Source: Candidatus Vogelbacteria bacterium
GTDB taxonomy: Bacteria; Patescibacteriota; Minisyncoccia; Phycocordibacterales; XYD1-FULL-46-19
DNA: 64,000 bases
Reading direction: 5' to 3'
Assembly: GCA_903878275.1 (NCBI GenBank)
Contig: CAIRHC010000010.1
Span: 1,604 to 65,603 of the forward strand
In this document: positions 1 to 64,000 of the stretch, one piece after another
Position numbering within the stretch: the stretch's first letter is position 1
Layout: every line of letters begins with the position of its first letter
Notes under the pieces: model-generated
What the model saw: the letters and a program-made list of their open reading frames with translations, nothing else
Told to the model about the DNA's origin: nothing
The model's database searches: none
Program-made: the position numbers and the translations under genes

Positions 1-2985
1 TTCCGCCAAAAATGGGGTGACTGGTGCCAAGACTTTAGCAATTTCTAATAAAACAAAACGAGTAACCGCTGAAACATTTTTCTTGTCATTTTCGTCGTCA
101 CTTTTAAAACGATCTCGCGAACGACGTAGATACCAAGTGGAGAGGTCATCAATAAACTCATCGATCGGGCGAAGGGCACGGTCTAGTTCATATTTATCAA
201 AAGATTCGGTCACCTGAATAATAGTTTCGCCAAGCCGGACCAAAATCCACTTGTCTAAAATATTGGAAATTTCCGTCGGTTTAAGTTCGAGATTTTTATT
301 TTCAGCTTCCACATAGGTCTGATAGAAAGAACAAACATTTTGCAAACGCATTATAATTTTCCGCTGAATTTCTGCCACGCCCTTTTCGGAAAAATTTAAA
401 TCTTCTGCCCGCACTACCGGTAAAGACATCAAATAAAAGCGGAGAGCGTCAGCCCCATAACGATCGACGACCAGTGAGAGCTCTGGAAAATTCCGCAAGC
501 TCTTTGACATTTTTTGACCATTTTCTGCAAGAAGAAAGCCATTAACAACCACATTTTTAAACGGACTTTCACCAAAAAGCGCGGTGCCCAGAACAATTAG
601 ACTATAAAACCAACCGCGAGTTTGATCCAAACCTTCGGCGATAAAATCTGCCGGCCAACCTTTCTTCTGATCCGGATCAAAATTATCTTTTTTAAACGGA
701 TAATGATCTTGCGCATAAGGCATCGCACCTGATTCAAACCAGCAGTCAAACACATCTGGAATTCTTTTCATTTCACCACCGCAAGCACAAGCAAAAGTAA
801 CCTGATCAATAAACGGTCGATGCACGTCAAGTTCAAAATCCTGATTGCACGGCAATGGTGAAAAAATTAGTTCACGCGATTCGCCGTTTTTTAATTGACC
901 ATCCCAGTGAATAGTTTTTGATAATTCTCGGGCGGTTTTACCAGCCGAGCCAGCAAACATCATCAAGATTGGAAAACCGTGTGCCACAATCAGAATATTT
1001 TTGTTTTGATATTTTTGTTCCAATTCGTACAACAAACTCATCACGCGTTTTTTAACGTTCGCACCGGTTTCACCATTTTCGTACTGACGATAAATTTTAT
1101 CGTAGATCGAATTTTCTTTTTGGTATTCGCGCCATTCTTTGCCGTCATAAGTGCCAACATTTATTTCGCGCAAACGCTCATCAAAAATTACTTGCTCGTC
1201 AGTCAAACCAAGTTTTTCTTTAACAATCTTCACCGTTTCTTTGGTTCGGCGAAAATCGGAAGAAATTATTAAATCAATTTTTTGCTTGGCAAGCTCTTCC
1301 GCTTCCGCCATTACTTCATTTTCGCCCAAGTCGGTCAAACCATCTTTGGCCAAATCAAGACAATTGACCCGACCTTCGACATTGTTGATCGCCTGTCCGT
1401 GACGCATCGCAATATATTTGTTACCAGTTTTTTTAGATAGACGACGAATATCATCGAGAGAGCCAATTACCTCTTTTTTATCGCAACTAGCACATTTCCA
1501 AACCGGAATCGGCGCACCCCAGTAGCGCGTCCGAGAAATCGCCCAGTCACGCGCGCCTTCGAGCCAATTGCCGAAACGTCCTTCTTTGATATTTTCCGGC
1601 ACCCAATTTGTTTTCAAATTATTCGCCACCAACTTATCTTTAAAATCAGTCACTTTCACAAACCAAGAAGAAGCTGCATAATTTAAAAGTGGCGTGGCAC
1701 AACGCCAACAATGTGGGTAAGAGTGAATTATTTTTTCTTTCGCAAACAACGTACCTTTGCCCGCCAAAAATTTAATTATTTCAATGTCGGCTTGTTGCGG
1801 ATTTTCAATCGGCTTTACTTTTTGTCCAGCAAAATCTTTAACCTCTGGTTTAAATTCACCATTCATTGCCACGTGCTGGATAAACGGCAATTTTTCTTTT
1901 ACACCAAGCGCCATATCGACTTCACCAAATGCCGGTGCAATATGCACAATCCCCGTCCCGCTTTCGGTCGTCACAAAATCGGCTGGGTAAATCTGCCAAC
2001 CACGTTCTTTGTTTTCTATTTTTTCATCATTCAAATAATAATCAAAAACTGGTTTGTATTTTTTACCGACTAGCTCTTGCCCGGAAATCTTTTTTTCTTC
2101 TGTAAAATTATTTTGTTCCATTTTGTTTAAAATCCATGGAACCCTTTCTGTCGCTACAATATATTTACCGCTCTTTAAAGATAATTCTCCATCTTTTATT
2201 CCTCTGCCCAAATCTGTATTATTTTGTAGAATTGAATAACTTATTTCAGGATTGACTGCCAATGCCACATTACCGGGCAAAGTCCACGGCGTCGTCGTCC
2301 ACGCCAAAACAAAAGTTCCCGGTTCGTCAACAAGTTCAAATTTTACCGTCACCGAAATATCCGTAATATCTTTGTAGCCTTGAGTTACTTCAAAATTGGA
2401 TAAGGTCGTCTCGCAACGAGGGCAAAGATGCATTGCTTTGTAACCTTCGTAAACTAAACCCTTGTCGGACAAATTCTTAAAAATCCACCAGACCGTTTCC
2501 GAATAGCTCGGATCCATTGTCCGGTAATCGTCTTCCATATCCACAAAACGTCCGAGTCTTGGCACAATTTTTCGCCAGTCATCAGCATAACGTAAGACAC
2601 TATCTTTGGCTTTTTGGTTGAAATTTTCAACACCGTAATCTTCGATATCTTTTTTGGTTTTTAAACCAAGTTCTTTTTCAATTAAATTTTCCACTGGCAG
2701 ACCGTGACAATCCCAACCCCAACGCCGACGGACATAAAAACCCTGCATCGTTTTGTAGCGAGGAATGACGTCTTTGATCGTGCCAGCGGTCAAATGACCA
2801 TAGTGAGGTAGCCCAGTCGCAAAGGGCGGACCATCATAAAAAGTAAAGGAACCTTTTGTTGATCCACTGATTAGTGACTTTTCTAGCGATTGCTCAAAAA
2901 TCTTATTCTCTTGCCAAAATTTTAGAATTTCTTCCTCGCGCTTAGCAATTTCTGATTTTTGCCCTTCATTTTCTTCAAGCGACAT
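1..2985 (-). CDS. ileS: Isoleucyl-tRNA synthetase, type 2. The N-terminal ~995 aa are present; the C-terminus lies beyond the window start. It carries an in-frame inserted PGAM-like domain.
   Basis: Manual minus-strand translation from ATG at 2985 gives MSLEENEGQKSEIAKREEEILKFWQENKIF... Class-I IleRS motifs are present: PPFATGLPHYGH (HIGH), TTTPWTLPGN (editing domain), YPHCWRCATP, DWAISRTRYWGAPIPVW, DVHRPFID, DVFDCWFESG, GQKMSKS. The ORF is open to position 1. It is absent from the ORF track because it is truncated by the window edge. Confidence 0.93.
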   Translation of the reverse strand, partial: MSLEENEGQKSEIAKREEEILKFWQENKIFEQSLEKSLISGSTKGSFTFYDGPPFATGLPHYGHLTAGTIKDVIPRYKTMQGFYVRRRWGWDCHGLPVENLIEKELGLKTKKDIEDYGVENFNQKAKDSVLRYADDWRKIVPRLGRFVDMEDDYRTMDPSYSETVWWIFKNLSDKGLVYEGYKAMHLCPRCETTLSNFEVTQGYKDITDISVTVKFELVDEPGTFVLAWTTTPWTLPGNVALAVNPEISYSILQNNTDLGRGIKDGELSLKSGKYIVATERVPWILNKMEQNNFTEEKKISGQELVGKKYKPVFDYYLNDEKIENKERGWQIYPADFVTTESGTGIVHIAPAFGEVDMALGVKEKLPFIQHVAMNGEFKPEVKDFAGQKVKPIENPQQADIEIIKFLAGKGTLFAKEKIIHSYPHCWRCATPLLNYAASSWFVKVTDFKDKLVANNLKTNWVPENIKEGRFGNWLEGARDWAISRTRYWGAPIPVWKCASCDKKEVIGSLDDIRRLSKKTGNKYIAMRHGQAINNVEGRVNCLDLAKDGLTDLGENEVMAEAEELAKQKIDLIISSDFRRTKETVKIVKEKLGLTDEQVIFDERLREINVGTYDGKEWREYQKENSIYDKIYRQYENGETGANVKKRVMSLLYELEQKYQNKNILIVAHGFPILMMFAGSAGKTARELSKTIHWDGQLKNGESRELIFSPLPCNQDFELDVHRPFIDQVTFACACGGEMKRIPDVFDCWFESGAMPYAQDHYPFKKDNFDPDQKKGWPADFIAEGLDQTRGWFYSLIVLGTALFGESPFKNVVVNGFLLAENGQKMSKSLRNFPELSLVVDRYGADALRFYLMSLPVVRAEDLNFSEKGVAEIQRKIIMRLQNVCSFYQTYVEAENKNLELKPTEISNILDKWILVRLGETIIQVTESFDKYELDRALRPIDEFIDDLSTWYLRRSRDRFKSDDENDKKNVSAVTRFVLLEIAKVLAPVTPFLAE
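846..1425 (-). other. Histidine phosphatase (phosphoglycerate-mutase-like) domain, ~190 aa, inserted inside IleRS between the IGS..L segment and the DxHRPxID motif
   Basis: Translated insert reads NKYIAMRHGQAINNVEGRVNCLDLAKDG...SDFRRTKETV...ERLREINVGTYDGKEW...ILIVAHGFPILM. The RHG and AHG catalytic His motifs and an SxxRRxxET block are typical of the PGAM/histidine-phosphatase superfamily. The insert is flanked by IleRS WKCASCDKKEVIGSLDDI upstream and SPLPCNQDFELDVHRPFIDQVTFACACGG downstream. Confidence 0.75.
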
Positions 2986-3091
2986 TATTATAATTTACCG
3001 TAAAATACGGATATTTACAATATCGCTCGAGTTTGATAATAATACAAATAGAGAGGAAATTGTTCCGATCTCAAAATAAGGAGAAAAAGTA

Positions 3092-3301
3092 ATGATAAAC
3101 AAAGAAGGTTCTGGGTTGTCTTTTGTCGACAGCAATACTGGGCGAATTTTTCTGACTATCTCTCGTTATGATATAAAGGGAACAGCTAATCCGCCGAAGT
3201 ACATAAAAATAACGGATGCTATCGGTCGCCAGCACTACGCAAACGACAACCACGAAGAATATCACGTCTTCGACAAAATCTTAACCAGTAAAGGTTTGTA
3301 A
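3092..3301 (+). CDS. Hypothetical small protein (69 aa)
   Basis: ORF with Shine-Dalgarno AAGGAGAAAAAG ending 5 nt before the ATG. It is immediately followed by a GC-palindrome terminator. No recognisable motif. Confidence 0.5.
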   Translation: MINKEGSGLSFVDSNTGRIFLTISRYDIKGTANPPKYIKITDAIGRQHYANDNHEEYHVFDKILTSKGL

Positions 3302-3318
3302 CAAAACAGCGGTTTCTA

Positions 3319-3356
3319 CCCCGCGAGCGCAAGCGCTCGCGGGGCTTTATTTTTGG
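3319..3356 (+). terminator. Rho-independent terminator: 26-nt palindrome CCCCGCGAGCGCAAGCGCTCGCGGGG followed by CTTTATTTTT
   Basis: Perfect 12-bp GC stem plus U-tract directly after the stop of the 3092..3301 ORF. An identical palindrome recurs at 30064-30089. Confidence 0.8.
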
Positions 3357-3424
3357 CTTTACTAAATAATTTTGGTATGTTAGAAATAAATCGGAAATAT
3401 AAAAATAGAAAGGAGGTGATTTTT

Positions 3425-3619
3425 GTGGAACTAATAGTTACCCGCGAAGGTGACAACGAAATCCATATTTACGAGGATATCGGAACAGAAGCTATCATTC
3501 GTCGGGAAAAAAATAAGATAATCCTAACGATGTGGCCAGCCGATCCTTTGGTAATTAGGAAGAATGAACCACTGTATAAACATTTCAAAGCGATTTTAGA
3601 TGATCCCGAAATCGGCTAA
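3425..3619 (+). CDS. Hypothetical small protein (~64 aa from a GTG start; the track ORF starts earlier at 3353)
   Basis: Strong SD GAAAGGAGGTGA 7 nt upstream of GTG at 3425. A hairpin terminator follows. There is weak C-terminal similarity to the preceding small ORF (HVFDKIL vs KHFKAIL). Confidence 0.45.
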   Translation: MELIVTREGDNEIHIYEDIGTEAIIRREKNKIILTMWPADPLVIRKNEPLYKHFKAILDDPEIG

Positions 3620-3632
3620 ATTGCAATTTCAT

Positions 3633-3672
3633 CCCACACGAGCGCTTGCGCTCGTGTGGGATTTATTTTAAA
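3633..3672 (+). terminator. Rho-independent terminator CCCACACGAGCGC-TT-GCGCTCGTGTGGG plus ATTTATTTT
   Basis: 13-bp perfect stem plus T-run. It sits between convergent genes: the small ORF on + and argS on -. Confidence 0.75.
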
Positions 3673-3674
3673 TT

Positions 3675-5411
3675 TTACATTTTTTCCAAAACCGGAATCG
3701 CCAAGATATTCAAACCGTTTTTCAAAACAATCGCCGTTGCTTTCGCCAGAGTCAAGCGTGAGGCTTCTTCATCACTGCCGATAATTTTATTTTGCGCATA
3801 AAAAGAATTGAAGGCACCAGCGATACTTATTAAATAAGAGACTAGTGTTTGCGGCGAAAGATTGTTGTAAGATTTTTCGATAATCTCTGGTAACAAATAA
3901 AGTTGTCGTGCCAAAATCGAACTGGCTTCTTCTGGCGATATTTCATCCCCAACCTCTTTCCCTTGTTCCGAGGCTTTTAATATTACTGAAAAAATTCTAG
4001 CATAAGTATATTGCAAATAAGGACCGGAATCACCTTCAAAAGATAGCGATTTAGCAAAATCAAAAATAATATCTTGCCCTGGTGATTGTTTTAAGATCGA
4101 ATACTTCAACGCCCCGACCGCCACTTTTTCCGCAATCTGCTTTTTCTCATCAATCGACATTTCTTGCCCAACCATTTTTTCTAAAACTTTTTCGCCCACC
4201 TCGCCGATCAGATTCTTTGCGGTAATCACATCGCCAGTGCGCGAAGACATTTTTCCAGTCGGCAAACGCAACATTCCGTGGGCGATATGTTTAGTTTTTT
4301 CGGCAACTTCTGGCAAAATTTGTTCTAAGGCTTTCAACATCACCCGAAAATATTCTTTTTGTTCTTCAGCAGTAATGGAAATTGATAAATCAAATGGGTA
4401 TTTTTCCAATTTAATTTTTGCCAAACCTAAATCTTTCGCCTCATAAGTCGGCAAACCTTCATTGTTTATAAAAACCCGTGTATGCAAAGACACATCGAAC
4501 AAGTCACCCCTAAAAACCACCGCCCCATCGCTTTTTTCAAACACACCACTCGCCAGACCATCTTCGACAAGCTTCTGCCCGACCGCCCAAGTTTCACTTT
4601 CAAAGAAATAATAATCAAACGCTTTCCCCTCTTTTTCGTTGTGGTTTGTGCCGAGCAGTTTATAAATAGTTTCAAAATAATCCAAACTCCACTCACGACC
4701 TAAGTCGTAAAGCTGGTTGATATGGTCGTCGTTTCGTTTGTAAACCTTTTTATTTAAAATAGTTATGCCTTCTTTGGCTTCTTGATTGTTGTCAAAATCA
4801 TAAGCACCTAGAGCGTAACACTGTCCAAGATAAGCCACTTTTTCTAGCAGATTTGCTTCTCGATCAGGCTGTTCATTTTCTTTGCGCACCATTCCCCATA
4901 AAGTTTTCGCCACATGCATTCCGACATCACCCTGATAACAAGCTCGCTTGACCTCTGCCCCACTGGCTTCAATGATTCGCGAAAGAGTTTCGCCGATTGT
5001 ATTATTCATCAAATGCCCAACATGAAAAAGCTTAAACGGATTTGGATCGGTGTATTCCACCATTACTTTTTGACCAACCAACAAATCATTGTGACCAAAA
5101 CTATCACCCGTCATTAAAATTTCTTTCAAGTTCTCGATAAAAAAGTTTTTTGACAAAGTAAAATTGATAAAACCAGGACCCGCCACATAAACCTCTTCGA
5201 GATTTTCATTTTTGACACTCAAAATTTTGTCCTTAATTTTTTCTGCCAGTTTTACTGCGTCTTCACTATTTTTTTGCGCCAAAACCAACGCGATGTTGGT
5301 CGAAAAATCACCAAAAGTTAATTCGGGATGAAAAAGCTCAATTTTTTCTGCCGACAAACCGATTTCCTCAACTGAACTCGCGATTAAATTAGACAATAGA
5401 TTTTTGATCAT
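3675..5411 (-). CDS. argS: Arginyl-tRNA synthetase
   Basis: The translation has an ArgRS-like N-terminus (MIKNLLSNLIASSVEEIGLSAEKIELFHPE...), HVGH class-I motif, GKMSSRTG and a C-terminal ...LEKM. The first ATG is at 5411. The track ORF uses an upstream TTG at 5450 as an alternative start. Confidence 0.9.
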   Translation of the reverse strand: MIKNLLSNLIASSVEEIGLSAEKIELFHPELTFGDFSTNIALVLAQKNSEDAVKLAEKIKDKILSVKNENLEEVYVAGPGFINFTLSKNFFIENLKEILMTGDSFGHNDLLVGQKVMVEYTDPNPFKLFHVGHLMNNTIGETLSRIIEASGAEVKRACYQGDVGMHVAKTLWGMVRKENEQPDREANLLEKVAYLGQCYALGAYDFDNNQEAKEGITILNKKVYKRNDDHINQLYDLGREWSLDYFETIYKLLGTNHNEKEGKAFDYYFFESETWAVGQKLVEDGLASGVFEKSDGAVVFRGDLFDVSLHTRVFINNEGLPTYEAKDLGLAKIKLEKYPFDLSISITAEEQKEYFRVMLKALEQILPEVAEKTKHIAHGMLRLPTGKMSSRTGDVITAKNLIGEVGEKVLEKMVGQEMSIDEKKQIAEKVAVGALKYSILKQSPGQDIIFDFAKSLSFEGDSGPYLQYTYARIFSVILKASEQGKEVGDEISPEEASSILARQLYLLPEIIEKSYNNLSPQTLVSYLISIAGAFNSFYAQNKIIGSDEEASRLTLAKATAIVLKNGLNILAIPVLEKM

Positions 5412-5455
5412 AGGCAAGGACAGAATACCACAAATCCCCACTTTTTTCAAAAAAA

Positions 5456-5881
5456 TTACCGTTTGCCAGTACTACCAAAACCACCTTCGCCACGCACCGA
5501 ATCAGACAATTCGCTCACCTCTTTAATTTCTGGTTGCTCAATTTTTTGAATCAACATTTGAGCCACCTTGTCATTCTTTTTAATTACATAATCTTCGGAC
5601 GAGAGATTGATAATCACTACCTGCAATTCTCCACGATAACCAGAATCAACGACCCCTGCCATTGTTTTAAGACCGTGATTGGAAGCCAGACCACTTTTAT
5701 CCCACACCAAACCGACAAAACCATCGGGAATCTCAAAAGCCAACCCAGTCTTGATTCGCCCACGTTCACCAGTTTTTATGGTCATTTCCTCAAGAGCAAA
5801 AATATCCATTCCAGCATCGTCAGAATGTGCATAAGCTGGTAATTTAGCCTCGACATCCAATTTTTTAATTTTTATTTCCAT
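5456..5881 (-). CDS. dut: dUTP diphosphatase (dUTPase)
   Basis: 141-aa protein with dUTPase motifs: AGMDIFA, GLVWDKSGLA, RGEGGFGSTG. Confidence 0.9.
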   Translation of the reverse strand: MEIKIKKLDVEAKLPAYAHSDDAGMDIFALEEMTIKTGERGRIKTGLAFEIPDGFVGLVWDKSGLASNHGLKTMAGVVDSGYRGELQVVIINLSSEDYVIKKNDKVAQMLIQKIEQPEIKEVSELSDSVRGEGGFGSTGKR

Positions 5882-5942
5882 CTTGAAATTTTAGCACTTC
5901 TCTGGCAGGATTTAAACAGATGCCCTTAACCAAAGGAGAAAA

Positions 5943-6203
5943 ATGATGCTGAAATCCATTGACGAAGAAATTAAAGTTCGGGAATTGACCGATTTGGCAA
6001 CGAAGTATGACTGTCAAACCTTGATCCATATCCCGAACGAGGAGCGAAATAACTTCTGGCAAAAACTCGAACTACTCAACCCAGAAAAAATCCTGGCAGG
6101 ACCAATCTTTTGCAAGGAGCAGGATGGTGGCTTTATTTGCCACTACACGGCTTACGTTCTCAACGAGAACGGCACGAAGATTTACTTCTTTTTCCGTTTT
6201 TGA
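5943..6203 (+). CDS. Hypothetical small protein (86 aa)
   Basis: SD AAAGGAGAAAAATG. Followed by hairpin GGCGCTCGTC-CACCAGA-CGAGCGCC plus T-rich tail. No known motif. Confidence 0.5.
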   Translation: MMLKSIDEEIKVRELTDLATKYDCQTLIHIPNEERNNFWQKLELLNPEKILAGPIFCKEQDGGFICHYTAYVLNENGTKIYFFFRF

Positions 6204-6220
6204 AACCAGAGCAAACCACC

Positions 6221-6258
6221 GGCGCTCGTCCACCAGACGAGCGCCTATTATTTTCGCA
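6221..6258. terminator. Bidirectional hairpin terminator between the small ORF (+) and glyA (-)
   Basis: Stem GGCGCTCG(TC)/(GA)CGAGCGCC followed by TATTATTTT. It abuts the glyA stop. Confidence 0.65.
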
Positions 6259-7426
6259 AAATCTGATCTATGCTTTGAGCAATTTTTATAAAATCTTTTT
6301 CTTTTTTACCGCGCGTTGTTTCGGCGGCAGTCCCAAGTCGCAAACCCGATGGATCAGCCGGATTGCGAACGTCAAACGGAATCGTATTTTTATTTACAAT
6401 AATTCCCTCTTTTTCCAATCTCGCACTCGCTTCTTTACCAGATAATTTACCGCTAGTTGATTCCACCACATCAATTAAGAGCAAGTGATTATCGGTTCCG
6501 CCAGAAACAATCCGCCAACCAAGTTTTTTTAATTCTTGCGCCAAAGTTTTGGTATTAACGATAATTTGCTTAGAGTATTTTTTAAATTCTGGCGTCATTG
6601 CTTCTTTAAGTGCCACCGCAATTCCAGCAATTTGATTTATGTGTGGTCCACCTTGCAAACCCGGGAAAACAGCTTTGTCGATTTTTTTATTTAATTCTCG
6701 TTTATCAATTCGCGAAAAAATCATTCCCGATCGCGGACCACGCAAAGTTTTATGAGTCGTGGTTGTTACCATGTCAGCATACGGAAATGGTGAAGAATGA
6801 ACCCCGCCTGCCACTAAACCAGCGATATGCGACATATCCACCATCAGATAAGCCCCGCAAGCATCGGCTATTTCGCGAAATTTTTTCCAGTCAATTTTTC
6901 TCGGATAAGCAGTAAAACCAGCCACGATAATATCTGGCTTTTCTTTTAAGGCGATCTTTTTTATTTCATCATAATTTAATTGCTCGGTTTTTTTATCAAC
7001 GCCATAAGAAATTTGTTGCCAGAATTTTCCCGATGCTGATACTTTGTGACCATGAGTTAAGTGCCCACCGTGAGACAACTCCATTCCCATAATTTTACCA
7101 TTAGGCGAAACGAGAGCTAAGTAAACGGCTAAATTTGCCGGCGAACCAGACAAAGGTTGCACATTCACCGCCCATTTTCTCGAAGACAACTTAAATAATT
7201 TTAACGCCCAGTCAATGCAAAGTTTTTCCAATTCATCGACAATTTCATTCCCACCATAATAACGGGCGTCGGCATAACCTTCAGCGTATTTATTAGTAAA
7301 CACCGAACCAAGCGCCTCGAGTACATCTTTCGACACGTAATTTTCCGAGGCAATGAGGTTTATCACCTCTTTTTGCCTTTTCTCTTCAGCTTTTATAAGT
7401 TTTTCAATTTGTTTATCTTTCATCAC
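6248..7426 (-). CDS. glyA: Serine hydroxymethyltransferase
   Basis: 392 aa. SHMT motifs present: LIASENYVS, YAEGYADARYYGG, TTTTHKTLRGPRSG (PLP lysine region). Confidence 0.95.
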   Translation of the reverse strand: MMKDKQIEKLIKAEEKRQKEVINLIASENYVSKDVLEALGSVFTNKYAEGYADARYYGGNEIVDELEKLCIDWALKLFKLSSRKWAVNVQPLSGSPANLAVYLALVSPNGKIMGMELSHGGHLTHGHKVSASGKFWQQISYGVDKKTEQLNYDEIKKIALKEKPDIIVAGFTAYPRKIDWKKFREIADACGAYLMVDMSHIAGLVAGGVHSSPFPYADMVTTTTHKTLRGPRSGMIFSRIDKRELNKKIDKAVFPGLQGGPHINQIAGIAVALKEAMTPEFKKYSKQIIVNTKTLAQELKKLGWRIVSGGTDNHLLLIDVVESTSGKLSGKEASARLEKEGIIVNKNTIPFDVRNPADPSGLRLGTAAETTRGKKEKDFIKIAQSIDQILRK

Positions 7427-7554
7427 TTCTTCATACTAAAACAAAAACTCTGACTTGCCAAACTGTCAAGGTTTGCTAGTATCGAATACAGAGAGTAATT
7501 AGTTCTCCGTCAACCAACTAACCCTGTTTTGTTTACAAAAGAAAGGAGCTACAG

Positions 7555-8457
7555 ATGTTCAAACTAAAACCTTATGAGGAAAGAACGCCGGATCGACAAT
7601 ATCAGGATTTGCTACGATATGTCGTCGATAACGGCAAATGGAAAAAGAATACTAACCAGGGCTTACCGGCTCTAACCGTATTCCGTCCGCCTATTCAGTT
7701 GCGCTACGACCTACAAAACGGTTTTCCACTTATCACCGAACGCCGAATTAGTTTTTGGCGTAAGGCGGTCGGCGAAATATTCGCCTTCGTCAACGGTGCA
7801 ACCACAACCAAAGAACTCGAAGCTTTTGGTTGTGATTGGTGGAGCACTTGGGCGACCAAAGAAAATGCCGAGAATGTCGGTCTCGAAGAAGGACAACTAG
7901 GAAACTTCGCTTCTTATGGAGCAGCGTTCCATCATTTTCCAACACCCAACAAACCCGAGGGTTTTAATCAGTTCGAAGCGTTGGTGCTCGGGCTGAAACA
8001 AAAACCTTGGTCACGAACGAATCTGATTTCGCCGTGGGTGCCGTACTTCGCTTCGGAGTTCGGTAAGCGGCGAGTGTTTTGTGCCCCGTGCCACGGTTGG
8101 ATAAACTGCCACGTCCACGACGGGATTTTAGATCTCGCTATGGACCAACGCTCGGCTGATTTAATTATCGGAGTACCAGCCAACTTGATTCAGTACTCGG
8201 TATTACTTTTAGCCTTGGCGGAAGTGACAGGTTTGATTCCCGGTGAATATATCCACACCTTTGTGGATGCTCACATCTACGCCAACCAGATGGAAGCCGT
8301 AGCAGATATATTAGACCGTGAGCCACTTCGTCTACCGACGGTAAAGATTGTTGATCCAGAAAAAATAAACAGTCTCTTCGATTTTCGAACGCAGCATTTC
8401 GAAGTTTCCGACTATCACCCACACCCACCAATCAGCGATATTCCGGTGGCAGTTTAA
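7555..8457 (+). CDS. thyA: Thymidylate synthase ThyA-family protein, divergent
   Basis: The catalytic core is retained: GFPLITERR, CAPCH (nucleophile Cys), DQRSADLIIGVPANLIQYS (Asn retained), DAHIYANQ. The E. coli R21 and R127 equivalents are not obvious. SD AAAGGAG upstream. Followed by folA after a 10-nt gap. Confidence 0.8.
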   Translation: MFKLKPYEERTPDRQYQDLLRYVVDNGKWKKNTNQGLPALTVFRPPIQLRYDLQNGFPLITERRISFWRKAVGEIFAFVNGATTTKELEAFGCDWWSTWATKENAENVGLEEGQLGNFASYGAAFHHFPTPNKPEGFNQFEALVLGLKQKPWSRTNLISPWVPYFASEFGKRRVFCAPCHGWINCHVHDGILDLAMDQRSADLIIGVPANLIQYSVLLLALAEVTGLIPGEYIHTFVDAHIYANQMEAVADILDREPLRLPTVKIVDPEKINSLFDFRTQHFEVSDYHPHPPISDIPVAV

Positions 8458-8467
8458 GGAGAAAAGA

Positions 8468-8971
8468 ATGCTAAACATTGTCGTAGCCATAAGTCTGAAC
8501 GGCGTCATCGGGCGACAAGGAAAATTACCGTGGAACCTGCCAAGTGATTTACGGCAATTCCGCGATATAACGATCGGTCACGCCGTAATAATGGGTCGCA
8601 AGACTTATGAGTCACTACCTAATCGCTACCGACCCCTACCGAACAGAGAGAACATTGTTCTTTCAAGAAAACGAGACCTGATTGTTCCGAGCGGGATAGT
8701 CTGCCGGACTCTCGACCAAGCTCTAAGTTCGGCTTTGTCGATTCAACGGAAATACATAATCGGCGGTGAAGAAATTTTTCGCCAACTTTTACCGATCACC
8801 GACCAGTTGATCGTGACCGAGGTTCAGATCGTCATCAAAAACGGTGATGCTTTTTTCCCCCAAATTGATAGTGACGACTGGCAAATCGTCGGACAAAAAG
8901 CTCCAAAACAGGAAGAAGGTGATGAATTCCCTTACGCCAAAAAAGTTTATTGGCGTAAACGAAAAACTTAA
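8468..8971 (+). CDS. folA: Dihydrofolate reductase
   Basis: MLNIVVAISLNGVIGRQGKLPWNLPSDLRQFRDITIGHAVIMGRKTYESLP is the DHFR signature. Tightly coupled downstream of thyA. Confidence 0.9.
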   Translation: MLNIVVAISLNGVIGRQGKLPWNLPSDLRQFRDITIGHAVIMGRKTYESLPNRYRPLPNRENIVLSRKRDLIVPSGIVCRTLDQALSSALSIQRKYIIGGEEIFRQLLPITDQLIVTEVQIVIKNGDAFFPQIDSDDWQIVGQKAPKQEEGDEFPYAKKVYWRKRKT

Positions 8972-8977
8972 ATTACC

Positions 8978-9016
8978 GCCCCGACGCGCCCTGCGCGTCG
9001 GGGCGCTTTTCTTTTT
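8978..9016 (+). terminator. Rho-independent terminator GCCCCGACGCGC-CCT-GCGCGTCGGGGC plus GCTTTTCTTTTT
   Basis: Perfect 12-bp stem and U-tract after the folA stop. Confidence 0.8.
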
Positions 9017-9034
9017 AAAAAATAGAATGTTAAA

Positions 9035-9502
9035 ATGAATTTTATGATTAACAAAAAAATGGTAGTTTTGAATAATGCTAGAAAAAAAGAGCAAATAGAT
9101 AAAATGAAAAAAATTATGGCCGAAGACATTTGTCCTTTTTGTCCAAAATATTTAACCAAATACCACGATTTTCCAATCGAACGCACTGGTAAATTTTGGT
9201 CGGTTACAAAAAATGATTATCCTTACGACGGCACTGCGATTCATTATCTTTTTATTTACAAAAAACACATCGAGAATATTTCGCAAATTTCAACCCCAGC
9301 TTTCGGTGAATTACTTACTCACTTAAAATGGTTAATTAAAAAATATAAATTACCAGCTGGCGGTTTCGCGATGCGTTTTGGCGATCCTGATTATACGCAA
9401 GCATCAGTCACCCATCTTCACGCCCACTTAATTGTTGGAGAAAAAATAACAACTAATAATAAAAACAAATATTTAAATTTTCCAATTGGTTATCAAAAAT
9501 AA
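9035..9502 (+). CDS. HIT-family (histidine triad) nucleotide hydrolase/transferase
   Basis: HLHAHLIVG (HxHxHxx histidine triad) near the C-terminus. CPFCP zinc-binding motif near the N-terminus. Confidence 0.8.
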   Translation: MNFMINKKMVVLNNARKKEQIDKMKKIMAEDICPFCPKYLTKYHDFPIERTGKFWSVTKNDYPYDGTAIHYLFIYKKHIENISQISTPAFGELLTHLKWLIKKYKLPAGGFAMRFGDPDYTQASVTHLHAHLIVGEKITTNNKNKYLNFPIGYQK

Positions 9503-9539
9503 AAGCCGAGGCGCACATGGCACCTCGGCTTGATAATAA

Positions 9540-10376
9540 CTAAGAACACATTTCGACTTTGATGACTTCGACTCCTTCGGCGATAAAAATATGCCGGGCG
9601 TCAGCAACAGAATAGCCTTCGGCGTAAAAAACTCGCTTCAAGCCAGACATCGCGATTAGGCGTGCGCACTGCGGGCACGGAAAAGTCGTGCAGTAAAGAT
9701 CAGCCCCTTCGGACGACAAACCTTTCCTGGTGCAAAAAGCAATCACTCCTGCTTCGGCGTGGATCGTGCCACAGATTTCGTGATGTTCACCAAAATCAAA
9801 ACAGACACGCTGGTCACCATCGATAAGTGGCGAAAAACCGGTCGGCAAATACTGATTATAACCGACAGCCAGCACGGTATGATCGCGAACAATCGCCGCT
9901 CCGACTTGTCGCCACCAATCAGTTGACCACGAAGCTGTTTTATAGCAAACACCCATCATCTGTCGAGAAAATTCGTTAACGGTAATTACTTGATCTGGCG
10001 ACACCAGTTCTTCACTGGTGACATTTTTCTTGTACCAGCGAGTGAAGCACGAGTGAAATTCCACGCGATAATTCGCGAGAAATTTTTCGGCGAATTCGCT
10101 CATCACTTCGTCGATCGGTAAAATATAGTTCGTCATATGCGACAAAGCCGTCAAACCCAAACGACCCAAAAGTCCAGCTTGAAAACCAAGGGCTTCGAGC
10201 ATTTGTTTTACCTCTTCCGGACGAACCGCGCGCAAATCGTGTTTGAGTTGAGAAAATCCGACCAGGATGTCCTCATCCAAAATCAAGATTGGCGCTTTCT
10301 CTTTTTGCAAAAATTCCAGCAAAGCTCGATGTACCACTGGCACATGAGCAATTATCAACCGAGATGGATCAAACAT
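9540..10376 (-). CDS. dCMP/cytidine deaminase-family protein with a ~125-aa N-terminal extension of unknown function
   Basis: C-terminal half: VGAAIVRDHTVLAVGYNQ...HAEAGVIAF...TTFPCPQCARLIAMSGLKRVFY (HAE and PCxxC zinc ligands of the CDA fold, most like dCMP deaminase ComEB). The N-terminal domain is unassigned. This segment is GC-rich relative to its neighbours. Confidence 0.75.
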   Translation of the reverse strand: MFDPSRLIIAHVPVVHRALLEFLQKEKAPILILDEDILVGFSQLKHDLRAVRPEEVKQMLEALGFQAGLLGRLGLTALSHMTNYILPIDEVMSEFAEKFLANYRVEFHSCFTRWYKKNVTSEELVSPDQVITVNEFSRQMMGVCYKTASWSTDWWRQVGAAIVRDHTVLAVGYNQYLPTGFSPLIDGDQRVCFDFGEHHEICGTIHAEAGVIAFCTRKGLSSEGADLYCTTFPCPQCARLIAMSGLKRVFYAEGYSVADARHIFIAEGVEVIKVEMCS

Positions 10377-10391
10377 TAGAGATCTCCTTTC

Positions 10392-11018
10392 TTAAAGTTT
10401 TGATTGCTCAATTACTTGACCATTAGCCGCGTCGATCAGATTACCGATCAACCTCTGCACTTCCATCAATTGTTCTATTCCGCCAGCCATCATCATTCGC
10501 TGAATTCGTTTTGTTGTAAAGATTTCCGCTTGCGCCGGCAAGACGACAATTTCTCCACAAAATTCGCGAACCTGCGATAGATATGGCTCTTTGGAATCAG
10601 CCGATGTTTCCGAGACGATAAAAGCGTCTGGCCTCATCACCCGAATAAATTCGATCGGATCTTCCCCTTCGACAAGCGGGTAAATCAGATCAACCGGGCG
10701 AACAAACGAAAGCATTTCGATTCGTTCTGCCAATGGTACCACTGGTCGATGGATATTATCCGGTTTACGCTGGCGTACCACTTCATCCGAATCCACTTCG
10801 ACGATACTGATGTGCCCTTTCGCACGCATCGCGTCAAGATATCGTCCGTGACCAATATGGAATAAATCCCACACGCCAGTCGTCGACGAAATCAAATAAC
10901 CAGATTTCCGTAGATACTCAACCACTTCGGCAAGTTCCGCCAAATTTTGAATTACCCGCTCCGAGGTCGAGACTTTCTCGTCCCGAAGAATTTTACCCAA
11001 ATCAATAAGTGTCATCAC
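10392..11018 (-). CDS. Cytidylyl/adenylyltransferase-like nucleotidyltransferase (RfaE domain II / glycerol-3-P cytidylyltransferase family)
   Basis: GVWDLFHIGHGRYL (HxGH), SIVEVDSDEVVRQRKPDNIHRPVVPLAERIEMLSFVRPVDLIYP and PDAFIVSETS match the RfaE-II / CTP-transferase fold. The gap to the deaminase-like gene is 16 nt, so they are probably co-transcribed. Confidence 0.7.
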   Translation of the reverse strand: MMTLIDLGKILRDEKVSTSERVIQNLAELAEVVEYLRKSGYLISSTTGVWDLFHIGHGRYLDAMRAKGHISIVEVDSDEVVRQRKPDNIHRPVVPLAERIEMLSFVRPVDLIYPLVEGEDPIEFIRVMRPDAFIVSETSADSKEPYLSQVREFCGEIVVLPAQAEIFTTKRIQRMMMAGGIEQLMEVQRLIGNLIDAANGQVIEQSKL

Positions 11019-11094
11019 AACCGTCCTTTCCTGTTAAGCCTAAAGTCAATATTACAAGTTCCAAACTTCCTTCGTCTTTATATCATAAAATAGC

Positions 11095-11128
11095 CAAACT
11101 AAAAGCCTTGACGAATCAAGGCTTTTAG
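11095..11128. terminator. Hairpin AAAAGCCTTGA-CGAAT-CAAGGCTTTT
   Basis: 9-bp perfect stem flanked by A/T runs, downstream of rplK. Confidence 0.6.
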
Positions 11129-11140
11129 TTGAAATAATTA

Positions 11141-11563
11141 TTATTTAACTTCAATCCCCATCGAGCGCGCTGTCCCCTCTACCATTCTCATCGCCGCCTC
11201 GACATCTGTCGTGTTCAAATCAGCCATTTTCTTTTCGGCAATTTCTTTAACTTGAGCTTTGGTCACCTTGCCAGCCCGGCTAACCAAGTTTTTACCAGAA
11301 CCTTTGGCAATACCAGCGGCTTTGATCAAAAGGTTGGACGCAGGTGAAGTTTTCAAAGCAAAATCGTAACTTTTATCACCGTAAACATAAATTTCTACCG
11401 GAATTACATCCCCCATCATTTGCGCCGTGGCAGCATTAAATTTCTGCACAAAATCACCGATATTAATACCAGCTTGTCCCAAAGCTGGACCAACTGGTGG
11501 AGCGGGAGTGGCTTTACCACCGACGATCTGTAATTTAATTTTCTTTTCTATTTTTTTAGCCAT
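11141..11563 (-). CDS. rplK: 50S ribosomal protein L11
   Basis: [35 protein letters not shown]... is the L11 signature. Start placed at ATG 11563 (L11-like N-terminus), shorter than the track ORF. No rplA follows downstream. Confidence 0.9.
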
Positions 11564-11620
11564 AAATTTGTTTAACCTTGCTATCCTATAATATAAAGCA
11601 GTTTTTTTCAACCTTTAAAA

Positions 11621-12166
11621 TCAAATCCTTTTAACCTGCAAAAAGTCCAACTCAACTGGTGTTTCGCGACCAAACATCGAGACCAACACTTTGACCTTGC
11701 CCCGATCTTCGTCGATTTCACTGACTTTGCCTTCAAAATCCTTAAACGGACCGTCAGCAATCTGCACCGACTCGCCAATAACCAATTCAATCTTATGTTT
11801 GACGCTATCACTATCCATTCGGGAAAATAACTCCTCCACTTCTTTGCTGTCTAGTGGCACCGGAATAACACCCGAGCCGATAAAACCAGTTACCCGGGGT
11901 GTATTTCGCACGACATACCAAGAATCATCAGTCACCACCATATCCACCAAAACATAACCAGGATAAATCTTTTCCTCGATGGTGTTTCTTTTACCGCCTT
12001 TAATTTTAACCTTCTTTTCGGTTGGCACAATCACGTTAAAAATCTTATCTTCCATTCCCAAAGACTCAATACGCTGTTTTAAGTTGCGGGCGACCGCATT
12101 TTCGTAGCCTGAATAAGTATGAATTGCATACCAATTTCGGCCCTGTTCTAGTTCTTGTCTAGCCAT
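11621..12166 (-). CDS. nusG: Transcription termination/antitermination factor NusG
   Basis: NGN domain (WYAIHTYSGYENAV) and C-terminal KOW (GESVQIADGPFKDFEGKV). Confidence 0.93.
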   Translation of the reverse strand: MARQELEQGRNWYAIHTYSGYENAVARNLKQRIESLGMEDKIFNVIVPTEKKVKIKGGKRNTIEEKIYPGYVLVDMVVTDDSWYVVRNTPRVTGFIGSGVIPVPLDSKEVEELFSRMDSDSVKHKIELVIGESVQIADGPFKDFEGKVSEIDEDRGKVKVLVSMFGRETPVELDFLQVKRI

Positions 12167-12178
12167 AATTTTTTATAA

Positions 12179-12364
12179 TTATTTTACAATTAAGTTTTCT
12201 AAGCCGAGACGAAAGACGAAATCAAAAACCCCGAGCATCACGCCGACAGTAATCGACAAAGCAATAACCAAGACGGTAAAATTGGTGGTCTCTTTTTTGG
12301 TCGGCCAGCTCACGTGCTTCATCTCGCCCTTTGTTTCTTTTACATAATCAGTTAATTTTGACAT
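12179..12364 (-). CDS. secE: Preprotein translocase subunit SecE
   Basis: 61-aa single-TM protein, KETKGEMKHVSWPTKKET..., in the conserved secE-nusG-rplK order. Confidence 0.85.
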   Translation of the reverse strand: MSKLTDYVKETKGEMKHVSWPTKKETTNFTVLVIALSITVGVMLGVFDFVFRLGLENLIVK

Positions 12365-12387
12365 AGCTTTATTTTATACTATTTTCT

Positions 12388-12412
12388 TGTATTTAAAAAA
12401 GCCCCGCGGGGC
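12388..12412 (-). terminator. Terminator GCCCCGCGGGGC with T-run (on the minus strand) after the rsuA/rluB-like gene
   Basis: 6-bp GC stem with AAAAAA on the plus-strand side, i.e. a U-tract for the minus-strand transcript. Confidence 0.55.
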
Positions 12413-12469
12413 AATCTATCTATACCAGTATTCTACGCTTCAAGTGGAAATAAGTCAAATCCGATCAAT

Positions 12470-13192
12470 TTATACAGACAGCCCAAGTTTTGCCAAAAAT
12501 TCCGCCCTGATTTTACCATCCAAAAACCGGGTATTTCCGACCGGCAAATTGTCGAGATTAATATTTAAAATTCGTACCCGCTTCAGCTCTTTGACTTGGA
12601 AACCGAGGGCGACACACATTCGACGAATTTGATGCTTTTTACCTTCGGTCAAAGTAATACGAAACTTATGATCGTCTATTTTTCTCGTTTGACAACGCTT
12701 GGTTTTATAACCTTCAATCGCCACGCCATTTTCCATAATGCGCAAGAAAAAATCGGTGACTTTTTTATCAACAGTGACTTCGTATTCTTTATCGTGAATA
12801 TTTTTCGGATTAAGTAAACGATCAGTTACTCGACCATCATTGGTTAAAATAAGTAAACCCGACGAATCTTTGTCGAGGCGACCGACCGGAAAAATTCCGA
12901 CAGGAATTTTTCCGGCTTTTGTCACTCCAGTCTCTTCCCCACGCGGTTTATTGTAAGCCAAATAAACCAAATCATCCGTCTCACTTTCATTCTCATTTTT
13001 ATTTTTACTATGCCGAGACGCCACCTCCACCACATCAGTTTCTAAAATTTTTTCACCCAATTTTGCCACTCGCCCATTGATCGTCACTCGTCCTTTTTCA
13101 ATCAAAGCGTCAGCACCAACGCGCGTCGAAAAACCTTTGTGCGCCAGATATTTATTTATCCGCATCGGATATTTTTGGTCTTCGTTATTCAT
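12470..13192 (-). CDS. RsuA/RluB-family pseudouridine synthase (S4 domain plus catalytic domain)
   Basis: N-terminal S4-like region (MRINKYLAHKGFSTRVGADALIEKGRVTING). Catalytic GRLDKDSSGLLILTNDG and TEGKKHQIRRM motifs. Confidence 0.85.
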   Translation of the reverse strand: MNNEDQKYPMRINKYLAHKGFSTRVGADALIEKGRVTINGRVAKLGEKILETDVVEVASRHSKNKNENESETDDLVYLAYNKPRGEETGVTKAGKIPVGIFPVGRLDKDSSGLLILTNDGRVTDRLLNPKNIHDKEYEVTVDKKVTDFFLRIMENGVAIEGYKTKRCQTRKIDDHKFRITLTEGKKHQIRRMCVALGFQVKELKRVRILNINLDNLPVGNTRFLDGKIRAEFLAKLGLSV

Positions 13193-13214
13193 TTTTTAAC
13201 TTTTTTAAGACCGA

Positions 13215-13682
13215 TTAGCGAATCCCCGCCGGCAAATGTTCTTCTTTTAACATTTGAATTTTTTTCAAATGAAGAACCAAGCTCGCCGTAATTAAGAAAA
13301 ATCCAGCAAAAGACATCAGCGGAATAGTAATAAAACCAAACAAAGCAAACTCCTGAATCGTGCAAGGCAATTGTATCGAACAAACCACTAAATCAGCTGG
13401 GGCGATATGCCAGACCAAAAGATTATGATAAGTCGCCACGACCAAACCCAAAATCGAAAACGGCAAAGCATAGTAATGAATCCAGCGATCTTTTTTCCAG
13501 ATGCCAACCGTCAAAATCAGCACCAGCGGATACATCAAGCCACGCTGAATAATACACAACGAGCAGGGCGGTAAATTCATAAACTGGCTAAAATACAAAC
13601 TACCCAAAACTCCAGCCCAAACCACCGCATAAGCCGAGTAGATAAAACATTTGACCGGCACTTTTTGTAAAAAATTTAGCAT
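13215..13682 (-). CDS. DsbB/BdbC-family disulfide bond formation protein
   Basis: Four-TM protein with PCSLCIIQR (CxxC in the first periplasmic loop), similar to Bacillus BdbC. Start moved to ATG 13682 (MLNFLQ...) to avoid overlapping the divergent gene. Confidence 0.7.
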   Translation of the reverse strand: MLNFLQKVPVKCFIYSAYAVVWAGVLGSLYFSQFMNLPPCSLCIIQRGLMYPLVLILTVGIWKKDRWIHYYALPFSILGLVVATYHNLLVWHIAPADLVVCSIQLPCTIQEFALFGFITIPLMSFAGFFLITASLVLHLKKIQMLKEEHLPAGIR

Positions 13683-13709
13683 TAGTCTATTATAGCAATA
13701 AATATTCAT

Positions 13710-14393
13710 ATGAGGAAAGTTGCTATTTTTGATGTTGATGGAACCATCTTTCGCTCAAGTCTTTTGATTGAGCTGGTGGAAGCTTTGATTAAGGCTGAAG
13801 TTTTTCCGAAAAATGCTCGCGCCCACTATGAACTTCCCTATCGCCAGTGGCTCGACCGCGAAGGCAGTTATGAAGATTACATCAATGCGGTCGTTGAAGT
13901 TTTTGTAAAAAATATCAAAGGCGTTTTTTATGGCGACTTCGCCGAAGTCAGCAAAAAATTGATTAAGGAAAAAAAGAAAATGGTTTATCGTTACACGCGA
14001 GACTTGATCATTGATTTAAAAAATAAAGATTATTTTTTGCTCGCCGTCTCACAATCACCAAAAGGCATTTTAGATGGTTTTTGTAATGAGCTCGGCTTCG
14101 ACAAAGTCTATGGTCGTTTTTACGAACTTGGTCCGGGCGATGAATTTACCGGCAAAATTATCGACGAACATCTAATTATGAACAAAGCGAATATTATCAA
14201 GCGAGTTTTGGAAAAAGAAAATTTGTCGCTAAAAAACTCGATTGCCATCGGCGACACCGATAGTGACATTCCAATGCTTGAAATAGTAGAAAAACCAATT
14301 TGTTTTAATCCCAACCAAAAACTCTATAAATACGCCAAACTAAACGGCTGGAAAATTGTCGTCGAAAGGAAGGATGTGATTTATGAAATTTAA
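13710..14393 (+). CDS. HAD-IB family hydrolase, phosphoserine-phosphatase-like
   Basis: FDVDGTIF (motif I) and GDTDSDIPML (motif IV). Confidence 0.8.
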   Translation: MRKVAIFDVDGTIFRSSLLIELVEALIKAEVFPKNARAHYELPYRQWLDREGSYEDYINAVVEVFVKNIKGVFYGDFAEVSKKLIKEKKKMVYRYTRDLIIDLKNKDYFLLAVSQSPKGILDGFCNELGFDKVYGRFYELGPGDEFTGKIIDEHLIMNKANIIKRVLEKENLSLKNSIAIGDTDSDIPMLEIVEKPICFNPNQKLYKYAKLNGWKIVVERKDVIYEI

Positions 14394-14448
14394 ACTTTAA
14401 GTTTCGAGTTTATTCTGCTATTCTGACCATGGAAAGGAGGTGATTTTG

Positions 14449-14853
14449 ATGGAAATCAAACACCGTGCACCCCGAATGGTCGGGGTTAAGAAAAAGAAAA
14501 TTCGAACCTTGCCCGAAAATACGACGACTCTCGCCCTTACCTACCTTAATCGAAAATTAGACGAAAAAGGTAAAAATGGTAAGGTGGTCACGGTTTTGAC
14601 CTACAACGAAGCGAGTCGGCGAATTGCTTGTTATGGTGAAAAAATCGATGATGGTCGGATATTTTCCGTGTTGAATCTCAATACGACAAGACGAATTTCT
14701 CATCCACATTGGCATCGTCTGTGCCACTGGAGTCAGGGTTTCTTTATCCCACTCTCCGCTTTTCTAAAAAAAGAAACGCTTGACTGGGTCGCGCTTGTCG
14801 GTATCGGCATTTCTCATGATACCGACCTTGAGGTGATTCCCTTTCGCCGATGA
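14449..14853 (+). CDS. Hypothetical protein (~134 aa)
   Basis: SD GGAAAGGAGGTGA 6 nt upstream of ATG at 14449. Terminator follows. His/Trp-rich C-terminal half (HPHWHRLCHW). No assignable domain. Confidence 0.5.
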   Translation: MEIKHRAPRMVGVKKKKIRTLPENTTTLALTYLNRKLDEKGKNGKVVTVLTYNEASRRIACYGEKIDDGRIFSVLNLNTTRRISHPHWHRLCHWSQGFFIPLSAFLKKETLDWVALVGIGISHDTDLEVIPFRR

Positions 14854-14869
14854 GGGTATGCCCTCGCTG

Positions 14870-14905
14870 GGGCACGTCTCGCCAACGTGCCCTTTTTTAT
14901 TTTTT
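14870..14905. terminator. Bidirectional terminator GGGCACGT-CTCGCCA-ACGTGCCC plus TTTTTTATTTTTT
   Basis: 8-bp stem and long T-run between convergent genes. Confidence 0.8.
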
Positions 14906-15496
14906 AATTTTATTTTTTCGACTTTGCCAAATTTGAAAAAGTCCCGGCAAAAGTGAGATCACAATAATAAAAATAATAATCGGCAAAAGATATTTATCAA
15001 CATCAGGAATTATTTGTCCCAAAAAATAACCGAGTAAGGTAATGCCGACCGACCAAAGAAAACCACCGACAATATTATAAATAAAAAAAATCGAGTAATT
15101 CATCCGCGCCACGCCAGCCACAATCGGCGTAAACGTCCGCACAAAAGGCACAAAGCGCGCAAGGATTAAACTTTTACCACCGTGTTTTTCAAAAAAAGTA
15201 TGAGCTTCTGCCACATAAGCTTTTTTAAAAAAACGAGAGTCTTCTTTTTTAAAAATCAGCGGACCGGTTTTTTTGCCAAACCAATAACCGACATTGTCCC
15301 CTAGCACCGCGCCAACAAATAAAATCGCACACAAAAAATAAATATTTAAAAAACCTTGTGACGCCAAAAAACCGGCAGTAAAAATCAAACTATCTCCCGG
15401 CAAGAAAAAACCAAAAAATAATCCGGATTCAGCAAAGACAATTCCGAACAAACCGAGATAACCAGCGGTTTTAATTATCCACAGCAAATCAAACAT
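14897..15496 (-). CDS. DedA/SNARE-associated family membrane protein
   Basis: Polytopic membrane protein with GFFLPGDSLIFTAGFLA and GKSLILARFVPFVRTFTP, typical of DedA. Start placed at ATG 15496 (~199 aa) rather than the 15592 start that would overlap the divergent small ORF. Confidence 0.72.
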   Translation of the reverse strand: MFDLLWIIKTAGYLGLFGIVFAESGLFFGFFLPGDSLIFTAGFLASQGFLNIYFLCAILFVGAVLGDNVGYWFGKKTGPLIFKKEDSRFFKKAYVAEAHTFFEKHGGKSLILARFVPFVRTFTPIVAGVARMNYSIFFIYNIVGGFLWSVGITLLGYFLGQIIPDVDKYLLPIIIFIIVISLLPGLFQIWQSRKNKIKK

Positions 15497-15580
15497 CCCT
15501 TTAAATATACCGCAAAAAAGCCATTTGCCCAAATGACCTAATTCCTGTAATAATGAATTACGGAAAGGAGGAACTGGCAA

Positions 15581-15814
15581 ATGGACACTCAACTCGTCGG
15601 TTTCAGCTCGGCAAAATGGTTCCTTGTTTATTATGATCCGATCACCTGTTCAGAGACAACGGTGTCTCTGTCCGTTAAATCAAATGCCGAAAACGATATC
15701 TTGTCGGCGGCTCAAGTCGCCTATCACGACAAATGCGACATCGTCGGCAAAAGGCGGATAACAAATACTCGCCTAATCAGGGAAATCCCCCTTAATGGCG
15801 AACTTACCGGGTGA
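15581..15814 (+). CDS. Hypothetical small protein (77 aa)
   Basis: Strong SD GGAAAGGAGGAA 8 nt upstream. Followed by a 12-bp hairpin terminator. Confidence 0.45.
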   Translation: MDTQLVGFSSAKWFLVYYDPITCSETTVSLSVKSNAENDILSAAQVAYHDKCDIVGKRRITNTRLIREIPLNGELTG

Positions 15815-15829
15815 TGGAACAAGAAACTG

Positions 15830-15868
15830 CCGGAGCAACGACATAGTCGTTGCTCCGGTTATTTTTTT
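15830..15868. terminator. Bidirectional terminator CCGGAGCAACGA-CATAG-TCGTTGCTCCGG plus TTATTTTTTT
   Basis: 12-bp perfect stem. Separates the small ORF (+) from the Pif1-like helicase (-). Confidence 0.85.
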
Positions 15869-15874
15869 AAAAAT

Positions 15875-17485
15875 TTACCAATCTTCTTCGATTAAGCCGA
15901 GTTTAATCAACCGAGCTTTGATGGCACCGTTTTTCCGACCAAAAGTTTTAGCCAAATCATCGACTGGATTGCCATCATTAAATAATTCTTTCAATTTTTC
16001 GTCTTCTTGCTCACTCCACGAGCGATAAGCGTTGGGATAAGTTTCGCGAATTTTGGCGAAACCGTCGCCAGCTTCCCCGCGGGCGCTAGCGCCCGCGGGG
16101 CTTTTTTGGTTTTTTTTCTTTTTTATTTTACTGCCACCACAAATCGTCACAAAATTTTCGTGCATTTTAGCTAATCCTGTTTTGGGAATTTCACCAAAAG
16201 TTTGTTCGGCATCGATCGAATCAGTCCGAAAATCTTGATCTCTCTCCAAAATCACCGGATGAACTTTAAAAGCTTTTTCATTCCAACCAAGCAAATGCAA
16301 ACCGGACAATCTTCTAACTCGCGACAAGGCGACATACCCTTGTCCAAATTCAAACACCGAACCCAAATCAATTATAGCTTCGTCCAAACTTAAACCCTGA
16401 CTTTTGTGAACCGTAATCGCCCAAGCCAACCGCAACGGCAATTGCGAAATCCGTGCCTTAACTTTTCCATTTTCTTCAATCACCCACTCCATCGGTTCAA
16501 CTAAAATTTGTCGCCCATTTCGTGCCCGGACAATAGGCTTTCGTCCAATCTCACCAAAACCCTCCACCACTCCAAGTGTCCCATTAACAAAACCTTCTTT
16601 TTGATTATTTTTGGTAAACATCACAGTTGCTCCAATTTTTAGACTCAATTTTTCTGGCGACAAACAACCTTTTTTAAGTGCCGTAACCAGCGCTTCCGGT
16701 CCATGCTCCATCATAAAAAAATTTTGACTGACTCCGCCCAACTTATTTAAGGTCTCATCGTTCACCGTATCAACATTGAAATTATGAGAAAAAAGTTTTG
16801 GTATATCAGCCGGAATTCTAGCTTTTTCAATTTTTCGAGAAGTTAAATATTCCAAATGTTCTTCGCTAAAATCATTTCGTCGAATCGCCGACAAAACATC
16901 CAAAAAATTTTTATCGTCCTGACGATACTGCTCGGTCAAATAACAAATGATTGGTTGCAACCTTTTCCAAACTGGCGCGTCACAAGCAAACAGAGCTTTC
17001 GGTTCATCCATTAAAGTCGCTTGCATTTCTTCATCCCGATCAATTTTTACAATCGGCGGTAATTGAAAAAAATCACCGACCAAGATAATCTGCATTCCAC
17101 CAAAAGGAGCCGAATCATCTTTGATCTCCCGACAAACAGCATCAACCATCGAAAGAGTGTCAGCGGAAAGCATCGATACCTCATCAATAATTAAAACTTT
17201 TGTTCGACGAATTCTTTTTGACAAATACTCGGTCGTCCCTATTTTATCAAGATCATATTTGGACAGACTTCTTTTTATGCCGATACCACTCCAAGAATGA
17301 ATCGTCATTCCACCAATGTGCGTCGCCGCAATGCCAGTCGAAGCGGTAATGGCAGGTTCGATTCCGCAATCACGCAAATAAGCCACAAACTCGTTGATCG
17401 TATGAGTTTTACCCGAACCAGGCTCACCAGTCAAAAAGACGTTGGCGCCAGTTTTTAAAATATCCAGAGCTTGCTTCTGTGTCAT
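15875..17485 (-). CDS. Pif1/RecD-family SF1B DNA helicase with a C-terminal helix-turn-helix domain
   Basis: Walker A GEPGSGKTH, Walker B LIIDEVSM, QLPPIV, TVHKSQGLSLD, GQGYVALSRV. The C-terminal ~60 aa (YRSWSEQEDEKLKELFNDGNPVDDLAKTFGRKNGAIKARLIKLG) is the HTH tail common in bacterial Pif1. Confidence 0.85.
   Translation of the reverse strand: MTQKQALDILKTGANVFLTGEPGSGKTHTINEFVAYLRDCGIEPAITASTGIAATHIGGMTIHSWSGIGIKRSLSKYDLDKIGTTEYLSKRIRRTKVLIIDEVSMLSADTLSMVDAVCREIKDDSAPFGGMQIILVGDFFQLPPIVKIDRDEEMQATLMDEPKALFACDAPVWKRLQPIICYLTEQYRQDDKNFLDVLSAIRRNDFSEEHLEYLTSRKIEKARIPADIPKLFSHNFNVDTVNDETLNKLGGVSQNFFMMEHGPEALVTALKKGCLSPEKLSLKIGATVMFTKNNQKEGFVNGTLGVVEGFGEIGRKPIVRARNGRQILVEPMEWVIEENGKVKARISQLPLRLAWAITVHKSQGLSLDEAIIDLGSVFEFGQGYVALSRVRRLSGLHLLGWNEKAFKVHPVILERDQDFRTDSIDAEQTFGEIPKTGLAKMHENFVTICGGSKIKKKKNQKSPAGASARGEAGDGFAKIRETYPNAYRSWSEQEDEKLKELFNDGNPVDDLAKTFGRKNGAIKARLIKLGLIEEDW
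16075..16100. repeat. Perfect 26-nt palindrome CCCCGCGGGCGCTAGCGCCCGCGGGG plus T-run, embedded in frame inside the helicase CDS
   Basis: It lies in the linker between the helicase core and the C-terminal HTH, encoding KKNQKSPAGASARGEAGDG. It has the same architecture as the terminator palindromes at 3319 and 30064, with 3 compensatory changes. Confidence 0.8.
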
Positions 17486-17530
17486 TCGGATATTCTAACA
17501 CGCCAAAATTAAATTTGCTCAAAAATTAAA

Positions 17531-19462
17531 TTACAGCTTTGTTCCGTTTAATAGAACTTTAAGCAAAAGACTTTGTTTGACGGTCGCGACACCGATCACT
17601 CGATCACCACCACCATAATAGACATAAAGAAAACCATTTTGCTCTACCCAACCACAAGGAAAAACGACATTGTTCACAATTCCGACTTTTTCATAAACAC
17701 CTTCTGGTTCAAGTAAATGGTCAGTGGTTCTAGCCAAGACAATTGTCGGATCTTTCAAATCTAAAAGCGCTACGCCGACACGATAAGTGTGATCAATAAG
17801 AGAAACTCCATGATAAAGAAAGAGCCAACCTTTATCAGTTTTTATTGGTGGCGCAGAAAGACCAACCTTGTCACTTTCCCAACTGTTTGGTAGTGGGCGC
17901 ATCATCGACTGACATTCATCAACCATTTCAGATTGATAATCTAAAGAATTAACATAATCAGCAGAGATATAGCGATTGATTCGATGAACTATAAAATATT
18001 TCTTCTTAATTTTTTCCGGCCAAACACAAGCGTCTTTGTCATCAAAACCCGCCGGCGTAATCAAAAATGGTTTTGTCCAAATAAATCTCCGATTTAAAAA
18101 ATCACCAACCTTAATCGACGTAATCGCCACGCGCGCCGGGCCAATACCATCAAAAGCGGTATAGAGCATATAGATTTGATCACCAATTTTTGTCAGACGT
18201 GGATCTTCACAACCAGAATTTGCCCCGGGTACTTTTGATTTTTCAAAATCCTCACGAGGCACATAGATTGGCTCTGGCCATTTTTCTTTTATGGTCATCC
18301 CGTCAGAACCAAGCACCGCATAGCCAATTGTCGAGACATTATCTTCGCCTTGCGCCCGATACAGAATATAAGTTTCACCATTAAGACGAATAGCTGCTGG
18401 ATTAAGAGTCGCTTTTGATTCCCAAGGGTGACGTGGGTTAGGTTCAATCAGCGGGTCTCCAAACATTCTTTTGAAGCGATGATTGCCGGCGGTATCAGGA
18501 TGAATAGTCGAAAGAAGATCGGTCAAATTTACTCTGGCACAACCGGTCACAGTATCCGCCGCCCCATAATAAATCTGCAACACATCACCAATTACCAAAG
18601 CACCCGTAGGAAAAACGATATCAGAGACATGGCCGACGAGCTCATATGGTTCTTGCGGAACAAGAATCGGACCACGAGTCCGCCCAATAATTTTTCGGGG
18701 ATTTTTTAAATCTAACAACACCACCTCGATTCCAAAAACACGAGGTTTGCCACTTTCAGGAAAATAATTTTGAATATGTGAATAAACCAACACCCAACCA
18801 TAAGGTGTTTTGATTGGCGGAGCCCCAACTTCAACGTGATCGTATTGGTTTCGACGAAGATCGATTTTGTGTTCATCTAAATTTTCATGCCATTTCTCCC
18901 AAAAATTTTGTGACCACAAATCTTCAATCTTATCGACTTGAGCAATCGCCATTTTGGCTGGTGGCGAATCGGTGTGAGCCGAGAAAATGACCGTTACTTT
19001 ACCATTAATCCTTTCAGGAAAAAGCGTCATCGCTTTGGCATTGAATGGAGTGACCAAATGTCGAGCCTCAACTTTTTTTAAATCTGAAGAAATCGCGACC
19101 GCCACCTTAATCCCCTCGGCATCAAAAGGGTAACGAGACAAAGCCGTGTAGAAAGTATAATATTTTTTTTCAAAATAAGTGACACGCGGATCTTCGCAAC
19201 CATATTTTTCCCATTCTTCTTTTGGTTCGATAAACGGCACTCGATTCGTAAAATGAAAACCATCAAGACTTTCAGCTTTGCCGATAATCGACATCTGGTG
19301 AGGATTTTTTAACTCGTCTGGCGAGGAAATGGCTCGATACAAACCATGATATTTAAAACCTTTTTTAATCGGACATAAATTAAAAGCGGCAAAACTTTCC
19401 CAATAATGAGTATTGTCAGTGGAAAGAACTGGATTATGACGAGATCTTTTTACAACAAACAT
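17531..19462 (-). CDS. Tandem two-domain GH130-family (beta-mannoside phosphorylase-like, DUF377) protein
   Basis: Two repeats, each with GCEDPR and YYG(A/G)(A/G)D motifs (CEDPRVTYF...IYYGAADTV and CEDPRLTKI...VYYGGGDRV), typical of GH130. Confidence 0.8.
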   Translation of the reverse strand: MFVVKRSRHNPVLSTDNTHYWESFAAFNLCPIKKGFKYHGLYRAISSPDELKNPHQMSIIGKAESLDGFHFTNRVPFIEPKEEWEKYGCEDPRVTYFEKKYYTFYTALSRYPFDAEGIKVAVAISSDLKKVEARHLVTPFNAKAMTLFPERINGKVTVIFSAHTDSPPAKMAIAQVDKIEDLWSQNFWEKWHENLDEHKIDLRRNQYDHVEVGAPPIKTPYGWVLVYSHIQNYFPESGKPRVFGIEVVLLDLKNPRKIIGRTRGPILVPQEPYELVGHVSDIVFPTGALVIGDVLQIYYGAADTVTGCARVNLTDLLSTIHPDTAGNHRFKRMFGDPLIEPNPRHPWESKATLNPAAIRLNGETYILYRAQGEDNVSTIGYAVLGSDGMTIKEKWPEPIYVPREDFEKSKVPGANSGCEDPRLTKIGDQIYMLYTAFDGIGPARVAITSIKVGDFLNRRFIWTKPFLITPAGFDDKDACVWPEKIKKKYFIVHRINRYISADYVNSLDYQSEMVDECQSMMRPLPNSWESDKVGLSAPPIKTDKGWLFLYHGVSLIDHTYRVGVALLDLKDPTIVLARTTDHLLEPEGVYEKVGIVNNVVFPCGWVEQNGFLYVYYGGGDRVIGVATVKQSLLLKVLLNGTKL

Positions 19463-19487
19463 ATTGTTATTATAATATTTATTTAAA

Positions 19488-21464
19488 TTAATTAAAAGTT
19501 ATTTTTTTAAGTTTGTACGATGGTTCTTCGTCTTTTTTTAATTGTTTAAGTAAATCAGAAACAGCAATCGTCGCCACGCAAGAAACGCGATCAGCTCCAC
19601 CATAATAAATATACAATAAGCCGTCTCGCTCAATCGCTCCCCCAGCGTAAACAATATGTGGTTTGCCATCATTTTCATACCACTCATCTGGTGACAAAAT
19701 CGGCTCACGCGTCCGTGCCAAAACTTTTTGTGGTTTTTCCAAATCAAGAAGCATTGCTCCGATTTTATAACGCGCCGGATCACGCCGATCAACCGCATTG
19801 TAAATTACCAGCCAACCATCCTTAGTTTTTATTGGCGTTGCCCCAACGCTCAACTTTTGACTATCCCAAAAAGAATGTCGTGGGTAAATAAAACTTTCAT
19901 TTTTAAGCCAGCGTTTACCTTCTCCAAAAGAAAGTTCGGCGACCGTATCCACCACAATCTTCGGCCAGAGTCGATGGAAAATTACATACTGCCCATCAAT
20001 TTTTTCCGGTAAAATAACCACACTCTTACTGCCCACACCCGGTGGTGACATAAGCATTGGTTCGCTCCAATCCCAATTTTGATCCAAAAAATCTTCTTCT
20101 GAAATATAAGTGAGTGCTGTTCGAGTCGGCCACGTGCCATTGTGTGCCACATATGTCATATAAATACGGTGACCAATTTTTGTCACCTTTGGGTCTTCGC
20201 AGCCACCCCAGCTTCCACCAGAAGCAAACAGCCCACCGTCTTTACCATAAGCCGGCACTGATCCTCCTTCAAAACTAGCCCGCGGTCGATAAACGGGATA
20301 AGGAAAACGTTGATCGATTTTTATCCCATCAGGACTTGAGGCATAACCAATGCGCGAGAAATCGTCTCGCCCCACTGCTCGATACAAAAGATGCACTCGC
20401 CCACCAAGATCAAGAGCGGTCGGATTAAAAGCGCCACCAGCTTCCCATTCATATGGTGCGGGTTCGATAATTGGATTATTCGTTGATTTTATTAAATTTG
20501 CCGATGATGGTATTTTATTTTTCGGATCAAAATCTGTTAAAAACTTTTCCGCCACATCCAAAAAAACTATTTGACCATCGCTCTTGGCAAAATAAAAACG
20601 AAATTTTTTAGGTTTTTTTTCTAATGGAACTAAACCAATTATTTTTAACGATCCAGCCACCTCCAGTGGTATTTCCATAATTGGCGTATCGGTCTGCCAC
20701 AAAACTTTTGCCGGATTATCTCGATCAAAAAACGCGGCTCCAATTTTTAAAAAATACTGTTCGCCCACTTTTTGATCGTGTAAATTATTGTCCGCCAAAA
20801 TATCTATTTTTGTTTCAGTCGCATAAAAAACGGCTCGCCCACCAAAACCCGGCAAAGAACCGACGACCTGAAACTCCTTTTCGTCAAAGAAAAACCGCCA
20901 TGGTGTTTCGGGTAAGCTAATCTTTTCCCAATCTTTCGGTTTTTTAAAAATCGCCAGATTTATTTTTTTGCCACCACTATAAACAATTTCGCAATCATTT
21001 AAAACCGATTTTGAAATAAATAGACTGGGCTGATTGATATCAGGAATAGAACCGACAACTTTCCAAGTTTTTAAATTTTTAGCAACAGCATAAGTAAAAA
21101 TATCTTTACCACTATGATGGTGCAAGTAAGTCAAAAATAATTCCCGACCATTATTAATCAAACGAAAATTGTGACATTTCGCGAGATCTTCTTTCTTGCC
21201 AGTTTTGTTCAGTAAAGTAATTTTTTGTCGAGAAGGTTTGAAGTTTTCTCCGGTCAAACTACTGGCTATTAAAAGTTCTTGTTTTTTGTCTTTAATTTGG
21301 CGAGACAACAAAACAAAACTATCTTTATTGAGACCAACAACTAAAGGCTCATTGGTTTCAATGGCTTTTGTTTTTTTTACCCGCTTCGTCGTGGTCTTTT
21401 TGTGGCGACGAAAGGTGACTTGTTTTTTTGTTGTCTTTTTTTTAATAATCCCCTTTTTGATCAT
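19488..21464 (-). CDS. Tandem two-domain GH130-family protein (paralog) with a Lys-rich N-terminus
   Basis: GCEDPKVTKI...IYYGGADRV and a second degenerate GH130 repeat. The N-terminal ~40 aa are highly basic (MIKKGIIKKKTTKKQVTFRRHKK...). Adjacent to and paralogous with the 17531..19462 gene. Confidence 0.78.
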   Translation of the reverse strand: MIKKGIIKKKTTKKQVTFRRHKKTTTKRVKKTKAIETNEPLVVGLNKDSFVLLSRQIKDKKQELLIASSLTGENFKPSRQKITLLNKTGKKEDLAKCHNFRLINNGRELFLTYLHHHSGKDIFTYAVAKNLKTWKVVGSIPDINQPSLFISKSVLNDCEIVYSGGKKINLAIFKKPKDWEKISLPETPWRFFFDEKEFQVVGSLPGFGGRAVFYATETKIDILADNNLHDQKVGEQYFLKIGAAFFDRDNPAKVLWQTDTPIMEIPLEVAGSLKIIGLVPLEKKPKKFRFYFAKSDGQIVFLDVAEKFLTDFDPKNKIPSSANLIKSTNNPIIEPAPYEWEAGGAFNPTALDLGGRVHLLYRAVGRDDFSRIGYASSPDGIKIDQRFPYPVYRPRASFEGGSVPAYGKDGGLFASGGSWGGCEDPKVTKIGHRIYMTYVAHNGTWPTRTALTYISEEDFLDQNWDWSEPMLMSPPGVGSKSVVILPEKIDGQYVIFHRLWPKIVVDTVAELSFGEGKRWLKNESFIYPRHSFWDSQKLSVGATPIKTKDGWLVIYNAVDRRDPARYKIGAMLLDLEKPQKVLARTREPILSPDEWYENDGKPHIVYAGGAIERDGLLYIYYGGADRVSCVATIAVSDLLKQLKKDEEPSYKLKKITFN

Positions 21465-21468
21465 AACC

Positions 21469-21819
21469 TTATTTTCGGCCGTAATAATCAGCTAGCCGAA
21501 CCTCATCGTGCTCGGCAAATTCACCAAATGATACTTCCAAAATTTTCACATCTTCATTTGTCGCTCTGGCTCGATGCTCGACAAACGGTTCGATAACAAC
21601 CTCACTTCCAGAATTTAATTCTTCGATTTTTTCGCCAACAGTTATTTCTGCCCGACCAGATAAAATATGCCAAAATTCCGTCCGCTTAGCGTGTTTTTGC
21701 AAACTCAAACTTTCTCCAGCCTTAAGGTATAAAATTTTTACCGTTGATGGCTCACCCGCAGTAAATTGCCGGAACTCACCCCAAGGTCTTTTTTCAGTAA
21801 AAGGAAAATTTTCTTTCAT
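21469..21819 (-). CDS. Cupin-domain protein (type-II mannose-6-phosphate isomerase-like)
   Basis: 116 aa. SLQKHAKRTEFWHILSGRAEI matches the cupin_2 / PMI type-II motif. Confidence 0.7.
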   Translation of the reverse strand: MKENFPFTEKRPWGEFRQFTAGEPSTVKILYLKAGESLSLQKHAKRTEFWHILSGRAEITVGEKIEELNSGSEVVIEPFVEHRARATNEDVKILEVSFGEFAEHDEVRLADYYGRK

Positions 21820-21824
21820 AAAAA

Positions 21825-22598
21825 TTATTTTTTTATTAAAAATTTTATTAATTCTTTGGTTTCAGAAACACCCGCGACCTGCTGACACATCACACCGCTA
21901 CCTAAAAGTGGTTCGTCGTTGCCGCCAGGAAACAAAGCGTCGCCCACATACAAAACTTTATCTTGGCTCAAATTTAAATGTTCCATCAGCTTTTTGATAC
22001 CATAGGCTTTATCAATACCTTTCTTAGTAATATCAACAGAAGTCGAACCGCCAATTTTAACGGAAAATTCTGGTAACAATTCTCGCAAAGGGGCCGCTAT
22101 TTTTTGGCGTTTTTGCTGATCGGGATCCCAAACAGATTTGGCAGAAATCGGTGCCTCCTGACCCAAAGCTGAAAAAGTAATCTGGCTACCACGATCTTCA
22201 AAAATCTGTCCGTAACTTTTTACTTCCATTGGAAAACCAGTATCAGTTAAAACCTGATAAAAAGCTTTCATAATTTTTTCTTTTTCTTGGTCTGTTAATT
22301 TTTCGTAATAAAGAGATACCCAACCGGTATTTTTATAAGAATATAGACTTGCGCCTGAAGTCGGCAACAAATAAAGATTATTTAAATCAGGCATTGCTCC
22401 CGCCAAATAACCCAAAAATTGTTTTTCAAACTGAAAAAAAGACGCGCCCGACATCACCGCCACATATTTATTTTTTAAAAGCTCGGCTAAAAGTCCTGCC
22501 ATTTCAGCATCGAGTGGTTGTTTGCTTTCTGCCAGAGTATCGTCCAAGTCAAAAGTCACTAAAGACAAAGAATCTGGATTTATATTTTGCAGTTCCAT
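21825..22598 (-). CDS. HAD-IIB hydrolase, eukaryotic-type phosphomannomutase-like
   Basis: FDLDDTL (motif I) and GDALFPGGNDEPL (GDxxxxGGND, as in PMM). Confidence 0.72.
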   Translation of the reverse strand: MELQNINPDSLSLVTFDLDDTLAESKQPLDAEMAGLLAELLKNKYVAVMSGASFFQFEKQFLGYLAGAMPDLNNLYLLPTSGASLYSYKNTGWVSLYYEKLTDQEKEKIMKAFYQVLTDTGFPMEVKSYGQIFEDRGSQITFSALGQEAPISAKSVWDPDQQKRQKIAAPLRELLPEFSVKIGGSTSVDITKKGIDKAYGIKKLMEHLNLSQDKVLYVGDALFPGGNDEPLLGSGVMCQQVAGVSETKELIKFLIKK

Positions 22599-22691
22599 TG
22601 CTCTGAATTATAACGCAAAAAAAATAAATCAACTAGGCACCGGACGAAATTTTGCTAAATAAAATTTCGCCCGGCGCTTTTCCACATTAAC

Positions 22692-23186
22692 CTACTTGTG
22701 TTTCTCTTTATTTTCCTTGTATTTAGCCAAAAGCCAAGAGCTAGATTGGACTTTTCCCCCTTTGCCTACGTTATAAACCATTTTTATTCCAAGTTCTTTG
22801 CAGACAGTTACCTCTGGCACTGGATCACCATCAGGTTTTCGATCACCACCATTCGCAAAAATATGTGGTTTGACCTTGCCCAAGGTCTGACAGACACTCA
22901 TATCTTCGGTGTCAGGTTTGTGACCAGTCAAAACTACTTTATCCACCACACCCAAAGCTTCAAGCAATTCTTTTCTCTCTTTTTCAGGCATAAAAGCATA
23001 ACCTTTTTTCTTGACCAGCCAGTTATCGTTATTTAAAATAACCACCAGTTTATCCCCAAACTTTTTCGCTTTTTCAAACATTCTCACGTGACCGATATGC
23101 ACCGGATCAAATCCCCCACTTACCGCCACCACCACACAATCAGATTTTTTCGAATCAATATTGTTTTTAGTATTTTTTTTATTCAT
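22692..23186 (-). CDS. RfaE domain-II-like sugar-phosphate adenylyl/cytidylyltransferase
   Basis: SGGFDPVHIGHVRMF (HxGH) and VDKVVLTGHKPDTEDM...KPHIFANGGD match the RfaE-II / CTP-transferase family. Confidence 0.7.
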   Translation of the reverse strand: MNKKNTKNNIDSKKSDCVVVAVSGGFDPVHIGHVRMFEKAKKFGDKLVVILNNDNWLVKKKGYAFMPEKERKELLEALGVVDKVVLTGHKPDTEDMSVCQTLGKVKPHIFANGGDRKPDGDPVPEVTVCKELGIKMVYNVGKGGKVQSSSWLLAKYKENKEKHK

Positions 23187-23232
23187 CTATCAAATATACC
23201 AAGCTAAGATTAAAAAGCTAGTCCAACAATTC

Positions 23233-23514
23233 TTAATCAATATCCCAAAAACGTTTAGTCTCTTTGACGTCGGGACCATAAAAGCGCAGTTCTAAAAAGT
23301 CATTCAAATCACTGAAAAAAGCGCCGAGACCACCCGCCACAAAAATCGCCCACCAATAAAAACTCTCAAAATAAATCATCCCAAAAGCCACCATCAAAAA
23401 ACCATAAATCCAGTGGTGAGGCGTATTGGTATGACCACCGTAATAATCGCCGACCCGACCAACAAGGTATCCGCCAAAAGCACAAGAAATAAAAATTATC
23501 GCCTTAATCAACAT
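23233..23514 (-). CDS. Hypothetical small membrane protein (93 aa)
   Basis: Three predicted hydrophobic helices. No motif. Confidence 0.45.
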   Translation of the reverse strand: MLIKAIIFISCAFGGYLVGRVGDYYGGHTNTPHHWIYGFLMVAFGMIYFESFYWWAIFVAGGLGAFFSDLNDFLELRFYGPDVKETKRFWDID

Positions 23515-23567
23515 TAAGAATAATTATAGCAAGAGAAATTGTAATTTTCCAAACCTCAAAAAATTTG

Positions 23568-24194
23568 TTATTTTATGATTTCAGTAATTGGGTGTCCGAC
23601 GTGATAACCGCCAACGAGATTGTGATCGGTTTCAATTATTTTTTCGCCAGCACCACGAACCAGAGCTGTCCCAATTAAATAAAGGAAACCATCTTTTTCT
23701 TCGAATACAATTTGCGAGCCATAGCCATGAATATTTAACTCTAGCGGACAAGCACCTAATTCATAAGTTGTGGTTTTTAATTTTTCTCCGGGATACAAAT
23801 CACCTTTTGTTGCTTTTTCAACCTCGCTCGCTAGTACAAAAAACAAATTATTTAAAATTGGCTGAAATTTGAAATGCTCCCCTTCTCCTTCCGCAAACTC
23901 ATGTTTATCTGGCATCATTTTAGCTCGTAATGTCTCACCGGTTTTAATCTGAAAATAAATTGACCCAGATGAAGTTTTAAAAATCTTGTCAAACCGATCT
24001 TTTTCCAACAAAAGATTTTGGACAAACTCATTTCTTGTCTCGCTAATATCCTTAAAATACTGGCCATTATTCTTTTTTGTTTCAAAAACCTCATATTCCC
24101 GGTCTCCTAGATCACTCATTAGCGAAGAAAGTTCTTCTACGCTGGCTGGCGGTTTTTCGCGATCTTCTAAATAATTTAAGTCTAGGTCTTCCAC
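23568..24194 (-). CDS. Hypothetical protein (208 aa)
   Basis: Acidic N-terminus. No recognisable domain. Confidence 0.5.
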   Translation of the reverse strand: MEDLDLNYLEDREKPPASVEELSSLMSDLGDREYEVFETKKNNGQYFKDISETRNEFVQNLLLEKDRFDKIFKTSSGSIYFQIKTGETLRAKMMPDKHEFAEGEGEHFKFQPILNNLFFVLASEVEKATKGDLYPGEKLKTTTYELGACPLELNIHGYGSQIVFEEKDGFLYLIGTALVRGAGEKIIETDHNLVGGYHVGHPITEIIK

Positions 24195-24220
24195 TCCGAA
24201 ATTTTACCAATTTAAAACTA

Positions 24221-24255
24221 AAAAGTCACCTTGGATTAAGGTGACTTTTAAAAAT
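24221..24255. terminator. Bidirectional terminator AAAAGTCACC-TTGGATTAA-GGTGACTTTT
   Basis: 10-bp stem flanked by A and T runs. Confidence 0.75.
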
Positions 24256-24328
24256 CAGAGTGCACGCTAATGTCTCATTAGTAATAATGTAGCAATTTAC
24301 ATTCTTCCGATATTTAAAAAAATAAACT

Positions 24329-24766
24329 TTATTGTCTTGGAGAACAACGAGTTTCGCTCAAACTCTTCTTTACTAAACTAAACAAATCCATTGTAATATG
24401 CGATTCAATCCCCACCCCTAATCCACCGCCTAAATACTCTTGTCGCTTGGGACAATTTTTATCATTTACCTCTTCTTTTGTGGGTTCCCAAAAAGTCACA
24501 GCCTCATCCTTTATTTCAAATGGTTTGGAATATTGACCTTCGTAAGTTTTATTACATTCATTTAAATCATAAACGATAAGAGTCCTCGGATCAGGAGCTG
24601 TCCCTTGGTCAATAAGCAAAAAGTTTGTCGTTGAAGCAAGAAAATATTGAGCTTCTTGATATTGATAGTTGCAGTCTACCCGCCCATCATTTTTTATTAC
24701 CAATAAATAAACTCCACTCCCGACAAGGGCAACAAGAATTATGGTAATGATTATTATTTTTTTCAT
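24329..24766 (-). CDS. Hypothetical membrane-anchored or secreted protein (145 aa)
   Basis: N-terminal TM/signal anchor MKKIIIITIILVALVGSGVYLLV. Four Cys. Confidence 0.5.
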   Translation of the reverse strand: MKKIIIITIILVALVGSGVYLLVIKNDGRVDCNYQYQEAQYFLASTTNFLLIDQGTAPDPRTLIVYDLNECNKTYEGQYSKPFEIKDEAVTFWEPTKEEVNDKNCPKRQEYLGGGLGVGIESHITMDLFSLVKKSLSETRCSPRQ

Positions 24767-24816
24767 AAATCTTTAATGATACATCTTTCTCTACCTAATA
24801 AGATAAAATTTACGAT

Positions 24817-24890
24817 GGGTGCCTATCGAGAATCGAACTCGAATCGAAGGTTCCACAAACCTCAGTGTTAACCGTTACACCATAGGCACC
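24817..24890 (-). tRNA. tRNA-His (GTG) with genomically encoded G-1
   Basis: Minus-strand cloverleaf GGTGCCTATGGTG...TTGTGGA(anticodon GTG)...GAGTTCGATTCTCGATAGGCACC. The extra 5' G pairs with C73. CCA is not encoded. Confidence 0.85.
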
Positions 24891-24894
24891 ATAT

Positions 24895-25452
24895 TTATTT
24901 ATACTCTGGCTTTTTCTCCTCTACTCCCGCTCGATGATTTGCCAACCTCGCGAAACCATAAAGCAATGAGGATAGACGATTCATAAAAGCTGTCGTATTT
25001 TTTTCAAGTTTCACTTCACCAGCATCTGACACGCGCACCACCATTCTTTCCGCTCGCCTTGCCACCGTCCGCGAAAAATCAAACAAAGCCGAAAGTTCTG
25101 TTCCCCCAGCAACGAGAAAACTTTTTATCGGTGGTAATTCTCCTTCAATCATTTTCAGAATATTTTCCATTTTTACCACCTCTTCCGATGACACTCTTTT
25201 GTCGGCACCAGCCAACTCCGCTTGGACCGAGAACAAGCAGTTCTGCACTTCTTCAATTATTTTTTCAATGGGCATTCCCATTATGTCGAGCGAACCAGTA
25301 AAATCTTTAGCCTTAACCTTGCACAAACCGAGCCAAGAATTTATCTCATCGACCGAGCCAAGCGCTTCCGCCACCAAAGAGCTTTTGGATAACTTTTGAT
25401 CGCAACCAAAAACTTTTGTCGTCCCATCATCTCCCAGTCCCGTATGAAGCAT
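24895..25452 (-). CDS. PduO-type ATP:cob(I)alamin adenosyltransferase family protein
   Basis: TGLGDDGTTKVFG...RVEAYGTVDELNS-like block (LVAEALGSVDEINSWLG), characteristic of the Cob_adeno_trans family. Confidence 0.75.
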   Translation of the reverse strand: MLHTGLGDDGTTKVFGCDQKLSKSSLVAEALGSVDEINSWLGLCKVKAKDFTGSLDIMGMPIEKIIEEVQNCLFSVQAELAGADKRVSSEEVVKMENILKMIEGELPPIKSFLVAGGTELSALFDFSRTVARRAERMVVRVSDAGEVKLEKNTTAFMNRLSSLLYGFARLANHRAGVEEKKPEYK

Positions 25453-25482
25453 TGTTTATTTTTAACACAAAAATAGAAAAAA

Positions 25483-25504
25483 GGAAAGAGGAAAGAGGAA
25501 AGAG
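25483..25504. repeat. Perfect tandem repeat (GGAAAGA)x3
   Basis: Seen directly between the tRNA-Leu 3' end and the start of the adenosyltransferase gene. On the coding (minus) strand it is a CT-rich tract. Confidence 0.7.
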
Positions 25505-25507
25505 TTT

Positions 25508-25592
25508 TGGTGCCCGGGAGAGGACTCGAACCTCCACACCTTACGGCATATCCACCTCAAGGATACGTGTATACCAATTTCACCACCCGGGC
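25508..25592 (-). tRNA. tRNA-Leu (GAG), class II with long variable arm, CCA encoded
   Basis: GCCCGGGTGGTGAAATTGGTATACACGTATCCTTGAGGTGGATA (anticodon GAG), variable arm, GAGGTTCGAGTCCTC T-arm, ...CCCGGGCACCA. Confidence 0.9.
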
Positions 25593-25634
25593 AATGTTTA
25601 AATCATAAGCTAAAAATTGTTTATTTTCAAACAA

Positions 25635-25678
25635 AATACCGCCCGGTCTTTCAGCCGGGCGGTATTTTTTTATTTTAT
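25635..25678. terminator. Bidirectional terminator AATACCGCCCGG-TCTTTCA-GCCGGGCGGTATT plus TTTTTTTATTTT
   Basis: 12-bp stem after rplS. Confidence 0.8.
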
Positions 25679-26152
25679 TTCTTCAGTTCCCTCAATCTTC
25701 TCGTCAATTAATTCTTCGGCTGGTACTGGTTCGATCTCAATCCCTTCCAAAACCTGCTCAATCAATTCATCTTTTTCTTTCTTGCCACCGACCAGCACTT
25801 TTCTCATTCGGCGACGAATTTCCTTGGCAGCCTTGTCGCGAATATAATAAAGCTTGGAACGACGAACCTTCACTTTTTTAATTATTTCGATTTTATCAAT
25901 CATTGGTGCATAAAGCGGAAAGACCTTTTCCATCCCAACGCCACTAGCCACGCGACGAACAGTAAAAGTTGCACCCGGTTCATTACCGTGTTTTCGAGCA
26001 ATTACCAGACCTTCAAAAGCCTGCAAACGAAATTTGCCATCTTTTTCTGGCACTTTCTGCCAAACGCGGACAGTATAACCAGCCCGAAGATCCATTTTCT
26101 TGCGTGCTTCGACTTCGACTGGTGAAATTTTGAAACCTTTTAATTGAATCAT
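25670..26152 (-). CDS. rplS: 50S ribosomal protein L19 with an acidic C-terminal extension
   Basis: [58 protein letters not shown]...[10 protein letters not shown] is the L19 signature. The tail [14 protein letters not shown] is an extension. Confidence 0.85.
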
Positions 26153-26165
26153 AACAAACGGTAGT

Positions 26166-26909
26166 CTAACACGAAGATTTTATATTTTCAAGGGTATTTT
26201 GTAAGTCAGTCGGTACTTCCGCCTCAAATCTCTTTTTACCAATTTTGGGTAAATTTATTTCCAAACTAAAACTATGGAGCGCTTGCCGAGCCAAAGTCAC
26301 GGGGCAAAGTCCTTCAGGATAATACAATTTATCGCAAATAATCGGATGTCCGATCGCCTTAAAATGAGCCCGGAGCTGGTGCGTCCGACCCGTCTGCGGA
26401 TAGGCTTCGATATAAGTAAAATCTTTGCCAAAATTTTCCAGCACTTTGTACACTGTAATCGCCTCTCGCAAATTACTCTCGGCATTGCGACTTGCCACCC
26501 GAATCCGCGCGTCTTTCCGGCTTCGCCCAATCGGCAAATTTATTGTCCGAGACATTTCTTCGGGCGAAAAACTAATCCGCCCAGCTAAAATCGTCCGATA
26601 AGTCTTACGCACGGTGTGATTTTGAAATTGATCTTTCAAAAAAAGAAAAGTTGGCTGATTTTTGGCAACAATCATCACCCCACTGGTGTCTTTATCTAGT
26701 CGATGCACAATTCCTGGCTTTTCGATTTTTTCACCCTTTGGACCAAGCATTGGTTCACCTACATCAGCAATGTCAGGATATTTTTTTAAAAGCCAATCCA
26801 CCAAGGTTTTTTCAGTATTAAAAGAATCCCCGTGCACCGCCAAACCAGCTGGTTTATTGATGACCAGCACGTTTTTATCCTCGTAGATTATTTTTATTTC
26901 ATCAAACAT
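26166..26909 (-). CDS. RluA-family pseudouridine synthase
   Basis: [16 protein letters not shown] catalytic motif, plus the ...QLRAHF... motif. Confidence 0.85.
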
Positions 26910-26950
26910 TGATTCAGACCTTATTTTATAGTATAAATTAATAACAGCAA

Positions 26951-27027
26951 GGACGCTTAGCTCAGTTGGCTAGAGCATCCCGTTTACACCGGGAAGGTCG
27001 GAGGTTCGAGCCCTCCAGCGTCCACCA
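26951..27027 (+). tRNA. tRNA-Val (TAC), CCA encoded
   Basis: GGACGCTTAGCTCAGTTGGCTAGAGCATCCCGTTTACACCGGGA...GGTTCGAGCCCTCCAGCGTCCACCA. Confidence 0.9.
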
Positions 27028-27028
27028 C

Positions 27029-27100
27029 GCCCTCGTAGTTCAATGGATAGAACCGCGGACTTCTAAGCCGCTGATGTTGGTCCGATTCCAACCGAGGGCA
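27029..27100 (+). tRNA. tRNA-Arg (TCT)
   Basis: GCCCTCGTAGTTCAATGGATAGAAC...GGACTTCTAAGCC...GTTGGTCCGATTCCAACCGAGGGCA. One A-G mismatch closes the anticodon stem. CCA is not encoded. Confidence 0.82.
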
Positions 27101-27106
27101 CAATTT

Positions 27107-27439
27107 TTACAAACTTGGGTCAATTAAAATTGGAGTTGACGAAGCGATCTGCTCAAAATTTTGCTGACGGGTTTTGATTTTAGTAATCGCTTGGTTGATT
27201 ATTTTTCTATCAATAATCGAAGTTAATGTATTGCTCGCCGAAGTATCGGTCGGACGATTTCCTGCCGACAAAATAAACCACAGGCAAAAACCGTAAGCGA
27301 TAAGTACGAACATCAACCCAACAAAAAAAGTTATTACCGCTTTACGCCAAAATAGAACTCGATTATCAAGTTGCAAAAAATCACTTCCCTGCTCGGTGGA
27401 ATTATCGGTATTAGTATTTTTTGAAAAAATATTTTTCAT
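27107..27439 (-). CDS. Hypothetical membrane protein at the distal end of the pilM-N-O operon
   Basis: Single TM (ITFFVGLMFVLIAYGFCLWFIL). Operon position only. No motif. Confidence 0.45.
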   Translation of the reverse strand: MKNIFSKNTNTDNSTEQGSDFLQLDNRVLFWRKAVITFFVGLMFVLIAYGFCLWFILSAGNRPTDTSASNTLTSIIDRKIINQAITKIKTRQQNFEQIASSTPILIDPSL

Positions 27440-27444
27440 CTTTT

Positions 27445-27969
27445 TTATTTGCCACTCGGCACAGCCAAATCAAGATCTGCCGACCACGCCAAGATTTTGC
27501 TATCTTTATTGATCACTAAATTAGAATTTTTTTGAAACGCCACTTTATTAAAACTAAATAAAAACGGTAAATTCTCCAACAATTTTAAAGCTTTAAACAC
27601 CGCCAAAAAATCACCGGTAATATTGATTTTCAAATTAATCGTCTTTTTTTGTTCATCAGCTTGACCGATTTTTAGTTCTGCCCCACTTTTTTTACCGGCC
27701 TCTTCGATCGCTTTGACCAAAACAAAAACTGTGGAACTATCAACAAAATAATTATCAAACAGCGACTGATTATTTTTTACCGACAGGGCGATATTTTTTA
27801 ATTCTTGAAAATTACCGGTGGTGGCATCTAAATTATTTTTATAGACACCAAGATTGCTTATTCTAGAAAACGACAAATAAGCCAAAACAAAAATACCCCC
27901 AACCAACAACAAGTTAAGTAACCCTAACCAGATGATTGTTTGATTGATTTTTGGTTTATTGCCAGTCAT
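27445..27969 (-). CDS. pilO: Type IV pilus assembly protein PilO-like
   Basis: Single N-terminal TM then a periplasmic domain, placed after pilN. Start set at ATG 27969, overlapping the pilN stop. Confidence 0.6.
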   Translation of the reverse strand: MTGNKPKINQTIIWLGLLNLLLVGGIFVLAYLSFSRISNLGVYKNNLDATTGNFQELKNIALSVKNNQSLFDNYFVDSSTVFVLVKAIEEAGKKSGAELKIGQADEQKKTINLKINITGDFLAVFKALKLLENLPFLFSFNKVAFQKNSNLVINKDSKILAWSADLDLAVPSGK

Positions 27970-27970
27970 T

Positions 27971-28513
27971 TTATTTTTTAGCCATTTCCAAACTAACATT
28001 AAAACGGTTATCGTTGCCCCCGATAATATTAGAGACCGGATAATCAACCGAAGAAAATGTTTTGTCTTTTTTTAACGCTTCGACAAAATTAACTAGCGAC
28101 TGCCGGTCAGTGGCAAAACCGCTAATGTTGCCGATGGGTAACTTTTTGTTACCAACATAATCAATCGCAAAACTATCAACGATAATTCCCGCCGATTTAG
28201 CTTTAATAATTTTCTCCAATACGTCGGTGTAAACAACCGGTGACGAAGTGGCAATAAGCAAACTTTTGTTATTTAATGTCGTTAAATTTTGTTTGACTTT
28301 GGTGTATTCAGCCAAATCAGCGCCAGTCAAAATTTGATTATTATTTATCGCCACCGTTCCAATTCGAAAACCAGAAACAGCATAGAGAGAAAAAGCTAAC
28401 ATTAAACCGATTGAAAATAAAATGCTGGTCAAAACCAAGACTACAACAATTTTATGCTGGCGACAGTCAGCCTGAATAACATTTTTATATTCGGTTGTTA
28501 AAATATTTAACAT
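27971..28513 (-). CDS. pilN: Type IV pilus assembly protein PilN-like
   Basis: Short cytoplasmic N-terminus, one TM, periplasmic coiled region. Immediately follows pilM with a 1-nt gap. Confidence 0.65.
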   Translation of the reverse strand: MLNILTTEYKNVIQADCRQHKIVVVLVLTSILFSIGLMLAFSLYAVSGFRIGTVAINNNQILTGADLAEYTKVKQNLTTLNNKSLLIATSSPVVYTDVLEKIIKAKSAGIIVDSFAIDYVGNKKLPIGNISGFATDRQSLVNFVEALKKDKTFSSVDYPVSNIIGGNDNRFNVSLEMAKK

Positions 28514-28514
28514 T

Positions 28515-29600
28515 TTATGATTTAAAATTCCGCAATGCCAAACCTAGACAAGTCGCAAACCGCAAACTTTCATTGTATTTTATCGGCATCACACAATCGC
28601 CACTAGTACAAATATTGACCCACGGATTGCCTAGCTCCACCGGGACACGCAAGTGCGTTTCTAAATATTCTTTTAAGCCCAGCAGAGACGCTTGTCCGCC
28701 ACATAAAATTATTTTATCAACGATCTGACACTCACCATTTTGACCATCAGTATTGTGTTCTTGCCAAAAAACTAACCGCTGGTTTATCTCGTCTTTAAGC
28801 GCCGAGACAACGGGAATCAGAGACATAAACAAGTCGTTATTTTCACCCGAACGCAACAAACCTTTCTTTTCTTTTTGAACTATCGCTTCTTCGCGAGAAA
28901 GACCCAAGTTTTTTTGAATAAAACTTGTCACATTTTCACCGCCGACATTAATAATCGAAGTGAAAACAACCGACCCACGACAGACAATCATAAAACCCGT
29001 ATGAATTTTACCGATATCAATAATCATATAAGCTCCATTATCGACGAGGGTGAGAAGTGACCGGGCAATGGCTTGGGCTTCAATCTCGGCACCGAGAAGT
29101 TCGAAACCCGCCATTGTAAAAACCGAAATATAACTATCGACTATTTCTCTTGGTAATGCCGAGACACTGGCACTAATGGAGCCGTCAGGTTTTTGAGTGA
29201 TAATTTCATAATCAAAAACACAGTCGGCAACCGGAATCGGCACATAATCCCCGATCTGCAACTCGATGCTGTTGCGAATTTCTTCGTGTTTCATTTTTGG
29301 TAAAGACAAACGGAAAGTAAAAGCTTTGTCTTCTGGTAAAGAAGCGTAGGCATATTTAAAGCCATTTTGATTTTTAATGCTAGCTAAAATTTTCGCCAAC
29401 TCGGCCGGATTTTTAATCTCGCCATTGACCACAACTTCCGCTGGCAACATTATTTCACCAAAACGCCCGAGTTTTATATTTTCTCGATCGGGTAATAATT
29501 CCAAAAATTTTACCGAGTGGTCAGAAATATCAAAACCCACAGCCACTTTAGATAAATATTTTGGCACCGGAAAAAATTTAAGAAAAAGATCAGACTTCAT
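28515..29600 (-). CDS. pilM: Type IV pilus assembly ATPase-like protein PilM (actin/FtsA fold)
   Basis: VGFDISDHSVKFLEL..., GAYMIIDIGKIHTGFMIV and ILCGGQASLLGL are typical PilM blocks. Confidence 0.85.
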   Translation of the reverse strand: MKSDLFLKFFPVPKYLSKVAVGFDISDHSVKFLELLPDRENIKLGRFGEIMLPAEVVVNGEIKNPAELAKILASIKNQNGFKYAYASLPEDKAFTFRLSLPKMKHEEIRNSIELQIGDYVPIPVADCVFDYEIITQKPDGSISASVSALPREIVDSYISVFTMAGFELLGAEIEAQAIARSLLTLVDNGAYMIIDIGKIHTGFMIVCRGSVVFTSIINVGGENVTSFIQKNLGLSREEAIVQKEKKGLLRSGENNDLFMSLIPVVSALKDEINQRLVFWQEHNTDGQNGECQIVDKIILCGGQASLLGLKEYLETHLRVPVELGNPWVNICTSGDCVMPIKYNESLRFATCLGLALRNFKS

Positions 29601-29629
29601 CTTCTTAATTATAATCTAAAATTAAATTC

Positions 29630-30022
29630 CTAGCTATTATTTTTATCCAAAAAACTTTTCAAAATAAGTGCCGCCGCCCGAGCATCGGTCAATGGATCGG
29701 TTTGTTTTTCATCAATCAGACGCTTCGCTTCACGGCTAGTAAAAAACTCTTTTTCAAAAATCACAGGGAGCCCGCTCGCCTGCCCTAATTTTTCTTTAAA
29801 ATTTAAAATTTCTTTTTGAATCGGATTATCGGCACCAGACAAATCAACGGATTCACCAATTACAATTTTTTCAATTTTTTCTTCGTCACAAATTTTTTTA
29901 ATGTCTTCAGTTAAATTTGCAGTATTTTTTAAAACTTTAAGTGGAAAAGCAAAACTACCGAGCTCGTCGCTAATAGCGAGACCAACTTTCCGATTGCCAT
30001 AATCAATACCTAAATAACGCAT
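29630..30022 (-). CDS. ruvX: Holliday-junction-resolvase-like RNase H-fold protein YqgF/RuvX
   Basis: MRYLGIDYGNRKVGLAISDE... Start placed at ATG 30022. The longer track ORF runs into the upstream terminator. Confidence 0.8.
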   Translation of the reverse strand: MRYLGIDYGNRKVGLAISDELGSFAFPLKVLKNTANLTEDIKKICDEEKIEKIVIGESVDLSGADNPIQKEILNFKEKLGQASGLPVIFEKEFFTSREAKRLIDEKQTDPLTDARAAALILKSFLDKNNS

Positions 30023-30063
30023 CTGAAAATGATAACATTTTTGTCGGATTTTAAAAATAAAGC

Positions 30064-30100
30064 CCCGCGAGCGCAAGCGCTCGCGGGGAAACAAAAAAAA
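30064..30100 (-). terminator. Terminator palindrome CCCCGCGAGCGCAAGCGCTCGCGGGG (identical to the copy at 3319) with U-tract on the minus strand
   Basis: Exact 26-nt repeat of the element at 3319-3344. Located after the dapA stop. The plus-strand flank TAAAAATAA gives a T-run for the minus-strand transcript. Confidence 0.75.
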
Positions 30101-30985
30101 CTACTCATCCCACTCGGGACCAAGAATTTCCATCACCTGATAAGTGAGTTCTTTAGCCCCAATAAAAGACAGCGATGTAAGTGGTAGCCGAAGCTCGTTC
30201 GCACACCGCCCAATACAAAACAATATCGCCTTAGTCGGGATTGGACTCGTTGTCGAAAAAGCAATCTTCGACAGTCGACGAATAAACTCATGGTCATTTT
30301 CTGCACCATCAAAATCAAACCTTGGACCAAGAGCTTTTTGGCACATTCCTGAAATAAGTTTTGGGGCGAAATTTGAAACGACGCTTATCACTCCTTTGGC
30401 ACAAATCTTCATCGCTGGCCAAGCCAAATCGTCATCACCAGACAAGACCGGAATACCGAGCTTGATTAGGTCATTAACCCGCATCAAATTTCCCGAGGCC
30501 TCTTTTATTGCCACAAAACCATCAAGGGCAAAGATCTTGGCAACAGTTTCTGGCGAAAGGTCAACGCCTGTCCGCTTTGGCACATTGTAGGGCAATAAGG
30601 GCAAGCTTGTGCTCTCCCGAATCGCTTTATAGTGCTCATACAAGCCACTCTGTGGTGGTCGATTATAGTACGGCGTGATCAAAAGCGCCGCATCAGCACC
30701 GGCTTTTTCGGCCGACTTGGTCAAGCGGATCGCTTCTTTGGTACAATTCGATCCAGTCCCAGCAATGACCGGCACGCGACCAGCCGTCACTTCGATCGTC
30801 ACCGCGACAACCCGGTCGTGTTCTAAATGAGACAAGCAAGCGCTTTCGCCGGTCGTCCCGCATGGCACGAGGCCATTCACACCGCTTTTAATTTGCCACT
30901 CAATGTGACGCTTAAAAGCCTTCCAATCGACCCGAATATCCTTAAACGGGGTAATCAGAGCCGTAATACATCCACCAAATCTCAT
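30101..30985 (-). CDS. dapA: 4-hydroxy-tetrahydrodipicolinate synthase
   Basis: TALITPF, GLVPCGTTGES, Schiff-base Lys region AIKEASGN. 294 aa. GC-rich relative to its neighbours. Confidence 0.88.
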   Translation of the reverse strand: MRFGGCITALITPFKDIRVDWKAFKRHIEWQIKSGVNGLVPCGTTGESACLSHLEHDRVVAVTIEVTAGRVPVIAGTGSNCTKEAIRLTKSAEKAGADAALLITPYYNRPPQSGLYEHYKAIRESTSLPLLPYNVPKRTGVDLSPETVAKIFALDGFVAIKEASGNLMRVNDLIKLGIPVLSGDDDLAWPAMKICAKGVISVVSNFAPKLISGMCQKALGPRFDFDGAENDHEFIRRLSKIAFSTTSPIPTKAILFCIGRCANELRLPLTSLSFIGAKELTYQVMEILGPEWDE

Positions 30986-31098
30986 TATCTTTACCTCCAG
31001 TTCTTAGTTTAAGTAACTTTGACAAAAACAAACAAACTCCACTTTTTAAGCTATCATTAAAGAGTTAAAAGTCAAAATAAGAAATAGATAATACTTAA

Positions 31099-31707
31099 TT
31101 AACTAATTTCTAAGTTTTTATAATAATCGATTCTCTTTTTGATTAATTTTTCTGCTTCAATTTTGCTAAATTCAGTAATAAATTTAGGTAGTCTTATATT
31201 CAACACTGAATCCATAAGAAGTTTGTTGGATTTTGGATCTAATTTTGGTTTGGTATCTATATCAATACCGCTCAAAATATCGGCTTCCGCCAAAATAAGT
31301 TCATCAGTATCTTTAATCTCTAGTTTTTTATCGTGAACAGCGACTAGATGAACACACCGTTCTTTTTGTTCACCAGTTAAAGATGAAAATATATCATCTT
31401 TTAATAGATTTTTTATTTTTTCAGCGCCTAATTCTTCGTGTCGTCTTTTGGCATTTTCTATCTTATCAAAATTCATCACCTCGTCATCTTTAAATAATTC
31501 AGAATAGCCCCAATCATGCGCATAAGCCGCGACGACCAAAACAGTCTTGTCCAACTTCAGGTCAGGATTGTGGTCAATAATTTTTTTTATCCATTCCACA
31601 ACTTCTAGTGTATGGATTTTATCAAAACCACCTCGACTTTTTTCTAAGTCAAACAATATTTTTTCTTTTAAATATTCCTCAATTTTATCCATATTTTTAT
31701 TTCCCAA
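31099..31707 (-). CDS. HD-domain phosphohydrolase
   Basis: VVAAYAHDWGY and ...VAVHD... give the H...HD...D metal-binding pattern. 202 aa. Confidence 0.7.
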   Translation of the reverse strand: MGNKNMDKIEEYLKEKILFDLEKSRGGFDKIHTLEVVEWIKKIIDHNPDLKLDKTVLVVAAYAHDWGYSELFKDDEVMNFDKIENAKRRHEELGAEKIKNLLKDDIFSSLTGEQKERCVHLVAVHDKKLEIKDTDELILAEADILSGIDIDTKPKLDPKSNKLLMDSVLNIRLPKFITEFSKIEAEKLIKKRIDYYKNLEIS

Positions 31708-31713
31708 TAATAT

Positions 31714-32454
31714 CTAGCCAAAATAATACCCTTTCCAATCATTTATCACACCGGAACAATCATTTTTTATGGCAATTTCTTCAACCATTTTGTGAATTTC
31801 TTTTTGGACTTCAATATCACCTGATTTAATGATTGATTCAATTTTTTTCAAAAAATCTTCGGACGAAATCGACAAATTTTTAAGGGGATATTTTTCCAAC
31901 TCACATTTTAGAAACTTATTGTACGGACGAACTCGTCCTTCAATCGCAAAAAGAAAGATTAGCAACCACGGTAATGATTCGCAAGCATCGAAATGAGAAG
32001 CTAATGCATTTCCATCTCGGTTGTTTTTGATAGACCGATATAAAGAATTGAGATAACCCTCTAAGGCATTTTTCGCCACTTTCAATATTTGATCTTTTGG
32101 AAATATACCTTTTTCATCAATTAACTTTTGAATTTCTCCGGTTTTATCAATTTGAGCTTTTACGTGTGCAAAAGTATATTTATCCCACTCTTCGGTACTT
32201 CCTGCGGTTGCATAATTTTTGAATTCAGATATAGATCTAACCACTATTTCAACCATTTCTTGTTTTGTTTTATATTCATTTTTTACATCCGACACCGATT
32301 CATCTGTTGCGATTATTGCCACATCATAATCTGAATTTTCAGTATACACCCCTTTCCCTCGTCCACCAGCCAAAATTAATCCAATGACTCTTTCATCACT
32401 TTTAGCTTTTTCCAAAACACTTTCAAACTCTTTTGTTTTTATTTCTTCGTTCAT
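31714..32454 (-). CDS. Nucleotidyltransferase of the aminoglycoside-6-adenylyltransferase (ANT(6)/AadK-like) family
   Basis: VIGLILAGGRGKGVYTENSDYDVAII (GG/GS...DxD minimal NTase motif). The remaining ~150 aa are helical. 6-nt gap to the HD gene. Confidence 0.65.
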   Translation of the reverse strand: MNEEIKTKEFESVLEKAKSDERVIGLILAGGRGKGVYTENSDYDVAIIATDESVSDVKNEYKTKQEMVEIVVRSISEFKNYATAGSTEEWDKYTFAHVKAQIDKTGEIQKLIDEKGIFPKDQILKVAKNALEGYLNSLYRSIKNNRDGNALASHFDACESLPWLLIFLFAIEGRVRPYNKFLKCELEKYPLKNLSISSEDFLKKIESIIKSGDIEVQKEIHKMVEEIAIKNDCSGVINDWKGYYFG

Positions 32455-32458
32455 ATTT

Positions 32459-32547
32459 TGGCGGAGGGGGTGGGATTCGGACCCACGGTGCCTTGCGGCA
32501 CTCTTGTTTTCAAGACAAGTGCACTAGACCAACTATGCGACCCCTCC
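32459..32547 (-). tRNA. tRNA-Ser (TGA), class II, CCA encoded
   Basis: GGAGGGGTCGCATAGTTGGTCTAGTGCACTTGTCTTGAAAACAAGAG (anticodon TGA), long variable arm GTGCCGCAAGGCACC, GTGGGTCCGAATCCCAC, CCCCTCCGCCA. Confidence 0.9.
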
Positions 32548-32638
32548 CAATTATCCAACCCTGCCATCTTACCAAAAAACCACTAAAAATCAAAAAAAAC
32601 GGTGCCATAACGGTCACCCTCTTTTTTTTGATACAACA

Positions 32639-34069
32639 TTGTTTGATTTATCAAACAAGAAGTGCCCTTGTGGTATAATCAGAAAAATGACTGACGAAGA
32701 AAAACTTTATACTAAAACTCGGCAGGTTTCGGTCAAGGAAGGAGCTTTTGCTTCTATTGCTTCTGGTGCCGGCGAAGCCTATATCACGCCTTACGCTCTG
32801 GAACTAAAAGCGAGCAACCTTGAGATCGGTTTTCTTTCAAGCCTTGCCAGCTTCCTTGCTCCGCTATCGCAAATTATCGGCAGTCAATTGATTGAAAAAT
32901 ACAATCGCAAGACAATCGTTGTCGTCGGGGTCATATTACAATCTTTGTCTTGGCTTTTATTGATCGCTCTTGGTTTTATTTTTCTTATTTATGGCAAAAC
33001 CGATTTTCTGATTCCCCTTTTTATTTTATCTTATGTTGTTTATAGCACTTTCGGATCAATCGGCGGACCAGCTTGGTTTTCGCTTCTCGGCGATGCCGTG
33101 CCAGAAAATATCCGCGGACAATATTTTTCTCGTCGCAACAAAATCAGCGGTATCGTTTCCACCACCGCCACCATTGTCGCTTCGATTTGGCTATATTATG
33201 CCAAAGAATGGCAAATTTTAATTCCCGCTTTCATTTCCCTTTTTGCCATATCAGCAATCTCGCGCTCGATTTCCGCTTATTATTTAAGTCGGCATTATGT
33301 CAAAAATACTCACCCCGAAACTAATTATTATTTTTCTTTTTGGCAATTTATCAAAAAAGCCCCGACCAATAATTTTGGTCGCTTTTCCCTCTACATCGCG
33401 TTAAGTAATTTCGCGATCAACCTGGCTGGTCCATTTTTTGCCATTTATCTTTGGAAGGAACTCGCTTTCAATCCGATCGTTTTTACGTTGATAAATATTT
33501 CCGCCGGTTTATTTTCTCTGCTCGCTATGCCATTTTGGGGAAAAATCGCCGACGAGTATGGCAATCGCGAACTTTTAAAAATCGGTAGTTTACTGCTCGC
33601 CATCGCCCCGCTATTATGGCTCGTGTCCAAAAATCCTTTTTATCTAGCCCTTATTCCCCAACTCGTCGGCGGGGTCGGTTCGGCAGCTTTCAATCTCGGG
33701 GCTTCAAATTTTATTTACGACGCGGTCACGCCCGATCGCCGAGCCATTTGTGTCGCCTATTACAACACAATAAACGGTGTCGGAGTTTTACTTGGTGCCA
33801 GCCTCGGCGGTCTCGTTGCTCAATATCTTCATTTTTCTTTCATAAATATTTTTCTTCTGATTTTTTTAATTTCTAGCCTCGCCAGATTTTTTGTTTATTT
33901 TTTCGGTTTAGCAAAAATTAAAGAAGTTCGCACAACAAACAAAACGCCGAGAAAAAATCCCCTCCTTTATATCAGCGAGCTAGAACCGCTTGGCAATTTA
34001 CGCGAATGGATTTTTTATCCATTACGAAAATTAAAAAATATCCGCCACAAAAATCCGCCTAAAAGTTGA
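32639..34069 (+). CDS. MFS-family transporter
   Basis: 12 predicted TM helices. MFS-like GxLaDrxGrr equivalent: WGKIADEYGNRELLKIG. The true start may be ATG 32687 (MTDEEKLY...). Confidence 0.78.
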   Translation: MFDLSNKKCPCGIIRKMTDEEKLYTKTRQVSVKEGAFASIASGAGEAYITPYALELKASNLEIGFLSSLASFLAPLSQIIGSQLIEKYNRKTIVVVGVILQSLSWLLLIALGFIFLIYGKTDFLIPLFILSYVVYSTFGSIGGPAWFSLLGDAVPENIRGQYFSRRNKISGIVSTTATIVASIWLYYAKEWQILIPAFISLFAISAISRSISAYYLSRHYVKNTHPETNYYFSFWQFIKKAPTNNFGRFSLYIALSNFAINLAGPFFAIYLWKELAFNPIVFTLINISAGLFSLLAMPFWGKIADEYGNRELLKIGSLLLAIAPLLWLVSKNPFYLALIPQLVGGVGSAAFNLGASNFIYDAVTPDRRAICVAYYNTINGVGVLLGASLGGLVAQYLHFSFINIFLLIFLISSLARFFVYFFGLAKIKEVRTTNKTPRKNPLLYISELEPLGNLREWIFYPLRKLKNIRHKNPPKS

Positions 34070-34123
34070 TAACTGGTGGTTAATTAAATTTCAATTGTAA
34101 TTTAATTTTGCTATAATTATTTT

Positions 34124-34645
34124 ATGGACGAAGACGCTTTTAATAATTTTTTTGAAAAAAGTAAGAAGGTTGTTGACGACAACAAGGAAACTCTTGAATG
34201 GGAAACACCCGAACATGAGCAACAAAGTCGCCACCCGGATTGGTATTGGGGTGCCGGGGCTATTGTAGTATTTATAATTGTTTTAAGTATTATTTTTGGC
34301 AATTTTCTTCTCGCCATAATCTTTCTTATTGCCTCTTTCTCTCTTTATATTTATGAAGTTCGCACGCCCAAGATTATCAAGGTAAAAATCACACCCAAAG
34401 GCGTTATTCTTGGTGGCGAACTCCATACTTACGAAAAAATTAAATCTTTCTGGATTACTGAAAAAGATAACGATCTTCCACCGAAACTTTTAATTTATTA
34501 TGATCGAATTTTAATTCCCACCATCACTATTTATCTCGAAGATATGTCACCAGAAAAAGTTCGCTCTTATCTAAAAAAGTATGGTGAGGAAGAAGAGAAA
34601 CCTCCAACTTTCAGCGAGGCTGTCGCCAACGCCCTTGGTTTTTAA
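34124..34645 (+). CDS. Hypothetical membrane protein (173 aa)
   Basis: Acidic N-terminus then two TM helices. No motif. Confidence 0.5.
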   Translation: MDEDAFNNFFEKSKKVVDDNKETLEWETPEHEQQSRHPDWYWGAGAIVVFIIVLSIIFGNFLLAIIFLIASFSLYIYEVRTPKIIKVKITPKGVILGGELHTYEKIKSFWITEKDNDLPPKLLIYYDRILIPTITIYLEDMSPEKVRSYLKKYGEEEEKPPTFSEAVANALGF

Positions 34646-34770
34646 TAAATTTATGGTAGTGTTTATCTATCCTTTCCTCTCGCCCTAAAATGTTTTGAGG
34701 ACAAAACATCAAGGGTAAATCGTTCAATGGAGGGGTGGTGTACTTTTAAATTTTGATTAGAAATATTAAA

Positions 34771-34842
34771 CCTCTCGTCGTTCAATGGATAGGACGCAAC
34801 TTTGCGGAAGTTGTGATGCAAGTTCGATTCTTGCCGAGAGGA
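34771..34842 (+). tRNA. tRNA-Arg with anticodon read as GCG
   Basis: CCTCTCGTCGTTCAATGGATAGGACG-CAACT-TTGCGGA-AGTTG-TGATG-CAAGTTCGATTCTTGC-CGAGAGGA. The D-loop is shared with the other Arg tRNAs here. U33 and G37 are present. Confidence 0.72.
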
Positions 34843-34845
34843 CAA

Positions 34846-35343
34846 ATGACAAAAAAAAAGATAAAAATCACACTCCTAGTAGCTCTGGTCATCTTATTTA
34901 GTGGAATTACGGTTTTTTATTTTTACATAAAACCCTATCTTGCGATCAGAAACGCCGGTCCCAATTCTAGAACCATATACACTGGCTATGTAAAAATTGA
35001 ATCCATTTCTCTACCAGAACTTAAAATAAAATTAGAAAAACAGTGTCCCGTAACAAAAAATGAACCCGGATTTTGCCAATACAGAGAAACCACACTACCT
35101 TATTACGAAAAAGGTGTCGGTCTTGAGATTTACCCAAACGGTAGTTGGGATTTTGGTCCGAATTCATTTTTTGTTGTTGGAGACAAATTATGGAAAACCG
35201 ACGACATCCCCGGTCCGCCAGACCCAAATAAATTTAAAGAAGGTGTGAGACAAGACATAAACAAAATCGGAAATATTTTACAAATCAAAGAAGATTCTTG
35301 GAAAATAACCAAAATGGAATACCCTGTGGATATCCTCTATTAA
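34846..35343 (+). CDS. Hypothetical membrane-anchored protein (166 aa)
   Basis: ATG 4 nt after the tRNA, with GAGAGGA as SD. N-terminal TM MTKKKIKITLLVALVILFSGITVFYFY. The longer track ORF overlaps the tRNA and was shortened. Confidence 0.55.
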   Translation: MTKKKIKITLLVALVILFSGITVFYFYIKPYLAIRNAGPNSRTIYTGYVKIESISLPELKIKLEKQCPVTKNEPGFCQYRETTLPYYEKGVGLEIYPNGSWDFGPNSFFVVGDKLWKTDDIPGPPDPNKFKEGVRQDINKIGNILQIKEDSWKITKMEYPVDILY

Positions 35344-35347
35344 CAAT

Positions 35348-35419
35348 CTCTCCGTAGTCTAATGGATAAAACACGGGCCTCCGAAGCTCGGATTGCAGGT
35401 TCGATTCCTGCCGGAGGGA
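35348..35419 (+). tRNA. tRNA-Arg (CCG)
   Basis: CTCTCCGTAGTCTAATGGATAAAACA-CGGGC-CTCCGAA-GCTCG-GATT-GCAGGTTCGATTCCTGC-CGGAGGGA. One C-A mismatch in the D-stem and one T-G wobble in the acceptor stem. Confidence 0.72.
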
Positions 35420-35517
35420 CAAAAAAAACCGCTTACTCTCCCTCTTTGGGATACTGGGGGCGGTTTTTTGGAAAAACGGTTATCCCCACAAGTAAACGGT
35501 ATTAAAAAGATACCACA

Positions 35518-35555
35518 CCCAAAAAAATCCGCAACCGCGGATTTTTTTGATTATT
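35518..35555. terminator. Bidirectional terminator AAATCCGC-AACC-GCGGATTT flanked by A7 and T7
   Basis: 8-bp stem with symmetric A/T runs at the 3' end of rpsT. Confidence 0.75.
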
Positions 35556-35814
35556 TAACTTTTTTGAGAAATTTCGCCAGACGAGACTTTTTACGAGAAG
35601 CGGTATTTTTCTTGATAATCCCCCGCTTAGCAGCTTTATCGATGGCTTTGTAGGCTTCCGACAATTTCTTTAAAGCTTCAGCTGGTTTCTTATCGATCGC
35701 AATTTTTTTGGTATCTTTAATAGCCAACTTCATTGTTTTGGCTCGGCGATCATTATAAACTTTTTTAGTCTTCGAACCTCGAAGAGCTTTTTTTGCAGAT
35801 TTGATTATTGGCAT
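35551..35814 (-). CDS. rpsT: 30S ribosomal protein S20
   Basis: MPIIKSAKKALRGSKTKKVYNDRRAK...AIDKAAKRGIIKKNTASRKKSRLAK. Confidence 0.9.
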   Translation of the reverse strand: MPIIKSAKKALRGSKTKKVYNDRRAKTMKLAIKDTKKIAIDKKPAEALKKLSEAYKAIDKAAKRGIIKKNTASRKKSRLAKFLKKVK

Positions 35815-35882
35815 ACGCTATAGACAATACAAGATTTTCTCAATAATTGCAAGGCTTATCCCCTCTGGTGTATGATTAATCA

Positions 35883-36449
35883 ATGATTGGTCAACTAACC
35901 GGAAAAATTAGCCACCTCGGTGAAAAATTCCTTATTTTAGACGTAAGTGGTGTTGGTTATAAAGTTTCCGCCACCACCGAGACTTTGCAAAAATCTAAGC
36001 TTGGCACTGATTTGACGCTCTGGACGCACCTAGTTGTCCGCGAAGATGCTCTTGATTTATACGGCTTTGTCGATAAGACCGAGCTAGATTTTTTCCAGCT
36101 TTTGATTAGTATTTCTGGCGTCGGTCCAAAAGGTGCGTTGTCTATTCTCTCGCTCGCCCCACCCGAAACCCTACGTAAAGCTATTTCATCTGGCAATACC
36201 AGCTATCTCACCCAAGTCTCGGGTATTGGTCGGAAAATTGCTGAAAAGATTGTCTTGGAGCTTCGTGATAAAATCGGTGGAATCGAAACCGAAAATAATT
36301 CTTTAGAAAAAGACACCGAGGTAATAATGGCACTCGAAGCTCTCGGCTATTCTAATCGAGAAGCACGCGAATCTTTACGAAAAATCCCCGATGAAATTAG
36401 CGAGACTGGTGCTAAAATAAAAGAAGCCTTAAAACAATTACACAAATAA
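35883..36449 (+). CDS. ruvA: Holliday junction DNA helicase subunit RuvA
   Basis: MIGQLTGKI...LDVSGVGYKV, FQLLISISGVGPKGALSILS (HhH), C-terminal domain ALEALGYSNREA. Confidence 0.9.
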   Translation: MIGQLTGKISHLGEKFLILDVSGVGYKVSATTETLQKSKLGTDLTLWTHLVVREDALDLYGFVDKTELDFFQLLISISGVGPKGALSILSLAPPETLRKAISSGNTSYLTQVSGIGRKIAEKIVLELRDKIGGIETENNSLEKDTEVIMALEALGYSNREARESLRKIPDEISETGAKIKEALKQLHK

Positions 36450-36453
36450 AAAT

Positions 36454-37764
36454 ATGGAAACAATACTAAAAATTTTAAAAAAAATATTACCAAGCCGTTT
36501 TTTTAATTTACTTCAAGCTCCTTACCACTATCTGCTCGCTTTTTTAGGTGCCATTATTTATCGCTTTCCAAGCCGAAAAATAAAAGTCATTGGCGTGACC
36601 GGCACCAAAGGAAAAACGAGTACCACCGAGATCCTCGCCTCTCTCCTTGAAGCCACACCAAACCCAAACAAAAAAGATGAAAATTTTAAGGTCGCCACTT
36701 CTTCGACTTTGCAATTTAAAATTGGCACCAAAGTTGATCGCAATTTATACAAAATGAGTATGCCCGGGCGATTCTTCTTGCAGAAATTTTTACGCCAAGC
36801 TGTTTCCGCCGGTTGCGATTATGCGGTGATCGAAATGACCTCCGAGGGCGCCAAAACTTATCGACATAAATTTATCGAGCTTGATGGTTTGATTTTTACT
36901 GGCATCTCGCCGGAACACATTGAAGCTCACGGCTCTTATGAAAATTATTTAAATTCTAAATTAGATTTTGCTCGCGCCTTAGAAAAATCACCGAAACTAA
37001 ACAAGATTTTGGTGGTCAATGGTGAAGACGAAAAATCAGCCGAATTTTTAAAAATTGCCACATCTGCCAAACAACTAAAAATAACTCTTTTTGATGGCGA
37101 GCCTTTTACAATCAAAGATGACGGCGGTATCGATTTTACCTACAAACACGAGAAACTTTCCACCCCACTATCTGGAAAATTCAATATTTACAATATTTTG
37201 CACGCCATAAAAATGGCGGAAGCCCAAGGTTCTAAAATCGAAGATATTAGACAAGCCCTTGCCAATCTAACTAAAATTGCCGGTCGTCTGGAAAAAGTAA
37301 TTGTCTTTAATCCCAAATTTGATTTTGAGGTGATTGTTGATTATGCCCACACCGCCGATTCTCTCACCCAAGCCTATGAAGCTTTTGGTCATCGCCGAAA
37401 AATCTGTGTCCTTGGAAGCTGTGGTGGCGGTCGCGACAAATGGAAACGCCCACAGATGGGAAAAGTTGCCGATCTTTATTGTTCGGAAATTATTTTAACC
37501 AATGAAGACCCTTACGATGAAGACCCCGAACAAATTGTCTGCGAATTGATTATGGGCATCACCAAGCACACGCCAAAAACTATTTTAGATCGTCGCCAAG
37601 CCATTCGTGAAGCGATTAAGATGGCAAATTTTGGCGACGTGGTAATTATCACCGGCAAAGGTACCGACCCTTATTTGATGGAAGCAAATGGCAAAAAAAC
37701 CCCTTGGAGCGATTATGGTGTCGCCGAAGAAGAACTGTTGAAAATTCTGAAAAATCGGGAATAA
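36454..37764 (+). CDS. murE: Mur ligase, UDP-MurNAc-tripeptide synthetase MurE-like
   Basis: GVTGTKGKTST (P-loop), DYAHTADSL, LGSCGGGRDKWKRPQMG (MurE-like GCGGDRDxxKRPxMG). Confidence 0.78.
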   Translation: METILKILKKILPSRFFNLLQAPYHYLLAFLGAIIYRFPSRKIKVIGVTGTKGKTSTTEILASLLEATPNPNKKDENFKVATSSTLQFKIGTKVDRNLYKMSMPGRFFLQKFLRQAVSAGCDYAVIEMTSEGAKTYRHKFIELDGLIFTGISPEHIEAHGSYENYLNSKLDFARALEKSPKLNKILVVNGEDEKSAEFLKIATSAKQLKITLFDGEPFTIKDDGGIDFTYKHEKLSTPLSGKFNIYNILHAIKMAEAQGSKIEDIRQALANLTKIAGRLEKVIVFNPKFDFEVIVDYAHTADSLTQAYEAFGHRRKICVLGSCGGGRDKWKRPQMGKVADLYCSEIILTNEDPYDEDPEQIVCELIMGITKHTPKTILDRRQAIREAIKMANFGDVVIITGKGTDPYLMEANGKKTPWSDYGVAEEELLKILKNRE

Positions 37765-37773
37765 TAGTGAGCA

Positions 37774-38694
37774 ATGCCCGAACTACCAGAAGTTGAGACA
37801 ATCAAACGAGAACTAGCGAAAGTTTTAATCAGTAAAAAAATAAAATCAGCTGAAGTTTTTTGGTATAAAACAGTCGCCCCCTTGTCACCGCCCGAATTTT
37901 CGAAACAAACAAAAAATAAGGTGGTCTCGTCTCTCGAACGTCAGGCAAAGATTTTGATTATAAATTTCAGTGGTACAACATCGCTCGCTATTCATCTTAA
38001 AATGACCGGACAGCTAATATACGTTGCAAACAAAAGGCCACTGGCATCGAAACTTAGTTTCGATAAAAACATAATATCAAGGACTCCCCTTGATATTATT
38101 GCTGGTGGTCACCCTAATAGCCAGATGACAGAGAAACAACCGTCAAAATATACAAGACTTATTTTTGAATTTACCGATGGTTCACATTTGTATTTCAATG
38201 ATCTGCGAAAATTCGGCTGGGTCAGGCTCGTCGATGATTCCCAACTTAAAGATTTGACTAGGCACATCGGCGTCGAACCGCTTTCAAAAATTTTTACCGA
38301 CCAAGTGCTAATTGATATTTTTAAAAAATATCCCAATCGCACCGTAAAACAAATCTTAATGGATCAAACCTTGATTGCCGGCATCGGAAATATCTATTGC
38401 GATGAAGCTTGTTTTATTGCCAAAATTTTACCGACCAGAAAATCAAGTGCGACGAAATCAAACCAAATTAAAAAATTAAGAGAATCGATTGTCGCCGTTT
38501 TAAAACTCTCGATTCAGAAAAAAGGAACATCGTCTCGCAATTATCGTCGTTCAAATGGCGAACCCGGCGGTTTTGTCCCCCACCTCAATGTCTATGGTCG
38601 TACCAGTGAACCTTGTAAAATTTGCGGCCAAAAAATTAAAAAAATAAAACACGCCGGACGAGGAACACACTTTTGTGATCGTTGCCAGAAATAA
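37774..38694 (+). CDS. mutM: Formamidopyrimidine-DNA glycosylase
   Basis: MPELPEVE N-terminus (catalytic Pro2/Glu3), LKMTGQL, and a C-terminal zinc finger CKICGQKIKKIKHAGRGTHFCDRCQ. A ~60-aa internal insertion relative to the E. coli enzyme. Confidence 0.9.
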   Translation: MPELPEVETIKRELAKVLISKKIKSAEVFWYKTVAPLSPPEFSKQTKNKVVSSLERQAKILIINFSGTTSLAIHLKMTGQLIYVANKRPLASKLSFDKNIISRTPLDIIAGGHPNSQMTEKQPSKYTRLIFEFTDGSHLYFNDLRKFGWVRLVDDSQLKDLTRHIGVEPLSKIFTDQVLIDIFKKYPNRTVKQILMDQTLIAGIGNIYCDEACFIAKILPTRKSSATKSNQIKKLRESIVAVLKLSIQKKGTSSRNYRRSNGEPGGFVPHLNVYGRTSEPCKICGQKIKKIKHAGRGTHFCDRCQK

Positions 38695-38825
38695 AAAATT
38701 ACGCTAGTCTTTGTTTAGGCCATCACAGCCTGCCAAAAGGTGAAGATGTTTCTGGTGGGAAACATTTTGAGGTTGCCAGAGTAGTGGCGAGCGAAAAAGG
38801 CACCGATTCAGTGATGGCCTTTTTC

Positions 38826-38856
38826 TTTGCAAAAAATTTAAATCTTTGATAGAAAT
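38826..38856 (+). promoter_or_regulatory. Candidate sigma-70-type promoter TTGCAA-N17-TAGAAAT
   Basis: Read directly in an intergenic region. It precedes a strong SD plus a 6-codon ORF (MNAGSQ*). Confidence 0.35.
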
Positions 38857-39115
38857 ATCTTTGGGTAAGGAGAAAATATGAATGCTGGTAGCCAGTAATC
38901 GTACAAGCTACGTAGGTTGGCCACAATATAGGGCACACGTGTCAGGTGGCTCCGCTAACTCTGACAAAAACCTCTTCGAGCAACAAGACAAGTTGGTATT
39001 AGCGACCAACAAAGCTCCGGCCGAACAGGATACCCCTGAAGATCTTTCGGAAGAGATCCTTCATTCTCCCCACCCCGCACCCAAGCGCCGTCTCCCACGG
39101 CGCTTTTTTTTATTT
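38857..39115 (+). ncRNA. Candidate non-coding or leader transcript of unknown class
   Basis: A ~415-nt non-coding gap between mutM and the holin-like gene. Contains a 10-bp long-range stem GGCCATCAC...GTGATGGCC at 38719-38821, a candidate promoter, a perfect SD with a 6-aa ORF, and a strong plus-strand terminator at 39083-39115. The only long ORF (38882..39178) reads through that terminator and into the opposite-strand gene. Confidence 0.3.
39083..39115 (+). terminator. Rho-independent terminator AGCGCCGT-CTCCC-ACGGCGCT plus TTTTTTTTATTT
   Basis: 8-bp GC stem plus U8. Plus strand only. Confidence 0.75.
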
Positions 39116-39457
39116 CTTAGCACTTTTAAATATCCAACCCAGCAGAGCATTAATGATTGCCAAGACAACACTAAATAATAAAGCGGTCCAAAAACTAGCC
39201 ACGGAAAAACCGGGAATAAACCATGCAACAAAAAGGACAAGCCCGGCATTAATAATAAAAGTAAAAAGACCGAGTGTCAGAATAGTTATCGGCAAAGTTA
39301 AAATAATCAAGATCGGTCGAAGGATAGCGTTGACTACACCGAGAGCCAAAGCGACCAGAAGTGCTGTGGTAAAACTAGCGATGTGAACACCGCTGATTAA
39401 ATAAGCGGCACAAAGAATTGCTAAAGTAGAGAGAAGCCAATTGATTAATATTTTCAT
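39110..39457 (-). CDS. Membrane protein of the phage-holin-4 / DUF360 (YvlD-like) family
   Basis: 115 aa with four TM helices. ...RPILIILTLPITILTLGLFTFIINAGLVLFVAWFIPGF... is typical of PF04020. Confidence 0.65.
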   Translation of the reverse strand: MKILINWLLSTLAILCAAYLISGVHIASFTTALLVALALGVVNAILRPILIILTLPITILTLGLFTFIINAGLVLFVAWFIPGFSVASFWTALLFSVVLAIINALLGWIFKSAKK

Positions 39458-39464
39458 AAAATAG

Positions 39465-39947
39465 TTAAATATTTAAAATTCTGAATAATGCGACACCAGC
39501 CGAAACGGAAACATTGAGCGACTCTTTGTCCCCGACCATTGGTATCTCCGCAATTATATCACATTTTTTTAAAATACTTTTTGGCAAACCATCTACTTCG
39601 TTACCAAAAATAAACGCGGTTTTATTTTCCAGTTTTATTTTTTTGTAATCGACAGAATTTTCCGCTTGCTCAACGGCGACAATAAAAAAGTTGTCTTTTT
39701 TTAATTTAGTTAAAAGTTTCGAGACACCTTCGATTTTTTCCCAAGCGATATTCTTCTCCGCGCCGAGTGCCGTCTTAGCAATTTGCTTGTCCACTCGCCC
39801 GAACTTATCCAAAGGTGCTGGCGTATAACCAGTTAAATAAATTTTTGAAATTCCACAAGCATCCGCCGTCCGAAAAATCGAACCGACGTTTAGTGAGCTT
39901 CGAATGTCCGGCAAAACTACAATTATCTCCTTATCCCCTTTTTCCAT
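39465..39947 (-). CDS. SpoU/TrmH-family RNA 2'-O-methyltransferase (SPOUT)
   Basis: LNVGSIFRTADACG, AFIFGNEVDGLP, NVSVSAGVALF motifs. 160 aa. Confidence 0.8.
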   Translation of the reverse strand: MEKGDKEIIVVLPDIRSSLNVGSIFRTADACGISKIYLTGYTPAPLDKFGRVDKQIAKTALGAEKNIAWEKIEGVSKLLTKLKKDNFFIVAVEQAENSVDYKKIKLENKTAFIFGNEVDGLPKSILKKCDIIAEIPMVGDKESLNVSVSAGVALFRILNI

Positions 39948-40009
39948 AGTTTAATAAAAACATAAATACAAATAAATTAAAACCACCCACAAGGGATGGC
40001 TTTATCTTG

Positions 40010-40082
40010 TCCGCTCAGCAGGAATCGGACCTGCGACCGTCTCCTTAAAAGGGAGCTGCTCTACCAGCTGAGCTATGAGCGG
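40010..40082 (-). tRNA. tRNA-Lys (TTT)
   Basis: CCGCTCATAGCTCAGCTGGTAGAGCAG-CTCC-CTTTTAA-GGAG-ACGGTC-GCAGGTCCGATTCCTGC-TGAGCGGA. Confidence 0.88.
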
Positions 40083-40117
40083 ATAACAAAAAAATAATAC
40101 CAGAAATCTAGTTATTT

Positions 40118-40876
40118 TCAAGCTTTAAGAATTATTTTCTCCAGCCCAAACTCAAATTCCTCGCTTCCCAAAAAAGTGGTATGGTATAAATCGAGGAAAC
40201 TCGCCGAAAGTTTTTTTAGTTCTTCGTTTGAAAAACCACGTGCCAAAAGTTTGGTTTTAGTCAAAACAAATGGTTTTAATTTTAAAGTTTTTTCATCTTT
40301 GGTATTTTTCACGACCAGTAAATTATTTACCTGCCAAATTAATTTCCATAAAATTTCTTCTGGTGCCACATTTTTCATCAACGCTTCTTGATACAAAGCC
40401 CAGGCGTGATTTTTATTTCTTGCAAAAAAGGCATCGATTAAAGAATAGACATTAAAGCCATCTGGTGACAATTTTGCCAAAAATTCCTGTGATTTACCTG
40501 CTTTTTTCTTTAATTCTTCAATTTCTTTATGTCTTTTCTCAATTTTTGCCTTGTCATCAAAAGACATCTGCCTGGTCACCTGCTCCTCGGTTTCCAAAAA
40601 AAGAAAAATATTATTGGAAGATTTAATGTCTGCCAGATTTTCCAAGATAAATTCTTTCGCTTCTTTTTCTTTAAGCAAGTTGTCACAAGACACAATAAAT
40701 TTCTGCGCAAAAAGTGTTTGACCAGAAACAAGTTCTCGCAAACTACTTTCAGAAAAATTTTCACCAGAAATTTTAAAAACTGATGAATCGTTATTTTTCG
40801 CCAAAAGTGCTTTGGTTAAACCTTGATGTTTATCGCGACATAAGTTTTTGTCTGTGCCATAAGTAAGAAAAATCAT
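40118..40876 (-). CDS. holA: DNA polymerase III delta subunit (HolA)-like protein
   Basis: 252 aa. N-terminal IFLFLETEE-type region. The C-terminal helical domain SLIDAFFARNKNHAWALYQEALMKNVAPEEILWKLIWQVNNLL resembles delta domain III. Identity by fold-level pattern only. Confidence 0.5.
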   Translation of the reverse strand: MIFLTYGTDKNLCRDKHQGLTKALLAKNNDSSVFKISGENFSESSLRELVSGQTLFAQKFIVSCDNLLKEKEAKEFILENLADIKSSNNIFLFLETEEQVTRQMSFDDKAKIEKRHKEIEELKKKAGKSQEFLAKLSPDGFNVYSLIDAFFARNKNHAWALYQEALMKNVAPEEILWKLIWQVNNLLVVKNTKDEKTLKLKPFVLTKTKLLARGFSNEELKKLSASFLDLYHTTFLGSEEFEFGLEKIILKA

Positions 40877-41679
40877 AATTCTATTTTAATACCAACTGGC
40901 GCATGGTCAGAACCCAAAACAGTGTCGTCAACAAAAGCCTCTTTAATATTTTTTTTCAGACTTTCGCTTACCATAAAATAATCAATCCGCCAACCGATAT
41001 TTCTAGCTCGCGCCATCATCCGATAACTCCACCAAGAATACTGAACCTTATCGCCATTTAACAAGCGAAAAGTATCAATCAAACCGTGTTTGATAAACTT
41101 ATCCATTCCCGCCCGCTCCTCTACCGTAAAACCCGGATTACCAATATTTTCCTTCGGTCGAGCCAAGTCAATTTCATGGTGAGCCACATTAAAATCACCA
41201 CAAGCCACGACTGGTTTTGTTTTTTCTAATTTTTTTATGTAATTAAGCCAAGTTTCATTAAATTCTTCTTTAAAACCAAGGCGAGTTAATTCGTGTCGAG
41301 CGTTTGGAAAATAAGTGTTAACTAAATAAAATTTTTCAAATTCTAAAGTCAAAACTCGACCCTCCTTGTCTTCAGAATACGAGGACAGTCCTCGTAATAT
41401 CTTTGCTTTATCACCAAAACCAAGAGAAACAGAGATTGGCTCAACTTTTGACAGAACCGCCGTACCACTATATCCCGCCTTCTCCGCCGGATGCCAATAT
41501 TCTTTATAGCCAGCAAAATCAAACTCCACTTTAGCTCGCGCTGAATCGTTTATTTTAATCTCTTGCAAACAAACAATATCTGGCTTCTCTTCCTTAAGCC
41601 ATTTAACAAAACCATTCTTTACCCCCGCCCGAATGCCATTTACATTCCAAGATATTATTTTTAAAGTTTTTACAGCCAT
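40873..41679 (-). CDS. xthA: Exodeoxyribonuclease III (AP endonuclease)
   Basis: LKIISWNVNGIRA, IVCLQEIK, GDFNVAHHEIDL, SDHAPV. Confidence 0.9.
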   Translation of the reverse strand: MAVKTLKIISWNVNGIRAGVKNGFVKWLKEEKPDIVCLQEIKINDSARAKVEFDFAGYKEYWHPAEKAGYSGTAVLSKVEPISVSLGFGDKAKILRGLSSYSEDKEGRVLTLEFEKFYLVNTYFPNARHELTRLGFKEEFNETWLNYIKKLEKTKPVVACGDFNVAHHEIDLARPKENIGNPGFTVEERAGMDKFIKHGLIDTFRLLNGDKVQYSWWSYRMMARARNIGWRIDYFMVSESLKKNIKEAFVDDTVLGSDHAPVGIKIEL

Positions 41680-41690
41680 TTTATTGTATA

Positions 41691-42287
41691 TTACCGATAC
41701 TTTTTGAGTATAGCAAAATCTTTTTTTAAAATCTCAATCAAACTTCGGTTATAAATCGCCGCCGCCGGATGATAAAAAGGAATAATCAGGACGGAGCCGT
41801 AACTCGTTTTACCTTCAAAAACTTCGCCATGCAACTCACTAATTGGACGCAAGATATCACTTAAGCCAAATTTCTCCATAATATACCCCATTGAGTAGCG
41901 CCCAAGGGTGGCAATGATTTTGGGCTGAATAATATCGATTTGTCGATCTAAAAATGGTCCATAAACCGCAATTTCTTCTGGTAGTGGGTCACGATTATTT
42001 TGCGGGCGATCTTTAACGATATTTGTGATGTAAACATCGGAGCGATTAATCCCCACTCCAGCAAGCAGATCATCGAGAATCTTACCGGCCGACCCACAAA
42101 AGGGTCGGCCGGTTTTCGCTTCGTTCCGCCCCGGCGCCTCACCAATAAAAACAATTTTAGCTTCGTGACTTCCCTCGCCAATCACCGGAAAATATTTATT
42201 TGTCGTCCGAAATAAATACAAAGGAGATTCTTTTAAAACAAGAACCTCCTCTTTAATTTCTTTTAAGAGCCTATCTCGTTCGGTCAT
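41691..42287 (-). CDS. Uracil-DNA glycosylase, family 4
   Basis: GEAPGRNE and RPFCGSAGKILDDLL (motifs A/B of family-4 UDG), HPAAAIY C-terminal motif. Confidence 0.85.
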   Translation of the reverse strand: MTERDRLLKEIKEEVLVLKESPLYLFRTTNKYFPVIGEGSHEAKIVFIGEAPGRNEAKTGRPFCGSAGKILDDLLAGVGINRSDVYITNIVKDRPQNNRDPLPEEIAVYGPFLDRQIDIIQPKIIATLGRYSMGYIMEKFGLSDILRPISELHGEVFEGKTSYGSVLIIPFYHPAAAIYNRSLIEILKKDFAILKKYR

Positions 42288-42302
42288 TTCGAATATTTAA
42301 AA

Positions 42303-42839
42303 TTATTCCACGTCTTTACTCTCCAGCTCACTTTCGCCACTAACGATTTCTTCTTTCTCTTTAGTTTTTTTAGATCCAACCTTTTTTTCTCCCCAAGCTT
42401 GCAAAAAATCTCGCTCAATTATCCACATAATAGTGAAGACAAAAATTGTTAATCCGGTTACGAAAATCGCTAAAGCGTAAAGCTCAAAACCACAAGCAAT
42501 ACCGATGCCAGCATCAACCCAAATACCAGCGGCGGTCGTAATTCCAAACAAGTGGTTACCTTTAAAAAACACCAACCCAGCACCAAGAAAACCCACTCCA
42601 ACAACCACCTGCGATGCCATCCGCAAGGGATCAAAGTTTGACAAACCGGCATATTGAAAAGCCACTAAACGAGAAATTATAACAAAAAGAGCAGAGCCCA
42701 TACTAACCAGGGCGTAAGTCCGCATCCCAGCAAGCTTACCAGCGATATTTCTTTCTAAGCCCAAGATCAAACCCAAAACCATTGCTAAAATTAAACCCAA
42801 AAAAACCGACGAGTAATCTATTTGTGTAATGAGATTCAT
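42303..42839 (-). CDS. MgtC/SapB-family membrane protein
   Basis: GLERNIAGKLAGMRTYALVSMGSALF matches the MgtC family signature. Acidic C-terminal tail. Confidence 0.8.
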   Translation of the reverse strand: MNLITQIDYSSVFLGLILAMVLGLILGLERNIAGKLAGMRTYALVSMGSALFVIISRLVAFQYAGLSNFDPLRMASQVVVGVGFLGAGLVFFKGNHLFGITTAAGIWVDAGIGIACGFELYALAIFVTGLTIFVFTIMWIIERDFLQAWGEKKVGSKKTKEKEEIVSGESELESKDVE

Positions 42840-42961
42840 AGATAATATATTTTTATTAAATAATAACTTGTCTTACATTATACAGTAAAAAAATAAACCA
42901 AACAAAAATACCTCCAAACTTCGAAAGCAAGAGGTATTTTTTGTTTCAGCAAAATCTAAAA

Positions 42962-43273
42962 TTACTGAACAGTTGGAACAGGAGCAATTGGAGTTCCAAC
43001 AGGAACTGTGTTCCCAGAGACAGGAGGAACTGGGGTTCCAACAGGATTTCCAGAAGCGTCTAGAAGTTGTGTTGTTTCAGGGGCAACTGGAGTTCCAACG
43101 GGATTTCCAGAAGCATCTAATGGAATTGGGGCTGGGGCAACACCACCATCAGTGGTGATAGTGCCTTCTGTAGTTGCGGGAACAGAGACATCAGTTGAAC
43201 TTTTTGAGGTGTACCAAACCACGCCAACAATAATCAAGACTATAATAACTGCAACAATGATATAATTTTTCAT
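42962..43273 (-). CDS. Small membrane-anchored Pro/Thr/Val-rich repeat protein (103 aa)
   Basis: N-terminal TM then the tandem repeat LDASGNPVGTPV(A/P)P x2. The underlying DNA shows a ~51-bp direct repeat at 43000-43140. Confidence 0.55.
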   Translation of the reverse strand: MKNYIIVAVIIVLIIVGVVWYTSKSSTDVSVPATTEGTITTDGGVAPAPIPLDASGNPVGTPVAPETTQLLDASGNPVGTPVPPVSGNTVPVGTPIAPVPTVQ

Positions 43274-43404
43274 AGAAAATCAAAATTTGGGTTAATCTTC
43301 GACCTTTATTTTGGTTGCAAAATCTAATTGCAAACACATAATAACCTTTGGCTATCAATAAATCAAGTTTTATAGATTGTGGACAACTCGCAGATTAATA
43401 TTTA

Positions 43405-44112
43405 TTATTTTTGTCCAGAGATAATAAAAAATGGTGAGTAATTTATTTCATCAACCCAAGGATGTTCCCTCCCGATCGCCAGTATTTCCTTAATTTTTAC
43501 ATTACCAAAACCGGCTTTTTCAAAAAAATGTCGATAGTTGCTTTGTGACCAAAAATAATCGGCAATCCGGATATTATCATCCCATTTTAAAATACTACCC
43601 ACTTTATCCCCAGATTTAAGATCATCCACTTTGTCTAGCTTAAAAGACAAAAATTCATGACCATTACTCTTATCCCAATTGACATTGAGTACAAAAAGTT
43701 GCCCGCCCGGTTTCAGCAAACGAAAAACTTCTTTAAAAATTTGCTCAACAATAGACTTTTCCGAAATCGTACAAATGACAAAATTCATCACTACAAAATC
43801 AAAAGAGTTGTCGCTCAACAATGGTAGTTGGTTATTCTTAACAATGACATAGTTTATTTTGTCGGCAAAATTTTTATCTATTTTCTTTTCCGCTTCTTCA
43901 ATCATACTTTCAGAAATATCCGCGCCGAGGACACTCGCCCCTTTTCCGACAAGCTGTCGAGAAAAATCTCCGCTACCACAGCCGTAATCCAAAACTCTTT
44001 TGCCTTTTATCTCCCCCATCAAATCAATAAGTTTGTCATAGCCAAGAACCTGATCGGTAATCGATTTGTTTTTATAACCTTTAAATTGTTCTGATAGTAA
44101 ATTAAAATCCAT
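43405..44112 (-). CDS. Class I SAM-dependent methyltransferase
   Basis: VLDYGCGSGDFS (motif I), DFVVMNFV, LLKPGGQL. Confidence 0.8.
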   Translation of the reverse strand: MDFNLLSEQFKGYKNKSITDQVLGYDKLIDLMGEIKGKRVLDYGCGSGDFSRQLVGKGASVLGADISESMIEEAEKKIDKNFADKINYVIVKNNQLPLLSDNSFDFVVMNFVICTISEKSIVEQIFKEVFRLLKPGGQLFVLNVNWDKSNGHEFLSFKLDKVDDLKSGDKVGSILKWDDNIRIADYFWSQSNYRHFFEKAGFGNVKIKEILAIGREHPWVDEINYSPFFIISGQK

Positions 44113-44163
44113 CTGTTAATTTTACTATAAAGTAATAGTGATTGGGAAATTTTCCGAAGTGGA

Positions 44164-46557
44164 TTAATCCAAATCGCCCCAACTTTTTCCCTGCTTAAAA
44201 CTCACTCGAATTGGCACGGGAAATTCGACGGCATTTTCCATCGCTTGTTTAATTATTTTTTCCGCTTTTTCCTCCGCACCATCTTTCACTTCGTAAATTA
44301 ATTCATCGTGAACCTGCAAAAGCAACGAAATATCGCTATTCAAACCAGTTTTGTTTAAATCTTGATCCGCCTTAATCATCGCCATTTTAATAATATCAGC
44401 CGCTGTCCCCTGTAGCGGCGCGTTCATCGCCATCCGCTCGGCTCCAGCCCGAATTTGCGGTAAATAAGATTTTAGCGCTTCAATATATCGTCGCCGGCCA
44501 AATAAAGTTTCGGTATATCCGGTTTTTTTCGCTTCAGCCACCACGTCGTCAAAATATTTTTTTATCGTCGGAAACGTAGCAAAATAGTTGTCGTAAAATT
44601 TTTGGGCTTCATCGCGAGTTGTACCAAGATTGGCTTTCAAAGCATTCACACCCATTCCATAAATAATGCCGAAATTGATAACCTTGGCTTTGCGACGCAT
44701 TTCTTTTGTCACTTCTGATTCTGGCACGCCAAACACTCGACTTGCCACCGAACTATGAATATCTTTGTCTTCCTTAAAAATTTTTACCAAATCAGAATCT
44801 TGCGACAGTGCCGCCAAAACCCGTAATTCAATTTGGGAATAATCAAACGCTAAAAATTTAAAACCGGTACGCGACACAAAAGCCTGCCGAATTGCCATTC
44901 CCAGACCTTCACGGGCTGGAATGTTTTGTAAATTGGGATTGCTCGAAGACATTCGCCCGGTCGTCGTCCCCGCCTGATTTAACGTCGAGTGCAAAGCCCC
45001 GTCATCGCCAAGCATCGCCGGCAAATTATCAATATAGGTCGATAAAAGTTTTTGTAATTCCCGATAATCTAAAATCAAATCAATCACCGGATGAGCGCCT
45101 TTAAGTTTTTGTAATTCTGATTCTTTGGTCGAACGAGCGCCACCAGCCGTTTTTTTAAAACCTTTGACGGTCAGTTGTAATTTATCAAAAATTATTTCGC
45201 CGAGCTGTTTCGGCGAGTTAAGATTAAAAGTCTCACCGACCAATTCATAAATCTGATTTTCAATCTTAGTCAATTTTTGGTGATAATCTTTTGATAGTTT
45301 TTTTAGATAAGCAGTGTCAATCAAAATCCCCCGCTCTTTGGCACGCGCCAAAATCGAAATCAAAGGCAATTCAATATTTTCATAAACGCCGCGCAGTCCA
45401 CGCTTATCAAGCTCCGCCATAATTTTCGTTTGAGCTTCATTAAACTTTTCTGTCCCGGCAAAATTTTTAATATCTTCCAAATCGGGTGAAACCTTATCAG
45501 AATTTACGAGCCACAAAGCAATGGCAGTTTTTTGTAATTCAAATTCGTCAATTTTTTCATCTGACACAACTTTATTTTCACTTAACAATTCGCCTTGTTT
45601 CGCCACCGGCACCGAAATCAAATTTTTTGCCCGACCAATTAAACTCCGAAAATCTAGTTCGTTAAATAATTTTTCCACTTTCGCTAAGTCAAAATTGTTT
45701 TGCCAATTATCATCCGGCAAAGAAAATTCCACTGGTGCGTCATGCCGAATCGTGGCTAAAGTTTTAGAAAAATTGGCTTCTTCTTCATTATTTTTTAATA
45801 ATTCAATAATTCTCGGTTTAATCCCTTTTTCAATTAAAACTTTTTCGTTTTTCTTTATTTGTTTGTAAATATTTTCAATCGAACCAAATTCTTGGATCAA
45901 AGTCGTGGCTGTTTTTTCACCTATTCCCGCCACACCCATAATATTATCTGACGGATCACCGCGCAAACCTTTGTAGTCTGCCACGAGCGCCGGGGCGAAG
46001 CCATATCGTTCAAACACGGCTTTTTCATCATAAGTCACCGTGTCATTTAAACCTTTTTTTAGAGTATAGACCACAACCTTATTGTCTTTTACTAATTGCA
46101 AAGTATCCATATCGCCAGAAGCGATAATGATTTGCAAATCTTCCCGCCTCGAGGAGGTCGGGCAAGTCTCTTTTTTTAATTGCTCCACCAAAGTCCCAAT
46201 AATATCATCCGCTTCAAAACCCGCCGAATCAAAAATCGGGATCCCAAAAGCCGTAAAAATATCACGTGAGCGGATAAGTTGGGCAATCAAGACTTCTTCG
46301 GTTTTTGGTCGATTAGCTTTGTAATTTTCATACACCTGTTTACGAAAAGTGGTTTCTGCCCGATCATAACAAGCCACCAGATAGTCCGGTTTCAATTCAC
46401 CAATAATTCGCATTAGCATTGTTGATACACCATACAAACCACCAGTCGGTTCACCTTTGCTCGAAGAAAAATCTGGCATCGCGTGGTACGCCCGATGAAT
46501 TATCGCATGAGCATCAAATAGTACGATTTTTTTTACGGTTTTTACTTTTGCCATCAA
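44164..46557 (-). CDS. polA: DNA polymerase I (5'-3' exonuclease plus polymerase; 3'-5' exonuclease region reduced)
   Basis: 797 aa. N-terminal FEN domain (LFDAHAIIHRAYHA). Polymerase motifs A DYSQIELR, B RRKAKVINFGIIYG, C QVHDELIYE. Confidence 0.93.
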   Translation of the reverse strand: MMAKVKTVKKIVLFDAHAIIHRAYHAMPDFSSSKGEPTGGLYGVSTMLMRIIGELKPDYLVACYDRAETTFRKQVYENYKANRPKTEEVLIAQLIRSRDIFTAFGIPIFDSAGFEADDIIGTLVEQLKKETCPTSSRREDLQIIIASGDMDTLQLVKDNKVVVYTLKKGLNDTVTYDEKAVFERYGFAPALVADYKGLRGDPSDNIMGVAGIGEKTATTLIQEFGSIENIYKQIKKNEKVLIEKGIKPRIIELLKNNEEEANFSKTLATIRHDAPVEFSLPDDNWQNNFDLAKVEKLFNELDFRSLIGRAKNLISVPVAKQGELLSENKVVSDEKIDEFELQKTAIALWLVNSDKVSPDLEDIKNFAGTEKFNEAQTKIMAELDKRGLRGVYENIELPLISILARAKERGILIDTAYLKKLSKDYHQKLTKIENQIYELVGETFNLNSPKQLGEIIFDKLQLTVKGFKKTAGGARSTKESELQKLKGAHPVIDLILDYRELQKLLSTYIDNLPAMLGDDGALHSTLNQAGTTTGRMSSSNPNLQNIPAREGLGMAIRQAFVSRTGFKFLAFDYSQIELRVLAALSQDSDLVKIFKEDKDIHSSVASRVFGVPESEVTKEMRRKAKVINFGIIYGMGVNALKANLGTTRDEAQKFYDNYFATFPTIKKYFDDVVAEAKKTGYTETLFGRRRYIEALKSYLPQIRAGAERMAMNAPLQGTAADIIKMAMIKADQDLNKTGLNSDISLLLQVHDELIYEVKDGAEEKAEKIIKQAMENAVEFPVPIRVSFKQGKSWGDLD

Positions 46558-46624
46558 ATTAAGTATAACTCATTATTAAAAACAGAACAGCTGACACTAA
46601 AATAAGACAGGGATCGTCTTAAAA

Positions 46625-47077
46625 CTAATTAACGATTATTTCTCGAGTTTGTTCGTCAATAAACTTAAACTGCAAAATTTTAAATTCTGGTTGCCAAATA
46701 TCAGCAATAATTTCTGGCCATTCAACCAAAATCAAGTTATTTGGGTCTGCAATAATTTCCACCCAATCAAGACGTAGCAAGTCACTGCCATCTTTTAAAC
46801 GATACGCATCAATATGAATAATTTCGCGGAAATAATCCGCCCCGTCCTTTGGCGGGGCGGTTATTTTATATTTTTTTTCAATCACAAAAGTCGGGCTAGT
46901 TACCGAGATTTTAATCCCTAAATTTTTTACCACCAGTTTAGTAAAAGCAGTTTTACCAGCACCCAAATCACCCTTTAGCCCGACAACAGTCGCTTTATCC
47001 TCTTTTTTCAAGCCAGCCAAAAAATCTTGGGCAACCTTTTCTGTTTCGGCTAAGTTATGACAAGTGTATTTCTTCAT
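46625..47077 (-). CDS. tsaE: tRNA t6A37 biosynthesis ATPase TsaE (YjeE)
   Basis: GDLGAGKTAFTK P-loop, small 150-aa protein typical of TsaE. Confidence 0.85.
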   Translation of the reverse strand: MKKYTCHNLAETEKVAQDFLAGLKKEDKATVVGLKGDLGAGKTAFTKLVVKNLGIKISVTSPTFVIEKKYKITAPPKDGADYFREIIHIDAYRLKDGSDLLRLDWVEIIADPNNLILVEWPEIIADIWQPEFKILQFKFIDEQTREIIVN

Positions 47078-47247
47078 TAACCCTGTTAAATATAAATTTG
47101 ATTATTAATACTCAAATTTAACCACAAAAATTTTGTTTAACAAAATTTTTGTGGTTATTAAACAGGGCAAGTATTAGCATTTTTTTGCAAACTAATAGCC
47201 CAAGGAACGAATCCCTTGGGCTAAGTAAAAAACAAAAGAACAAATTC

Positions 47248-47844
47248 TTATCGGCGATGGTCGCCGTGCCCCTGCCCACCAACTTGGTGGTTTTGGTGGT
47301 TTCCGCCACCTCCACCATTTTGCCGGTGGTTTTGGCTGGAGCGGTTTTGCGCGTCACGCCGGGCTTGGTCAGCCCGGTTTTGTGCGTCGCGCATTTGCTG
47401 GTCTGCGCGATTTTGGGCGTCGCGGACCATTTGGTCAGCCCGGTTTTGTGCGTCGCGCTGGGCTTGTTCACGACGATTTCGCTCGTCGCGATAAGCTTGT
47501 TCGTGACGAAGCTGTTCGTCACGACGCTGCTGTTCGCAACGCAACTGGTAGTCGCGATCAGGCACTTCCGTGTAAACCGGAACCGGTGTTACAACGACTG
47601 GGTCGCTGTAAACAACTTCCCGCCGAACAACAACCGGTGATGACTGCTGAACAATGACAGGTGTCCGTTCAACAATCACCGGCGGATTAATGATCGCCGA
47701 GGTGATTACCGCAGCTCCCAAAACCCCCAATCCCACACCGACCGCGATGTCGCGGTCTTTATGTCCATGACCAGCTTCTGCACTTGTCGCAAAAACCAGC
47801 GCCAACGCAATAAAAACAACAATGAATAAATTACTCTTCATAAC
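47248..47844 (-). CDS. Secreted low-complexity repeat protein
   Basis: Signal peptide MKSNLFIVVFIALALVFATSAEA. Four tandem RDAQNRADQ-type 11-aa repeats. Gln/Arg-rich. His/Gly-rich C-terminus NGGGGGNHQNHQVGGQGHGDHRR. The DNA is GC-rich with visible tandem repeats. Overlapping track ORFs in other frames are judged spurious. Confidence 0.6.
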   Translation of the reverse strand, partial: VMKSNLFIVVFIALALVFATSAEAGHGHKDRDIAVGVGLGVLGAAVITSAIINPPVIVERTPVIVQQSSPVVVRREVVYSDPVVVTPVPVYTEVPDRDYQLRCEQQRRDEQLRHEQAYRDERNRREQAQRDAQNRADQMVRDAQNRADQQMRDAQNRADQARRDAQNRSSQNHRQNGGGGGNHQNHQVGGQGHGDHRR

Positions 47845-48077
47845 GACCTCTTTTCTGAACCCATGGGGTTCTTGCTTTTCAGTGTTCAGGCCCAATGCCT
47901 TTATCCTCTTGTAGTATAGCAAATTATACCACGTTTGTCAATAGCTAAAAAACCTTTATTTTAAGACTTATTTTCTGGTTTTCCACAAAAAAGCCTTGGC
48001 TAATAAAAATTTTATTTTTACTCGCCCCAGCTGATTTACTACTCACTAATTAATTTTAAATTACGAAACTCTAACGA

Positions 48078-48156
48078 GTGTCATTCCCGCGAAGGCGGGA
48101 ATCCAGACTAGTTCGATAAAACCTGGATTCCCGCCTTCGCGAGAATGACAGAGTGA
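48078..48156. repeat. 27-bp inverted repeat GTCATTC(C/T)CGCGAAGGCGGGAATCCAG around a 17-nt spacer; each arm holds a CCCGC-GAAG-GCGGG hairpin
   Basis: Seen directly. One mismatch between the arms. Part of a 500-bp structure-rich intergenic region upstream of pilB. Confidence 0.7.
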
Positions 48157-48446
48157 AAGCAAGAATGACAATAAAGAAAAGTGAAAATGACCGAAAAACA
48201 CAGAGAGCTAAGTTTTTAAATTTAAAATTTTAATCGCCCCAGTGGAATAGCCAAGCTAAATTTGCTTCGGCAAATTTATTCCACCGGGCGAACTGCTCTG
48301 CGGAGCAGTTCGAGTTACCCACAGTTTTAAATTATTTTTGTTGGCGAAAAAATTTTTAAGTGCTAGGAATATTGTTAGCGGAAATGAAATTTAAAAAATT
48401 CTGAATTGTTGAATTTGTTTTTGTTTTTAAAAAAGGTAAAATTAAA

Positions 48447-50138
48447 TTGATGACAACTTCTCCACTAAATAATGATCCGCAAATCAAAGAACTCTGGCAA
48501 AAAGAGGCGGAAGATTTAGCTCTTACTCTGGCAAAAAGATACCAACTTCCCTATTTAGATATTTCAAAAACCTCAATCAATACCGATGCTTTAAGATTGG
48601 TTCCAGAAAAAGACGCGCTAAAAGCTCAAACTGTCCCATTCAACGTTAACGGAAAAAATGTCAGCATCGCCCTCACCTCTCCCAACCGTCCAGAATCACT
48701 AGCGATTATCGAAGATTTAAAAAATAAAAACTTAATTTTAAAGATTTTTGTTGTGTCGGAGCCGGGTTTTGAAAGCGTCGTCGTTCAATATGCCGACATT
48801 AATAAATCAGTTAAGGTTCGTGCCGGTTTAATTGACATTTCCAACGAAAAAATCGTTGAGTACGTTGAAAAATTCAAAAACATCACCGACATTTACGATG
48901 AGCTAAAAAAAGAAATGGAGCTCTTCGACAAAAAAGGTGGTGTGTCGACAATTCTGGAAATCATTTTGGCTGGTGGTTTGGTGACCGAAGCTTCTGACGT
49001 TCATATCGAGCCAGAAAAAGAACAAATCCGCCTACGTTACCGCCTCGATGGTGTGCTCCAAGATATTTTAGATTTTTCACCGAAAATTTTTCTTCAATTA
49101 ATCGCGCGCTTGAAACTAGTATCGGGAATGAAGATAAACATCAAGCAAATGTCCCAGGACGGACGTTTCAGTATTGAGTACGGCAACGAAGAAATTGAAA
49201 TCCGCTCATCGGTAATTCCTAGCGCTTACGGCGAATCAGTCGTGATGCGTATTTTGAATCCCAAGACAATCAATATGACCTTTGGTAAACTTGGTATTGA
49301 AAAAGAATTGTACAAAGTCTTTGATCGAGAAATTCACAAGCCAAACGGCATGATTTTACTTACTGGACCGACCGGTTCCGGTAAAACAACAACACTTTAT
49401 TCTTTCTTGCGTGAAATAAATTCGCCAGAAAGTAAGATTATTACCATCGAAGATCCCATTGAATATCATCTCGAAGGCATCAACCAAACTCAAGTCAACC
49501 GTAAAAAAGGTTACACTTTCTTGTCTGGTCTTCGCAGTGGTTTACGCCAAGACCCAGACATTATTCTAATTGGAGAAATCCGCGATTCCGAAACCGCCAA
49601 AATTGCCACCCAATCTTCTTTGACTGGACACTTGGTTTTTTCTTCGCTTCACACCAACAATGCCCAAGGTGCCATTCCCCGCTTAATCGACCTTGGTGTC
49701 AACGCCAAAATTATCACCTCGGCGTTGACTCTTTCTATCGCCCAACGTCTTCTTCGTAAATTATGTGAGTTTTGTAAAGAACCATATGATCCAGTAGAAA
49801 GTGAGAAAAAAATGATTGAAGATGTTTTAGCCGCTGCTCGCAAAAAAAGACCAGATTTGGTACCTGAAAGTTGGGACAAGGTTTACAAATCTGTCGGTTG
49901 CGACAAGTGCCACAAAACTGGTTACAAAGGACGAGAAGGTGTCTTTGAAGCTATTTATATGGACGACGCCGTAGCGGCCGCTGCCATCAAGAATCCGAGC
50001 GAGAAAGATATCAAGATTGCCGCCCTTCCACAAAACATTATGGATATGCGCCAAGACGGAATAATTAAAGTCGTTAAAGGTATTACCACAATGTATGAGC
50101 TTGGAAGAATTATCGACCTGTACGAAGAAATTATTTGA
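48447..50138 (+). CDS. pilB: Type IV pilus assembly/extension ATPase PilB (GspE family)
   Basis: Walker A LTGPTGSGKTTT, Asp box, His box SLHTNNAQGAIPRL, tetracysteine CEFC...CDKC zinc motif. Confidence 0.93.
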   Translation: MMTTSPLNNDPQIKELWQKEAEDLALTLAKRYQLPYLDISKTSINTDALRLVPEKDALKAQTVPFNVNGKNVSIALTSPNRPESLAIIEDLKNKNLILKIFVVSEPGFESVVVQYADINKSVKVRAGLIDISNEKIVEYVEKFKNITDIYDELKKEMELFDKKGGVSTILEIILAGGLVTEASDVHIEPEKEQIRLRYRLDGVLQDILDFSPKIFLQLIARLKLVSGMKINIKQMSQDGRFSIEYGNEEIEIRSSVIPSAYGESVVMRILNPKTINMTFGKLGIEKELYKVFDREIHKPNGMILLTGPTGSGKTTTLYSFLREINSPESKIITIEDPIEYHLEGINQTQVNRKKGYTFLSGLRSGLRQDPDIILIGEIRDSETAKIATQSSLTGHLVFSSLHTNNAQGAIPRLIDLGVNAKIITSALTLSIAQRLLRKLCEFCKEPYDPVESEKKMIEDVLAAARKKRPDLVPESWDKVYKSVGCDKCHKTGYKGREGVFEAIYMDDAVAAAAIKNPSEKDIKIAALPQNIMDMRQDGIIKVVKGITTMYELGRIIDLYEEII

Positions 50139-50402
50139 TCGCTCTTTTACAACAAAATAAAAAACCAGAGAATTTCTGGTTTCCTAATTAGAAATATCGA
50201 ACACACAAACCTCTAAGCAATCTCTTTAGTCATGCAACATAAAGTTAGGTAATTCTTTAAGGATAATTTCCGTTTGATCCACTGCAAGGTGGGAACCGAA
50301 ACGTCCTCTCAAAAGAACCCGTTAAACGCGTAAACGCGTCTAGATTGCTTGGAGGTTTGTGAGCTTGATAATCTTATTAAAGACTAGCATAAAACATACT
50401 TA

Positions 50403-51434
50403 ATGTCAAGTACCAAACAGACCAATATTATACCAGAACCAAACGCCGATGGCGAGGTTTTTTTGGATAAATCTTTACGACCGGGAGTTTGGGAAGAATA
50501 TATCGGGCAAAAAGCGATTAAAGATAACCTGAAAATCCTCTTGACTGCCGCGCGCGAAAGACAACACCCACCGGAACATTTGCTTTTTTATGGTCCACCA
50601 GGACTAGGCAAAACTACGCTCGCCCATCTGATTGCCAAAGAAATGGGAGCGCAGATAAAAATCACCTCTGGTCCGGCGATTGAGAAAGTCGGTGATCTTG
50701 CCTCGATTCTCACCAACCTCTCCCCGGGCGATATGTTGTTTATCGACGAGATTCATCGTCTTAATAAAATGATTGAGGAAGTGCTTTATCCAGCGATGGA
50801 ATCTGGGGCTTTAAATATTATTATTGGCAAAGGTCCTGGTGCACGAGTCATCCAAATTGACTTGCCGCCTTTTACTTTACTCGCTGCCACCACGCGCGTG
50901 GCTCTCATTTCTTCACCACTTCGTTCACGTTTTTCTGGTGGAACTTTTCGTTTGGAATTTTATACCAATGAAGAAATCGGACAAATTATCGCCCGGTCAG
51001 CAAAAATTCTCGGTATCGAAGCCGACAAAGAATCACTCGAGGAAATCGCCAAACGCAGTCGCTTCACTCCCCGACTTGCTAACCACTTATTAAAACGCTG
51101 TCGCGACTACAGCCAGGTCGGTAAAAAAGACGTCAGTAAAACCACAGTCAAAGAGACTTTAAATTTGCTCGGCATTGACGAGCTAGGTTTAAACGAACCC
51201 GATCGAAAAATTTTAGAAATAATAATTGAAAAATTTAATGGCGGACCAGTCGGACTTGGCACCGTCGCCACCGCCATGTCCGAAGAAGTCGCCACCGTCG
51301 AAGATGTCTATGAGCCATATTTAATTCAGCTTGGTTTCCTAGAACGTACCCCGAGAGGACGCGTTGCCACTCAAAAAGCTTACGAACATTTAGGGTTTGA
51401 GTATCCAAAAGATAAACAGAATAAATTGATTTAA
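50403..51434 (+). CDS. ruvB: Holliday junction branch-migration ATPase RuvB
   Basis: LLFYGPPGLGKTTLA, FIDEIHRL, ATTR sensor, winged-helix C-terminus. Confidence 0.95.
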   Translation: MSSTKQTNIIPEPNADGEVFLDKSLRPGVWEEYIGQKAIKDNLKILLTAARERQHPPEHLLFYGPPGLGKTTLAHLIAKEMGAQIKITSGPAIEKVGDLASILTNLSPGDMLFIDEIHRLNKMIEEVLYPAMESGALNIIIGKGPGARVIQIDLPPFTLLAATTRVALISSPLRSRFSGGTFRLEFYTNEEIGQIIARSAKILGIEADKESLEEIAKRSRFTPRLANHLLKRCRDYSQVGKKDVSKTTVKETLNLLGIDELGLNEPDRKILEIIIEKFNGGPVGLGTVATAMSEEVATVEDVYEPYLIQLGFLERTPRGRVATQKAYEHLGFEYPKDKQNKLI

Positions 51435-51443
51435 AGAAATATT

Positions 51444-52661
51444 TTAAACTTCCTCATCTGGACCAAGTTGGACTTTCTCGTAAAATTCTTCTAGTCTATT
51501 CTCGAGATCATAAAGTTCCGAAAGAGCCTCGTTGTTTTCTATCCATTTTTGAAACTCCTCATTTTGTAAAAACGTAGTCAGAGCTTCTTCGTTTGTTAAG
51601 TGAAAAACTTGTGGCAATGTTTTTAACCAATCTGCTTTTTTCTCAAAAAAATGTTCCGCAGCCGCATATCCAACAATATGATAAAGTTTTGATTCCATCC
51701 CCAGGACAATCGGCAAAAAATCCAAATGGGAGCTTGAGATATTGTATAATTCAAAGTCACTACAATTTCGAACATATTTCAAATCTGAAGTAAATAAATC
51801 ATAAATCTCGATACTTTCTACATAATCTGGATCATTGACATATCTAACTAACCGCTGAAAACCATTTTTGGCTTGGCGAATGACATTAAGTAATGGTGTC
51901 GCAAAAACAGGATATTTACCATCTTCTTCTAAAGAATTTAGGGTTTTAATTAGTTCCATTCTGCCATTGTCACCATTTTCTACTATCGCAAGAACTTCTT
52001 CCAAGACTTGTTGTGGTGGTTTTTTTCTGTCTTTAGCTTTTTTACAGACATCCTCCGCTGTCTCAAGAGCAGAATAAAAACCTTTGATTTTTTTTATTAC
52101 TTCTAATTTTGACCCAAACTGTTTTTCGGTGATACTGATGGCGTTTTCCACGAGCGGTCTTAGTTTGGCAACATCTTCTTTTATTTTTCGATCTAAATCT
52201 TCGTTTTTAAAAAAACTTCTTTCATCTTCTGTAAATAATTTATCGAGTTCGGTGCCAACAGAAACATCTCTAGCAAGATTCTCCGCAATTCTTCCATAAA
52301 ACTCATCTATCGCCGCCTGCAAAGAACTATTTTCTAAATCTTTATCTTCTTTATTTTGACAAATTTTATATCTTAAAAAATGACCAATTTCTTCTCCATA
52401 CGTAATTCCACTTCCCAGACCAGAACCACTAGTATTGTAATCGGGATGAATATAAATAATATTTCTCGTTGAACTATAAGCGGAAGTTTCTAAGCCACCT
52501 GGCGAAAATTCAATTTCAGGGTAATCTTCTTTTGAAATATCAATACCTAGTCGAGAAGACATTAATTGAATTAAATTACCAATCTGCTCTTTGGCTTCTT
52601 TTAATTTAAGCTCATTTGAATCAACTTCAGTCTCACTTTGTTGAAAATTAAATTTTTCCAT
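51444..52661 (-). CDS. Hypothetical protein (405 aa)
   Basis: Long ORF with coiled/helical, acidic character. No assignable motif. Confidence 0.55.
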   Translation of the reverse strand: MEKFNFQQSETEVDSNELKLKEAKEQIGNLIQLMSSRLGIDISKEDYPEIEFSPGGLETSAYSSTRNIIYIHPDYNTSGSGLGSGITYGEEIGHFLRYKICQNKEDKDLENSSLQAAIDEFYGRIAENLARDVSVGTELDKLFTEDERSFFKNEDLDRKIKEDVAKLRPLVENAISITEKQFGSKLEVIKKIKGFYSALETAEDVCKKAKDRKKPPQQVLEEVLAIVENGDNGRMELIKTLNSLEEDGKYPVFATPLLNVIRQAKNGFQRLVRYVNDPDYVESIEIYDLFTSDLKYVRNCSDFELYNISSSHLDFLPIVLGMESKLYHIVGYAAAEHFFEKKADWLKTLPQVFHLTNEEALTTFLQNEEFQKWIENNEALSELYDLENRLEEFYEKVQLGPDEEV

Positions 52662-52724
52662 AACTTGACCTAATTTATTATTTCCATTAAATTTCTAATA
52701 TAAATCTCTTTAAACTATAACACT

Positions 52725-53276
52725 ATGTCCGGTCATAATAAATGGTCACAAATAAAAAATAAAAAAGGAGTGACTGACGCCAAACGCAGTAAGCTTTTTT
52801 CGATGCTCGTACGACAAATCACCGTTGAAGCGAAAAACGCTGGTGGTAATCGTGAATTTTCTAGCTTAAAATCTGCTGTGCAAAGAGCTAAAGATGAAAA
52901 TATGCCGGCTGACAATATCGAGCGAGCCATTCAAAAAGGTTTTGGTGGTGGCGCCAATAATTTTGAAGAAGTAATTTATGAAGCTTATTGTCCAGCCGGT
53001 GTGGCGATGATTATTACTGGTATCACCGATAATAAAAATCGGACGACACCAGAAATTAAACACTTGCTTTCCGAACACAATGGCAACCTTGGCGCTCAAG
53101 GCTCGGTCTTGTGGGCATTTGATAAAAAAGATGATAATTGGGAGCCAAAAAACTTAATGGAACTTTCTCAAGTTGATCAGGAAAAAATTTTAGCTTTGAT
53201 TGACGAACTTGAAGACCACGATGATATTAAAGGAGTTTATCACAACGCTTTCTTAGAAAACGAAGTTGATGAATAA
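52725..53276 (+). CDS. yebC: YebC/PmpR-family DNA-binding regulatory protein (short form)
   Basis: MSGHNKWSQIKNKKGVTDAKRSKLFSMLVRQITVEAK... and ADNIERAIQKG. Conserved pairing with ruvC. Confidence 0.85.
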   Translation: MSGHNKWSQIKNKKGVTDAKRSKLFSMLVRQITVEAKNAGGNREFSSLKSAVQRAKDENMPADNIERAIQKGFGGGANNFEEVIYEAYCPAGVAMIITGITDNKNRTTPEIKHLLSEHNGNLGAQGSVLWAFDKKDDNWEPKNLMELSQVDQEKILALIDELEDHDDIKGVYHNAFLENEVDE

Positions 53277-53763
53277 CAAAACAGAAGTAATTATTTTAGG
53301 TATTGATCCGGGTTACGACCGGCTCGGTGTGGCGGTAATTAAAAAAGCTAATCCCAAAGATGAGGTGCTTTTTTCTACCTGCCTCGAAACTAATTCAAAA
53401 GATGAGTATGCCGATCGTCTTGTTTCTTTGGGAAATGAGTTAGAAAAAATTTTAGACGACTGGCAGCCGACGACTAGCGGTATCGAAAAACTTTATTTTA
53501 CAGTCAATCAAAAAACAGCAATGAAGGTCGCTGGGGCAATTGGGATGATTTCTTATTTAATTAAAAAAAGAAATATCCCACTTGCCGAATACACCCCACT
53601 CCAAATAAAAAGTTGTGTCACTGGTTTCGGTGGTGCCAACAAAAATCAGATGATTAGTTTGATTCCCAAACTAATAAAAATTGAAAAAAATATAAAATAC
53701 GACGACGAATTCGATGCGATTGCGGTGGCGATTACTCATTCGGTTTTGCTAAAAAACTACTAA
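53266..53763 (+). CDS. ruvC: Crossover junction endodeoxyribonuclease RuvC
   Basis: ILGIDPGYDRLGVAVI (catalytic Asp), ...EKLYF..., DEFDAIAVAITH. Confidence 0.85.
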   Translation: MMNNKTEVIILGIDPGYDRLGVAVIKKANPKDEVLFSTCLETNSKDEYADRLVSLGNELEKILDDWQPTTSGIEKLYFTVNQKTAMKVAGAIGMISYLIKKRNIPLAEYTPLQIKSCVTGFGGANKNQMISLIPKLIKIEKNIKYDDEFDAIAVAITHSVLLKNY

Positions 53764-53805
53764 CTCCTAGAATTGTTTTTTAAATTAAAAAATGAAGCGA
53801 GGCAA

Positions 53806-53889
53806 TTCTTGTTTTGGGGGTTTCGAGGCTGTCGAGCCGAGAATTTCAGGATTTTTTAAGCTTCAAAAAATCTGTACCCTAAACAAGAA
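53806..53889 (+). repeat. 84-nt structured repeat element, copy A: 13-bp outer stem TTCTTGTTTTGGG/CCCTAAACAAGAA enclosing a conserved 58-nt core
   Basis: The core GGTTTCGAGGCTGTCGAGCCGAGAATTTCAGGATTTTTTAAGCTTCAAAAAATCTGTA contains hairpins GATTTTTT-AAGCTTC-AAAAAATC and GGCT-GTCG-AGCC. The reverse complement of this element occurs at 61170-61253 with 3 core substitutions and a different but still complementary outer stem. Confidence 0.75.
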
Positions 53890-53940
53890 AGTGGCGAGTG
53901 AACATTTTTTAATTTAAAAATAATTCACCTAACCACCATT

Positions 53941-53949
53941 TTATCCACA
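53941..53949 (+). promoter_or_regulatory. Perfect DnaA box TTATCCACA
   Basis: Exact 9-mer consensus in the AT-rich ruvC-tyrS intergenic region, 52 nt from repeat copy A. Confidence 0.45.
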
Positions 53950-54215
53950 ATTCAATTTTTAATTACTTGCAATTTTTTGGTGATATGTTAAAAATTTAAA
54001 GATTATCAAAATCAATTAAAAAAGGTCGCTCTAATTTTACTTAAATAAGCTTTTTATAAAAAAAATAAAATGGACGATGATGCTGTTCTAAAAGGGACTA
54101 GCCCTGACGATGATTTCAACGAAGAAGATGTTTTAGGCGAAGACGATTTAGATGAAGGATTAGACATAGATTTACCAGAGGGAGAAGGAGAAAGCTGGTA
54201 ATTTTTTTGGCTTTT

Positions 54216-54266
54216 AAAAACAGCCCGGATTTTTGCTAAGCAAAAATCCGGGCTGTTTTTGTTTTC
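54216..54266. terminator. Bidirectional terminator with a 20-bp stem AAAACAGCCCGGATTTTTGC-TAA-GCAAAAATCCGGGCTGTTTT
   Basis: Very long perfect hairpin with flanking A/T runs immediately after the tyrS stop. Confidence 0.85.
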
Positions 54267-54270
54267 CATC

Positions 54271-55461
54271 TTAAACTTCAATCTTTACAAAACGATGCTT
54301 CCCCACCTTAACTAGACAAGTCTTTAAAATTTCAAAAAACGGATCAGTTATTTTTTCTTCGCCGTTTATTTTAATCGAACCACCTTCAACTAAACGACGA
54401 AAATCTGAATTAGAAGAAACCACTTTTTCTCTCACTAAAACATCCATTAATTTTTCTCCAACCACCGCTTTAATTTCTTGTGCTTCGTCAGGGTTTTCTT
54501 TTTTTTGAAAAACCGACACAAAATAATCTCGAGCCTTGTCGGCTTCTTTTTTATTGTGATACATTACCACAATTTCCCAAGCCAATTTCATTTTAATATC
54601 CCGCGGATTCGCACCAGACACTAAATCCTGTTCTATTTTTTTAATTTCTACCAACGAAAGATCAGTACAAAGAGTAAAATATTTAATAATTAATTCATCC
54701 CGCAACGACATAATCTTACCAAACATATCATTTGGTTCGTCAGTAATATTTATCACATTACCCCAACTCGTTGACATTTTTCGCCCGTCAGTCCCTTCGA
54801 GCATTTGATAAGTCAAAACATCTTGCTCTGGTTGACCATAATATTTCTGAATTACTCGCCCAGCTTTAAGATTAAACAATTGATCAAGTCCAGCAATTTC
54901 AATATCCGCCTTGACCATCACCGAATCATAACCCTGCAAAAGCGGGTAAAGAAACTCACGCAAAGAAATCTCCTCGTTTTTTTCATAACGATCTTTAAAA
55001 TTCCGCCGAGCCAGCATTTGCTGAACCGTAAAACTTTCAGCAATGTCAGCAATTTCTCTAAAATTCAATTTAGCCAACCACTTACTATTGTAAACAAATT
55101 TAGTCTTTTTAAGATCAAGGATCTTACCGACATTTTTTTTATAATTTTTTATATTTTCCAAAACATTTTCTTTGGTCAACATCGGTCTTTTTCCAAGTTT
55201 ATCTGATGGATCACCAATTTGAGCGGTAAAATCTCCCAAAATAAAAACGACTTGATGACCCAATCTTTGAAAATCACGGAGCTTTCGTAAAGGAATCGCT
55301 CGTCCGAGATGGATATTGGGACCAGTCGGATCCACGCCAAGCTTCACTATCTGCGGTTTACCAGATAAAAGTTTTTTCTTGAGACTTTCTAAAACAAAAA
55401 CATCTTCCACGCCACGAGTTAAAATCTCATTAATTTTTTCTTCATTATTTAGCTTATTCAT
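54271..55461 (-). CDS. tyrS: Tyrosyl-tRNA synthetase
   Basis: From ATG 55461: MNKLNNEEKINEILTRGVEDVF..., HIGH-type PTGPNIHLG, KMSTS (KMSKS), C-terminal S4 domain. SD AAGGA upstream. The longer track ORF adds a non-homologous basic leader and overlaps the PBP gene. Confidence 0.92.
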   Translation of the reverse strand: MNKLNNEEKINEILTRGVEDVFVLESLKKKLLSGKPQIVKLGVDPTGPNIHLGRAIPLRKLRDFQRLGHQVVFILGDFTAQIGDPSDKLGKRPMLTKENVLENIKNYKKNVGKILDLKKTKFVYNSKWLAKLNFREIADIAESFTVQQMLARRNFKDRYEKNEEISLREFLYPLLQGYDSVMVKADIEIAGLDQLFNLKAGRVIQKYYGQPEQDVLTYQMLEGTDGRKMSTSWGNVINITDEPNDMFGKIMSLRDELIIKYFTLCTDLSLVEIKKIEQDLVSGANPRDIKMKLAWEIVVMYHNKKEADKARDYFVSVFQKKENPDEAQEIKAVVGEKLMDVLVREKVVSSNSDFRRLVEGGSIKINGEEKITDPFFEILKTCLVKVGKHRFVKIEV

Positions 55462-55516
55462 CCTTTTACCATAACACATATTCTCTTTTGTTACCACTTG
55501 TGTTACCATTTGTTTC

Positions 55517-57769
55517 ATGGCAAATAAACATAAAAAAATCAACTTTTTCTTGCGTCTTTTAATCGTTTTTCTTGTTTTTACCTTTGTGGCTGGTGGTTTT
55601 TCCACAATTTGGGCTATTTCACTACCAATCCCCGATTTTGAAGCTTTTTTCCAAAAAGAAGTCGCCAATAAATCCACCAAAATTTACGAGCGGACAGGTA
55701 AAATCCTTCTTTATGATGTGACCGGTATCAGGCGAACCAATGTCCCATTTTCACAAATTCCCGATGTTATTAAAAAATCAACACTCGCCATAGAAGATGC
55801 CACTTTTTACCAACACGGGGGAATTAAATTAAGTTCTATCGCTCGGGCTTTTTTGGTCAACACTTTCGCTGGTGGAGTAAAACAAGGTGGCTCAACTATC
55901 ACCCAGCAAGTAGTAAAAAACTCTCTTTTAAGTAGCGATCAAACCATTGTCAGAAAAGTCAAAGAAGCTATTTTGGCGGTCAAAATGGAAAAAACAATGA
56001 CCAAAGATGATATTTTTAATGTTTATCTAAATCAATCTCCTTATGGTGGAAATATTTATGGTGTCCAAGAAGCCGCCAAAGCTTATTTTCAAAAAGATAT
56101 TCGTGATATCGACTTAGCTGAAGCAGCTTATCTCGCCGCAATACCTAAAGCACCAAATTATTATTCCCCTTACGGTGCAAATAAAGACAAATTAGATGCT
56201 CGAAAAAATCTCGTTTTAACCAGAATGGCTGAAGTTGGTTTTATCACTAAAGACCAAATGCAAAAGGCTCAAGCCGAAAAAGTTACTTTTTATGAAAAAA
56301 TCAACCAAGGCATCAAAGCCCCTCATTTTGCTTATTATATTTTAGATCAACTGGAGAAAAAATATGACAAAGCCACCCTCGAAACGAATAGTTTTAAGGT
56401 TACCACCACTATCGACTGGCCACTCCAACAAAAAGCCGAGGAAATAGCTAAAAAATTCGGTGATTCAAATGAAAAAACCTATCACGCCCAAAACAACGGC
56501 ATTGTCGCAATTGATCCAAAAAATGGTGATATTTTAGCGATGGTTGGTTCTCGTGATTATTTTAATCAAGCGATCCAAGGTAATTTCAATATTACCACCG
56601 CTCACCGCCAACCAGGATCATCTTTTAAGCCCTTCGTTTACGCCACAGCGTTTAATAAAGGTTATACCGACAAAACTATCGTCTTCGACCTAAAGACTGA
56701 ATTTAACACCAATTGTAGCCCAACGGGCAAACCAATAACTCCAGGTGCTGTTTGTTATATGCCAGTAAACTACGATGGTTTATATGTCGGACCAGTCACT
56801 CTTAGAAACGCTCTAGCTCAATCGAGAAACATTCCCGCAATTAAAGTTTTGTATTTAGCCGGCGTTAACGATTCTCTTGATACCGCCGAAGCGATGGGTA
56901 TCACTAGTCTAGGAACCAAAAATCAATACGGTCTGACTTTGGTCCTTGGAGGTGGTGAAGTCTCTCTTCTTGAAATGACTAGTGCTTACGGTGTTTTTGC
57001 TAATGACGGCGTCCGAGTGCCGTTTGAAGGTATTCTAAAGATTGAAGATCCAAACGGTAAAGTAGTCTTCGATAAAACTATCACCCCAACAAAAGTTTTA
57101 CCACCAAATACCGCTCGTTTAATTTCTAATATTTTATCTGATGCACAAGCCCGTGTCCCCGCTTACAGTATCGATTCACCTCTTTCTTTTGGTAGCCGAG
57201 ATGTCGCCGTAAAAACTGGTACCACGAATGATTATAAGGATGCTTGGATTATTGGTTACACACCAAATATTGTCATCGGTGCTTGGGCAGGAAATAACGA
57301 CAATACACCGATGGGTAAAAAAGTGGCTGGTTATATTATTGCTCCGCTTTGGCACGCCGTAATGGCAGAAGCGATCGCCAGTCGCCCCGTAGAAAATTTT
57401 ATTCCACCAGTTGTTAATTATGACGGCTTAAAACCAGTCTTACGTGGTTTTTGGCAAGGTGGCGATATTATTTCCACCAACGCCTTTTCTACAACCACGG
57501 GTCAATCAGCTGGCACCGCTGAATATATTACTAAAAATGTTCATTCTATTCTCTACTGGTTAGACAAAAATAATCCACTCGGTCCCGCTCCAAGCAATCC
57601 CGAGAGTGATGGTCAATTCTCTTTATGGGAATATCCAATTCAAATTTGGGCTAAGAAAAATGACGCAAAAACAGAAAATCTTTTAAGAATTGGCACAAAA
57701 AGTGACATTCAAAACCAAAATGTCACTAATTCTAATTTATTTGGCTCATCAACGACAATAAGTTTTTAA
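55517..57769 (+). CDS. Class A penicillin-binding protein (bifunctional transglycosylase/transpeptidase, PBP1A-like)
   Basis: N-terminal TM. GT51 motifs EDATFYQHGGI and GGSTITQQ. Transpeptidase SSFKP (SxxK) and KTGTT. Confidence 0.9.
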   Translation: MANKHKKINFFLRLLIVFLVFTFVAGGFSTIWAISLPIPDFEAFFQKEVANKSTKIYERTGKILLYDVTGIRRTNVPFSQIPDVIKKSTLAIEDATFYQHGGIKLSSIARAFLVNTFAGGVKQGGSTITQQVVKNSLLSSDQTIVRKVKEAILAVKMEKTMTKDDIFNVYLNQSPYGGNIYGVQEAAKAYFQKDIRDIDLAEAAYLAAIPKAPNYYSPYGANKDKLDARKNLVLTRMAEVGFITKDQMQKAQAEKVTFYEKINQGIKAPHFAYYILDQLEKKYDKATLETNSFKVTTTIDWPLQQKAEEIAKKFGDSNEKTYHAQNNGIVAIDPKNGDILAMVGSRDYFNQAIQGNFNITTAHRQPGSSFKPFVYATAFNKGYTDKTIVFDLKTEFNTNCSPTGKPITPGAVCYMPVNYDGLYVGPVTLRNALAQSRNIPAIKVLYLAGVNDSLDTAEAMGITSLGTKNQYGLTLVLGGGEVSLLEMTSAYGVFANDGVRVPFEGILKIEDPNGKVVFDKTITPTKVLPPNTARLISNILSDAQARVPAYSIDSPLSFGSRDVAVKTGTTNDYKDAWIIGYTPNIVIGAWAGNNDNTPMGKKVAGYIIAPLWHAVMAEAIASRPVENFIPPVVNYDGLKPVLRGFWQGGDIISTNAFSTTTGQSAGTAEYITKNVHSILYWLDKNNPLGPAPSNPESDGQFSLWEYPIQIWAKKNDAKTENLLRIGTKSDIQNQNVTNSNLFGSSTTISF

Positions 57770-57785
57770 AAAACTTATCCTCATA

Positions 57786-57830
57786 AAATAATCCCGACTT
57801 TAATGTAGTAAAGTCGGGATTATTTTATTT
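57786..57830. terminator. Bidirectional terminator AATAATCCCGACTTT-AATGTAGTA-AAGTCGGGATTATT
   Basis: 15-bp stem after the PBP gene. Confidence 0.75.
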
Positions 57831-58077
57831 CTAATACTATTTTTTCATCAAAAATCGCTTCTATCTCTTTTAAGATTTCTTGTTTATTTAAAATAATCGC
57901 CAATTTAATCTTCGGTGAAGTTTTTAAGATTAAATTTTTATTTTTTAATTCAATTTGTTTTGAATTAACCTCTATCCCAATTTTTTGTGAAATTATTTTT
58001 ACAATTTCACTTTTAACTAATTTAGATTTATCAATCTTTTGCGCGTATTTATCTAAAAATTTACCGATTAGATCCAT
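57820..58077 (-). CDS. Hypothetical small protein (85 aa) downstream of dnaN, possibly YaaA-like (S4-like)
   Basis: Position after dnaN matches the dnaA-dnaN-yaaA order. The Lys/Ile-rich sequence has no clear motif. Confidence 0.4.
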   Translation of the reverse strand: MDLIGKFLDKYAQKIDKSKLVKSEIVKIISQKIGIEVNSKQIELKNKNLILKTSPKIKLAIILNKQEILKEIEAIFDEKIVLEIK

Positions 58078-59193
58078 CTATTTATTGATTGGCATAATAA
58101 TATAGCGGAAACTTTGGTCGTGGTTTTTTTGAATCAATAATGGTTTGTTTTTATCGGAAAAATTAAACATAATATCTTCTTTATTTATTACTGCCAAACA
58201 ATCAAGAATATATTTTACATTAAAACTAATATCAATTGGCTCGCCTTTTATTTTTGTAATTAAAGAAATATCATTATCCCCCACATCTTGATTACTAGAT
58301 TTTATTTCCAAAAGATTTTCTGCTGGCACAAGATGTAAATCAATTTGATTAAATTTATCAGAAAAAATATTGGAAAGTTTCAAGACATTCATTATTTCAT
58401 CTTTTCCGATAATTAATTCGGTTTTAAAAGTCGACGGCATAATTTGTTTATAATCAGGATAAACACCGTCAATAATCCGTGAGGTTAGGTGAATTGAATC
58501 AGAAAAAATCGAAATTTGGTTTTTATTGGAGTTTATTTTAAGATTTCCTTCAATATTTTCGAAAATTCGGTTAATTTCAGTGATATTCTTCAAAGGGATA
58601 ATCAAGGAATTTATCTCACTATTTTTTTCTTTGATTGTAATTTTTTTCTCGGCTAAACGAAAAGAATCAGTCGCCACAAAAACCAATTCATTATCTAGCG
58701 CATAAAGATAAACACTAGAAATTTCTGGTTTAATATCAGAGATTGCTCCAGCAAACATTACCGATTTTAAACCAGCAATAAAATCAGTGCCTTTTATATT
58801 AAAACTGTTTTCATTTTCCACTCGCGGAATAATCGGAAAATCTTCAGCTGCAAAACTTTTTATTGTGGTATTAGTCGATGAAGTGGAAATTTTTAAATTA
58901 TTGTTATCGGACGATAAGACAACTTTGTTTTCATTATTTATGTTATTTAAAAAATTTGCCAAAACTTGCGCATTGACCGCTACAATTCCATCTTCTTCCA
59001 CCTTGGCTGGTAATTCTATCTCCAAACCAATTTCTAAATTTGTCGCTTTTATATTTAAAACTTTATTTTTCGCTTCCAATAAGACAGTTGATAAAATCGG
59101 CAAGGTTAGATTTCTACCAGTCACCTTTTCAGCTAAACCAATCGCTTCTTTTAATTTATCTTTTAGGCATTCGATCTTCATAGTAGTATTCAA
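58078..59193 (-). CDS. dnaN: DNA polymerase III beta sliding clamp
   Basis: 371 aa, three-domain clamp pattern. N-terminal MKIECLKDKLKEAIGLAEKV...LPILSTVLLEA. Confidence 0.9.
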   Translation of the reverse strand: MNTTMKIECLKDKLKEAIGLAEKVTGRNLTLPILSTVLLEAKNKVLNIKATNLEIGLEIELPAKVEEDGIVAVNAQVLANFLNNINNENKVVLSSDNNNLKISTSSTNTTIKSFAAEDFPIIPRVENENSFNIKGTDFIAGLKSVMFAGAISDIKPEISSVYLYALDNELVFVATDSFRLAEKKITIKEKNSEINSLIIPLKNITEINRIFENIEGNLKINSNKNQISIFSDSIHLTSRIIDGVYPDYKQIMPSTFKTELIIGKDEIMNVLKLSNIFSDKFNQIDLHLVPAENLLEIKSSNQDVGDNDISLITKIKGEPIDISFNVKYILDCLAVINKEDIMFNFSDKNKPLLIQKNHDQSFRYIIMPINK

Positions 59194-59434
59194 TAATTAG
59201 TTTTTTGTATAAATTAAGACTTTTTATTATTAGTAGTTGTGGATATGTGTATAAATCTATTTTAGCTTTATTTATAAGGTGTTTATTGGTGAATATTTTT
59301 TGATAATTGTGGGTAAAATTGTTTATTATTGATTATTACTTTTTATCTTTAAATATTTTTTAATTTACTTAACATTTTATTAATAGTTTTTACACAGGGT
59401 TATTAAATGGTTGTTAACATATTTATCCACAAAT
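59194..59434. promoter_or_regulatory. Candidate oriC: DnaA-box cluster and AT-rich unwinding region between dnaA and dnaN
   Basis: Boxes TTATCCACA (59423-59431, 9/9), TTGTGGATA (59237-59245, reverse complement, 8/9), TGTGGGTAA (59308-59316, reverse complement TTACCCACA, 8/9), plus the >80% AT stretch CTTTTTTATCTTTAAATATTTTTTAATTTACTTAACATTTTATTAATAG. Confidence 0.6.
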
Positions 59435-60802
59435 TTAAGAGTTATAAATAAGTGAACGAATTTGGTCTATCTCTTGGGTTAATAAATTATCGGTCTTTAT
59501 GTCTTTCTTGATTTTTTCATAAGCGTGGATAACAGTTGTGTGATCTCTTCCGCCGAGCTTTTGACCAATATACGGATAAGAAGTACTAAAATCCTCTCGG
59601 AGAATATACATAATAATTTGTCGTGGTTTGACCACCTCTTTTCGGCGGGTTTTTTCGTAAATAATTTTTTCTTCAATGTTGTAATAATTGGCGACAATAC
59701 TGGCGACATCCTTGATAGAAATAGTCTTCTTTGGCTTCGTACTGTTCTTGATTAAGAGTTTAACCTCTTGGATAGAGAGAACCCGCTTTTTGGTTTGAAT
59801 TTGGCATATAAGCGAATTTAGAGCCCCTTCGAGTTCACGAATACTGTCTTGAATAATCGAGGCTAAATACTCTAAAACCTCTTCATCAATAGTCACACCA
59901 CTTAATTTAATTTTAGTCTTTAGAATCGCTAAGCGTGATTCATAATCAGGCTTAGAAATATCAATAATCATTCCCCCTTCAAAGCGAGACCTCAATCTTT
60001 CCTCTAGGTTTGGGATAAATTTAGGTGATTTGTCTGATGAAAAGATAATTTGCTTGTTGTTTTCGGAAAAATTATTAAATAAATGGAATAATTCCTCTTG
60101 GAATTTTTCTTTATTGGAAAAAAATTGGACGTCATCCATTATTAATAGGTCGTAACGGCGATATTTTTCTTTAAATTGGTTTGGGCGGTTGTTTTGAAGG
60201 GCGTTTAGGTAATCAATGCCGAAATTTTCGGAGGTAACATAAAAAACGTTCTTATTTGGGTAGTTATCTTTAATATAATTGCCTACCGCTTGAATCAAAT
60301 GGGTTTTACCGAGGCCAGTACTACCATAAATAAACAGCGGATTGTAAATCATCCCAGGATTTTTGATAATAGCTTGGGTGGCAGCGTAAGCAACGTCATT
60401 AAATGACCCGACTAGGTAGTTATCGAAGGTATATTTTGGGTTTAAATTGTTTTCTTTGTTGATATAAAGGTCTTTTAAGCCTAAATCATTTGGGTGAGCG
60501 GTCTTTATTGAGGTGTCGTCATCTTTTGGTTTGGAATGATCGTCGATTTTTATGATTACATATTCAATAGACCTTATTTCCGAGTCTAATTCTCGTAAGG
60601 CTTTTATGATAAACTTGTGATATTTGTTTGATAGCCAGTCTTTAACAAAAGCATTGGGCACGCTAATGAACACAACCCCCTCCTCGTTCTTTATTATATG
60701 AGTATGCTTGAACCAAGTACCAAAGCTGGCTTTCGAAATCGTCAATTCTATTTCATTCAGAGCATTGTCCCAAAGTTTTTTGTTATCGATGAGGCTCTCC
60801 AT
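59435..60802 (-). CDS. dnaA: Chromosomal replication initiator protein DnaA
   Basis: Walker A GSTGLGKTHL, LLIMDDVQF, sensor motifs, C-terminal DNA-binding domain KLGGRDHTTVIHA. Confidence 0.95.
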   Translation of the reverse strand: MESLIDNKKLWDNALNEIELTISKASFGTWFKHTHIIKNEEGVVFISVPNAFVKDWLSNKYHKFIIKALRELDSEIRSIEYVIIKIDDHSKPKDDDTSIKTAHPNDLGLKDLYINKENNLNPKYTFDNYLVGSFNDVAYAATQAIIKNPGMIYNPLFIYGSTGLGKTHLIQAVGNYIKDNYPNKNVFYVTSENFGIDYLNALQNNRPNQFKEKYRRYDLLIMDDVQFFSNKEKFQEELFHLFNNFSENNKQIIFSSDKSPKFIPNLEERLRSRFEGGMIIDISKPDYESRLAILKTKIKLSGVTIDEEVLEYLASIIQDSIRELEGALNSLICQIQTKKRVLSIQEVKLLIKNSTKPKKTISIKDVASIVANYYNIEEKIIYEKTRRKEVVKPRQIIMYILREDFSTSYPYIGQKLGGRDHTTVIHAYEKIKKDIKTDNLLTQEIDQIRSLIYNS

Positions 60803-60999
60803 AGTGTTTAATTATTCAGATTATATTAGCTGTGGATAATAATAGCAAACTTTACAAAATTGTTTATAACTAGTGGATTAGTTTAATTAAAAGATTGAAA
60901 TTTGAATTTTAAATAAAATATTTCCACCCAGTATTTTAGGTCTAGATATAAAGTTTTTGGCTCTTGATTAATTTAGAAATTTGGTCTATAATCTCAAAT
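60803..60999. promoter_or_regulatory. dnaA-rpmH divergent control region with a DnaA box and a candidate rpmH promoter
   Basis: TGTGGATAA at 60828-60836 (reverse complement TTATCCACA, 9/9). TTGATT-N17-TATAAT at 60964-60992 places a TSS at about the rpmH ATG. Confidence 0.5.
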
Positions 61000-61140
61000 A
61001 TGTCATTTACCTATAAACCAAAGAATAAAAAGCGAGCCAGAACTCATGGTTTTTTGGCTCGGACCAAGACTACCGCCGGACGCAACGTCATTAAGCGACG
61101 AATGGCTAAAGGTAGAGCTAAACTCACTGTTTCGGTGTAA
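61000..61140 (+). CDS. rpmH: 50S ribosomal protein L34
   Basis: 46 aa [46 protein letters not shown]. Too short for the ORF track. Confidence 0.9.
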
Positions 61141-61169
61141 AGTGAGAATTATAAATTTCTCCTCGTTGC

Positions 61170-61253
61170 CACCTTTTTAGGGTACAGATTTTTTGAAGCT
61201 TAAAAAATCCTGAAGTTTTCGGCTCGACAGCCTCAAAACCCCCTAAAAAGGTG
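61170..61253 (-). repeat. 84-nt structured repeat element, copy B (inverted relative to copy A), in the rpmH-rnpA spacer
   Basis: Plus strand CACCTTTTTAGGG-[core]-CCCTAAAAAGGTG is a perfect 13-bp outer stem. It extends to ~18 bp with GTTGC...GCAAC. The core is the reverse complement of copy A's core with 3 substitutions. Confidence 0.75.
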
Positions 61254-61292
61254 CAACCACGTCAAAATTTATAATTCCCAATTAAAACCAAA

Positions 61293-61649
61293 ATGTTACC
61301 TAAGAATAGACGAATAAATAAACAATATTTTGCTGAAATATTGCCTAAAAGTGCCTTTTTGGGATCTAAAAATTTTAGTTTGCGTGTGTCCCCTATTAAA
61401 ACGTCTCACTCTAGTAACAAAAGCCAATTTGCTTTTGTTGTTTCAGGGAAGATGTTTAAAAAAGCCGTTGATCGTAATATAATAAAGAGACGTTTTAGAT
61501 ATTTAATCGCTAAAAACTTAAAAAATATCAAAGACGGTTATTATTTTATCTTTATTGGCGGAAAGACCGTTTTAGCGGTAAAATACAAAGATCTAGAGCA
61601 AGAGGTGTTGTTTTTATTAGAGAAGCGTAATTTTTTACAAAATGTTTAA
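61293..61649 (+). CDS. rnpA: RNase P protein component
   Basis: MLPKNRRINKQ...FAFVVSGKMFKKAVDRNIIKRRFRY is the RnpA RNR-motif region. Confidence 0.85.
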   Translation: MLPKNRRINKQYFAEILPKSAFLGSKNFSLRVSPIKTSHSSNKSQFAFVVSGKMFKKAVDRNIIKRRFRYLIAKNLKNIKDGYYFIFIGGKTVLAVKYKDLEQEVLFLLEKRNFLQNV

Positions 61650-62382
61650 TACATTCTTATTTAATCCCCTTTATAACTGCCTAATCTTTATTATCAATAT
61701 GGTGCCAGGTGGTGATATTGGTATTGCGATTATTATTTTGACGATTTTGGTGCGACTAGTGATTTTACCTCTCTATATTAAGTCAATTCGGATGCAGATG
61801 AAAATGAAGGAAATTGAGCCGATTATGGCGGAAATTAAGATTAAGTACGAAAAAGACAAGATGGAGCAATCTCGGCAGATTATGGAACTGTACAAGAAGA
61901 GTAAAATCAACCCATTTATCACTTTTGTGGTCTTACTTATTCAGTTGCCGATAATCTTGGCTCTATTTTTTGTTTTTAAAGATAGTTTTGTTATTCACAA
62001 GGACATAATTTACTCATTTATCAATATTCCAACCAATGTTAATCAGCAATTTTTAGGTTTTATTGATATTACGGCTAGTAAAAACTACTTTTTGGCGGTG
62101 ATGACCGGTTTGACTCAATATATTCAAATGCAATTTGCGCTACCGAAACCAGCCAAGAAAGATCCAAACAGTAAAAATCCATCTTTTAAAGATGATTTGG
62201 CTCGCAGTATGGATATTCAGATGCGCTATGTGATGCCTATTATGATTATTTTTATCTCGATTGGTTTGCCAGCAGCCATTTCTATCTATTGGGTGACTAG
62301 TAATGTTATCGCGACGGTTTTTGAGATAATTATCAAACGGAATATCAAAAATAAGAAAGAAGATGTTGTCTCGGTTGTTTAA
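61642..62382 (+). CDS. yidC: Membrane protein insertase YidC/Oxa1 (short form)
   Basis: 246 aa. Conserved TM2 region ILTILVRLVILPLYIKSIRMQMKMKEIEP. 8-nt overlap with rnpA. Confidence 0.85.
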   Translation: MFNTFLFNPLYNCLIFIINMVPGGDIGIAIIILTILVRLVILPLYIKSIRMQMKMKEIEPIMAEIKIKYEKDKMEQSRQIMELYKKSKINPFITFVVLLIQLPIILALFFVFKDSFVIHKDIIYSFINIPTNVNQQFLGFIDITASKNYFLAVMTGLTQYIQMQFALPKPAKKDPNSKNPSFKDDLARSMDIQMRYVMPIMIIFISIGLPAAISIYWVTSNVIATVFEIIIKRNIKNKKEDVVSVV

Positions 62383-62390
62383 TTGATTAA

Positions 62391-62445
62391 AAAATACCGG
62401 TCGGATTTCACACTTGTGAAATCCGACCGGTATTTTTTTTTGATT
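62391..62445. terminator. Bidirectional terminator with a 23-bp stem AAAAATACCGGTCGGATTTCACA-CTTG-TGAAATCCGACCGGTATTTTT
   Basis: Long perfect hairpin plus T9 after yidC. Confidence 0.85.
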
Positions 62446-62451
62446 ATTACT

Positions 62452-63693
62452 TTAAATCACCACTGGAAGCAAGAAAGATTGAAGAGAATTGTCTTTTTTG
62501 TTAATTCCATAAAGAGTATCCCCGTTTGGGGTCGTATTTAATTCAACCAAATCGTACTCCCCTTTTATCGGTGCCACTAGCTTCACGTTTTTGTTTAAAG
62601 CATCGACTAGCCAAATATCATCATTGAAGCCAATTTGTCCTTGATACCAAAGATCAGGAAAATTTCCAATCGGAATAGTTCTTGGCACGGCGCAATAAGC
62701 GTAGTTGGTATTTATCCAAACACATTTTTCGGGTAATGTCGCAATGCTTAATTTATCGGCTGATTCCTTTGTGACATCATAAAGATATAGCTCTAATTTA
62801 CCAAGATTGGTTTTGGAATAAAGAATTTTTTTGGCATCAGGGCTGGTGAGAGTGGTCAAGCCGCTGATATTACCGAGAATTTTATTGGAAACCAAACTTT
62901 TGGTGTTAAAAAAGTGTAAATAACCAGGCACGGTCGCTGACGGTTTTGTTTGAAGAGTAACCGTCTCTTTTTCTGGCCAGCTGGCGTCCCAATCACTAAA
63001 AGGTGTGCTTAAAATCGCTTTGGGAGTTCCTAGGTCTGGTGTATCTAAATATCCAACCGCTAGATTATTTTCTATTTTTAGATAGAAAACACTATCTTGC
63101 GTCGGATTGGTAGTAAAACTGTAAATACTGTTGCTTAGTGATTGTAAATTAATTTCATTTTCGCTAAATAAATTGGTCGAGGTGGCTTGAGAGAAAAAAC
63201 CTAATTCGTTGTCGATCTGACCATTTTTTAGCATTTGGAGAAATAAATAACGATTACCTTTGTTTTTACCAATAAAAGCTTTTTTGATGCCAGTGATGGT
63301 AGTATTGGTCAATCTTTTGTTTTTTGACTGATTTATTTGATAAAGATTACCTTTTGATTTACTGATAAAAAACACGTCAGAAGAGGAGCTGTTTTTTAGA
63401 CTAAAAATACTGGCAACATTACTTAAAAGCACATCGCTATTTATTTGATTGTCGGTAACTACTGGTGTGGTGTCTGGGTTGCCGGTACTTGTCCCGGTAT
63501 TATTGCTGGTTGTGGCGGTGATTACTGGTGTTTTATTTTCTGCTACGGGAAAAAAATTGCCAACTAGCGGAGCTGGTTTGGTGATGATTGCACTAGCTGG
63601 ACCTTTGTATTGAAGATAAAAAATATAACCAAGGACTCCCACCGTCGAGGTGAAAATAAGAATGGCGAATGTAGCTATTATTTTTTTCCACAT
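62452..63693 (-). CDS. Hypothetical membrane-anchored extracellular protein (413 aa)
   Basis: N-terminal TM MWKKIIATFAILIFTSTVGVLGYIF. Ser/Thr/Asn-rich linker. The C-terminal domain has beta-rich character. No motif assigned. Confidence 0.55.
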   Translation of the reverse strand: MWKKIIATFAILIFTSTVGVLGYIFYLQYKGPASAIITKPAPLVGNFFPVAENKTPVITATTSNNTGTSTGNPDTTPVVTDNQINSDVLLSNVASIFSLKNSSSSDVFFISKSKGNLYQINQSKNKRLTNTTITGIKKAFIGKNKGNRYLFLQMLKNGQIDNELGFFSQATSTNLFSENEINLQSLSNSIYSFTTNPTQDSVFYLKIENNLAVGYLDTPDLGTPKAILSTPFSDWDASWPEKETVTLQTKPSATVPGYLHFFNTKSLVSNKILGNISGLTTLTSPDAKKILYSKTNLGKLELYLYDVTKESADKLSIATLPEKCVWINTNYAYCAVPRTIPIGNFPDLWYQGQIGFNDDIWLVDALNKNVKLVAPIKGEYDLVELNTTPNGDTLYGINKKDNSLQSFLLPVVI

Positions 63694-63699
63694 AGTTTT

Positions 63700-63975
63700 T
63701 TAAATTGCCGATAAAAGAAGACTAAAATTTAACAAATGAGGGTTAATTATATTTAAAATAAGCCAAGAAACCGCCACAATAAACAAGCCGAGCAGGGCGT
63801 GGATTATTTTGTCTTTGCCGTCTCCTTTGGCACTCGGCAAGTCGGATACGACATAAAGTAATCCGCCCCAGACGAACATTCCAACGGCTGACATAACCAC
63901 AATAACCAAGAAAACAAAATAGATATTGGATAAATATTTCTCTAGGTTTGGAGCTGTTTCTTCTGTTTGTAACAT
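63700..63975 (-). CDS. Hypothetical small two-TM membrane protein (91 aa)
   Basis: Two hydrophobic helices separated by SDLPSAKGDGKDK. A TrbC/VirB2 pilin-like topology is possible but unsupported. Confidence 0.45.
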   Translation of the reverse strand: MLQTEETAPNLEKYLSNIYFVFLVIVVMSAVGMFVWGGLLYVVSDLPSAKGDGKDKIIHALLGLFIVAVSWLILNIINPHLLNFSLLLSAI

Positions 63976-64000
63976 AACACTGGGTTCAAGTAGTTGGTAT

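Follow-up and report, generated by a model that had tools for sequence, protein, structure and literature searches.

An isoleucyl-tRNA synthetase of Patescibacteria with a histidine phosphatase domain inserted in its CP3 subdomain

Few enzymes have been studied as thoroughly as aminoacyl-tRNA synthetases, and the additional functions known to be built into them are editing hydrolases and tRNA-binding modules. The ileS gene of a Candidatus Vogelbacteria contig raises the question of what a histidine phosphatase domain might do inside an isoleucyl-tRNA synthetase (IleRS). The initial annotation had reported such a domain, described as PGAM-like, in the catalytic core of a type-2 enzyme (IleRS2). 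We analysed the locus in a 64,000-nucleotide stretch of DNA, hereafter the window, together with its homologues in genomes and metagenomes.

The ileS gene (1-2985, minus strand) is a single ORF matching PF00133 (E=2e-133) and PF08264. From its ATG at 2985, the frame is uninterrupted for 995 amino acids and remains open past the start of the window, beyond which lie the C-terminal 214 residues. The complete protein (P0178, 1209 aa) is encoded on a 97,221-bp contig. At full length, Pfam finds PF08264 and PF19302, that is, the type-2 C-terminal organisation, as well as two tRNA-synt_1 stretches that flank PF00300 (E=3.8e-30 in the whole protein). Every motif previously quoted for a minus-strand type-2 IleRS is present in the translation. 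The N-terminal part (aa 1-515; 1441-2985, minus strand), delimited by motif coordinates and by alignment to 1ILE residues 386-480, comprises the Rossmann N-half with HYGH (aa 61-64, nt 2794-2805), the CP1 editing domain with TTTPWTLPGN (aa 230-239, nt 2269-2298), CP core/CP2 and the N-arm of CP3 (subdomain names as in PMC7191050). YPHCWRC (aa 423-429), WGAPIPVW (aa 489-496) and IGSLDDI (aa 507-513) also belong to this part. The C-terminal part found in the window (aa 718-995; 1-834, minus strand), defined by motifs, Pfam and alignment, includes DVHRPFID (aa 720-727), the Ile-pocket segment DVFDCWFESG, KMSKS (aa 825-829, nt 499-513) and the first part of the anticodon-binding domain.

In CP1, the GTG.VH.AP region is present as SGTGIVHIAPAFG, and 76 relatives show no variation at T230-T232, P233, W234, T235, H348, A350 and D357. 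HYGH, KMSKS and the CP1 editing motifs are shared with T. thermophilus IleRS (1ILE) and P. megaterium IleRS2 (8C8U/8C9D), and the anticodon-binding and DUF5915 C-terminal domains with known IleRS2. Among PDB sequences, 1ILE (E=9e-90) and the eukaryotic and P. megaterium IleRS2 (E=1e-74 to 1e-84) match far better than IleRS1 (E=3e-34 or weaker). Foldseek of the AlphaFold2 full-length model also ranks IleRS2 first (8C9D, E=1e-75; 1ILE, TM 0.83). Hence, by its signature motifs, CP1 motifs and C-terminal organisation, the predicted gene product is an IleRS2. A second ileS is absent from the 64-kb window.

The inserted module is about 200 residues long, in frame, and located in CP3 between the two halves of the zinc knuckle. 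Insert-less type-2 IleRSs have about 12-15 residues from 'GS..EL' to 'D.HRP.ID' (P0017, P0022, P0027 and 1ILE 480-488), close to the 15 expected by the initial annotation; therefore the insertion, with both linkers, spans aa 516-717 (835-1440, minus strand). Alignments with these orthologues and 1ILE confirm that the insert exists and has such boundaries, which are slightly wider than the 846-1425 and 190 residues first proposed, and they refine its site from the catalytic core in general to CP3, where 1ILE residues ~480 and 488 bracket the insertion point. On one side, C498-A-S-C501 (1483-1494, minus strand), the CxxC half of the knuckle, aligns to QACGK of 1ILE; on the other, C733-A-C735 (781-789, minus strand) aligns to the CxC in 'ACACGG'. 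This CxxC...CxC knuckle is common to the window IleRS and the T. thermophilus enzyme, whose CP3 carries a Zn-binding motif (PMC7191050), and CP3 residues border the active site (PMC12077802). The cysteines are kept in only about 49% (CxxC) and 47-49% (CxC) of 80 insert-bearing sequences. Alignments show the same insertion point and linker lengths in both insert-bearing groups, and linker residues are retained in the 80 sequences (N522 99%, P712 97%, N714 96%, E718 100%). The AlphaFold2 full-length model is confident throughout (pLDDT 89.5, pTM 0.86), with values of 86-97 for the insert and of 85 and 92 for the junction blocks.

A mis-joined contig was considered as the source of the architecture. 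However, the insert occurs in at least 79 species-representative genomes of Patescibacteria, and in 79 of the 80 loci examined it lies within a single ORF of about 1150-1250 aa. At least 213 genome loci were confirmed by tblastn, and PF00300 is found in all 120 of the best 120 IleRS homologues. The inserts are 36-47% identical over at least 79 independent genomes, including the closed chromosome CP060229.1, and the inserted architecture occurs in many metagenome contigs as well. In addition, the GC content of the insert (0.39-0.40) equals that of its flanks, and composition is uniform over the junctions. Recurrence in independent assemblies thus already refutes an assembly chimera, whose probability we regard as negligible, and upholds the earlier view of an in-frame domain insertion. 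Beyond this one genome, the insert characterizes a whole clade, the Paceibacteria-type Patescibacteria, which are tiny and uncultured.

The insert contains a His_Phos_1 core (PF00300, aa 526-689; 919-1410, minus strand), recognized by Pfam, AlphaFold2 and Foldseek. Over the interval 846-1425, the Pfam match is significant (E=1.1e-31, 110.5 bits for a gathering cut-off of 21.7 bits; profile positions 3-168 of 194), and the insert modelled alone folds confidently (pLDDT 90.9, pTM 0.89). IAMRHGQA (aa 525-532) holds the R528-H529-G530 motif (1396-1404, minus strand), with H529 as the predicted phospho-accepting nucleophile; RHG is also kept in the free-standing and TsaC-fused forms described below. 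SDFRRTKET (aa 576-584) provides R580 (1246-1248, minus strand), the second phosphate-pocket arginine, and LIVAHG (aa 665-670) provides H669 (979-981, minus strand), the second catalytic histidine. The predicted proton donor is E607 (1165-1167, minus strand), which, from its position in an 'RL.E...G' motif, we take to correspond to dPGM Glu89. Across the 80 insert-bearing sequences, R528, H529, G530, R580, E639, R647 and H669 are conserved at 100%, and N535 and E607 at 99%, which bears out the catalytic reading given to the Arg-His-Gly, second Arg and C-terminal His motifs. Outside these positions, the insert is on average 41% identical to that of the window, whereas the core domains of IleRS reach 58-78%. 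Appendages of synthetases often lack catalytic activity, and the fold could in principle be a purely structural or ligand-sensing appendage of CP3. We consider this very improbable, since divergence to about 40% identity elsewhere in the domain has left the catalytic set invariant or 99% conserved. Overall, the complete catalytic set points to an apparently competent histidine phosphatase.

With regard to its family, the term 'PGAM-like' holds for the fold only, because residues specific to mutases are lacking. In dPGM, substrate residues comprise an Arg and a Tyr after the catalytic Glu, and HGN after the second His. In the insert, the positions after E607 are I, N and V, and the two residues after H669 vary, so that the 'HGN' motif is absent; dPGM/GpmA models score 71, 21 and 20 bits, all far below their cut-offs of 225, 82 and 305. 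Foldseek places GpgP, PspA, a riboflavin-pathway phosphatase, PhoE and CobC at the top (TM 0.74-0.82 to GpgP, PspA, PhoE and CobC), with mutases ranking lower, and the best PDB sequence matches are PspA, PhoE and GpgP. GpgP (Rv2419c, M. tuberculosis), PspA (H. thermophilus), PhoE (Geobacillus), CobC and 9MMH have the same fold and size as the insert (TM ~0.8, 22-26% identity) and, as branch-1 phosphatases, the same RHG, Arg, Glu and His set. The insert therefore resembles the PhoE/CobC/PspA/GpgP-like small-molecule phosphatases and belongs with this phosphatase branch rather than with the mutases. Unlike GpgP, PspA, PhoE and CobC, it is embedded in or genomically tied to IleRS. The CobC, PspA and SixA equivalogs were also tried as identities and rejected (77, 61 and 25 bits for NCBIfam cut-offs of 163, 350 and 74.5); indeed, the insert scores under the curated cut-off of every characterised histidine phosphatase family, and the free-standing forms likewise fall below every NCBIfam equivalog cut-off tested.

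In related lineages, a free-standing phosphatase of about 190 aa and of the same subfamily is encoded directly upstream of an insert-less ileS. Insert and free forms are 34-38% identical (E=1e-18 to 1e-23). Among 80 metagenome loci searched with a free-form profile, the free gene precedes ileS in all 43 assessable loci, mostly by 5-125 nt; in 32 further loci the domain is inserted and an additional phosphatase match is found nowhere in the locus. The split and inserted forms are thus mutually exclusive in this set, and the lineage of the window has no free phosphatase gene at the position upstream of ileS. On four contigs the free gene lies 50 nt upstream of ileS. Usually the free gene follows argS, and loci with the order argS, phosphatase, large downstream gene were observed, the latter gene being confirmed as an insert-less IleRS at locus L088. 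More distant His_Phos proteins were examined, and none adjoins ileS. The argS gene (arginyl-tRNA synthetase, a listed ORF at 3675-5450, minus strand) is a conserved neighbour on the upstream side of the phosphatase/ileS module, and argS-ileS synteny is retained in the window. An argS homologue is directly upstream in most metagenome loci; the link is looser among insert-bearing genomes, where it holds for 37 of the 61 loci whose upstream sequence is long enough. Adjacency to ileS could partly mirror inherited operon structure.

The same phosphatase has been joined to another enzyme of the translation apparatus. In a small lineage, a member of the ileS-linked subfamily is fused to TsaC/Sua5 (at least 3 clusters of such proteins at 50% identity), which is a second, independent fusion. 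For this subfamily, 1702 clusters are counted at E<=1e-15. Because these three forms are mutually most similar and genomically tied to ileS, we propose, from sequence comparisons, an IleRS-associated phosphatase subfamily.

These observations bear on whether the insert could be a housekeeping phosphatase (acting on phosphoserine, a sugar phosphate or a cofactor intermediate) that shared the ileS operon and was neutrally captured in a tolerant surface loop of a protein that is essential and expressed at all times, without a role in aminoacylation. Unrelated genes are known to become fused in reduced genomes. The nearest characterised relatives are metabolic small-molecule phosphatases, CP3 is variable and tolerates insertions, with its Zn site lost in about half of the sequences, and the insert changes more quickly in sequence than the core of IleRS. 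However, the adjacency to ileS is kept at all 43 assessable loci although their IleRSs are only 35-60% identical to that of the window. The mutual exclusion of the two forms, the conserved linker residues and confidently predicted junctions, and a second fusion again to a translation-apparatus enzyme that makes an acyl-adenylate also argue against neutral capture, which we judge unlikely. Rather, we propose that IleRS has in this phosphatase a dedicated partner and not a chance passenger, the split and inserted versions being two forms of one pairing. Our favoured reading, which is probably correct though far from certain, is a functional IleRS2 with a competent phosphatase spliced into CP3, at the surface and beside the site of aminoacylation, as its dedicated partner, which relatives encode separately upstream of ileS. 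That close relatives encode the phosphatase just upstream suggests an undescribed helper activity for IleRS, an essential enzyme.

As such a dedicated partner, the phosphatase would act through His529, which would attack the terminal phosphate of the substrate, with Glu607 protonating the leaving group; the phospho-enzyme intermediate would then be hydrolysed. As a leading but tentative guess, the substrate might be a phosphate-bearing product of adenylate chemistry released beside CP3, such as PPi, AMP or a related nucleotide, whose hydrolysis would render activation irreversible or clear an inhibitor. This would fit the fact that IleRS, ArgRS and TsaC/Sua5 share the reaction ATP + amino acid -> acyl-AMP + PPi. 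On the other hand, we know of no established PPi hydrolysis among branch-1 histidine phosphatases, which counts against PPi, and clearing a product gives no reason why IleRS alone among synthetases would need it. Of the substrates previously put forward, aminoacyl-adenylate, Ap4A and a 2',3'-cyclic phosphate would, as diesters or anhydrides, be atypical for the His_Phos fold, while a tRNA 3'-phosphate is possible.

A second guess, in our opinion rather doubtful, is that a blocking phosphate would be removed from the tRNA acceptor end before charging. In such tRNA-end healing, the embedded phosphatase would clear a 3'- or 2'-phosphate, or a (pyro)phosphate added by a toxin at CCA, and thereby enable charging. 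The position of the insert in CP3, beside the catalytic cleft, is consistent with this activity, as are the partners IleRS and ArgRS, both tRNA enzymes. With a median net charge of +20 for 188 aa and a pI of ~10, the free-standing proteins are extremely basic. Their charge density, of a kind that an RNA binder would be expected to show, far exceeds that of the IleRS they accompany (+12 for 745 aa); in contrast, the inserted forms of the window's group are not basic (median net charge -1). The E. coli CCA-adding enzyme offers a precedent for a tRNA-end phosphatase on a tRNA enzyme: its HD domain is a phosphatase and 2',3'-cyclic phosphodiesterase. It serves as an analogy; the HD and His_Phos folds are unrelated. 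Moreover, the other fusion partner, TsaC/Sua5, does not work on tRNA ends, the close structural neighbours are all small-molecule phosphatases, with no SixA/Sts/PGAM5-like protein in the Foldseek top 50, and our literature search found no paper tying the histidine phosphatase superfamily to RNA ends. Healing would also leave the choice of IleRS in particular unexplained, and overall we find it improbable; it would give IleRS a third catalytic site. In a broader form, this third site would act on tRNA or adenylate, either stripping a CCA-end (pyro)phosphate, for instance a toxin-added one, or destroying a phosphorylated inhibitor at the synthetic site ahead of charging; we hold this form, too, to be unlikely. 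If it were true, the split forms would be a two-subunit version with the free phosphatase docking at CP3, and the system would be a novel type of quality control or repair tied to a synthetase.

Proteins could also be the target. The histidine phosphatase superfamily includes the protein phosphatases SixA, PGAM5 and Sts, and the domain might lift inhibitory phosphorylation, such as that by HipA-like toxin kinases, from IleRS in cis and from neighbouring synthetases. The AlphaFold2 model shows a short cap (~aa 605-640) made of two short helices, and the phosphatase is tied to two class I synthetase genes; both points favour this self-repair. Yet matches to SixA are weak (25-40 bits versus a cut-off of 74.5), the top structural neighbours include no protein phosphatase, and the conserved neighbourhood examined showed no kinase gene, which makes this explanation highly improbable.

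Comparison with known systems underlines how the dedicated-partner arrangement differs from them. Where known IleRS2 have a loop of about 12 residues at the CP3 tip, the window IleRS has an enzymatic domain of about 200 aa; we found no solved or described IleRS with such a domain there. The CP1 editing domain, the leucine-specific domain of LeuRS and the INS subdomain in ARD2 of IleRS2 are likewise nested modules that add or tune function, but these class Ia modules are synthetase-native and serve editing or tRNA binding, whereas the IleRS insert is a phosphatase that came from a gene of its own. The RNase H/acid phosphatase of the M. tuberculosis Rv2228c type (NF005567) also joins a CobC-like His_Phos domain to a nucleic-acid enzyme and is the second-best NCBIfam match of the insert, yet at 74 bits for a cut-off of 326. 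It is an end-to-end fusion with another partner enzyme, whereas in IleRS the phosphatase is inserted into the catalytic core.

A literature search found no paper on a histidine phosphatase within IleRS, in agreement with the initial annotation, which knew of no PGAM-like module in this enzyme. The architecture is already present in public databases under uninformative names: the name given to the long IleRS is just 'class I tRNA ligase family protein', and 'isoleucyl-tRNA synthetase' is used for some of the free phosphatases. Such misannotation can distort metabolic reconstructions, in which genes are counted as phosphoglycerate mutases or as missing IleRS.

Unlike the known extras of synthetases, this one is an apparently active phosphatase of an unrelated superfamily, placed beside the aminoacylation site in hundreds of Patescibacteria species. 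The pairing of split and inserted forms may indicate the docking site of the free phosphatase on IleRS. Together, the inserted phosphatase and a split counterpart that always precedes ileS point to an undescribed need of the translation machinery in these minimal symbionts.

The ileS gene lies on the minus strand at 1-2985 (ATG at 2985), as one open frame of 995 codons that continues beyond the window start. The complete protein, P0178, was found by homolog search and has 1209 residues; the contig to which the window belongs measures 97,221 bp. All IleRS and phosphatase motifs quoted in the initial annotation were found at the positions given for them. In the window IleRS, Pfam identified two tRNA-synt_1 stretches (E=2e-133) with His_Phos_1 between them (E=3e-30), as well as Anticodon_1. 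The segment 846-1425, first recognized as a histidine-phosphatase domain, indeed matched PF00300 (E=1.1e-31; 110.5 bits, cut-off 21.7). The insert does comprise about 200 residues, but that segment is slightly narrow and the limits are better set at aa 516-717 (nt 835-1440). Ordinary orthologs are short in this region, as had been supposed, with ~12-15 residues from "GS..EL" to "D.HRP.ID" (insert-less type-2 IleRSs P0017, P0022, and P0027, and T. thermophilus 1ILE, residues 480-488). Base composition is unchanged over both insert junctions and the same architecture is found in independent genomes. This bears out the view of an in-frame insertion, and rules out both an assembly chimera and a recent foreign insertion. 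Neither a second ileS nor a second His_Phos was found within the 64-kb window.

The insertion site was mapped by removing the insert and comparing the remaining flanks with PDB sequences, among which T. thermophilus IleRS matched best (E=9e-90), with a break point between its residues ~480 and 488. This break separates the CxxC from the CxC motif, aligned to C498/C501 and C733/C735 of the window protein. In published domain maps, the element that holds the break is CP3, which contains a zinc-binding motif in T. thermophilus (PMC7191050), and residues of CP3 lie along one side of the active site (PMC12077802). From the C-arm of CP3, the chain reaches the catalytic-domain segment DVFDCWFESG within about 30 residues. 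Hence the phosphatase is predicted to be inserted where a surface hairpin turns, beside the synthetic site, leaving the catalytic core undisrupted. AlphaFold2 modeling of aa 1-995 with 76 homologs gave a mean pLDDT of 89.5 and a pTM of 0.86, with values of 86-97 in the insert and of 85 and 92 in the junction blocks. The closest PDB folds to this model are IleRS2 structures (8C9D, E=1e-75; 1ILE, TM 0.83). All four CP3 zinc-knuckle cysteines are present in the window (1483-1494 and 781-789, minus strand). Each of them is kept in ~47-49% of 80 insert-bearing IleRSs (mostly from genome loci L001-L080), so that about half of these sequences have lost the zinc site and retained the insert.

Structure prediction of the insert returned the expected histidine-phosphatase fold (pLDDT 90.9 for the insert-only model). 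The model resembles branch 1 small-molecule phosphatases (TM about 0.8, 22-26% identity). Its neighbors are mycobacterial GpgP/Rv2419c and related hydrolases, the phosphoserine phosphatase PspA of H. thermophilus, PhoE, CobC, and a riboflavin-pathway histidine phosphatase, whereas phosphoglycerate mutases rank lower. Sequence searches agree with the fold search on phosphatase-type relatives. SixA, Sts, and PGAM5 were absent from the top 50 fold matches; a protein phosphatase with the synthetase as its target is very unlikely in our estimate. Membership in the dPGM, CobC, PspA, SixA, and GpmB families was rejected, every score lying under the curated NCBIfam cut-off (for the insert and its free relatives, in bits/cut-off: CobC 77/163, archaeal dPGM 71-113/225, PspA 61/350, SixA 25/74.5). 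In addition, the residues after the catalytic Glu and after the second His are not mutase-type. The earlier designation "PGAM-like" thus holds for the histidine-phosphatase superfamily and fails for mutase identity. Given these scores and residues, the insert is best classified as a putative phosphatase-type member of the superfamily, outside all named families.

The insert is shared by close relatives, with PF00300 present in all of the best 120 homologs of the window IleRS (54-76% identity, plus itself at 100%). When one genome per GTDB species was scanned with this profile of the insert, at least 213 loci were confirmed by tblastn. In the best 80 of these, the entire insert was matched at 36-47% identity, and all belong to Patescibacteria, with labels including Nomurabacteria, Paceibacterota, Taylorbacteria, Zambryskibacteria, and Adlerbacteria; the closed chromosome CP060229.1 is among them. 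A single ~1150-1250-aa ORF with the domain inside and KMSKS downstream was found in 79 of the 80. R528, H529, G530, R580, E639, R647, and H669 are invariant in 80 sequences, and N535 and E607 are 99% conserved. The linker residues are similarly retained (N522 99%, P712 97%, N714 96%, E718 100%). Mean identity to the window is 41% over the whole insert, versus 58-78% for the IleRS core domains. Conservation of the catalytic set and linkers, in an otherwise divergent insert and with the zinc cysteines lost in about half of the sequences, indicates that selection acts on catalysis and on the mounting of the domain. A non-catalytic role is, in our judgment, extremely improbable.

The nearest free-standing relatives of the insert are ~190-aa proteins from the same phylum. 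In four contigs, the gene for one free phosphatase, P0023, precedes by 50 nt the same-strand gene for an insert-less IleRS2 of 967 aa. Two others, P0026 and P0031, each have argS on one side and a large downstream gene on the other; at locus L088, the downstream gene encodes an insert-less IleRS 50% identical to the window enzyme. A metagenome scan with the free-form profile gave 80 loci. The phosphatase is directly upstream of an insert-less ileS in 43 of them, with gaps mostly of 5-125 nt, and in 5 the contig ends before any downstream gene is visible. The remaining 32 carry the domain within ileS and show no extra phosphatase match in the locus. The upstream neighbor is argS in nearly all metagenome loci with sufficient upstream sequence, and of 61 insert-bearing genome loci, 37 have argS immediately upstream. 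The window has the same synteny, with argS (3675-5450) followed on the minus strand by ileS (from 2985). Adjacency to ileS was not seen for more distant His_Phos proteins. Hence, from the adjacency counts, the inserted loci devoid of an extra copy, and the distant proteins, the phosphatase is a specific genomic partner of IleRS that occurs either as a separate gene or inserted, the two forms being mutually exclusive. A metabolic phosphatase with no role in aminoacylation, picked up from the operon, is an unlikely alternative. The whole subfamily (free-standing, IleRS-inserted, and TsaC-fused) comprises at least 1702 clusters; all but one of the best 120 of these 1702 profile matches are free forms.

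At some loci (L081, L096, L099-L103, L109, L122, L127, L130), the free phosphatase is paired with a divergent IleRS, 35-36% identical to the window by tblastn and 41-49% identical to the nearest insert-bearing IleRS over trimmed alignment columns. The motifs of this IleRS are "WGLALPIFEC" and "PWLDAG". The gene pairing therefore covers two IleRS subtypes.

The argS-ileS spacer of the window (2986-3674) is 690 nt long; those of relatives are mostly far shorter. When 50 sequences of the free form were run against it by tblastn, the matches were all short and attributable to chance (E>0.02), and a free-phosphatase remnant was rejected. On its plus strand are two small ORFs (3092-3301 and 3353-3619) that Pfam does not match, each followed by a GC-rich hairpin and T-run (3319-3344 and 3631-3662). 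The 16-nt palindrome CGAGCGCWWGCGCTCG is present in three copies in the window (3324-3339, 3639-3654, and 30068-30083), versus an expectation of 0 from shuffled sequence. The spacer hairpins have two of these copies at their cores, and the repeat could be a terminator present more than once or else a small palindromic element. The window also contains eight tRNA genes (24818-40082), including an adjacent pair at 26951-27100.

The same phosphatase subfamily is found at the C-terminus of P0010, fused to a TsaC/Sua5 threonylcarbamoyl-AMP synthase (TIGR00057, 155 bits, cut-off 123). In Sua5 proteins, this C-terminal position is usually occupied by the SUA5 domain. The fusion gene, preceded by a HAD hydrolase gene, lies at 619-1758 in locus L085 and 589-1728 in L086. 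Since an exhaustive search recovered full-length relatives (P0298 and P0299, 66% and 47% identity), the fusion represents a real, small lineage. IleRS, the neighboring ArgRS, and TsaC share one step, in which ATP and an amino acid yield an acyl-adenylate and PPi, AMP being freed later. By analogy with the superfamily, His529 would attack the terminal phosphate, held by R528, R580, and N535, Glu607 would protonate the leaving group, and the phospho-histidine would then be hydrolyzed by water. The TsaC fusion, the small-molecule structural neighbors, and the position beside the cleft lead us to propose, tentatively and at less than even likelihood, that the substrate might carry a phosphate and be either a product or an inhibitor of adenylate chemistry (PPi, AMP, or a related nucleotide). 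A rather doubtful candidate is a phosphate that blocks the acceptor end of the tRNA: the free forms are strongly basic (net charge +20 over 188 aa), but proteome pI differs between whole lineages, which confounds net charge as a test of RNA binding, and the TsaC fusion is at odds with this reading.

A separate homolog from outside the window, P0289, is a 1325-aa IleRS with the His_Phos insert at aa 664-827 and a GNAT Acetyltransf_3 domain (RimJ/RimL-like) at aa 285-415, within the CP1/editing region. It is a single cluster from one 22.6-kb contig, named [quoted passage not shown] at NCBI.

Our literature searches found no description of a phosphatase insert in IleRS, and neither phosphatase nor Patescibacteria turned up in a term search of a 2026 survey covering 96,219 IleRS sequences. 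Insert-bearing IleRSs are already in public databases with precomputed Pfam hits; therefore, the sequences themselves are not new. What appears to be new is that the insert, its split-gene counterpart, and the TsaC link have been recognized. NCBI names the insert-bearing IleRSs (P0178-P0297) only "class I tRNA ligase family protein" or "hypothetical protein", and some ~190-aa free phosphatases (P0085, P0130) are misannotated as "isoleucyl-tRNA synthetase" by JGI.

The IleRS with its phosphatase counts as a synthetase with an added domain. Insert-bearing sequences form two groups, that of the window and a second one. The free-form signature "CWPEK" occurs in 1 of 81 sequences of the window's group, 29 of 32 of the second, and 42 of 50 free forms. 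The insertion point and the linker lengths are identical in both groups. Neighbor-joining bootstraps of the IleRS core gave 5-7 changes of state (inserted versus separate), compared with about 23 for shuffled labels. These changes could reflect insertion more than once at the same site, an exchange of the ileS gene among lineages, or an error in the tree. Repeated insertion, if it took place, would suggest docking of the free protein at CP3.

Follow-up and report, generated by a model that had tools for sequence, protein, structure and literature searches.

In enterobacteria, small RNAs (sRNAs) of the DapZ/MicL type are encoded at the 3' end of a coding gene, with a promoter inside the coding sequence and a terminator shared with that gene, and rely on Hfq. 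The Gram-positive sRNAs of the RsaE/RoxS type are Hfq-independent and direct C-rich loops against Shine-Dalgarno (SD) sequences. The leaders of the L1, L10, L20 and S15 operons carry operators that mimic rRNA. To our knowledge, little has been published on the regulatory or structural RNAs of CPR bacteria (Patescibacteria) beyond the universal ones, and a search of the literature for structured RNAs of the CPR found no specific study. CPR genomes are so compact that a non-coding gap of 415 nt stands out.

Such a gap is present in the window, the 64-kb stretch of DNA from a Candidatus Vogelbacteria bacterium that was analyzed as a whole, where it extends from the stop codon of mutM (38694) to the stop codon of a convergent PF04020 gene (39110); the genes that follow all lie on the other strand, and none is co-oriented with mutM. 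The bacterium belongs to the ultra-small CPR. The region is 100% identical in three independent assemblies, T8 run included, hence neither the gap nor this run is an assembly artefact. An earlier note on this DNA had pointed to about 200 nt of GC-rich sequence in the gap, which was borne out by a GC content of 0.54-0.55 vs. a mean of 0.39 for the window (99th percentile; only two 200-nt peaks of the window are higher). Repeats of the gap region were not found within the 64-kb window, six-frame translation of the region revealed nothing protein-like, and the 12-nt inverted repeat at the gap borders is present because both flanking genes end in a Lys codon followed by a stop codon. Inspection of the sequence located every gap feature that the note had listed, but not the single promoter-to-terminator unit into which it had grouped them, as the gap probably holds two independently transcribed, terminator-ended and structured non-coding RNA genes, arranged in tandem on the + strand (Table 1), the first of which occurs without the second in the related loci L169 and L173. 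The two RNAs, sRNA-1 (~110 nt) and sRNA-2 (~250 nt), would represent new lineage-specific sRNA families with a narrow distribution, a modest addition that nonetheless gives two concrete RNA families with predicted promoters, ends and helices.

Table 1. Predicted features of the gap between mutM and the convergent PF04020 gene, in window coordinates.
Feature	Position	Strand	Details
sRNA-1 putative promoter	38681..38710	+	-35 TTGCCA 38681-38686, 18-nt spacer, -10 TAGTCT 38705-38710
sRNA-1 gene, about 105-110 nt	38718..38829	+	P1 helix, U-tract, homologues
sRNA-1 internal hairpin	38743..38768	+	AAGAUGUUUCU-GGUG-GGAAACAUUUU; minimum free energy (MFE) fold
23S-rRNA-like hairpin of sRNA-1	38771..38804	+	stem GG(U)UGCC / GGCACC, 21-nt loop AGAGUAGUGGCGAGCGAAAAA
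sRNA-2 promoter	38827..38855	+	-35 TTGCAA 38827-38832, 17 nt, -10 TAGAAA 38850-38855 with TG before
sRNA-2 gene, about 250 nt	38863..39113	+	multi-hairpin, long-range closing helix before terminator
sRNA-2 P1, 5' strand	38863..38882	+	GGGU 38863-38866, GGAGAA 38869-38874, UGAA 38879-38882
6-codon ORF MNAGSQ*, not a gene	38878..38898	+	ATG is ACG in L166
98-aa ORF, spurious	38882..39178	+	matches only itself; no Pfam family
sRNA-2 hairpin P2	38883..38897	+	UGCUGG-UAG-CCAGUA; conserved block ACAAGCUACGYAG 3' of P2
sRNA-2 hairpin P4	38940..38966	+	UGUCA(G)/(C)UGACA, 15-nt loop with conserved GGCUCC; C-G to U-A in L166
sRNA-2 helix P5	38969..39031	+	AACCU / AGGAU, closes variable central domain
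sRNA-2 hairpin P7	39041..39058	+	GAUCUUU-CGGA-AGAGAUC, flanked by conserved UACCC(C/G)UGAA
sRNA-2 intrinsic terminator	39083..39113	+	AAGCGCCGU-CUCCC-ACGGCGCUU, then U8; terminator scan

sRNA-1 appears to have its own promoter-like motif, the -35 hexamer of which sits within the last mutM codons in the window and likewise in L169, an arrangement that resembles the DapZ/MicL type. A pattern of TTGNNA, a 16-18 nt spacer and TAnnnT, ending 6-10 nt 5' of GGCC, is present at all four sRNA-1 loci, and this putative promoter seems to be kept even where the upstream context differs. Transcription would start about 8 nt 3' of the motif and end at the U-tract, and the nine first and the nine last bases of the RNA pair. 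In this closing helix, P1, GGCCAUCAC (38718-38726) pairs with GUGAUGGCC (38811-38819) over 9 bp, followed by U5CU3 (38820-38828); the earlier note had described it as a 10-bp long-range stem (AGGCCAUCAC, 38717-38726, with GUGAUGGCCU, 38811-38820) around an internal hairpin, and both were found, the hairpin with 11 bp (38743-38753 with 38758-38768). P1 and U5CU3 are invariant in all four loci, and since P1 never varies it yields no covariation, while the internal hairpin is variable, the relatives having different hairpins at that position. The MFE of sRNA-1 is -42.9 kcal/mol, with a fold z-score of -3.4 to -3.7, and two mutually exclusive folds of the interior are possible, as UUGCCA/UGGCGA competes with the hairpin that resembles 23S rRNA (discussed below). 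The end of sRNA-1 is the only terminator-like structure after mutM, hence transcripts of mutM would have the same 3' end as the sRNA. In contrast to the DapZ/MicL sRNAs, to which it has no sequence relation, sRNA-1 is detached from mutM in L166, where an opposite-strand gene lies in between, and in L173, where about 105 nt do, and it is closed and highly structured rather than built from a seed plus a terminator.

The promoter of sRNA-2 corresponds to the TTGCAA-N17-TAGAAAT motif of the earlier note (the final T being 38856) and overlaps the U-tract of sRNA-1; hexamers and spacing are the same in L166, so the motif is kept in both sRNA-2 loci (2/2). A generic sigma-70 scan missed TTGCAA-N17-TAGAAA because the -10 element has no T at position 6. 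Folding of sRNA-2 gave an MFE of -82.6 kcal/mol and a z-score of -4.2 for the + strand vs. -2.4 for the - strand, and this better z-score together with conserved G-U pairs favors the + strand. In the predicted fold, the 5' end, including the apparent SD and ATG, would pair with a segment just 5' of the terminator (ACCC 39072-39075, UUCUCC 39064-39069 and UUCA 39060-39063 being the partners of the three parts of P1) and thereby close a multi-hairpin body, which may be described as two conserved end domains with a variable center. The strong plus-strand terminator that had been noted is present on the + strand only and comprises 9 bp (39083-39105), 6 of them G-C pairs, followed by T8; L166 has a terminator at the same place with a different sequence.

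We infer that both RNAs act in trans as stable RNAs. sRNA-2 is multi-hairpin and terminator-ended like the RsaE/RoxS type, with which it also shares unpaired and conserved C-rich segments, namely GGCUCC in the P4 loop and UACCC(C/G) before P7, although it is about twice as long, has a long-range 5'/3' helix and has no Rfam match to RsaE or to families related to it. The most likely mode of action of sRNA-2, put forward with low confidence, is via these two segments, which could base-pair with ribosome-binding sites of the GGAG type in target mRNAs, or else bind a protein. For sRNA-1, the most likely mode of action, put forward with equally low confidence, is protein binding by the conserved core.

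The SD sequence at the 5' end of sRNA-2 could also be taken to mean that the gap encodes a protein, the 98-aa ORF, or a 6-codon leader peptide that controls read-through of the terminator, as a strong SD lies 5 nt 5' of the ATG at 38878 and 9 nt 5' of the ATG at 38882, and a gene caller annotated the 98-aa ORF in public assemblies. The perfect SD GGTAAGGAGAAAAT and the 6-codon ORF (ATG 38878, TAA 38896-38898) are present as the earlier note described, but the apparent SD belongs to the 5' strand of P1 in sRNA-2: in L166, the ATG has changed to ACG and the SD is altered, each of these changes being matched by a compensating one on the opposite strand of the helix. A leader would moreover have no co-oriented gene downstream to control. 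The 98-aa ORF, which had already been thought unlikely to be real, extends beyond the terminator, overlapping the convergent gene, and protein-level conservation, which the note had proposed to check, was not found, since among 5.8 billion proteins the ORF matched only itself and it belongs to no Pfam family. Substitutions relative to L166 fall on the three codon positions at 26/34/26, with no codon periodicity, and the indels between the two loci measure 5, 16, 1, 1, 38, 12 and 5 nt, most of which are not multiples of three and break the frame. The note had considered a small RNA, a leader-peptide-controlled RNA and a degenerate gene; the first of these readings is supported, whereas the second fails on the L166 changes and the missing downstream gene, and the third on the lack of any protein homologue, Pfam match or codon bias and on the stop codons that interrupt all frames of the corresponding stretch of L166. 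A coding function of the gap is hence highly improbable, and the locus provides a clear example that a "perfect" SD with an ATG can be the strand of a helix and not a translation signal.

Homologues surfaced only via the contigs of the closest MutM proteins (69-73% identity), as nhmmer and blastn searches with single sequences and profiles found none among 161 mutM loci taken from GTDB genomes and JGI metagenomes; the contig of the closest relative (P0003) stops 12 nt after mutM. Three related Paceibacteria/Vogelbacteria-like loci carry sRNA-1 in the vicinity of mutM (nhmmer; L169 1016-1136, L166/L167 with 2931-3056 of L166, and L173 3480-3606). The sRNA-1 sequences score 98-113 bits with the covariance model R1, and an R1 search of 0.95 Mb identified no further members. 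A weak R1 match in L075 (21.7 bits) overlaps the end of mutM and looks like an ordinary terminator, and ACAAGCTACG in L084 was rejected as a homologue, being a palindromic terminator. For sRNA-2 one homologue was found, in L166/L167, at about 3090-3412 of L166 (nhmmer, whole region, E = 2e-18). The identity of sRNA-1 between loci is 62-85% vs. 30-50% at mutM four-fold degenerate sites (random expectation 28%), thus above the neutral expectation, while that of sRNA-2 is 56% over aligned columns, near the 50% of the four-fold sites of that pair, with conservation concentrated in two end blocks.

About half of the closest relatives are without both RNAs at the post-mutM locus, so the RNAs are dispensable or located elsewhere there. 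The slot 3' of mutM is a variable hotspot, in which relatives carry TA modules and small ORFs, and this, together with the narrow distribution of the RNAs, would fit a scenario where sRNA-1 is only the mutM operon's 3' UTR and terminator, and sRNA-2 a non-functional, lineage-specific insertion, such as what is left of a mobile element or a piece of acquired DNA, with a stability that is incidental to its high GC content. In favor of such a scenario, P1 and the U-tract would terminate mutM transcripts, and the match in L075 resembles a plain terminator. However, sRNA-1 is detached from mutM in two of the loci and has a promoter-like motif of its own, and its interior motifs are kept while the four-fold sites of mutM are largely randomized. 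The promoter, end domains and helices of sRNA-2 are likewise conserved, with compensated changes, and an insertion is further disfavored by the window being free of repeats of the region and by the lack of matches in viral contigs (scanned for exact patterns) and in phage and plasmid collections (blastn). This scenario is therefore unlikely, and two RNA genes in their own right remain the preferred reading.

Conservation of the structures was assessed on alignments of four sRNA-1 and two sRNA-2 sequences. RNAalifold on the unedited MAFFT alignment of sRNA-2 gave 41 pairs, 11 of them compensated, and compensated pairs are seen in P1b, P1c, P2, P4, P5 and P7. In P1b of L166 a G-C pair is replaced by A-U, in P1c U-A by C-G and A-U by G-C, and in P2 U-A by C-G, with one pair of P2 broken; RNAalifold offers GUAGC with GCUAC as an alternative for the P2 region. 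P7 carries two adjacent compensatory pairs (C-G to G-C and U-A to C-G) as well as a conserved U-G that fits the + strand only. Homology of P4 to the L166 hairpin needs an indel of 2-3 nt beside a 16-nt insertion. At the site of P5, L166 has the helix UAAGC/GCUUA, which requires a register shift, as the register is off by one MAFFT column, so that only one compensatory pair counts as strictly column-consistent; several sRNA-2 helices were picked by eye. The column-shuffle z-scores of the alignment folds are -3.2 (sRNA-2) and -4.0, and none of 200 shuffles was as stable (0/200), whereas the count of compensatory pairs was matched by 20/200 and 35/200 column shuffles, and does not exceed the shuffles because only 2-4 sequences are aligned. 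Compensatory changes in relatives, for which the earlier note had suggested looking, are thus seen, in a number that is not above column shuffles, and the sequences support structural conservation of both RNAs, with covariation that is not statistically secure.

Stand-alone RNAs with paired termini and a high GC content in an AT-rich genome are reminiscent of housekeeping RNAs, leading to the question of whether one or both could be a divergent 6S RNA, SRP/4.5S RNA, RNase P RNA or tmRNA that is missed by Rfam. The promoter-to-terminator architecture would agree with this, the sizes of about 110 and 250 nt are compatible with those of 4.5S RNA and of large SRP or 6S RNA, and the rest of the 64-kb window yielded none of the four RNAs. 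However, Rfam 15 at gathering thresholds gave no match in the gap when the whole window was scanned, and searches at E <= 10 (38600-39200) and at E <= 5 (L169, L166 and L173) returned noise only; ARAGORN detected no tmRNA in the window. The Rfam scan that the earlier note had recommended thus matched no known family, and its remark that signatures of tmRNA, RNase P, SRP and 6S RNA are not recognizable is borne out by both programs, which leave these four RNAs unsupported. The motifs that define these families are absent from both RNAs as well. For tmRNA, which has no Rfam match at E <= 10, neither a GUUCRA T-loop (in the RNAs or their homologues) nor a T-arm or CCA end is present. SRP RNA has no Rfam match and no helix 8 with a GGAA tetraloop, the sole GGAA-containing hairpin, P7, being fixed by two compensatory pairs in the register that has a CGGA loop. 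A 6S RNA, likewise without an Rfam match, would be a rod, in contrast to the multi-branch fold with P2, P4, P5 and P7 as local hairpins. RNase P RNA has no Rfam match, no GAGGAAAGUCC-like segment and no P4 consensus, and about 250 nt is too short for it. A patchy distribution among close relatives would also be unusual for essential RNAs, though these may sit elsewhere in the relatives. A divergent housekeeping RNA is therefore very unlikely.

The interior of sRNA-1 contains a hairpin with a loop that resembles one in domain I of 23S rRNA. The 16-mer 38780-38795 differs from the 23S motif AGUAGCGGCGAGCGAA by one mismatch, blastn matches the sRNA-1 loop to the 23S 5' domain of L050 with 22/24 identities, and the local alignment to the 23S rRNA of E. 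coli with the best score, 29-38 vs. a background of 15-22, covers nt 230-256, a hairpin placed near H13. In 0.95 Mb, true 23S genes and sRNA-1 are the only places where the 23S motif is present with <=1 mismatch. By our own count, 18 of the 21 loop positions of the window hairpin, which has a 6-bp stem, match the 23S domain I loop, while the stem differs in sequence from that of 23S rRNA with its pairing kept. In L169 the motif is kept, with an internal U-G replaced by U-A, and as the core in the window and in L169 reproduces the universally conserved bulged loop of 23S domain I, sRNA-1 is perhaps a decoy or a derivative of it. In L166 and L173, the 23S-like loop is interrupted by an inserted hairpin, so the rRNA mimicry is not family-wide (2/4 members).

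One possibility, albeit an unlikely one, is that sRNA-1 is an exapted 23S domain I hairpin, which as a decoy titrates its ribosomal protein or an assembly or modification factor, with sRNA-2 as its co-regulated partner, an RNA of a new class that would be transcribed from the promoter fused to the sRNA-1 terminator. If true, this would constitute RNA-based control of ribosome biogenesis in CPR bacteria with reduced genomes. About equally unlikely is that sRNA-1 is a regulatory element of a ribosomal protein, acting in cis or in trans as an rRNA-mimic operator like those of the ribosomal protein operon leaders; the loop match on a different stem that still pairs and the U-G to U-A change in L169 are consistent with this, and it is in the reproduction of a conserved rRNA hairpin loop on a compensated stem that sRNA-1 resembles these leaders. 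In contrast to them, sRNA-1 does not lie in a 5' leader, no ribosomal protein gene follows on the same strand at any of the loci, and the motif is broken in two of the four members; the match could also be explained by an origin from a piece of rRNA, or by a bulged-G module that is common, rather than by shared protein binding. Were the 23S-like hairpin functional, it would suggest that RNA mimicry plays a part in the ribosome biology of organisms whose ribosomes are reduced.

Two minor observations concern other parts of the window. The GC peak at 47.3-47.8 kb was considered as a second RNA and rejected, as it corresponds to a repeat-rich secreted-protein gene. A motif similar to the promoter of sRNA-2, TTAGAAAT, lies 8 nt 5' of tRNA-Arg(GCG).

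The 415-nt gap between mutM and the convergent membrane-protein gene is unusual because the genome is gene-dense, and its GC content over 200 nt reaches 0.55 versus 0.39 for the genome; only two peaks in the window are higher. Three independent assemblies agree exactly throughout the region, T8 run included. All gap features listed in the earlier note were found, namely a 10-bp long-range stem around an 11-bp hairpin (predicted folding energy of the 116-nt segment -42.9 kcal/mol, z = -3.7), a TTGCAA-N17-TAGAAA motif where the note had TTGCAA-N17-TAGAAAT, an SD-ATG with a 6-codon ORF (the mini-ORF), a 98-aa ORF, and a plus-strand terminator of 9 bp followed by T8. They had been taken for a single promoter-to-terminator transcription unit; such an architecture is seen, but it comprises two units rather than one, since the first element (sRNA-1) occurs without the second (sRNA-2). 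We show here, by sequence comparison, two conserved non-coding units of predicted promoter-to-terminator layout with conserved helices, and both are probably sRNA genes. They would constitute new sRNA families of a familiar kind, with a narrow distribution, and offer an entry point into CPR RNA biology.

Features of the post-mutM gap and of related loci (window positions unless a contig is named)
Feature	Location	Strand	Remarks
mutM	37774-38694	+	upstream border of gap
sRNA-1	38718-38829	+	read as starting at first base of P1 and ending in U5CU3 run past P1
sRNA-2	about 38863-39113	+	
GGGU	38863-38866		predicted pairing with ACCC 39072-39075
Apparent SD GGAGAA	38869-38874		predicted pairing with UUCUCC 39064-39069
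Mini-ORF (MNAGSQ)	ATG at 38878		
UGAA	38879-38882		includes UG of the ATG; predicted pairing with UUCA 39060-39063
98-aa ORF	38882-39178	+	
Hairpin P7	39041-39058		compensated at two adjacent pairs; one U-G pair conserved
PF04020 'holin 4 TMS' membrane-protein gene	39110-39457	-	convergent; downstream border of gap
sRNA-1 homologue, no sRNA-2	L169 1016-1136		convergent SpoU gene directly next
sRNA-1 homologue, no sRNA-2	L173 3480-3606		~105 nt beyond mutM
Both elements	L166/L167		Ca. Vogelbacteria, GCA_026395015.1; opposite-strand gene between them and mutM
Variable mutM-SpoU slot	L165 3395-3872; L166 3415-3903; L171 3459-3819; window 39110-39457		

A survey of 161 mutM loci, taken from species-representative genomes and from JGI metagenomes, found nothing similar 3' of the gene; there the direct successor of mutM is usually a SpoU gene or a holin-like gene. 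The window MutM shares 54-68% identity with proteins of Paceibacterota, Vogelbacteria and other Patescibacteria MAGs, and homologues of the gap elements came from contigs fetched for its closest relatives in a large protein collection (69-73% identity, one annotated as Candidatus Vogelbacteria). A profile HMM and the covariance model R1 scored four sRNA-1 copies at 98-113 bits and detected no other convincing member in 0.95 Mb. Between these contigs the slot 3' of mutM is a variable hotspot, as the stretch from mutM to SpoU holds, depending on the genome, a YafQ-like toxin with an RHH antitoxin, ORFs of 76-85 aa, the PF04020 holin-like gene, both sRNAs, or nothing; in the window, a SpoU-family methyltransferase gene comes after the PF04020 gene. 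Two other Patescibacteria contigs (L086 3365-3500 and L088 3420-3530) carry a different long hairpin element directly 3' of mutM (...GCGTCTGGTTTTGA...AAAGACGCGAGGACC..., with flanking AATTTGAATGTTTCTG-type arms), which is conserved between them and unrelated to sRNA-1 and sRNA-2. At L084 4340-4580, the 5' end of a tRNA gene (gccctgttagctcag) recurs nearby in two further, partial copies, which could reflect mobile-element integration at the tRNA.

All four sRNA-1 copies are preceded by TTGNNA, a 16-18-nt spacer and TAnnnT ending 6-10 nt before an invariant GGCC, both where mutM ends just upstream (window, L169) and where the upstream DNA is intergenic (L166, L173), and the element is therefore read as having its own promoter. 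An incidental 3' UTR of mutM or a junk insertion is unlikely, as promoters and motifs are conserved and the element is detached from mutM in L166 and L173; the sRNA-1 arrangement resembles that of sRNAs embedded at the 3' end of a gene. Its closing helix P1 (GGCCAUCAC/GUGAUGGCC) and U-tract are almost invariant across copies, so that P1 offers no covariation, and the blocks CC(U/C)GCC, GGCGA(G/A)C and GC(G/A)AAAA(A)GGC are conserved, while the central hairpins vary from genome to genome. The predicted consensus fold has z = -4.0 against column shuffles. The window copy is 62-67% identical to those of its relatives, and the L166 and L173 copies are 85% identical to each other, above the 30-50% at four-fold degenerate sites of mutM (random expectation 28%), which indicates purifying selection on sRNA-1.

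Among the first 161 loci, the gap region matched only a 23S rRNA gene (L050, Rfam-confirmed), which shares 22 of 24 positions with window 38773-38796. The 16-mer AGUAGUGGCGAGCGAA is one base off AGUAGCGGCGAGCGAA, which lies within nt 230-256 of E. coli 23S in a hairpin whose helix we take to be numbered in the H13 region, and one base off the same motif in CPR 23S; with at most one mismatch, this motif was found in 0.95 Mb only in true 23S genes and sRNA-1. In the window it falls in a predicted 21-nt loop on a 6-bp stem, GG(U)UGCC/GGCACC; the rRNA loop is likewise 21 nt long, on a stem that differs in sequence, and a table in PMC2441807 helps to place it in the H13 region. The motif is retained in L169, with an internal U-G pair changed to U-A, whereas L166 and L173 retain UAGCGGCGAGC or AGUCGCGAGC and then have an inserted hairpin, and in the window an alternative fold (UUGCCA/UGGCGA) competes with the rRNA-like hairpin. 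Judged on these alignments, the resemblance is real, whether it reflects mimicry or descent from an rRNA fragment; the loop is not uniformly kept across the family. The conserved, partly rRNA-like core suggests putative protein binding by sRNA-1. An r-protein operator is improbable, there being no downstream r-protein gene. Specialists would be surprised only if a reading as an rRNA decoy were true.

The TTGCAA-N17-TAGAAA promoter proposed earlier belongs to sRNA-2; L166 has the same two hexamers at the same 17-nt spacing, and the predicted start 7-8 nt past the -10 is G38863, where the closing helix begins. A similar -10-like element, TTAGAAAT, lies 8 nt 5' of tRNA-Arg(GCG) at window 34740-34770; -10 elements of the TAGAAAT type may be used in this organism. 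As a single sequence, sRNA-2 folds at -82.6 kcal/mol (z = -4.2; reverse complement z = -2.4). Its closing helices are kept in L166 despite changes on both strands (G-C to A-U in part P1b, U-A to C-G and A-U to G-C in P1c), and the rival MFE pairings UAUGA/UCGUA and the P7 extension UGAA/UUCA are lost there when the aligned sequences are compared by hand. Each of the helices P2 and P4 contains a single compensated pair. P5 encloses the variable centre in the two genomes, its register being shifted by one column. RNAalifold on the unedited MAFFT alignment gave 41 pairs, 11 of them compensated, a count also reached in 20/200 column shuffles; the consensus energy has z = -3.2, with 0/200 shuffles equally stable. 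The covariation, from two sequences only, is suggestive and not proven. Highly conserved end domains (5' UGCYGGUAGCCRG...ACAAGCUACGYAG; 3' UACCCSUGAAGAUnnUUCGGAAGnnAUCCYUC) flank a centre with insertions of 16, 38 and 12 nt.

That this stretch encodes a protein or a leader peptide, as its two ORFs and SD-ATG might imply, is extremely unlikely. The 98-aa ORF, already doubted in the earlier note, had no match but itself in 5.8 billion clustered proteins and fitted no Pfam family, and the corresponding region of L166 has stops in all frames. Substitutions fall 26/34/26 over codon positions in the ORF frame, indels measure 5, 16, 1, 1, 38, 12 and 5 nt, and the mini-ORF start is ACG in L166. By these comparisons, a coding signal is absent, and the spurious 98-aa protein can be removed from annotation.

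A divergent housekeeping RNA is very unlikely, given the absence of defining motifs and the patchy distribution; a scan of the gap with Rfam 15 was empty at gathering thresholds and, relaxed to E <= 10, returned noise alone; the homologous loci gave nothing within these elements, and ARAGORN found eight tRNAs and no tmRNA in the window. As sRNAs, both would be stable and trans-acting. Gram-positive C-rich-loop sRNAs pair with GGAG-type ribosome-binding sites, and the conserved C-rich segments of sRNA-2 that are predicted to be single-stranded, GGCUCC in the P4 loop and UACCC(C/G) before P7, could do likewise; alternatively, sRNA-2 may scaffold a protein. The mechanisms proposed for sRNA-1 and for sRNA-2 are each tentative and rather doubtful.

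Elsewhere in the otherwise gene-dense window, ~1.9 kb (about 1700-3650) hold only short low-complexity ORFs and no convincing long one. A near-perfect ~30-bp inverted repeat (GTCATTCCCGCGAAGGCGGGAATCCAG ... CTGGATTCCCGCCTTCGCGAGAATGAC; 48078-48151) inside a 500-nt intergenic region matched only microRNA-precursor models, which is noise. The top GC peak of the window (0.63; 47248-47922, minus strand) was rejected as an RNA, being a repeat-bearing 224-aa ORF with no Rfam match; overlapping spurious ORFs lie on the opposite strand, and by eye, the N-terminus of the ORF resembles a signal peptide and its tandem repeats are of the RDAQNRADQ type.

Follow-up and report, generated by a model that had tools for sequence, protein, structure and literature searches.

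An NTS/SRM-type DNA repeat dimer in the intergenic region upstream of pilB in a Candidatus Vogelbacteria genome

NTS/SRM repeats are hairpin-forming DNA sequences targeted by Ssn nucleases. SsnA is a single-domain GIY-YIG nuclease of approximately 94 amino acids that binds and cuts NTS only as single-stranded DNA; for the Neisseria enzyme, double-stranded DNA and RNA are not substrates and the RNA form of the repeat is not bound (Chenal et al., 2025, Nat Commun; PMC11893778). A single-stranded NTS arm folds into a hairpin with an 8-bp stem and a 4-nt loop that Ssn recognizes by its sequence as well as its shape; orientation is given by the GTC head together with the C that follows the stem, both of which have roles in cleavage and binding, and a single strand is nicked a few nucleotides 5' of the head (PMC11893778). 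Binding and cleavage of single-stranded DNA have been demonstrated for the Neisseria, N. elongata, N. wadsworthii and Wolbachia homologues, and the host genome characteristically carries a cd10448-type ssn gene, often with SRMs on its flanks; SRMs lie near 71% of ssn homologues (PMC11893778). The resulting SRM-ssn-SRM cassettes resemble a selfish or domesticated mobile unit (PMC11893778). So far, restriction of single-stranded transforming DNA by Ssn and SRM has been shown only in Neisseria. The same repeats have been described as CGTC-1 REPs, including Neisseria dRS3 and Rickettsia RPE-6, in a survey that reports them from five phyla, mostly from Alphaproteobacteria, as families of tens to thousands of copies per genome; the survey found no transposase dedicated to CGTC REPs (Di Nocera et al., 2013; PMC3733652). 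A near-identical Neisseria sequence, ATTCCCGCGCAGGCGGGAATC, was classified by Bertels and Rainey as a REPIN tied to a Group 2 RAYT, and REPINs are described as lineage-specific and vertically inherited. On a larger scale, intergenic mosaics of REP-type hairpins, other short palindromes and partial repeats form the NIMEs of Neisseria and the BIMEs of enterobacteria.

In this study, we analysed a stretch of 64,000 nucleotides (the window) from a Candidatus Vogelbacteria genome, in which a gap of 607 bp separates a minus-strand gene for a small secreted protein (start codon ATG at 47842) from the plus-strand pilB gene (Table 1). The original prediction read 500 bp of this gap as a structure-rich leader of pilB; all five of the sequence features that it listed are real, three of them with small corrections of their coordinates. 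The supposed structured leader is mostly a known and widespread hairpin DNA repeat, the target of Ssn, together with other fast-changing palindromes, and the locus is ordinary except for its host, a candidate-phyla-radiation (CPR) genome. Most probably, the locus consists of two conserved divergent promoters with about 370 bp of fast-evolving palindromic DNA between them, centred on the NTS/SRM DNA repeat.

Table 1. Features in and around the intergenic region upstream of pilB (positions in the window).
Feature	Position	Strand	Basis or remark
Divergent-gene promoter-like site, TTGACA-17-TGnTATACT	47913..47941	-	11/12 match, with TG
Direct repeat copy 1, 25 nt, ending in TCGCCCCAG	48006..48030	+	80% identity to 48218-48242
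Left SRM/NTS arm, TGTCATTCCCGCGAAGGCGGGAATCCAG	48079..48106	+	TGTC tag, 8-bp stem, GAAG loop, CCA tail
Dimer spacer, 16 nt, ACTAGTTCGATAAAAC	48107..48122		Spacers differ between genomes
Right SRM/NTS arm, minus-strand reading TGTCATTCTCGCGAAGGCGGGAATCCAG, one stem mismatch	48123..48150	-	SRM pattern match
Probable truncated SRM head, minus strand TGTCATTCTTGC, second AATGAC	48159..48170	-	11/12 identical to arm end
Probable truncated SRM head, more decayed, minus strand TCGGTCATTTTC, third AATGAC	48183..48194	-	42 nt upstream of right arm
Composite hairpin 2: outer stem GCCC + GTGGAATA around a branched or alternative interior including a UUCG-capped stem	48236..48289		Fold
Hairpin 3, GAACTGCTC-TGCG-GAGCAGTTC, 9-bp stem	48290..48311		Unique to this genome; no T-run after it
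Conserved box AGTTACCCAC (ACTTATCCAC in more distant relatives), candidate regulator site	48313..48322	+	6/6 relatives, 67-100% PilB identity
Predicted pilB core promoter: TTGGCG (-35-like), 17 nt, TAGGAA preceded by TGc (TGCTAGGAAT, extended -10)	48340..48369	+	Conservation
pilB, GspE-type type IV pilus assembly ATPase	48450..50138	+	Pfam T2SSE E = 1e-114, plus MshEN domain

The inverted repeat at 48079-48150 is an essentially intact tags-outside (HH) homodimer of NTS/SRM, that is, of the CGTC-1 REP or Neisseria dRS3. It had been noted as a 27-bp inverted repeat at 48078-48156 with GAAG hairpins in its arms; the repeat and the hairpins stand, and only the coordinates had to be changed, the arms being 28 nt each and complementary at 27 of 28 positions around the 16-nt spacer. 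Each arm contains the hairpin ATTCCCGC-GAAG-GCGGGAAT; the left arm is parsed as TGTC, ATTCCCGC, GAAG, GCGGGAAT and CCA, and the right arm carries one T.G position (ATTCTCGC). The NTS consensus CGTCATTCCCGCGMAVGCGGGAATCYRG is fitted at 27 of 28 positions by the left arm and at 26 of 28 by the right. Both arms match the published SRM search pattern, HGTCWYN(0-2)YYVSBRHN(0-5)WNVSBRGN(0-2)RNCYNB, and they are its only two matches in the 64 kb (0.05 expected from Markov shuffles); the motif ATTCCCN8GGGAAT, with at most one mismatch, likewise occurs twice in the window against 0.16 expected. As described for NTS/SRM, the repeat is intergenic, its arms form an inverted pair and each arm can form the single-stranded hairpin with an oriented TGTC head on its 5' side and a C directly 3' of the stem (PMC11893778). 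The features of CGTC-1 REPs are all present as well: the TGTC variant of the tag, an 8-bp AT-first stem, a 4-nt loop, the CCA tail and the HH arrangement (PMC3733652). No other 90-nt fold in the window is as stable as that of the dimer (-53.5 kcal/mol, compared with a mean of -13.7 +/- 6.3). As single-stranded DNA it reaches -32.8 and -34.6 kcal/mol (z = -10.4 and -11.7), and the single arms fold with -9.8 and -6.8 kcal/mol.

An exact match to the 27-nt arm is found in more than 120 genome stretches, spread over many phyla that include Pseudomonadota, Planctomycetota, Chloroflexota, Nitrospirota, Spirochaetota and Actinomycetota; five of the stretches are from Patescibacteria MAGs. These copies repeat the same inverted-pair anatomy with variable spacers, and in one of the Patescibacteria copies (L075) the arm is followed by ACTAGTT, as it is here. 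In 228 of 250 arms from other genomes all four outer stem pairs are formed, and the paired stems are of 14 different types; 222 arms have the CCA tail, 149 have C as the tag base and 93 have T. Exact copies of the arm are also present in 74 predicted viral contigs of IMG/VR. Among isolated phages only one matched, and the matching plasmid records numbered 13, made up mostly of large replicons of the Azospirillum/Cupriavidus type and of two Neisseria chromosomes under a wrong label. An Ssn-type GIY-YIG gene lies next to an exact arm at ten loci, four in genomes and six in viral contigs, and the arm that flanks them is identical to the one described here. The viral contigs with the arm, and the six with an adjacent ssn, suggest a route for spread across phyla.

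Several differences from the described NTS/SRM systems are nevertheless apparent. The host is a Ca. Vogelbacteria/Paceibacterota-like CPR bacterium, and the available portion of PMC11893778 makes no mention of Patescibacteria; the presence of the exact Neisseria-type arm in at least six Patescibacteria lineages widens the host range. The tag is TGTC rather than CGTC, as it is in all five other Patescibacteria copies examined. Copies number in the hundreds in Neisseria, Rickettsia and Wolbachia (PMC11893778), and CGTC-1 REPs form large families, whereas a single dimer is found here in 64 kb of a small AT-rich genome, and tblastn with two Ssn-type protein queries finds no ssn gene in the window. 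A cognate Ssn may be present in this genome, and the dimer may have some current activity; it may also be an orphan relic lacking its partner in this genome, because the 64-kb window contains no ssn gene and only one dimer. Patescibacteria/CPR bacteria are thought to depend on DNA uptake driven by type IV pili, and a working Ssn partnership of the dimer in such a cell would mean that Ssn/SRM restriction of single-stranded transforming DNA operates in CPR bacteria. Taken jointly, that possibility and the one that hairpin 2 is a new lineage-specific structured RNA beside the pilB promoter are unlikely. We also considered whether SRMs in CPR bacteria are associated with genes for pili or competence, and rejected this: none of the five other Patescibacteria copies adjoins a pilus gene, with neighbours judged by eye, and the adjacency to pilB consequently looks coincidental. 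Judged in this way, the neighbours of these copies resemble genes for a sliding-clamp protein, a hydrolase, glycosyltransferases, a RecO-like protein and a small ribosomal protein.

The architecture of the dimer, two inverted REPs with a short spacer that fold into one long hairpin and lie within the approximately 130 bp typical of a REPIN, together with the assignment of the near-identical ATTCCCGCGCAGGCGGGAATC to Group 2 RAYT, which as the Neisseria REPIN master sequence differs from the arm core only in the loop, would fit a REPIN mobilized by RAYT, an IS200/IS605-like tyrosine transposase, or an IS-derived MITE remnant, in either case not linked to Ssn. We consider this quite unlikely. No RayT was detected by tblastn with the E. 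coli protein, a single query that is weak for distant RAYT groups, either in the window (best E = 0.5) or at 194 arm-bearing loci, whereas Ssn-type genes adjoin 10 of these 194; no transposase of any other kind is adjacent at any arm locus. The lack of a dedicated CGTC REP transposase in the survey of Di Nocera et al. and the frequent proximity of SRMs to ssn homologues reported by Chenal et al. point in the same direction. The dimer itself shows no evident target-site duplication, its two sides sharing just GAG, which has a 1-in-64 probability of arising by chance; no empty site was found in the relatives compared, and there are no terminal sequences like those of an IS, so that the terminal inverted repeats matching a known IS and the target-site duplications that identify an IS-derived MITE are both lacking. 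Dimers in other genomes show no consistent direct duplication, and several have inverted flanks instead. In addition, the arm is identical across many phyla and in viral contigs, an occurrence that sits awkwardly with a strictly vertical inheritance of such repeats. The suggestion of a decayed MITE, offered originally as a fallback, was thus right in pointing to a small mobile element and wrong about its kind, the element being a near-intact NTS/SRM dimer and not an IS-derived terminus. Dimers of SRM that carry no gene would represent the cassette in a non-autonomous, REPIN-like form. To our knowledge, the mobility of SRM dimers has been demonstrated by nobody.

Comparison with relatives separates the variable part of the locus from its conserved borders. 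In the pilB block at 48313-48380 the sequence is 90% identical to relative L131 and 88% to the equally close L121, compared with 41% and 38%, respectively, in the central stretch at 47943-48312. Relatives with 82-83% PilB identity keep only the two divergent promoters, and in those with 67-70% identity (L134 and L136) the same spacer measures 29-40 bp, compared with 371 bp here. The promoter-like site of the divergent gene forms the left edge of this variable spacer; the block TATCCTCTTRTAGTATAGCAAATTAT...TTTGTCAA around it is kept in L131, and an equivalent block is found in L134 and L136. On the other side, TGCTAG[GT]AAT is kept in 6/6 relatives with TTGnnn 17-18 nt upstream, and pilB transcription is predicted from these elements to start near 48376. 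The pilB promoter architecture of this CPR clade can therefore be read as an A[CG]TTA[TC]CCAC box followed by TTGnnn-17-TGcTAGKAAT. Only one arm of the dimer remains in L131, the orthologue of the right arm and identical to it at 24 of 28 positions, and L121 lacks the dimer altogether. The dimer would thus have been present already in the common ancestor with this Ca. Vogelbacteria relative, which retains one arm at the same place. The identity of the right arm to its counterpart (86%), set against approximately 40% in the flanking spacer, implies selection or homogenization. As in NIMEs and BIMEs, the spacer varies among close relatives while the flanking genes and promoters are fixed; in contrast to them, the locus is far smaller (one dimer, with two or three hairpins besides), its position is between divergent promoters and not downstream of genes, and the rest of the window yielded no repeated RS-type modules.

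Two further hairpins lie between the dimer and the conserved box. The first, previously noted as a UUCG-capped hairpin at 48235-48290, is real, although its UUCG stem is only an alternative to the interior of the minimum free-energy fold. In that fold the outer stem (GUGGAAUA/UAUUCCAC plus GCCC/GGGC) is present and GCCAAGC pairs with GCUU.GGC inside it; the base of the UUCG stem overlaps the outer stem by 2 nt. Hairpin 3, placed earlier at 48286-48308 with a 7-bp stem and a UGCG loop, exists with a longer stem and shifted position, and faces gaps or unmatched sequence in the alignments with L131 and L121. Together, hairpins 2 and 3 fold with -41.8 kcal/mol (z = -6.1), the fifth most stable 90-nt fold in the window. 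Both are probably further lineage-specific palindromes in a spacer upstream of the pilB promoter that tolerates insertions.

For hairpin 2, alone or with hairpin 3, a role as a small lineage-specific structured RNA, insulator or terminator beside the pilB promoter, unrelated to the SRM dimer, must also be weighed. It abuts the conserved promoter block, and when the window and 143 loci were scanned for its pattern and stem, an orthologue appeared only in L131-L133, at the same position and with conserved ends CCCAGT...ACCGGG. It is consequently single-copy and is no obvious dispersed repeat, a possibility that we rejected. In the RNAalifold comparison with L131, which consists of two sequences and in which MAFFT misaligns the inner stem, 17 pairs are formed, of which four are changed on both sides and none is broken; two of the compensatory pairs lie in the outer stem, with up to four overall. 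At the same time, L121 carries a different simple palindrome at this place, the L131 version folds weakly (z = -1.9), hairpin 2 has neither a T-run nor a conserved promoter of its own, and processes at the DNA level can keep a palindrome complementary without any RNA function. On balance such a role appears rather improbable, and we retain the view that hairpins 2 and 3 are lineage-specific palindromes. The compensatory changes by which hairpin 2 stays paired in L131 are in keeping with a selected structure, and junk palindromes do not explain them. A terminator role was rejected for the hairpins: in the terminators of this genome a long GC stem precedes a T-run, which the hairpins lack, and the terminator predictions include none of them.

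Whether the hairpins act on pilB as RNA can be judged from the same comparison. A cis-acting leader or riboregulator, transcribed from a start far upstream and controlling elongation, stability or translation, would be in keeping with the folding of the whole region far better than shuffles (z = -7.8 on the plus strand and -9.0 on the minus strand), with the C(UUCG)G tetraloop with which one hairpin can be drawn and with the compensatory changes of hairpin 2 in one relative. Yet both strands fold equally well, as DNA palindromes would, and the UUCG loop is not conserved, reading CUAAAG in the one orthologue. In the 82-83% relatives the dimer, the AATGAC copies and hairpin 3 are either lacking or changed; none of these, and no hairpin at all, is found in the 67-70% relatives, although the promoter box, the -10 element and the SD persist there; conservation of structure with covariation in orthologous 5' regions is limited to hairpin 2 and one relative. 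Every hairpin lies upstream of the conserved pilB promoter-like TTGnnn-17-TGcTAGKAAT, so that the predicted transcription start would be 3' of all of them and none would lie between it and the start codon. A scan of the whole window at Rfam gathering thresholds returned only eight tRNAs; a permissive scan added only generic long-hairpin matches to miRNA models (for example 30 bits compared with a gathering threshold of 211) and a weak match to the Coxiella sRNA CbSR3 (E = 2.5, 13 bits compared with 101). The failure of SsnA to bind the RNA form of the repeat also speaks against this role (PMC11893778). We therefore regard an RNA leader as very unlikely and the dimer as probably a DNA-level element, not an RNA regulator of pilB. 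The original proposal of a leader, riboregulator or independent sRNA is not supported, and the lack of conservation that was to count against it was found for everything except hairpin 2. With this false lead removed, genome scans should expect REP/SRM dimers to mimic 'tetraloop-rich structured RNAs'.

The AATGAC motifs next to the dimer have a similar explanation. Three copies are indeed present, at 48144, 48164 and 48186; the second had been placed at 48166, and the spacing is 20 and then 22 nt, the reverse of the order first given. An array of transcription-factor sites about two helical turns apart, controlling pilB or the divergent gene, was suggested by this same-strand spacing, and it is true that, of the 23 plus-strand copies in the window, no other three fall within 50 nt, and that the trio is located in a divergent promoter region. 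The right arm, however, ends in the first copy, which is the terminal head of the SRM arm. The similarity between copies extends to 12-mers (GCGAGAATGACA/GCAAGAATGACA), and the second copy has 11 of 12 nt in common with the arm end, so that the unit is the repeat head and not a 6-mer; this second copy lies 20 nt upstream of the right arm, in the orientation of that arm. Unrelated genomes show the same pattern: a same-orientation GTC[AG]T[TC]C is found at most 60 nt upstream of 16 of 140 arms, compared with approximately 0.5 expected, and several of these sites are clear truncated copies 19-27 nt away. L131 has a single AATGAC, which closes its single arm, L121 has neither SRM nor array, and the trio is 150-170 bp away from the conserved pilB box. 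A regulator-site array is accordingly highly improbable, the AATGAC copies being pieces of the SRM repeat, and the two additional sites are, to judge from the sequence, probably truncated duplicates of its head. No tandem repeat was reported for this stretch by Tandem Repeats Finder. Truncated heads approximately 20-27 nt upstream of full arms are not described in the parts of PMC11893778 and PMC3733652 available to us and could bear on the multiplication of the repeats; arrays of them could represent scars of Ssn nicking and repair and thereby reveal the route by which SRM repeats propagate.

Of the remaining repeats in the spacer, the direct repeat reported at 48022 and 48235 was recovered: TCGCCCCAG is found at 48022-48030 and 48234-48242, as the end of the 25-nt direct repeat. 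The only other copy of spacer sequence in the window, the 17-mer TCGCCCCAGCTGATTTA at 13389-13405, lies in an ORF with dissimilar flanks and was treated as chance. The 12-mer CCCAGCTGATTT, which adjoins the first copy of the direct repeat, is inverted at the homologous spot in L131.

A 607-bp gap separates two divergent genes, of which the plus-strand one (pilB) encodes a GspE/PilB-type ATPase whose closest named homologues belong to Candidatus Vogelbacteria and Paceibacterota, which makes the host a member of the candidate phyla radiation (CPR); PolA and TsaE are encoded upstream and RuvB and YebC downstream, in a window of ~39% G+C. The structures originally predicted for this gap are present, several at revised positions (see table). 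The inverted repeat consists of two 28-nt arms, 27/28 complementary and 16 nt apart, each carrying the hairpin ATTCCCGC-GAAG-GCGGGAAT, and the composite hairpin (hairpin 2) is equally real. Two of the three AATGAC motifs lie where they had been placed, but the second falls at 48164, not 48166; the UGCG hairpin is shifted and has a stem of 9 bp rather than 7; and the direct repeat TCGCCCCAG, correctly located at 48022, recurs at 48234, not 48235, as part of a 25-nt direct repeat that is 80% identical. Folding of the region is far above chance (z = -7.8 and -9.0 on the two strands), and the dimer of arms is the most stable 90-nt fold of the entire 64 kb. Since both strands fold equally well, as DNA palindromes do, the folding gives no hint of which strand is transcribed. 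The other top-ranked folds of the window are canonical terminators with long GC stems and then T-runs; no gap hairpin is followed by a T-run. Six intrinsic terminators offer a contrast set for genuine termination signals of this genome: their GC-rich stems are long and perfect and lead into T-runs, and several, having A-runs ahead of the stem, look bidirectional. Strong folding, among the strongest in the window at about -47 kcal/mol per 90 nt, is also seen in the coding region of the small minus-strand gene, which holds GC-rich, internally repetitive inverted segments, e.g. ttcgtgacgaagctgttcgtcacgac.

Positions of the features in and around the pilB upstream gap (window coordinates unless a relative is named)
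Feature	Position	Strand	Remarks
Canonical terminators	3319-3345, 3631-3662, 8977-9005, 16075-16100, 54220-54262, 62395-62435		
Strong fold in small gene	47251-47565	minus	coding region
Small gene	ATG at 47842	minus	signal-peptide-like N-terminus; no Pfam family
Gap	47843-48449		
Central stretch	47943-48312		identity 41% to L131, 38% to L121
TCGCCCCAG copies	48022, 48234		
12-mer CCCAGCTGATTT	48026-48037	plus	
12-mer CCCAGCTGATTT	13390-13401	minus	
12-mer CCCAGCTGATTT	L131 2673-2684	minus	homologous spacer, inverted
(A)CTTACTAC / TTACTAC repeats	48034-48052; L121 395-430; L131 2815-2850		
Left arm	48079-48106		
Right arm	48123-48150		
AATGAC motifs	48144, 48164, 48186		
Truncated heads	48159-48194		
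Hairpin 2	48236-48289		composite hairpin
UGCG hairpin	48290-48311		
Box A[CG]TTA[TC]CCAC	48313-48322		shared by six genomes
pilB-proximal block	48313-48380		identity 90% to L131, 88% to L121
TGCTAG[GT]AAT with TTGnnn 17-18 nt upstream of TAG[GT]AA hexamer	48340-48369		20-38 nt after box
Shine-Dalgarno region GGTAAAAT	48435-48442 (to 48446 in wider listing)		before ATG
pilB	ATG at 48450	plus	Pfam T2SSE, E = 1e-114

The two arms of the inverted repeat form a CGTC-1 REP dimer of the SRM/NTS type. The Neisseria REPIN of Bertels and Rainey, ATTCCCGCGCAGGCGGGAATC, has 241 copies in N. meningitidis and is one description of this element. Di Nocera et al. (PMC3733652) describe the same element as the CGTC-1 REP family, which includes Neisseria dRS3 and Rickettsia RPE-6 and lacks a dedicated transposase; its units have an 8-bp stem and a 4-nt loop between a CGTC or TGTC tag and a CCA tail, and are mostly arranged as tags-outside 'HH' homodimers. 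Chenal et al. (2025, PMC11893778) call the oriented 28-nt form NTS (CGTCATTCCCGCGMAVGCGGGAATCYRG), use SRM for the degenerate form, and report ssnA homologues flanked by SRMs across bacteria. The SRM pattern fits both window arms and nothing else in the 64 kb, with 0.05 matches expected by chance. The 27-nt arm GTCATTCCCGCGAAGGCGGGAATCCAG has exact matches in at least 120 stretches of GTDB species-representative genomes; the hosts among the matches listed include Alpha-, Beta- and Gammaproteobacteria, Rickettsia, Planctomycetota, Dehalococcoidia, Nitrospirota, Gemmatimonadota, Desulfobacterota, Campylobacterota, Leptospiraceae, Acidimicrobiales, Omnitrophota and five Patescibacteria MAGs. Oriented copies elsewhere have the same anatomy as in the window, [GTCATT...CCAG], a variable spacer of 16 to about 200 nt and [CTGG...AATGAC], while flanks and spacers are unrelated from genome to genome. 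Variant arms keep the stem via paired changes (ATCC/GGAT, ACCC/GGGT, ACTC/GAGT, GTTC/GAAC and others), the outer four stem positions being fully paired in 228/250 arms, with 14 paired stem types. The window places a named repeat family in a CPR lineage, of which the available parts of the describing accounts make no mention. Over all phyla, 149 arms have C and 93 have T as the tag base; all Patescibacteria copies (L039, L045, L056, L067, L075, L131 and the window) carry TGTC, not CGTC, which may mark a CPR-associated subfamily.

The family is spread over phyla and into viral contigs, and copies of the arm are linked to ssn genes, which encode single-domain GIY-YIG nucleases. According to PMC11893778, SsnA is a 94-aa protein of this type whose binding to the hairpin requires single-stranded DNA; it cuts a few nucleotides upstream of the hairpin, leaves dsDNA and RNA alone, and in N. 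meningitidis reduces transformation by NTS-bearing DNA. Four genome loci (L047, L049, L089 and L095) have Ssn-type ORFs next to exact arms. The exact 27-nt arm also occurs in 74 IMG/VR viral contigs, six of which have a directly adjoining Ssn-type gene (L151, L160, L176, L184, L191 and L212); such predicted viral contigs may have carried the repeat from phylum to phylum, which could account for its identity across them. In both L095 and L212, two inverted arms enclose the gene. In L089, a Leptospiraceae MAG, it has an in-frame stop (3134-3277, ...FTKKY*VKDLV...) and may be a decaying copy. An E. coli RayT (REP-associated transposase) query matched nothing in any arm-bearing genome locus or viral contig, and no ssn gene was found in the 64-kb window. 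From the literature, each arm, once single-stranded, would be recognized through its sequence and shape by an Ssn nuclease, with the nick just 5' of the head (the GTC-tagged end). The window dimer is probably a DNA-level passenger, or at most the substrate of an Ssn encoded elsewhere in the genome. That Ssn/SRM ssDNA restriction works in DNA-scavenging CPR cells, or that hairpin 2 is a new structured RNA, we consider improbable.

The AATGAC motifs had been taken for a phased array of regulator sites; they are pieces of the repeat. The first closes the right arm, the second lies within GCAAGAATGACA, which shares 11/12 positions with the arm end GCGAGAATGACA, and the third is a more decayed copy of it. 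The latter two, in the arm's own orientation, are truncated heads without palindrome (GTCATTCT... and GTCATTTT...) that precede the full arm by 20 and 42 nt. In unrelated genomes, 16/140 arms have GTC[AG]T[TC]C in the same orientation no more than 60 nt upstream, where about 0.5 are expected, so the phasing seems to come with the repeat family and not from a regulator array. Clearly truncated heads stand 19-27 nt upstream of the arm in L018, L035, L048, L078, L107 and L110; with L011, L120 and the window included, such heads (GTCATTC...) lie at distances of 19-43 nt. Short arrays with a 20-23-nt period are seen in L110 and the window. The truncated heads may be scars of nicking and repair, or of repeat multiplication; the available parts of PMC3733652 and PMC11893778 contain no description of the pattern.

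The proposal of a pilB leader or riboregulator is not supported by comparison with two relatives whose PilB is 82-83% identical: L121, a metagenome contig that covers 553 bp ahead of pilB, and L131 (Ca. Vogelbacteria GCA_026395015.1), with a 482-bp gap and the same PolA-TsaE-small ORF-PilB-RuvB synteny. In the three-way alignment only the two gap ends are conserved; the minus-gene promoter block is 65% identical to L131 (L121 stops short of it). At the other end, three elements (the box, the promoter-like motifs and the Shine-Dalgarno region) are common to 6/6 genomes, the window and the pilB relatives L121, L131, L134, L136 and L139, and make up a conserved pilB promoter architecture of the Paceibacterota/Vogelbacteria clade. 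The motifs suggest a likely pilB transcription start near 48376, which would leave every hairpin upstream of the promoter; the box could be recognized by a protein that regulates the gene of the pilus ATPase. The more distant relatives L134, L136 and L139 (67-70% identity) have gaps of just 68-218 bp in which no SRM was found, and only 29-40 bp lie between the minus-gene -35 and the box in L134 and L136. The gap is a variable spacer between conserved promoters, and no role of the dimer in pilB expression is apparent. As SRMs lie beside unrelated genes in five other Patescibacteria MAGs, the adjacency to pilB looks coincidental.

L131 retains a single SRM arm at the corresponding position; it agrees with the right arm at 24/28 positions and has a similar left flank, which suggests an SRM in the common ancestor. 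No SRM is present in L121. Both relatives have their own, different strong palindromes in the spacer. Hairpin 2, single-copy throughout the window and gathered loci, is the only part that might go beyond selfish DNA. Its orthologue in L131-L133 has the same CCCAGT...ACCGGG ends, the same A.C mismatch position and a branched interior, and RNAalifold gives 17 pairs with four changed on both sides, two of them in the 11-bp outer stem, and none broken. This comparison comprises only two sequences, however; the L131 version is weak (z = -1.9), L121 has no counterpart, the UUCG loop that suggested a functional RNA is not conserved, and DNA palindromes can keep complementarity without an RNA role; we consider an independent function of hairpin 2 unlikely.

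Degenerate (A)CTTACTAC / TTACTAC repeats are common to the spacers of the three closest relatives. The TTACTAC-rich segment lies to the left of the SRM in the window and to its right in L131, which, together with the inverted 12-mer CCCAGCTGATTT, points to a rearrangement or inversion inside the spacer. A 17-mer containing this 12-mer also occurs within an ORF at 13389-13405, probably by chance.
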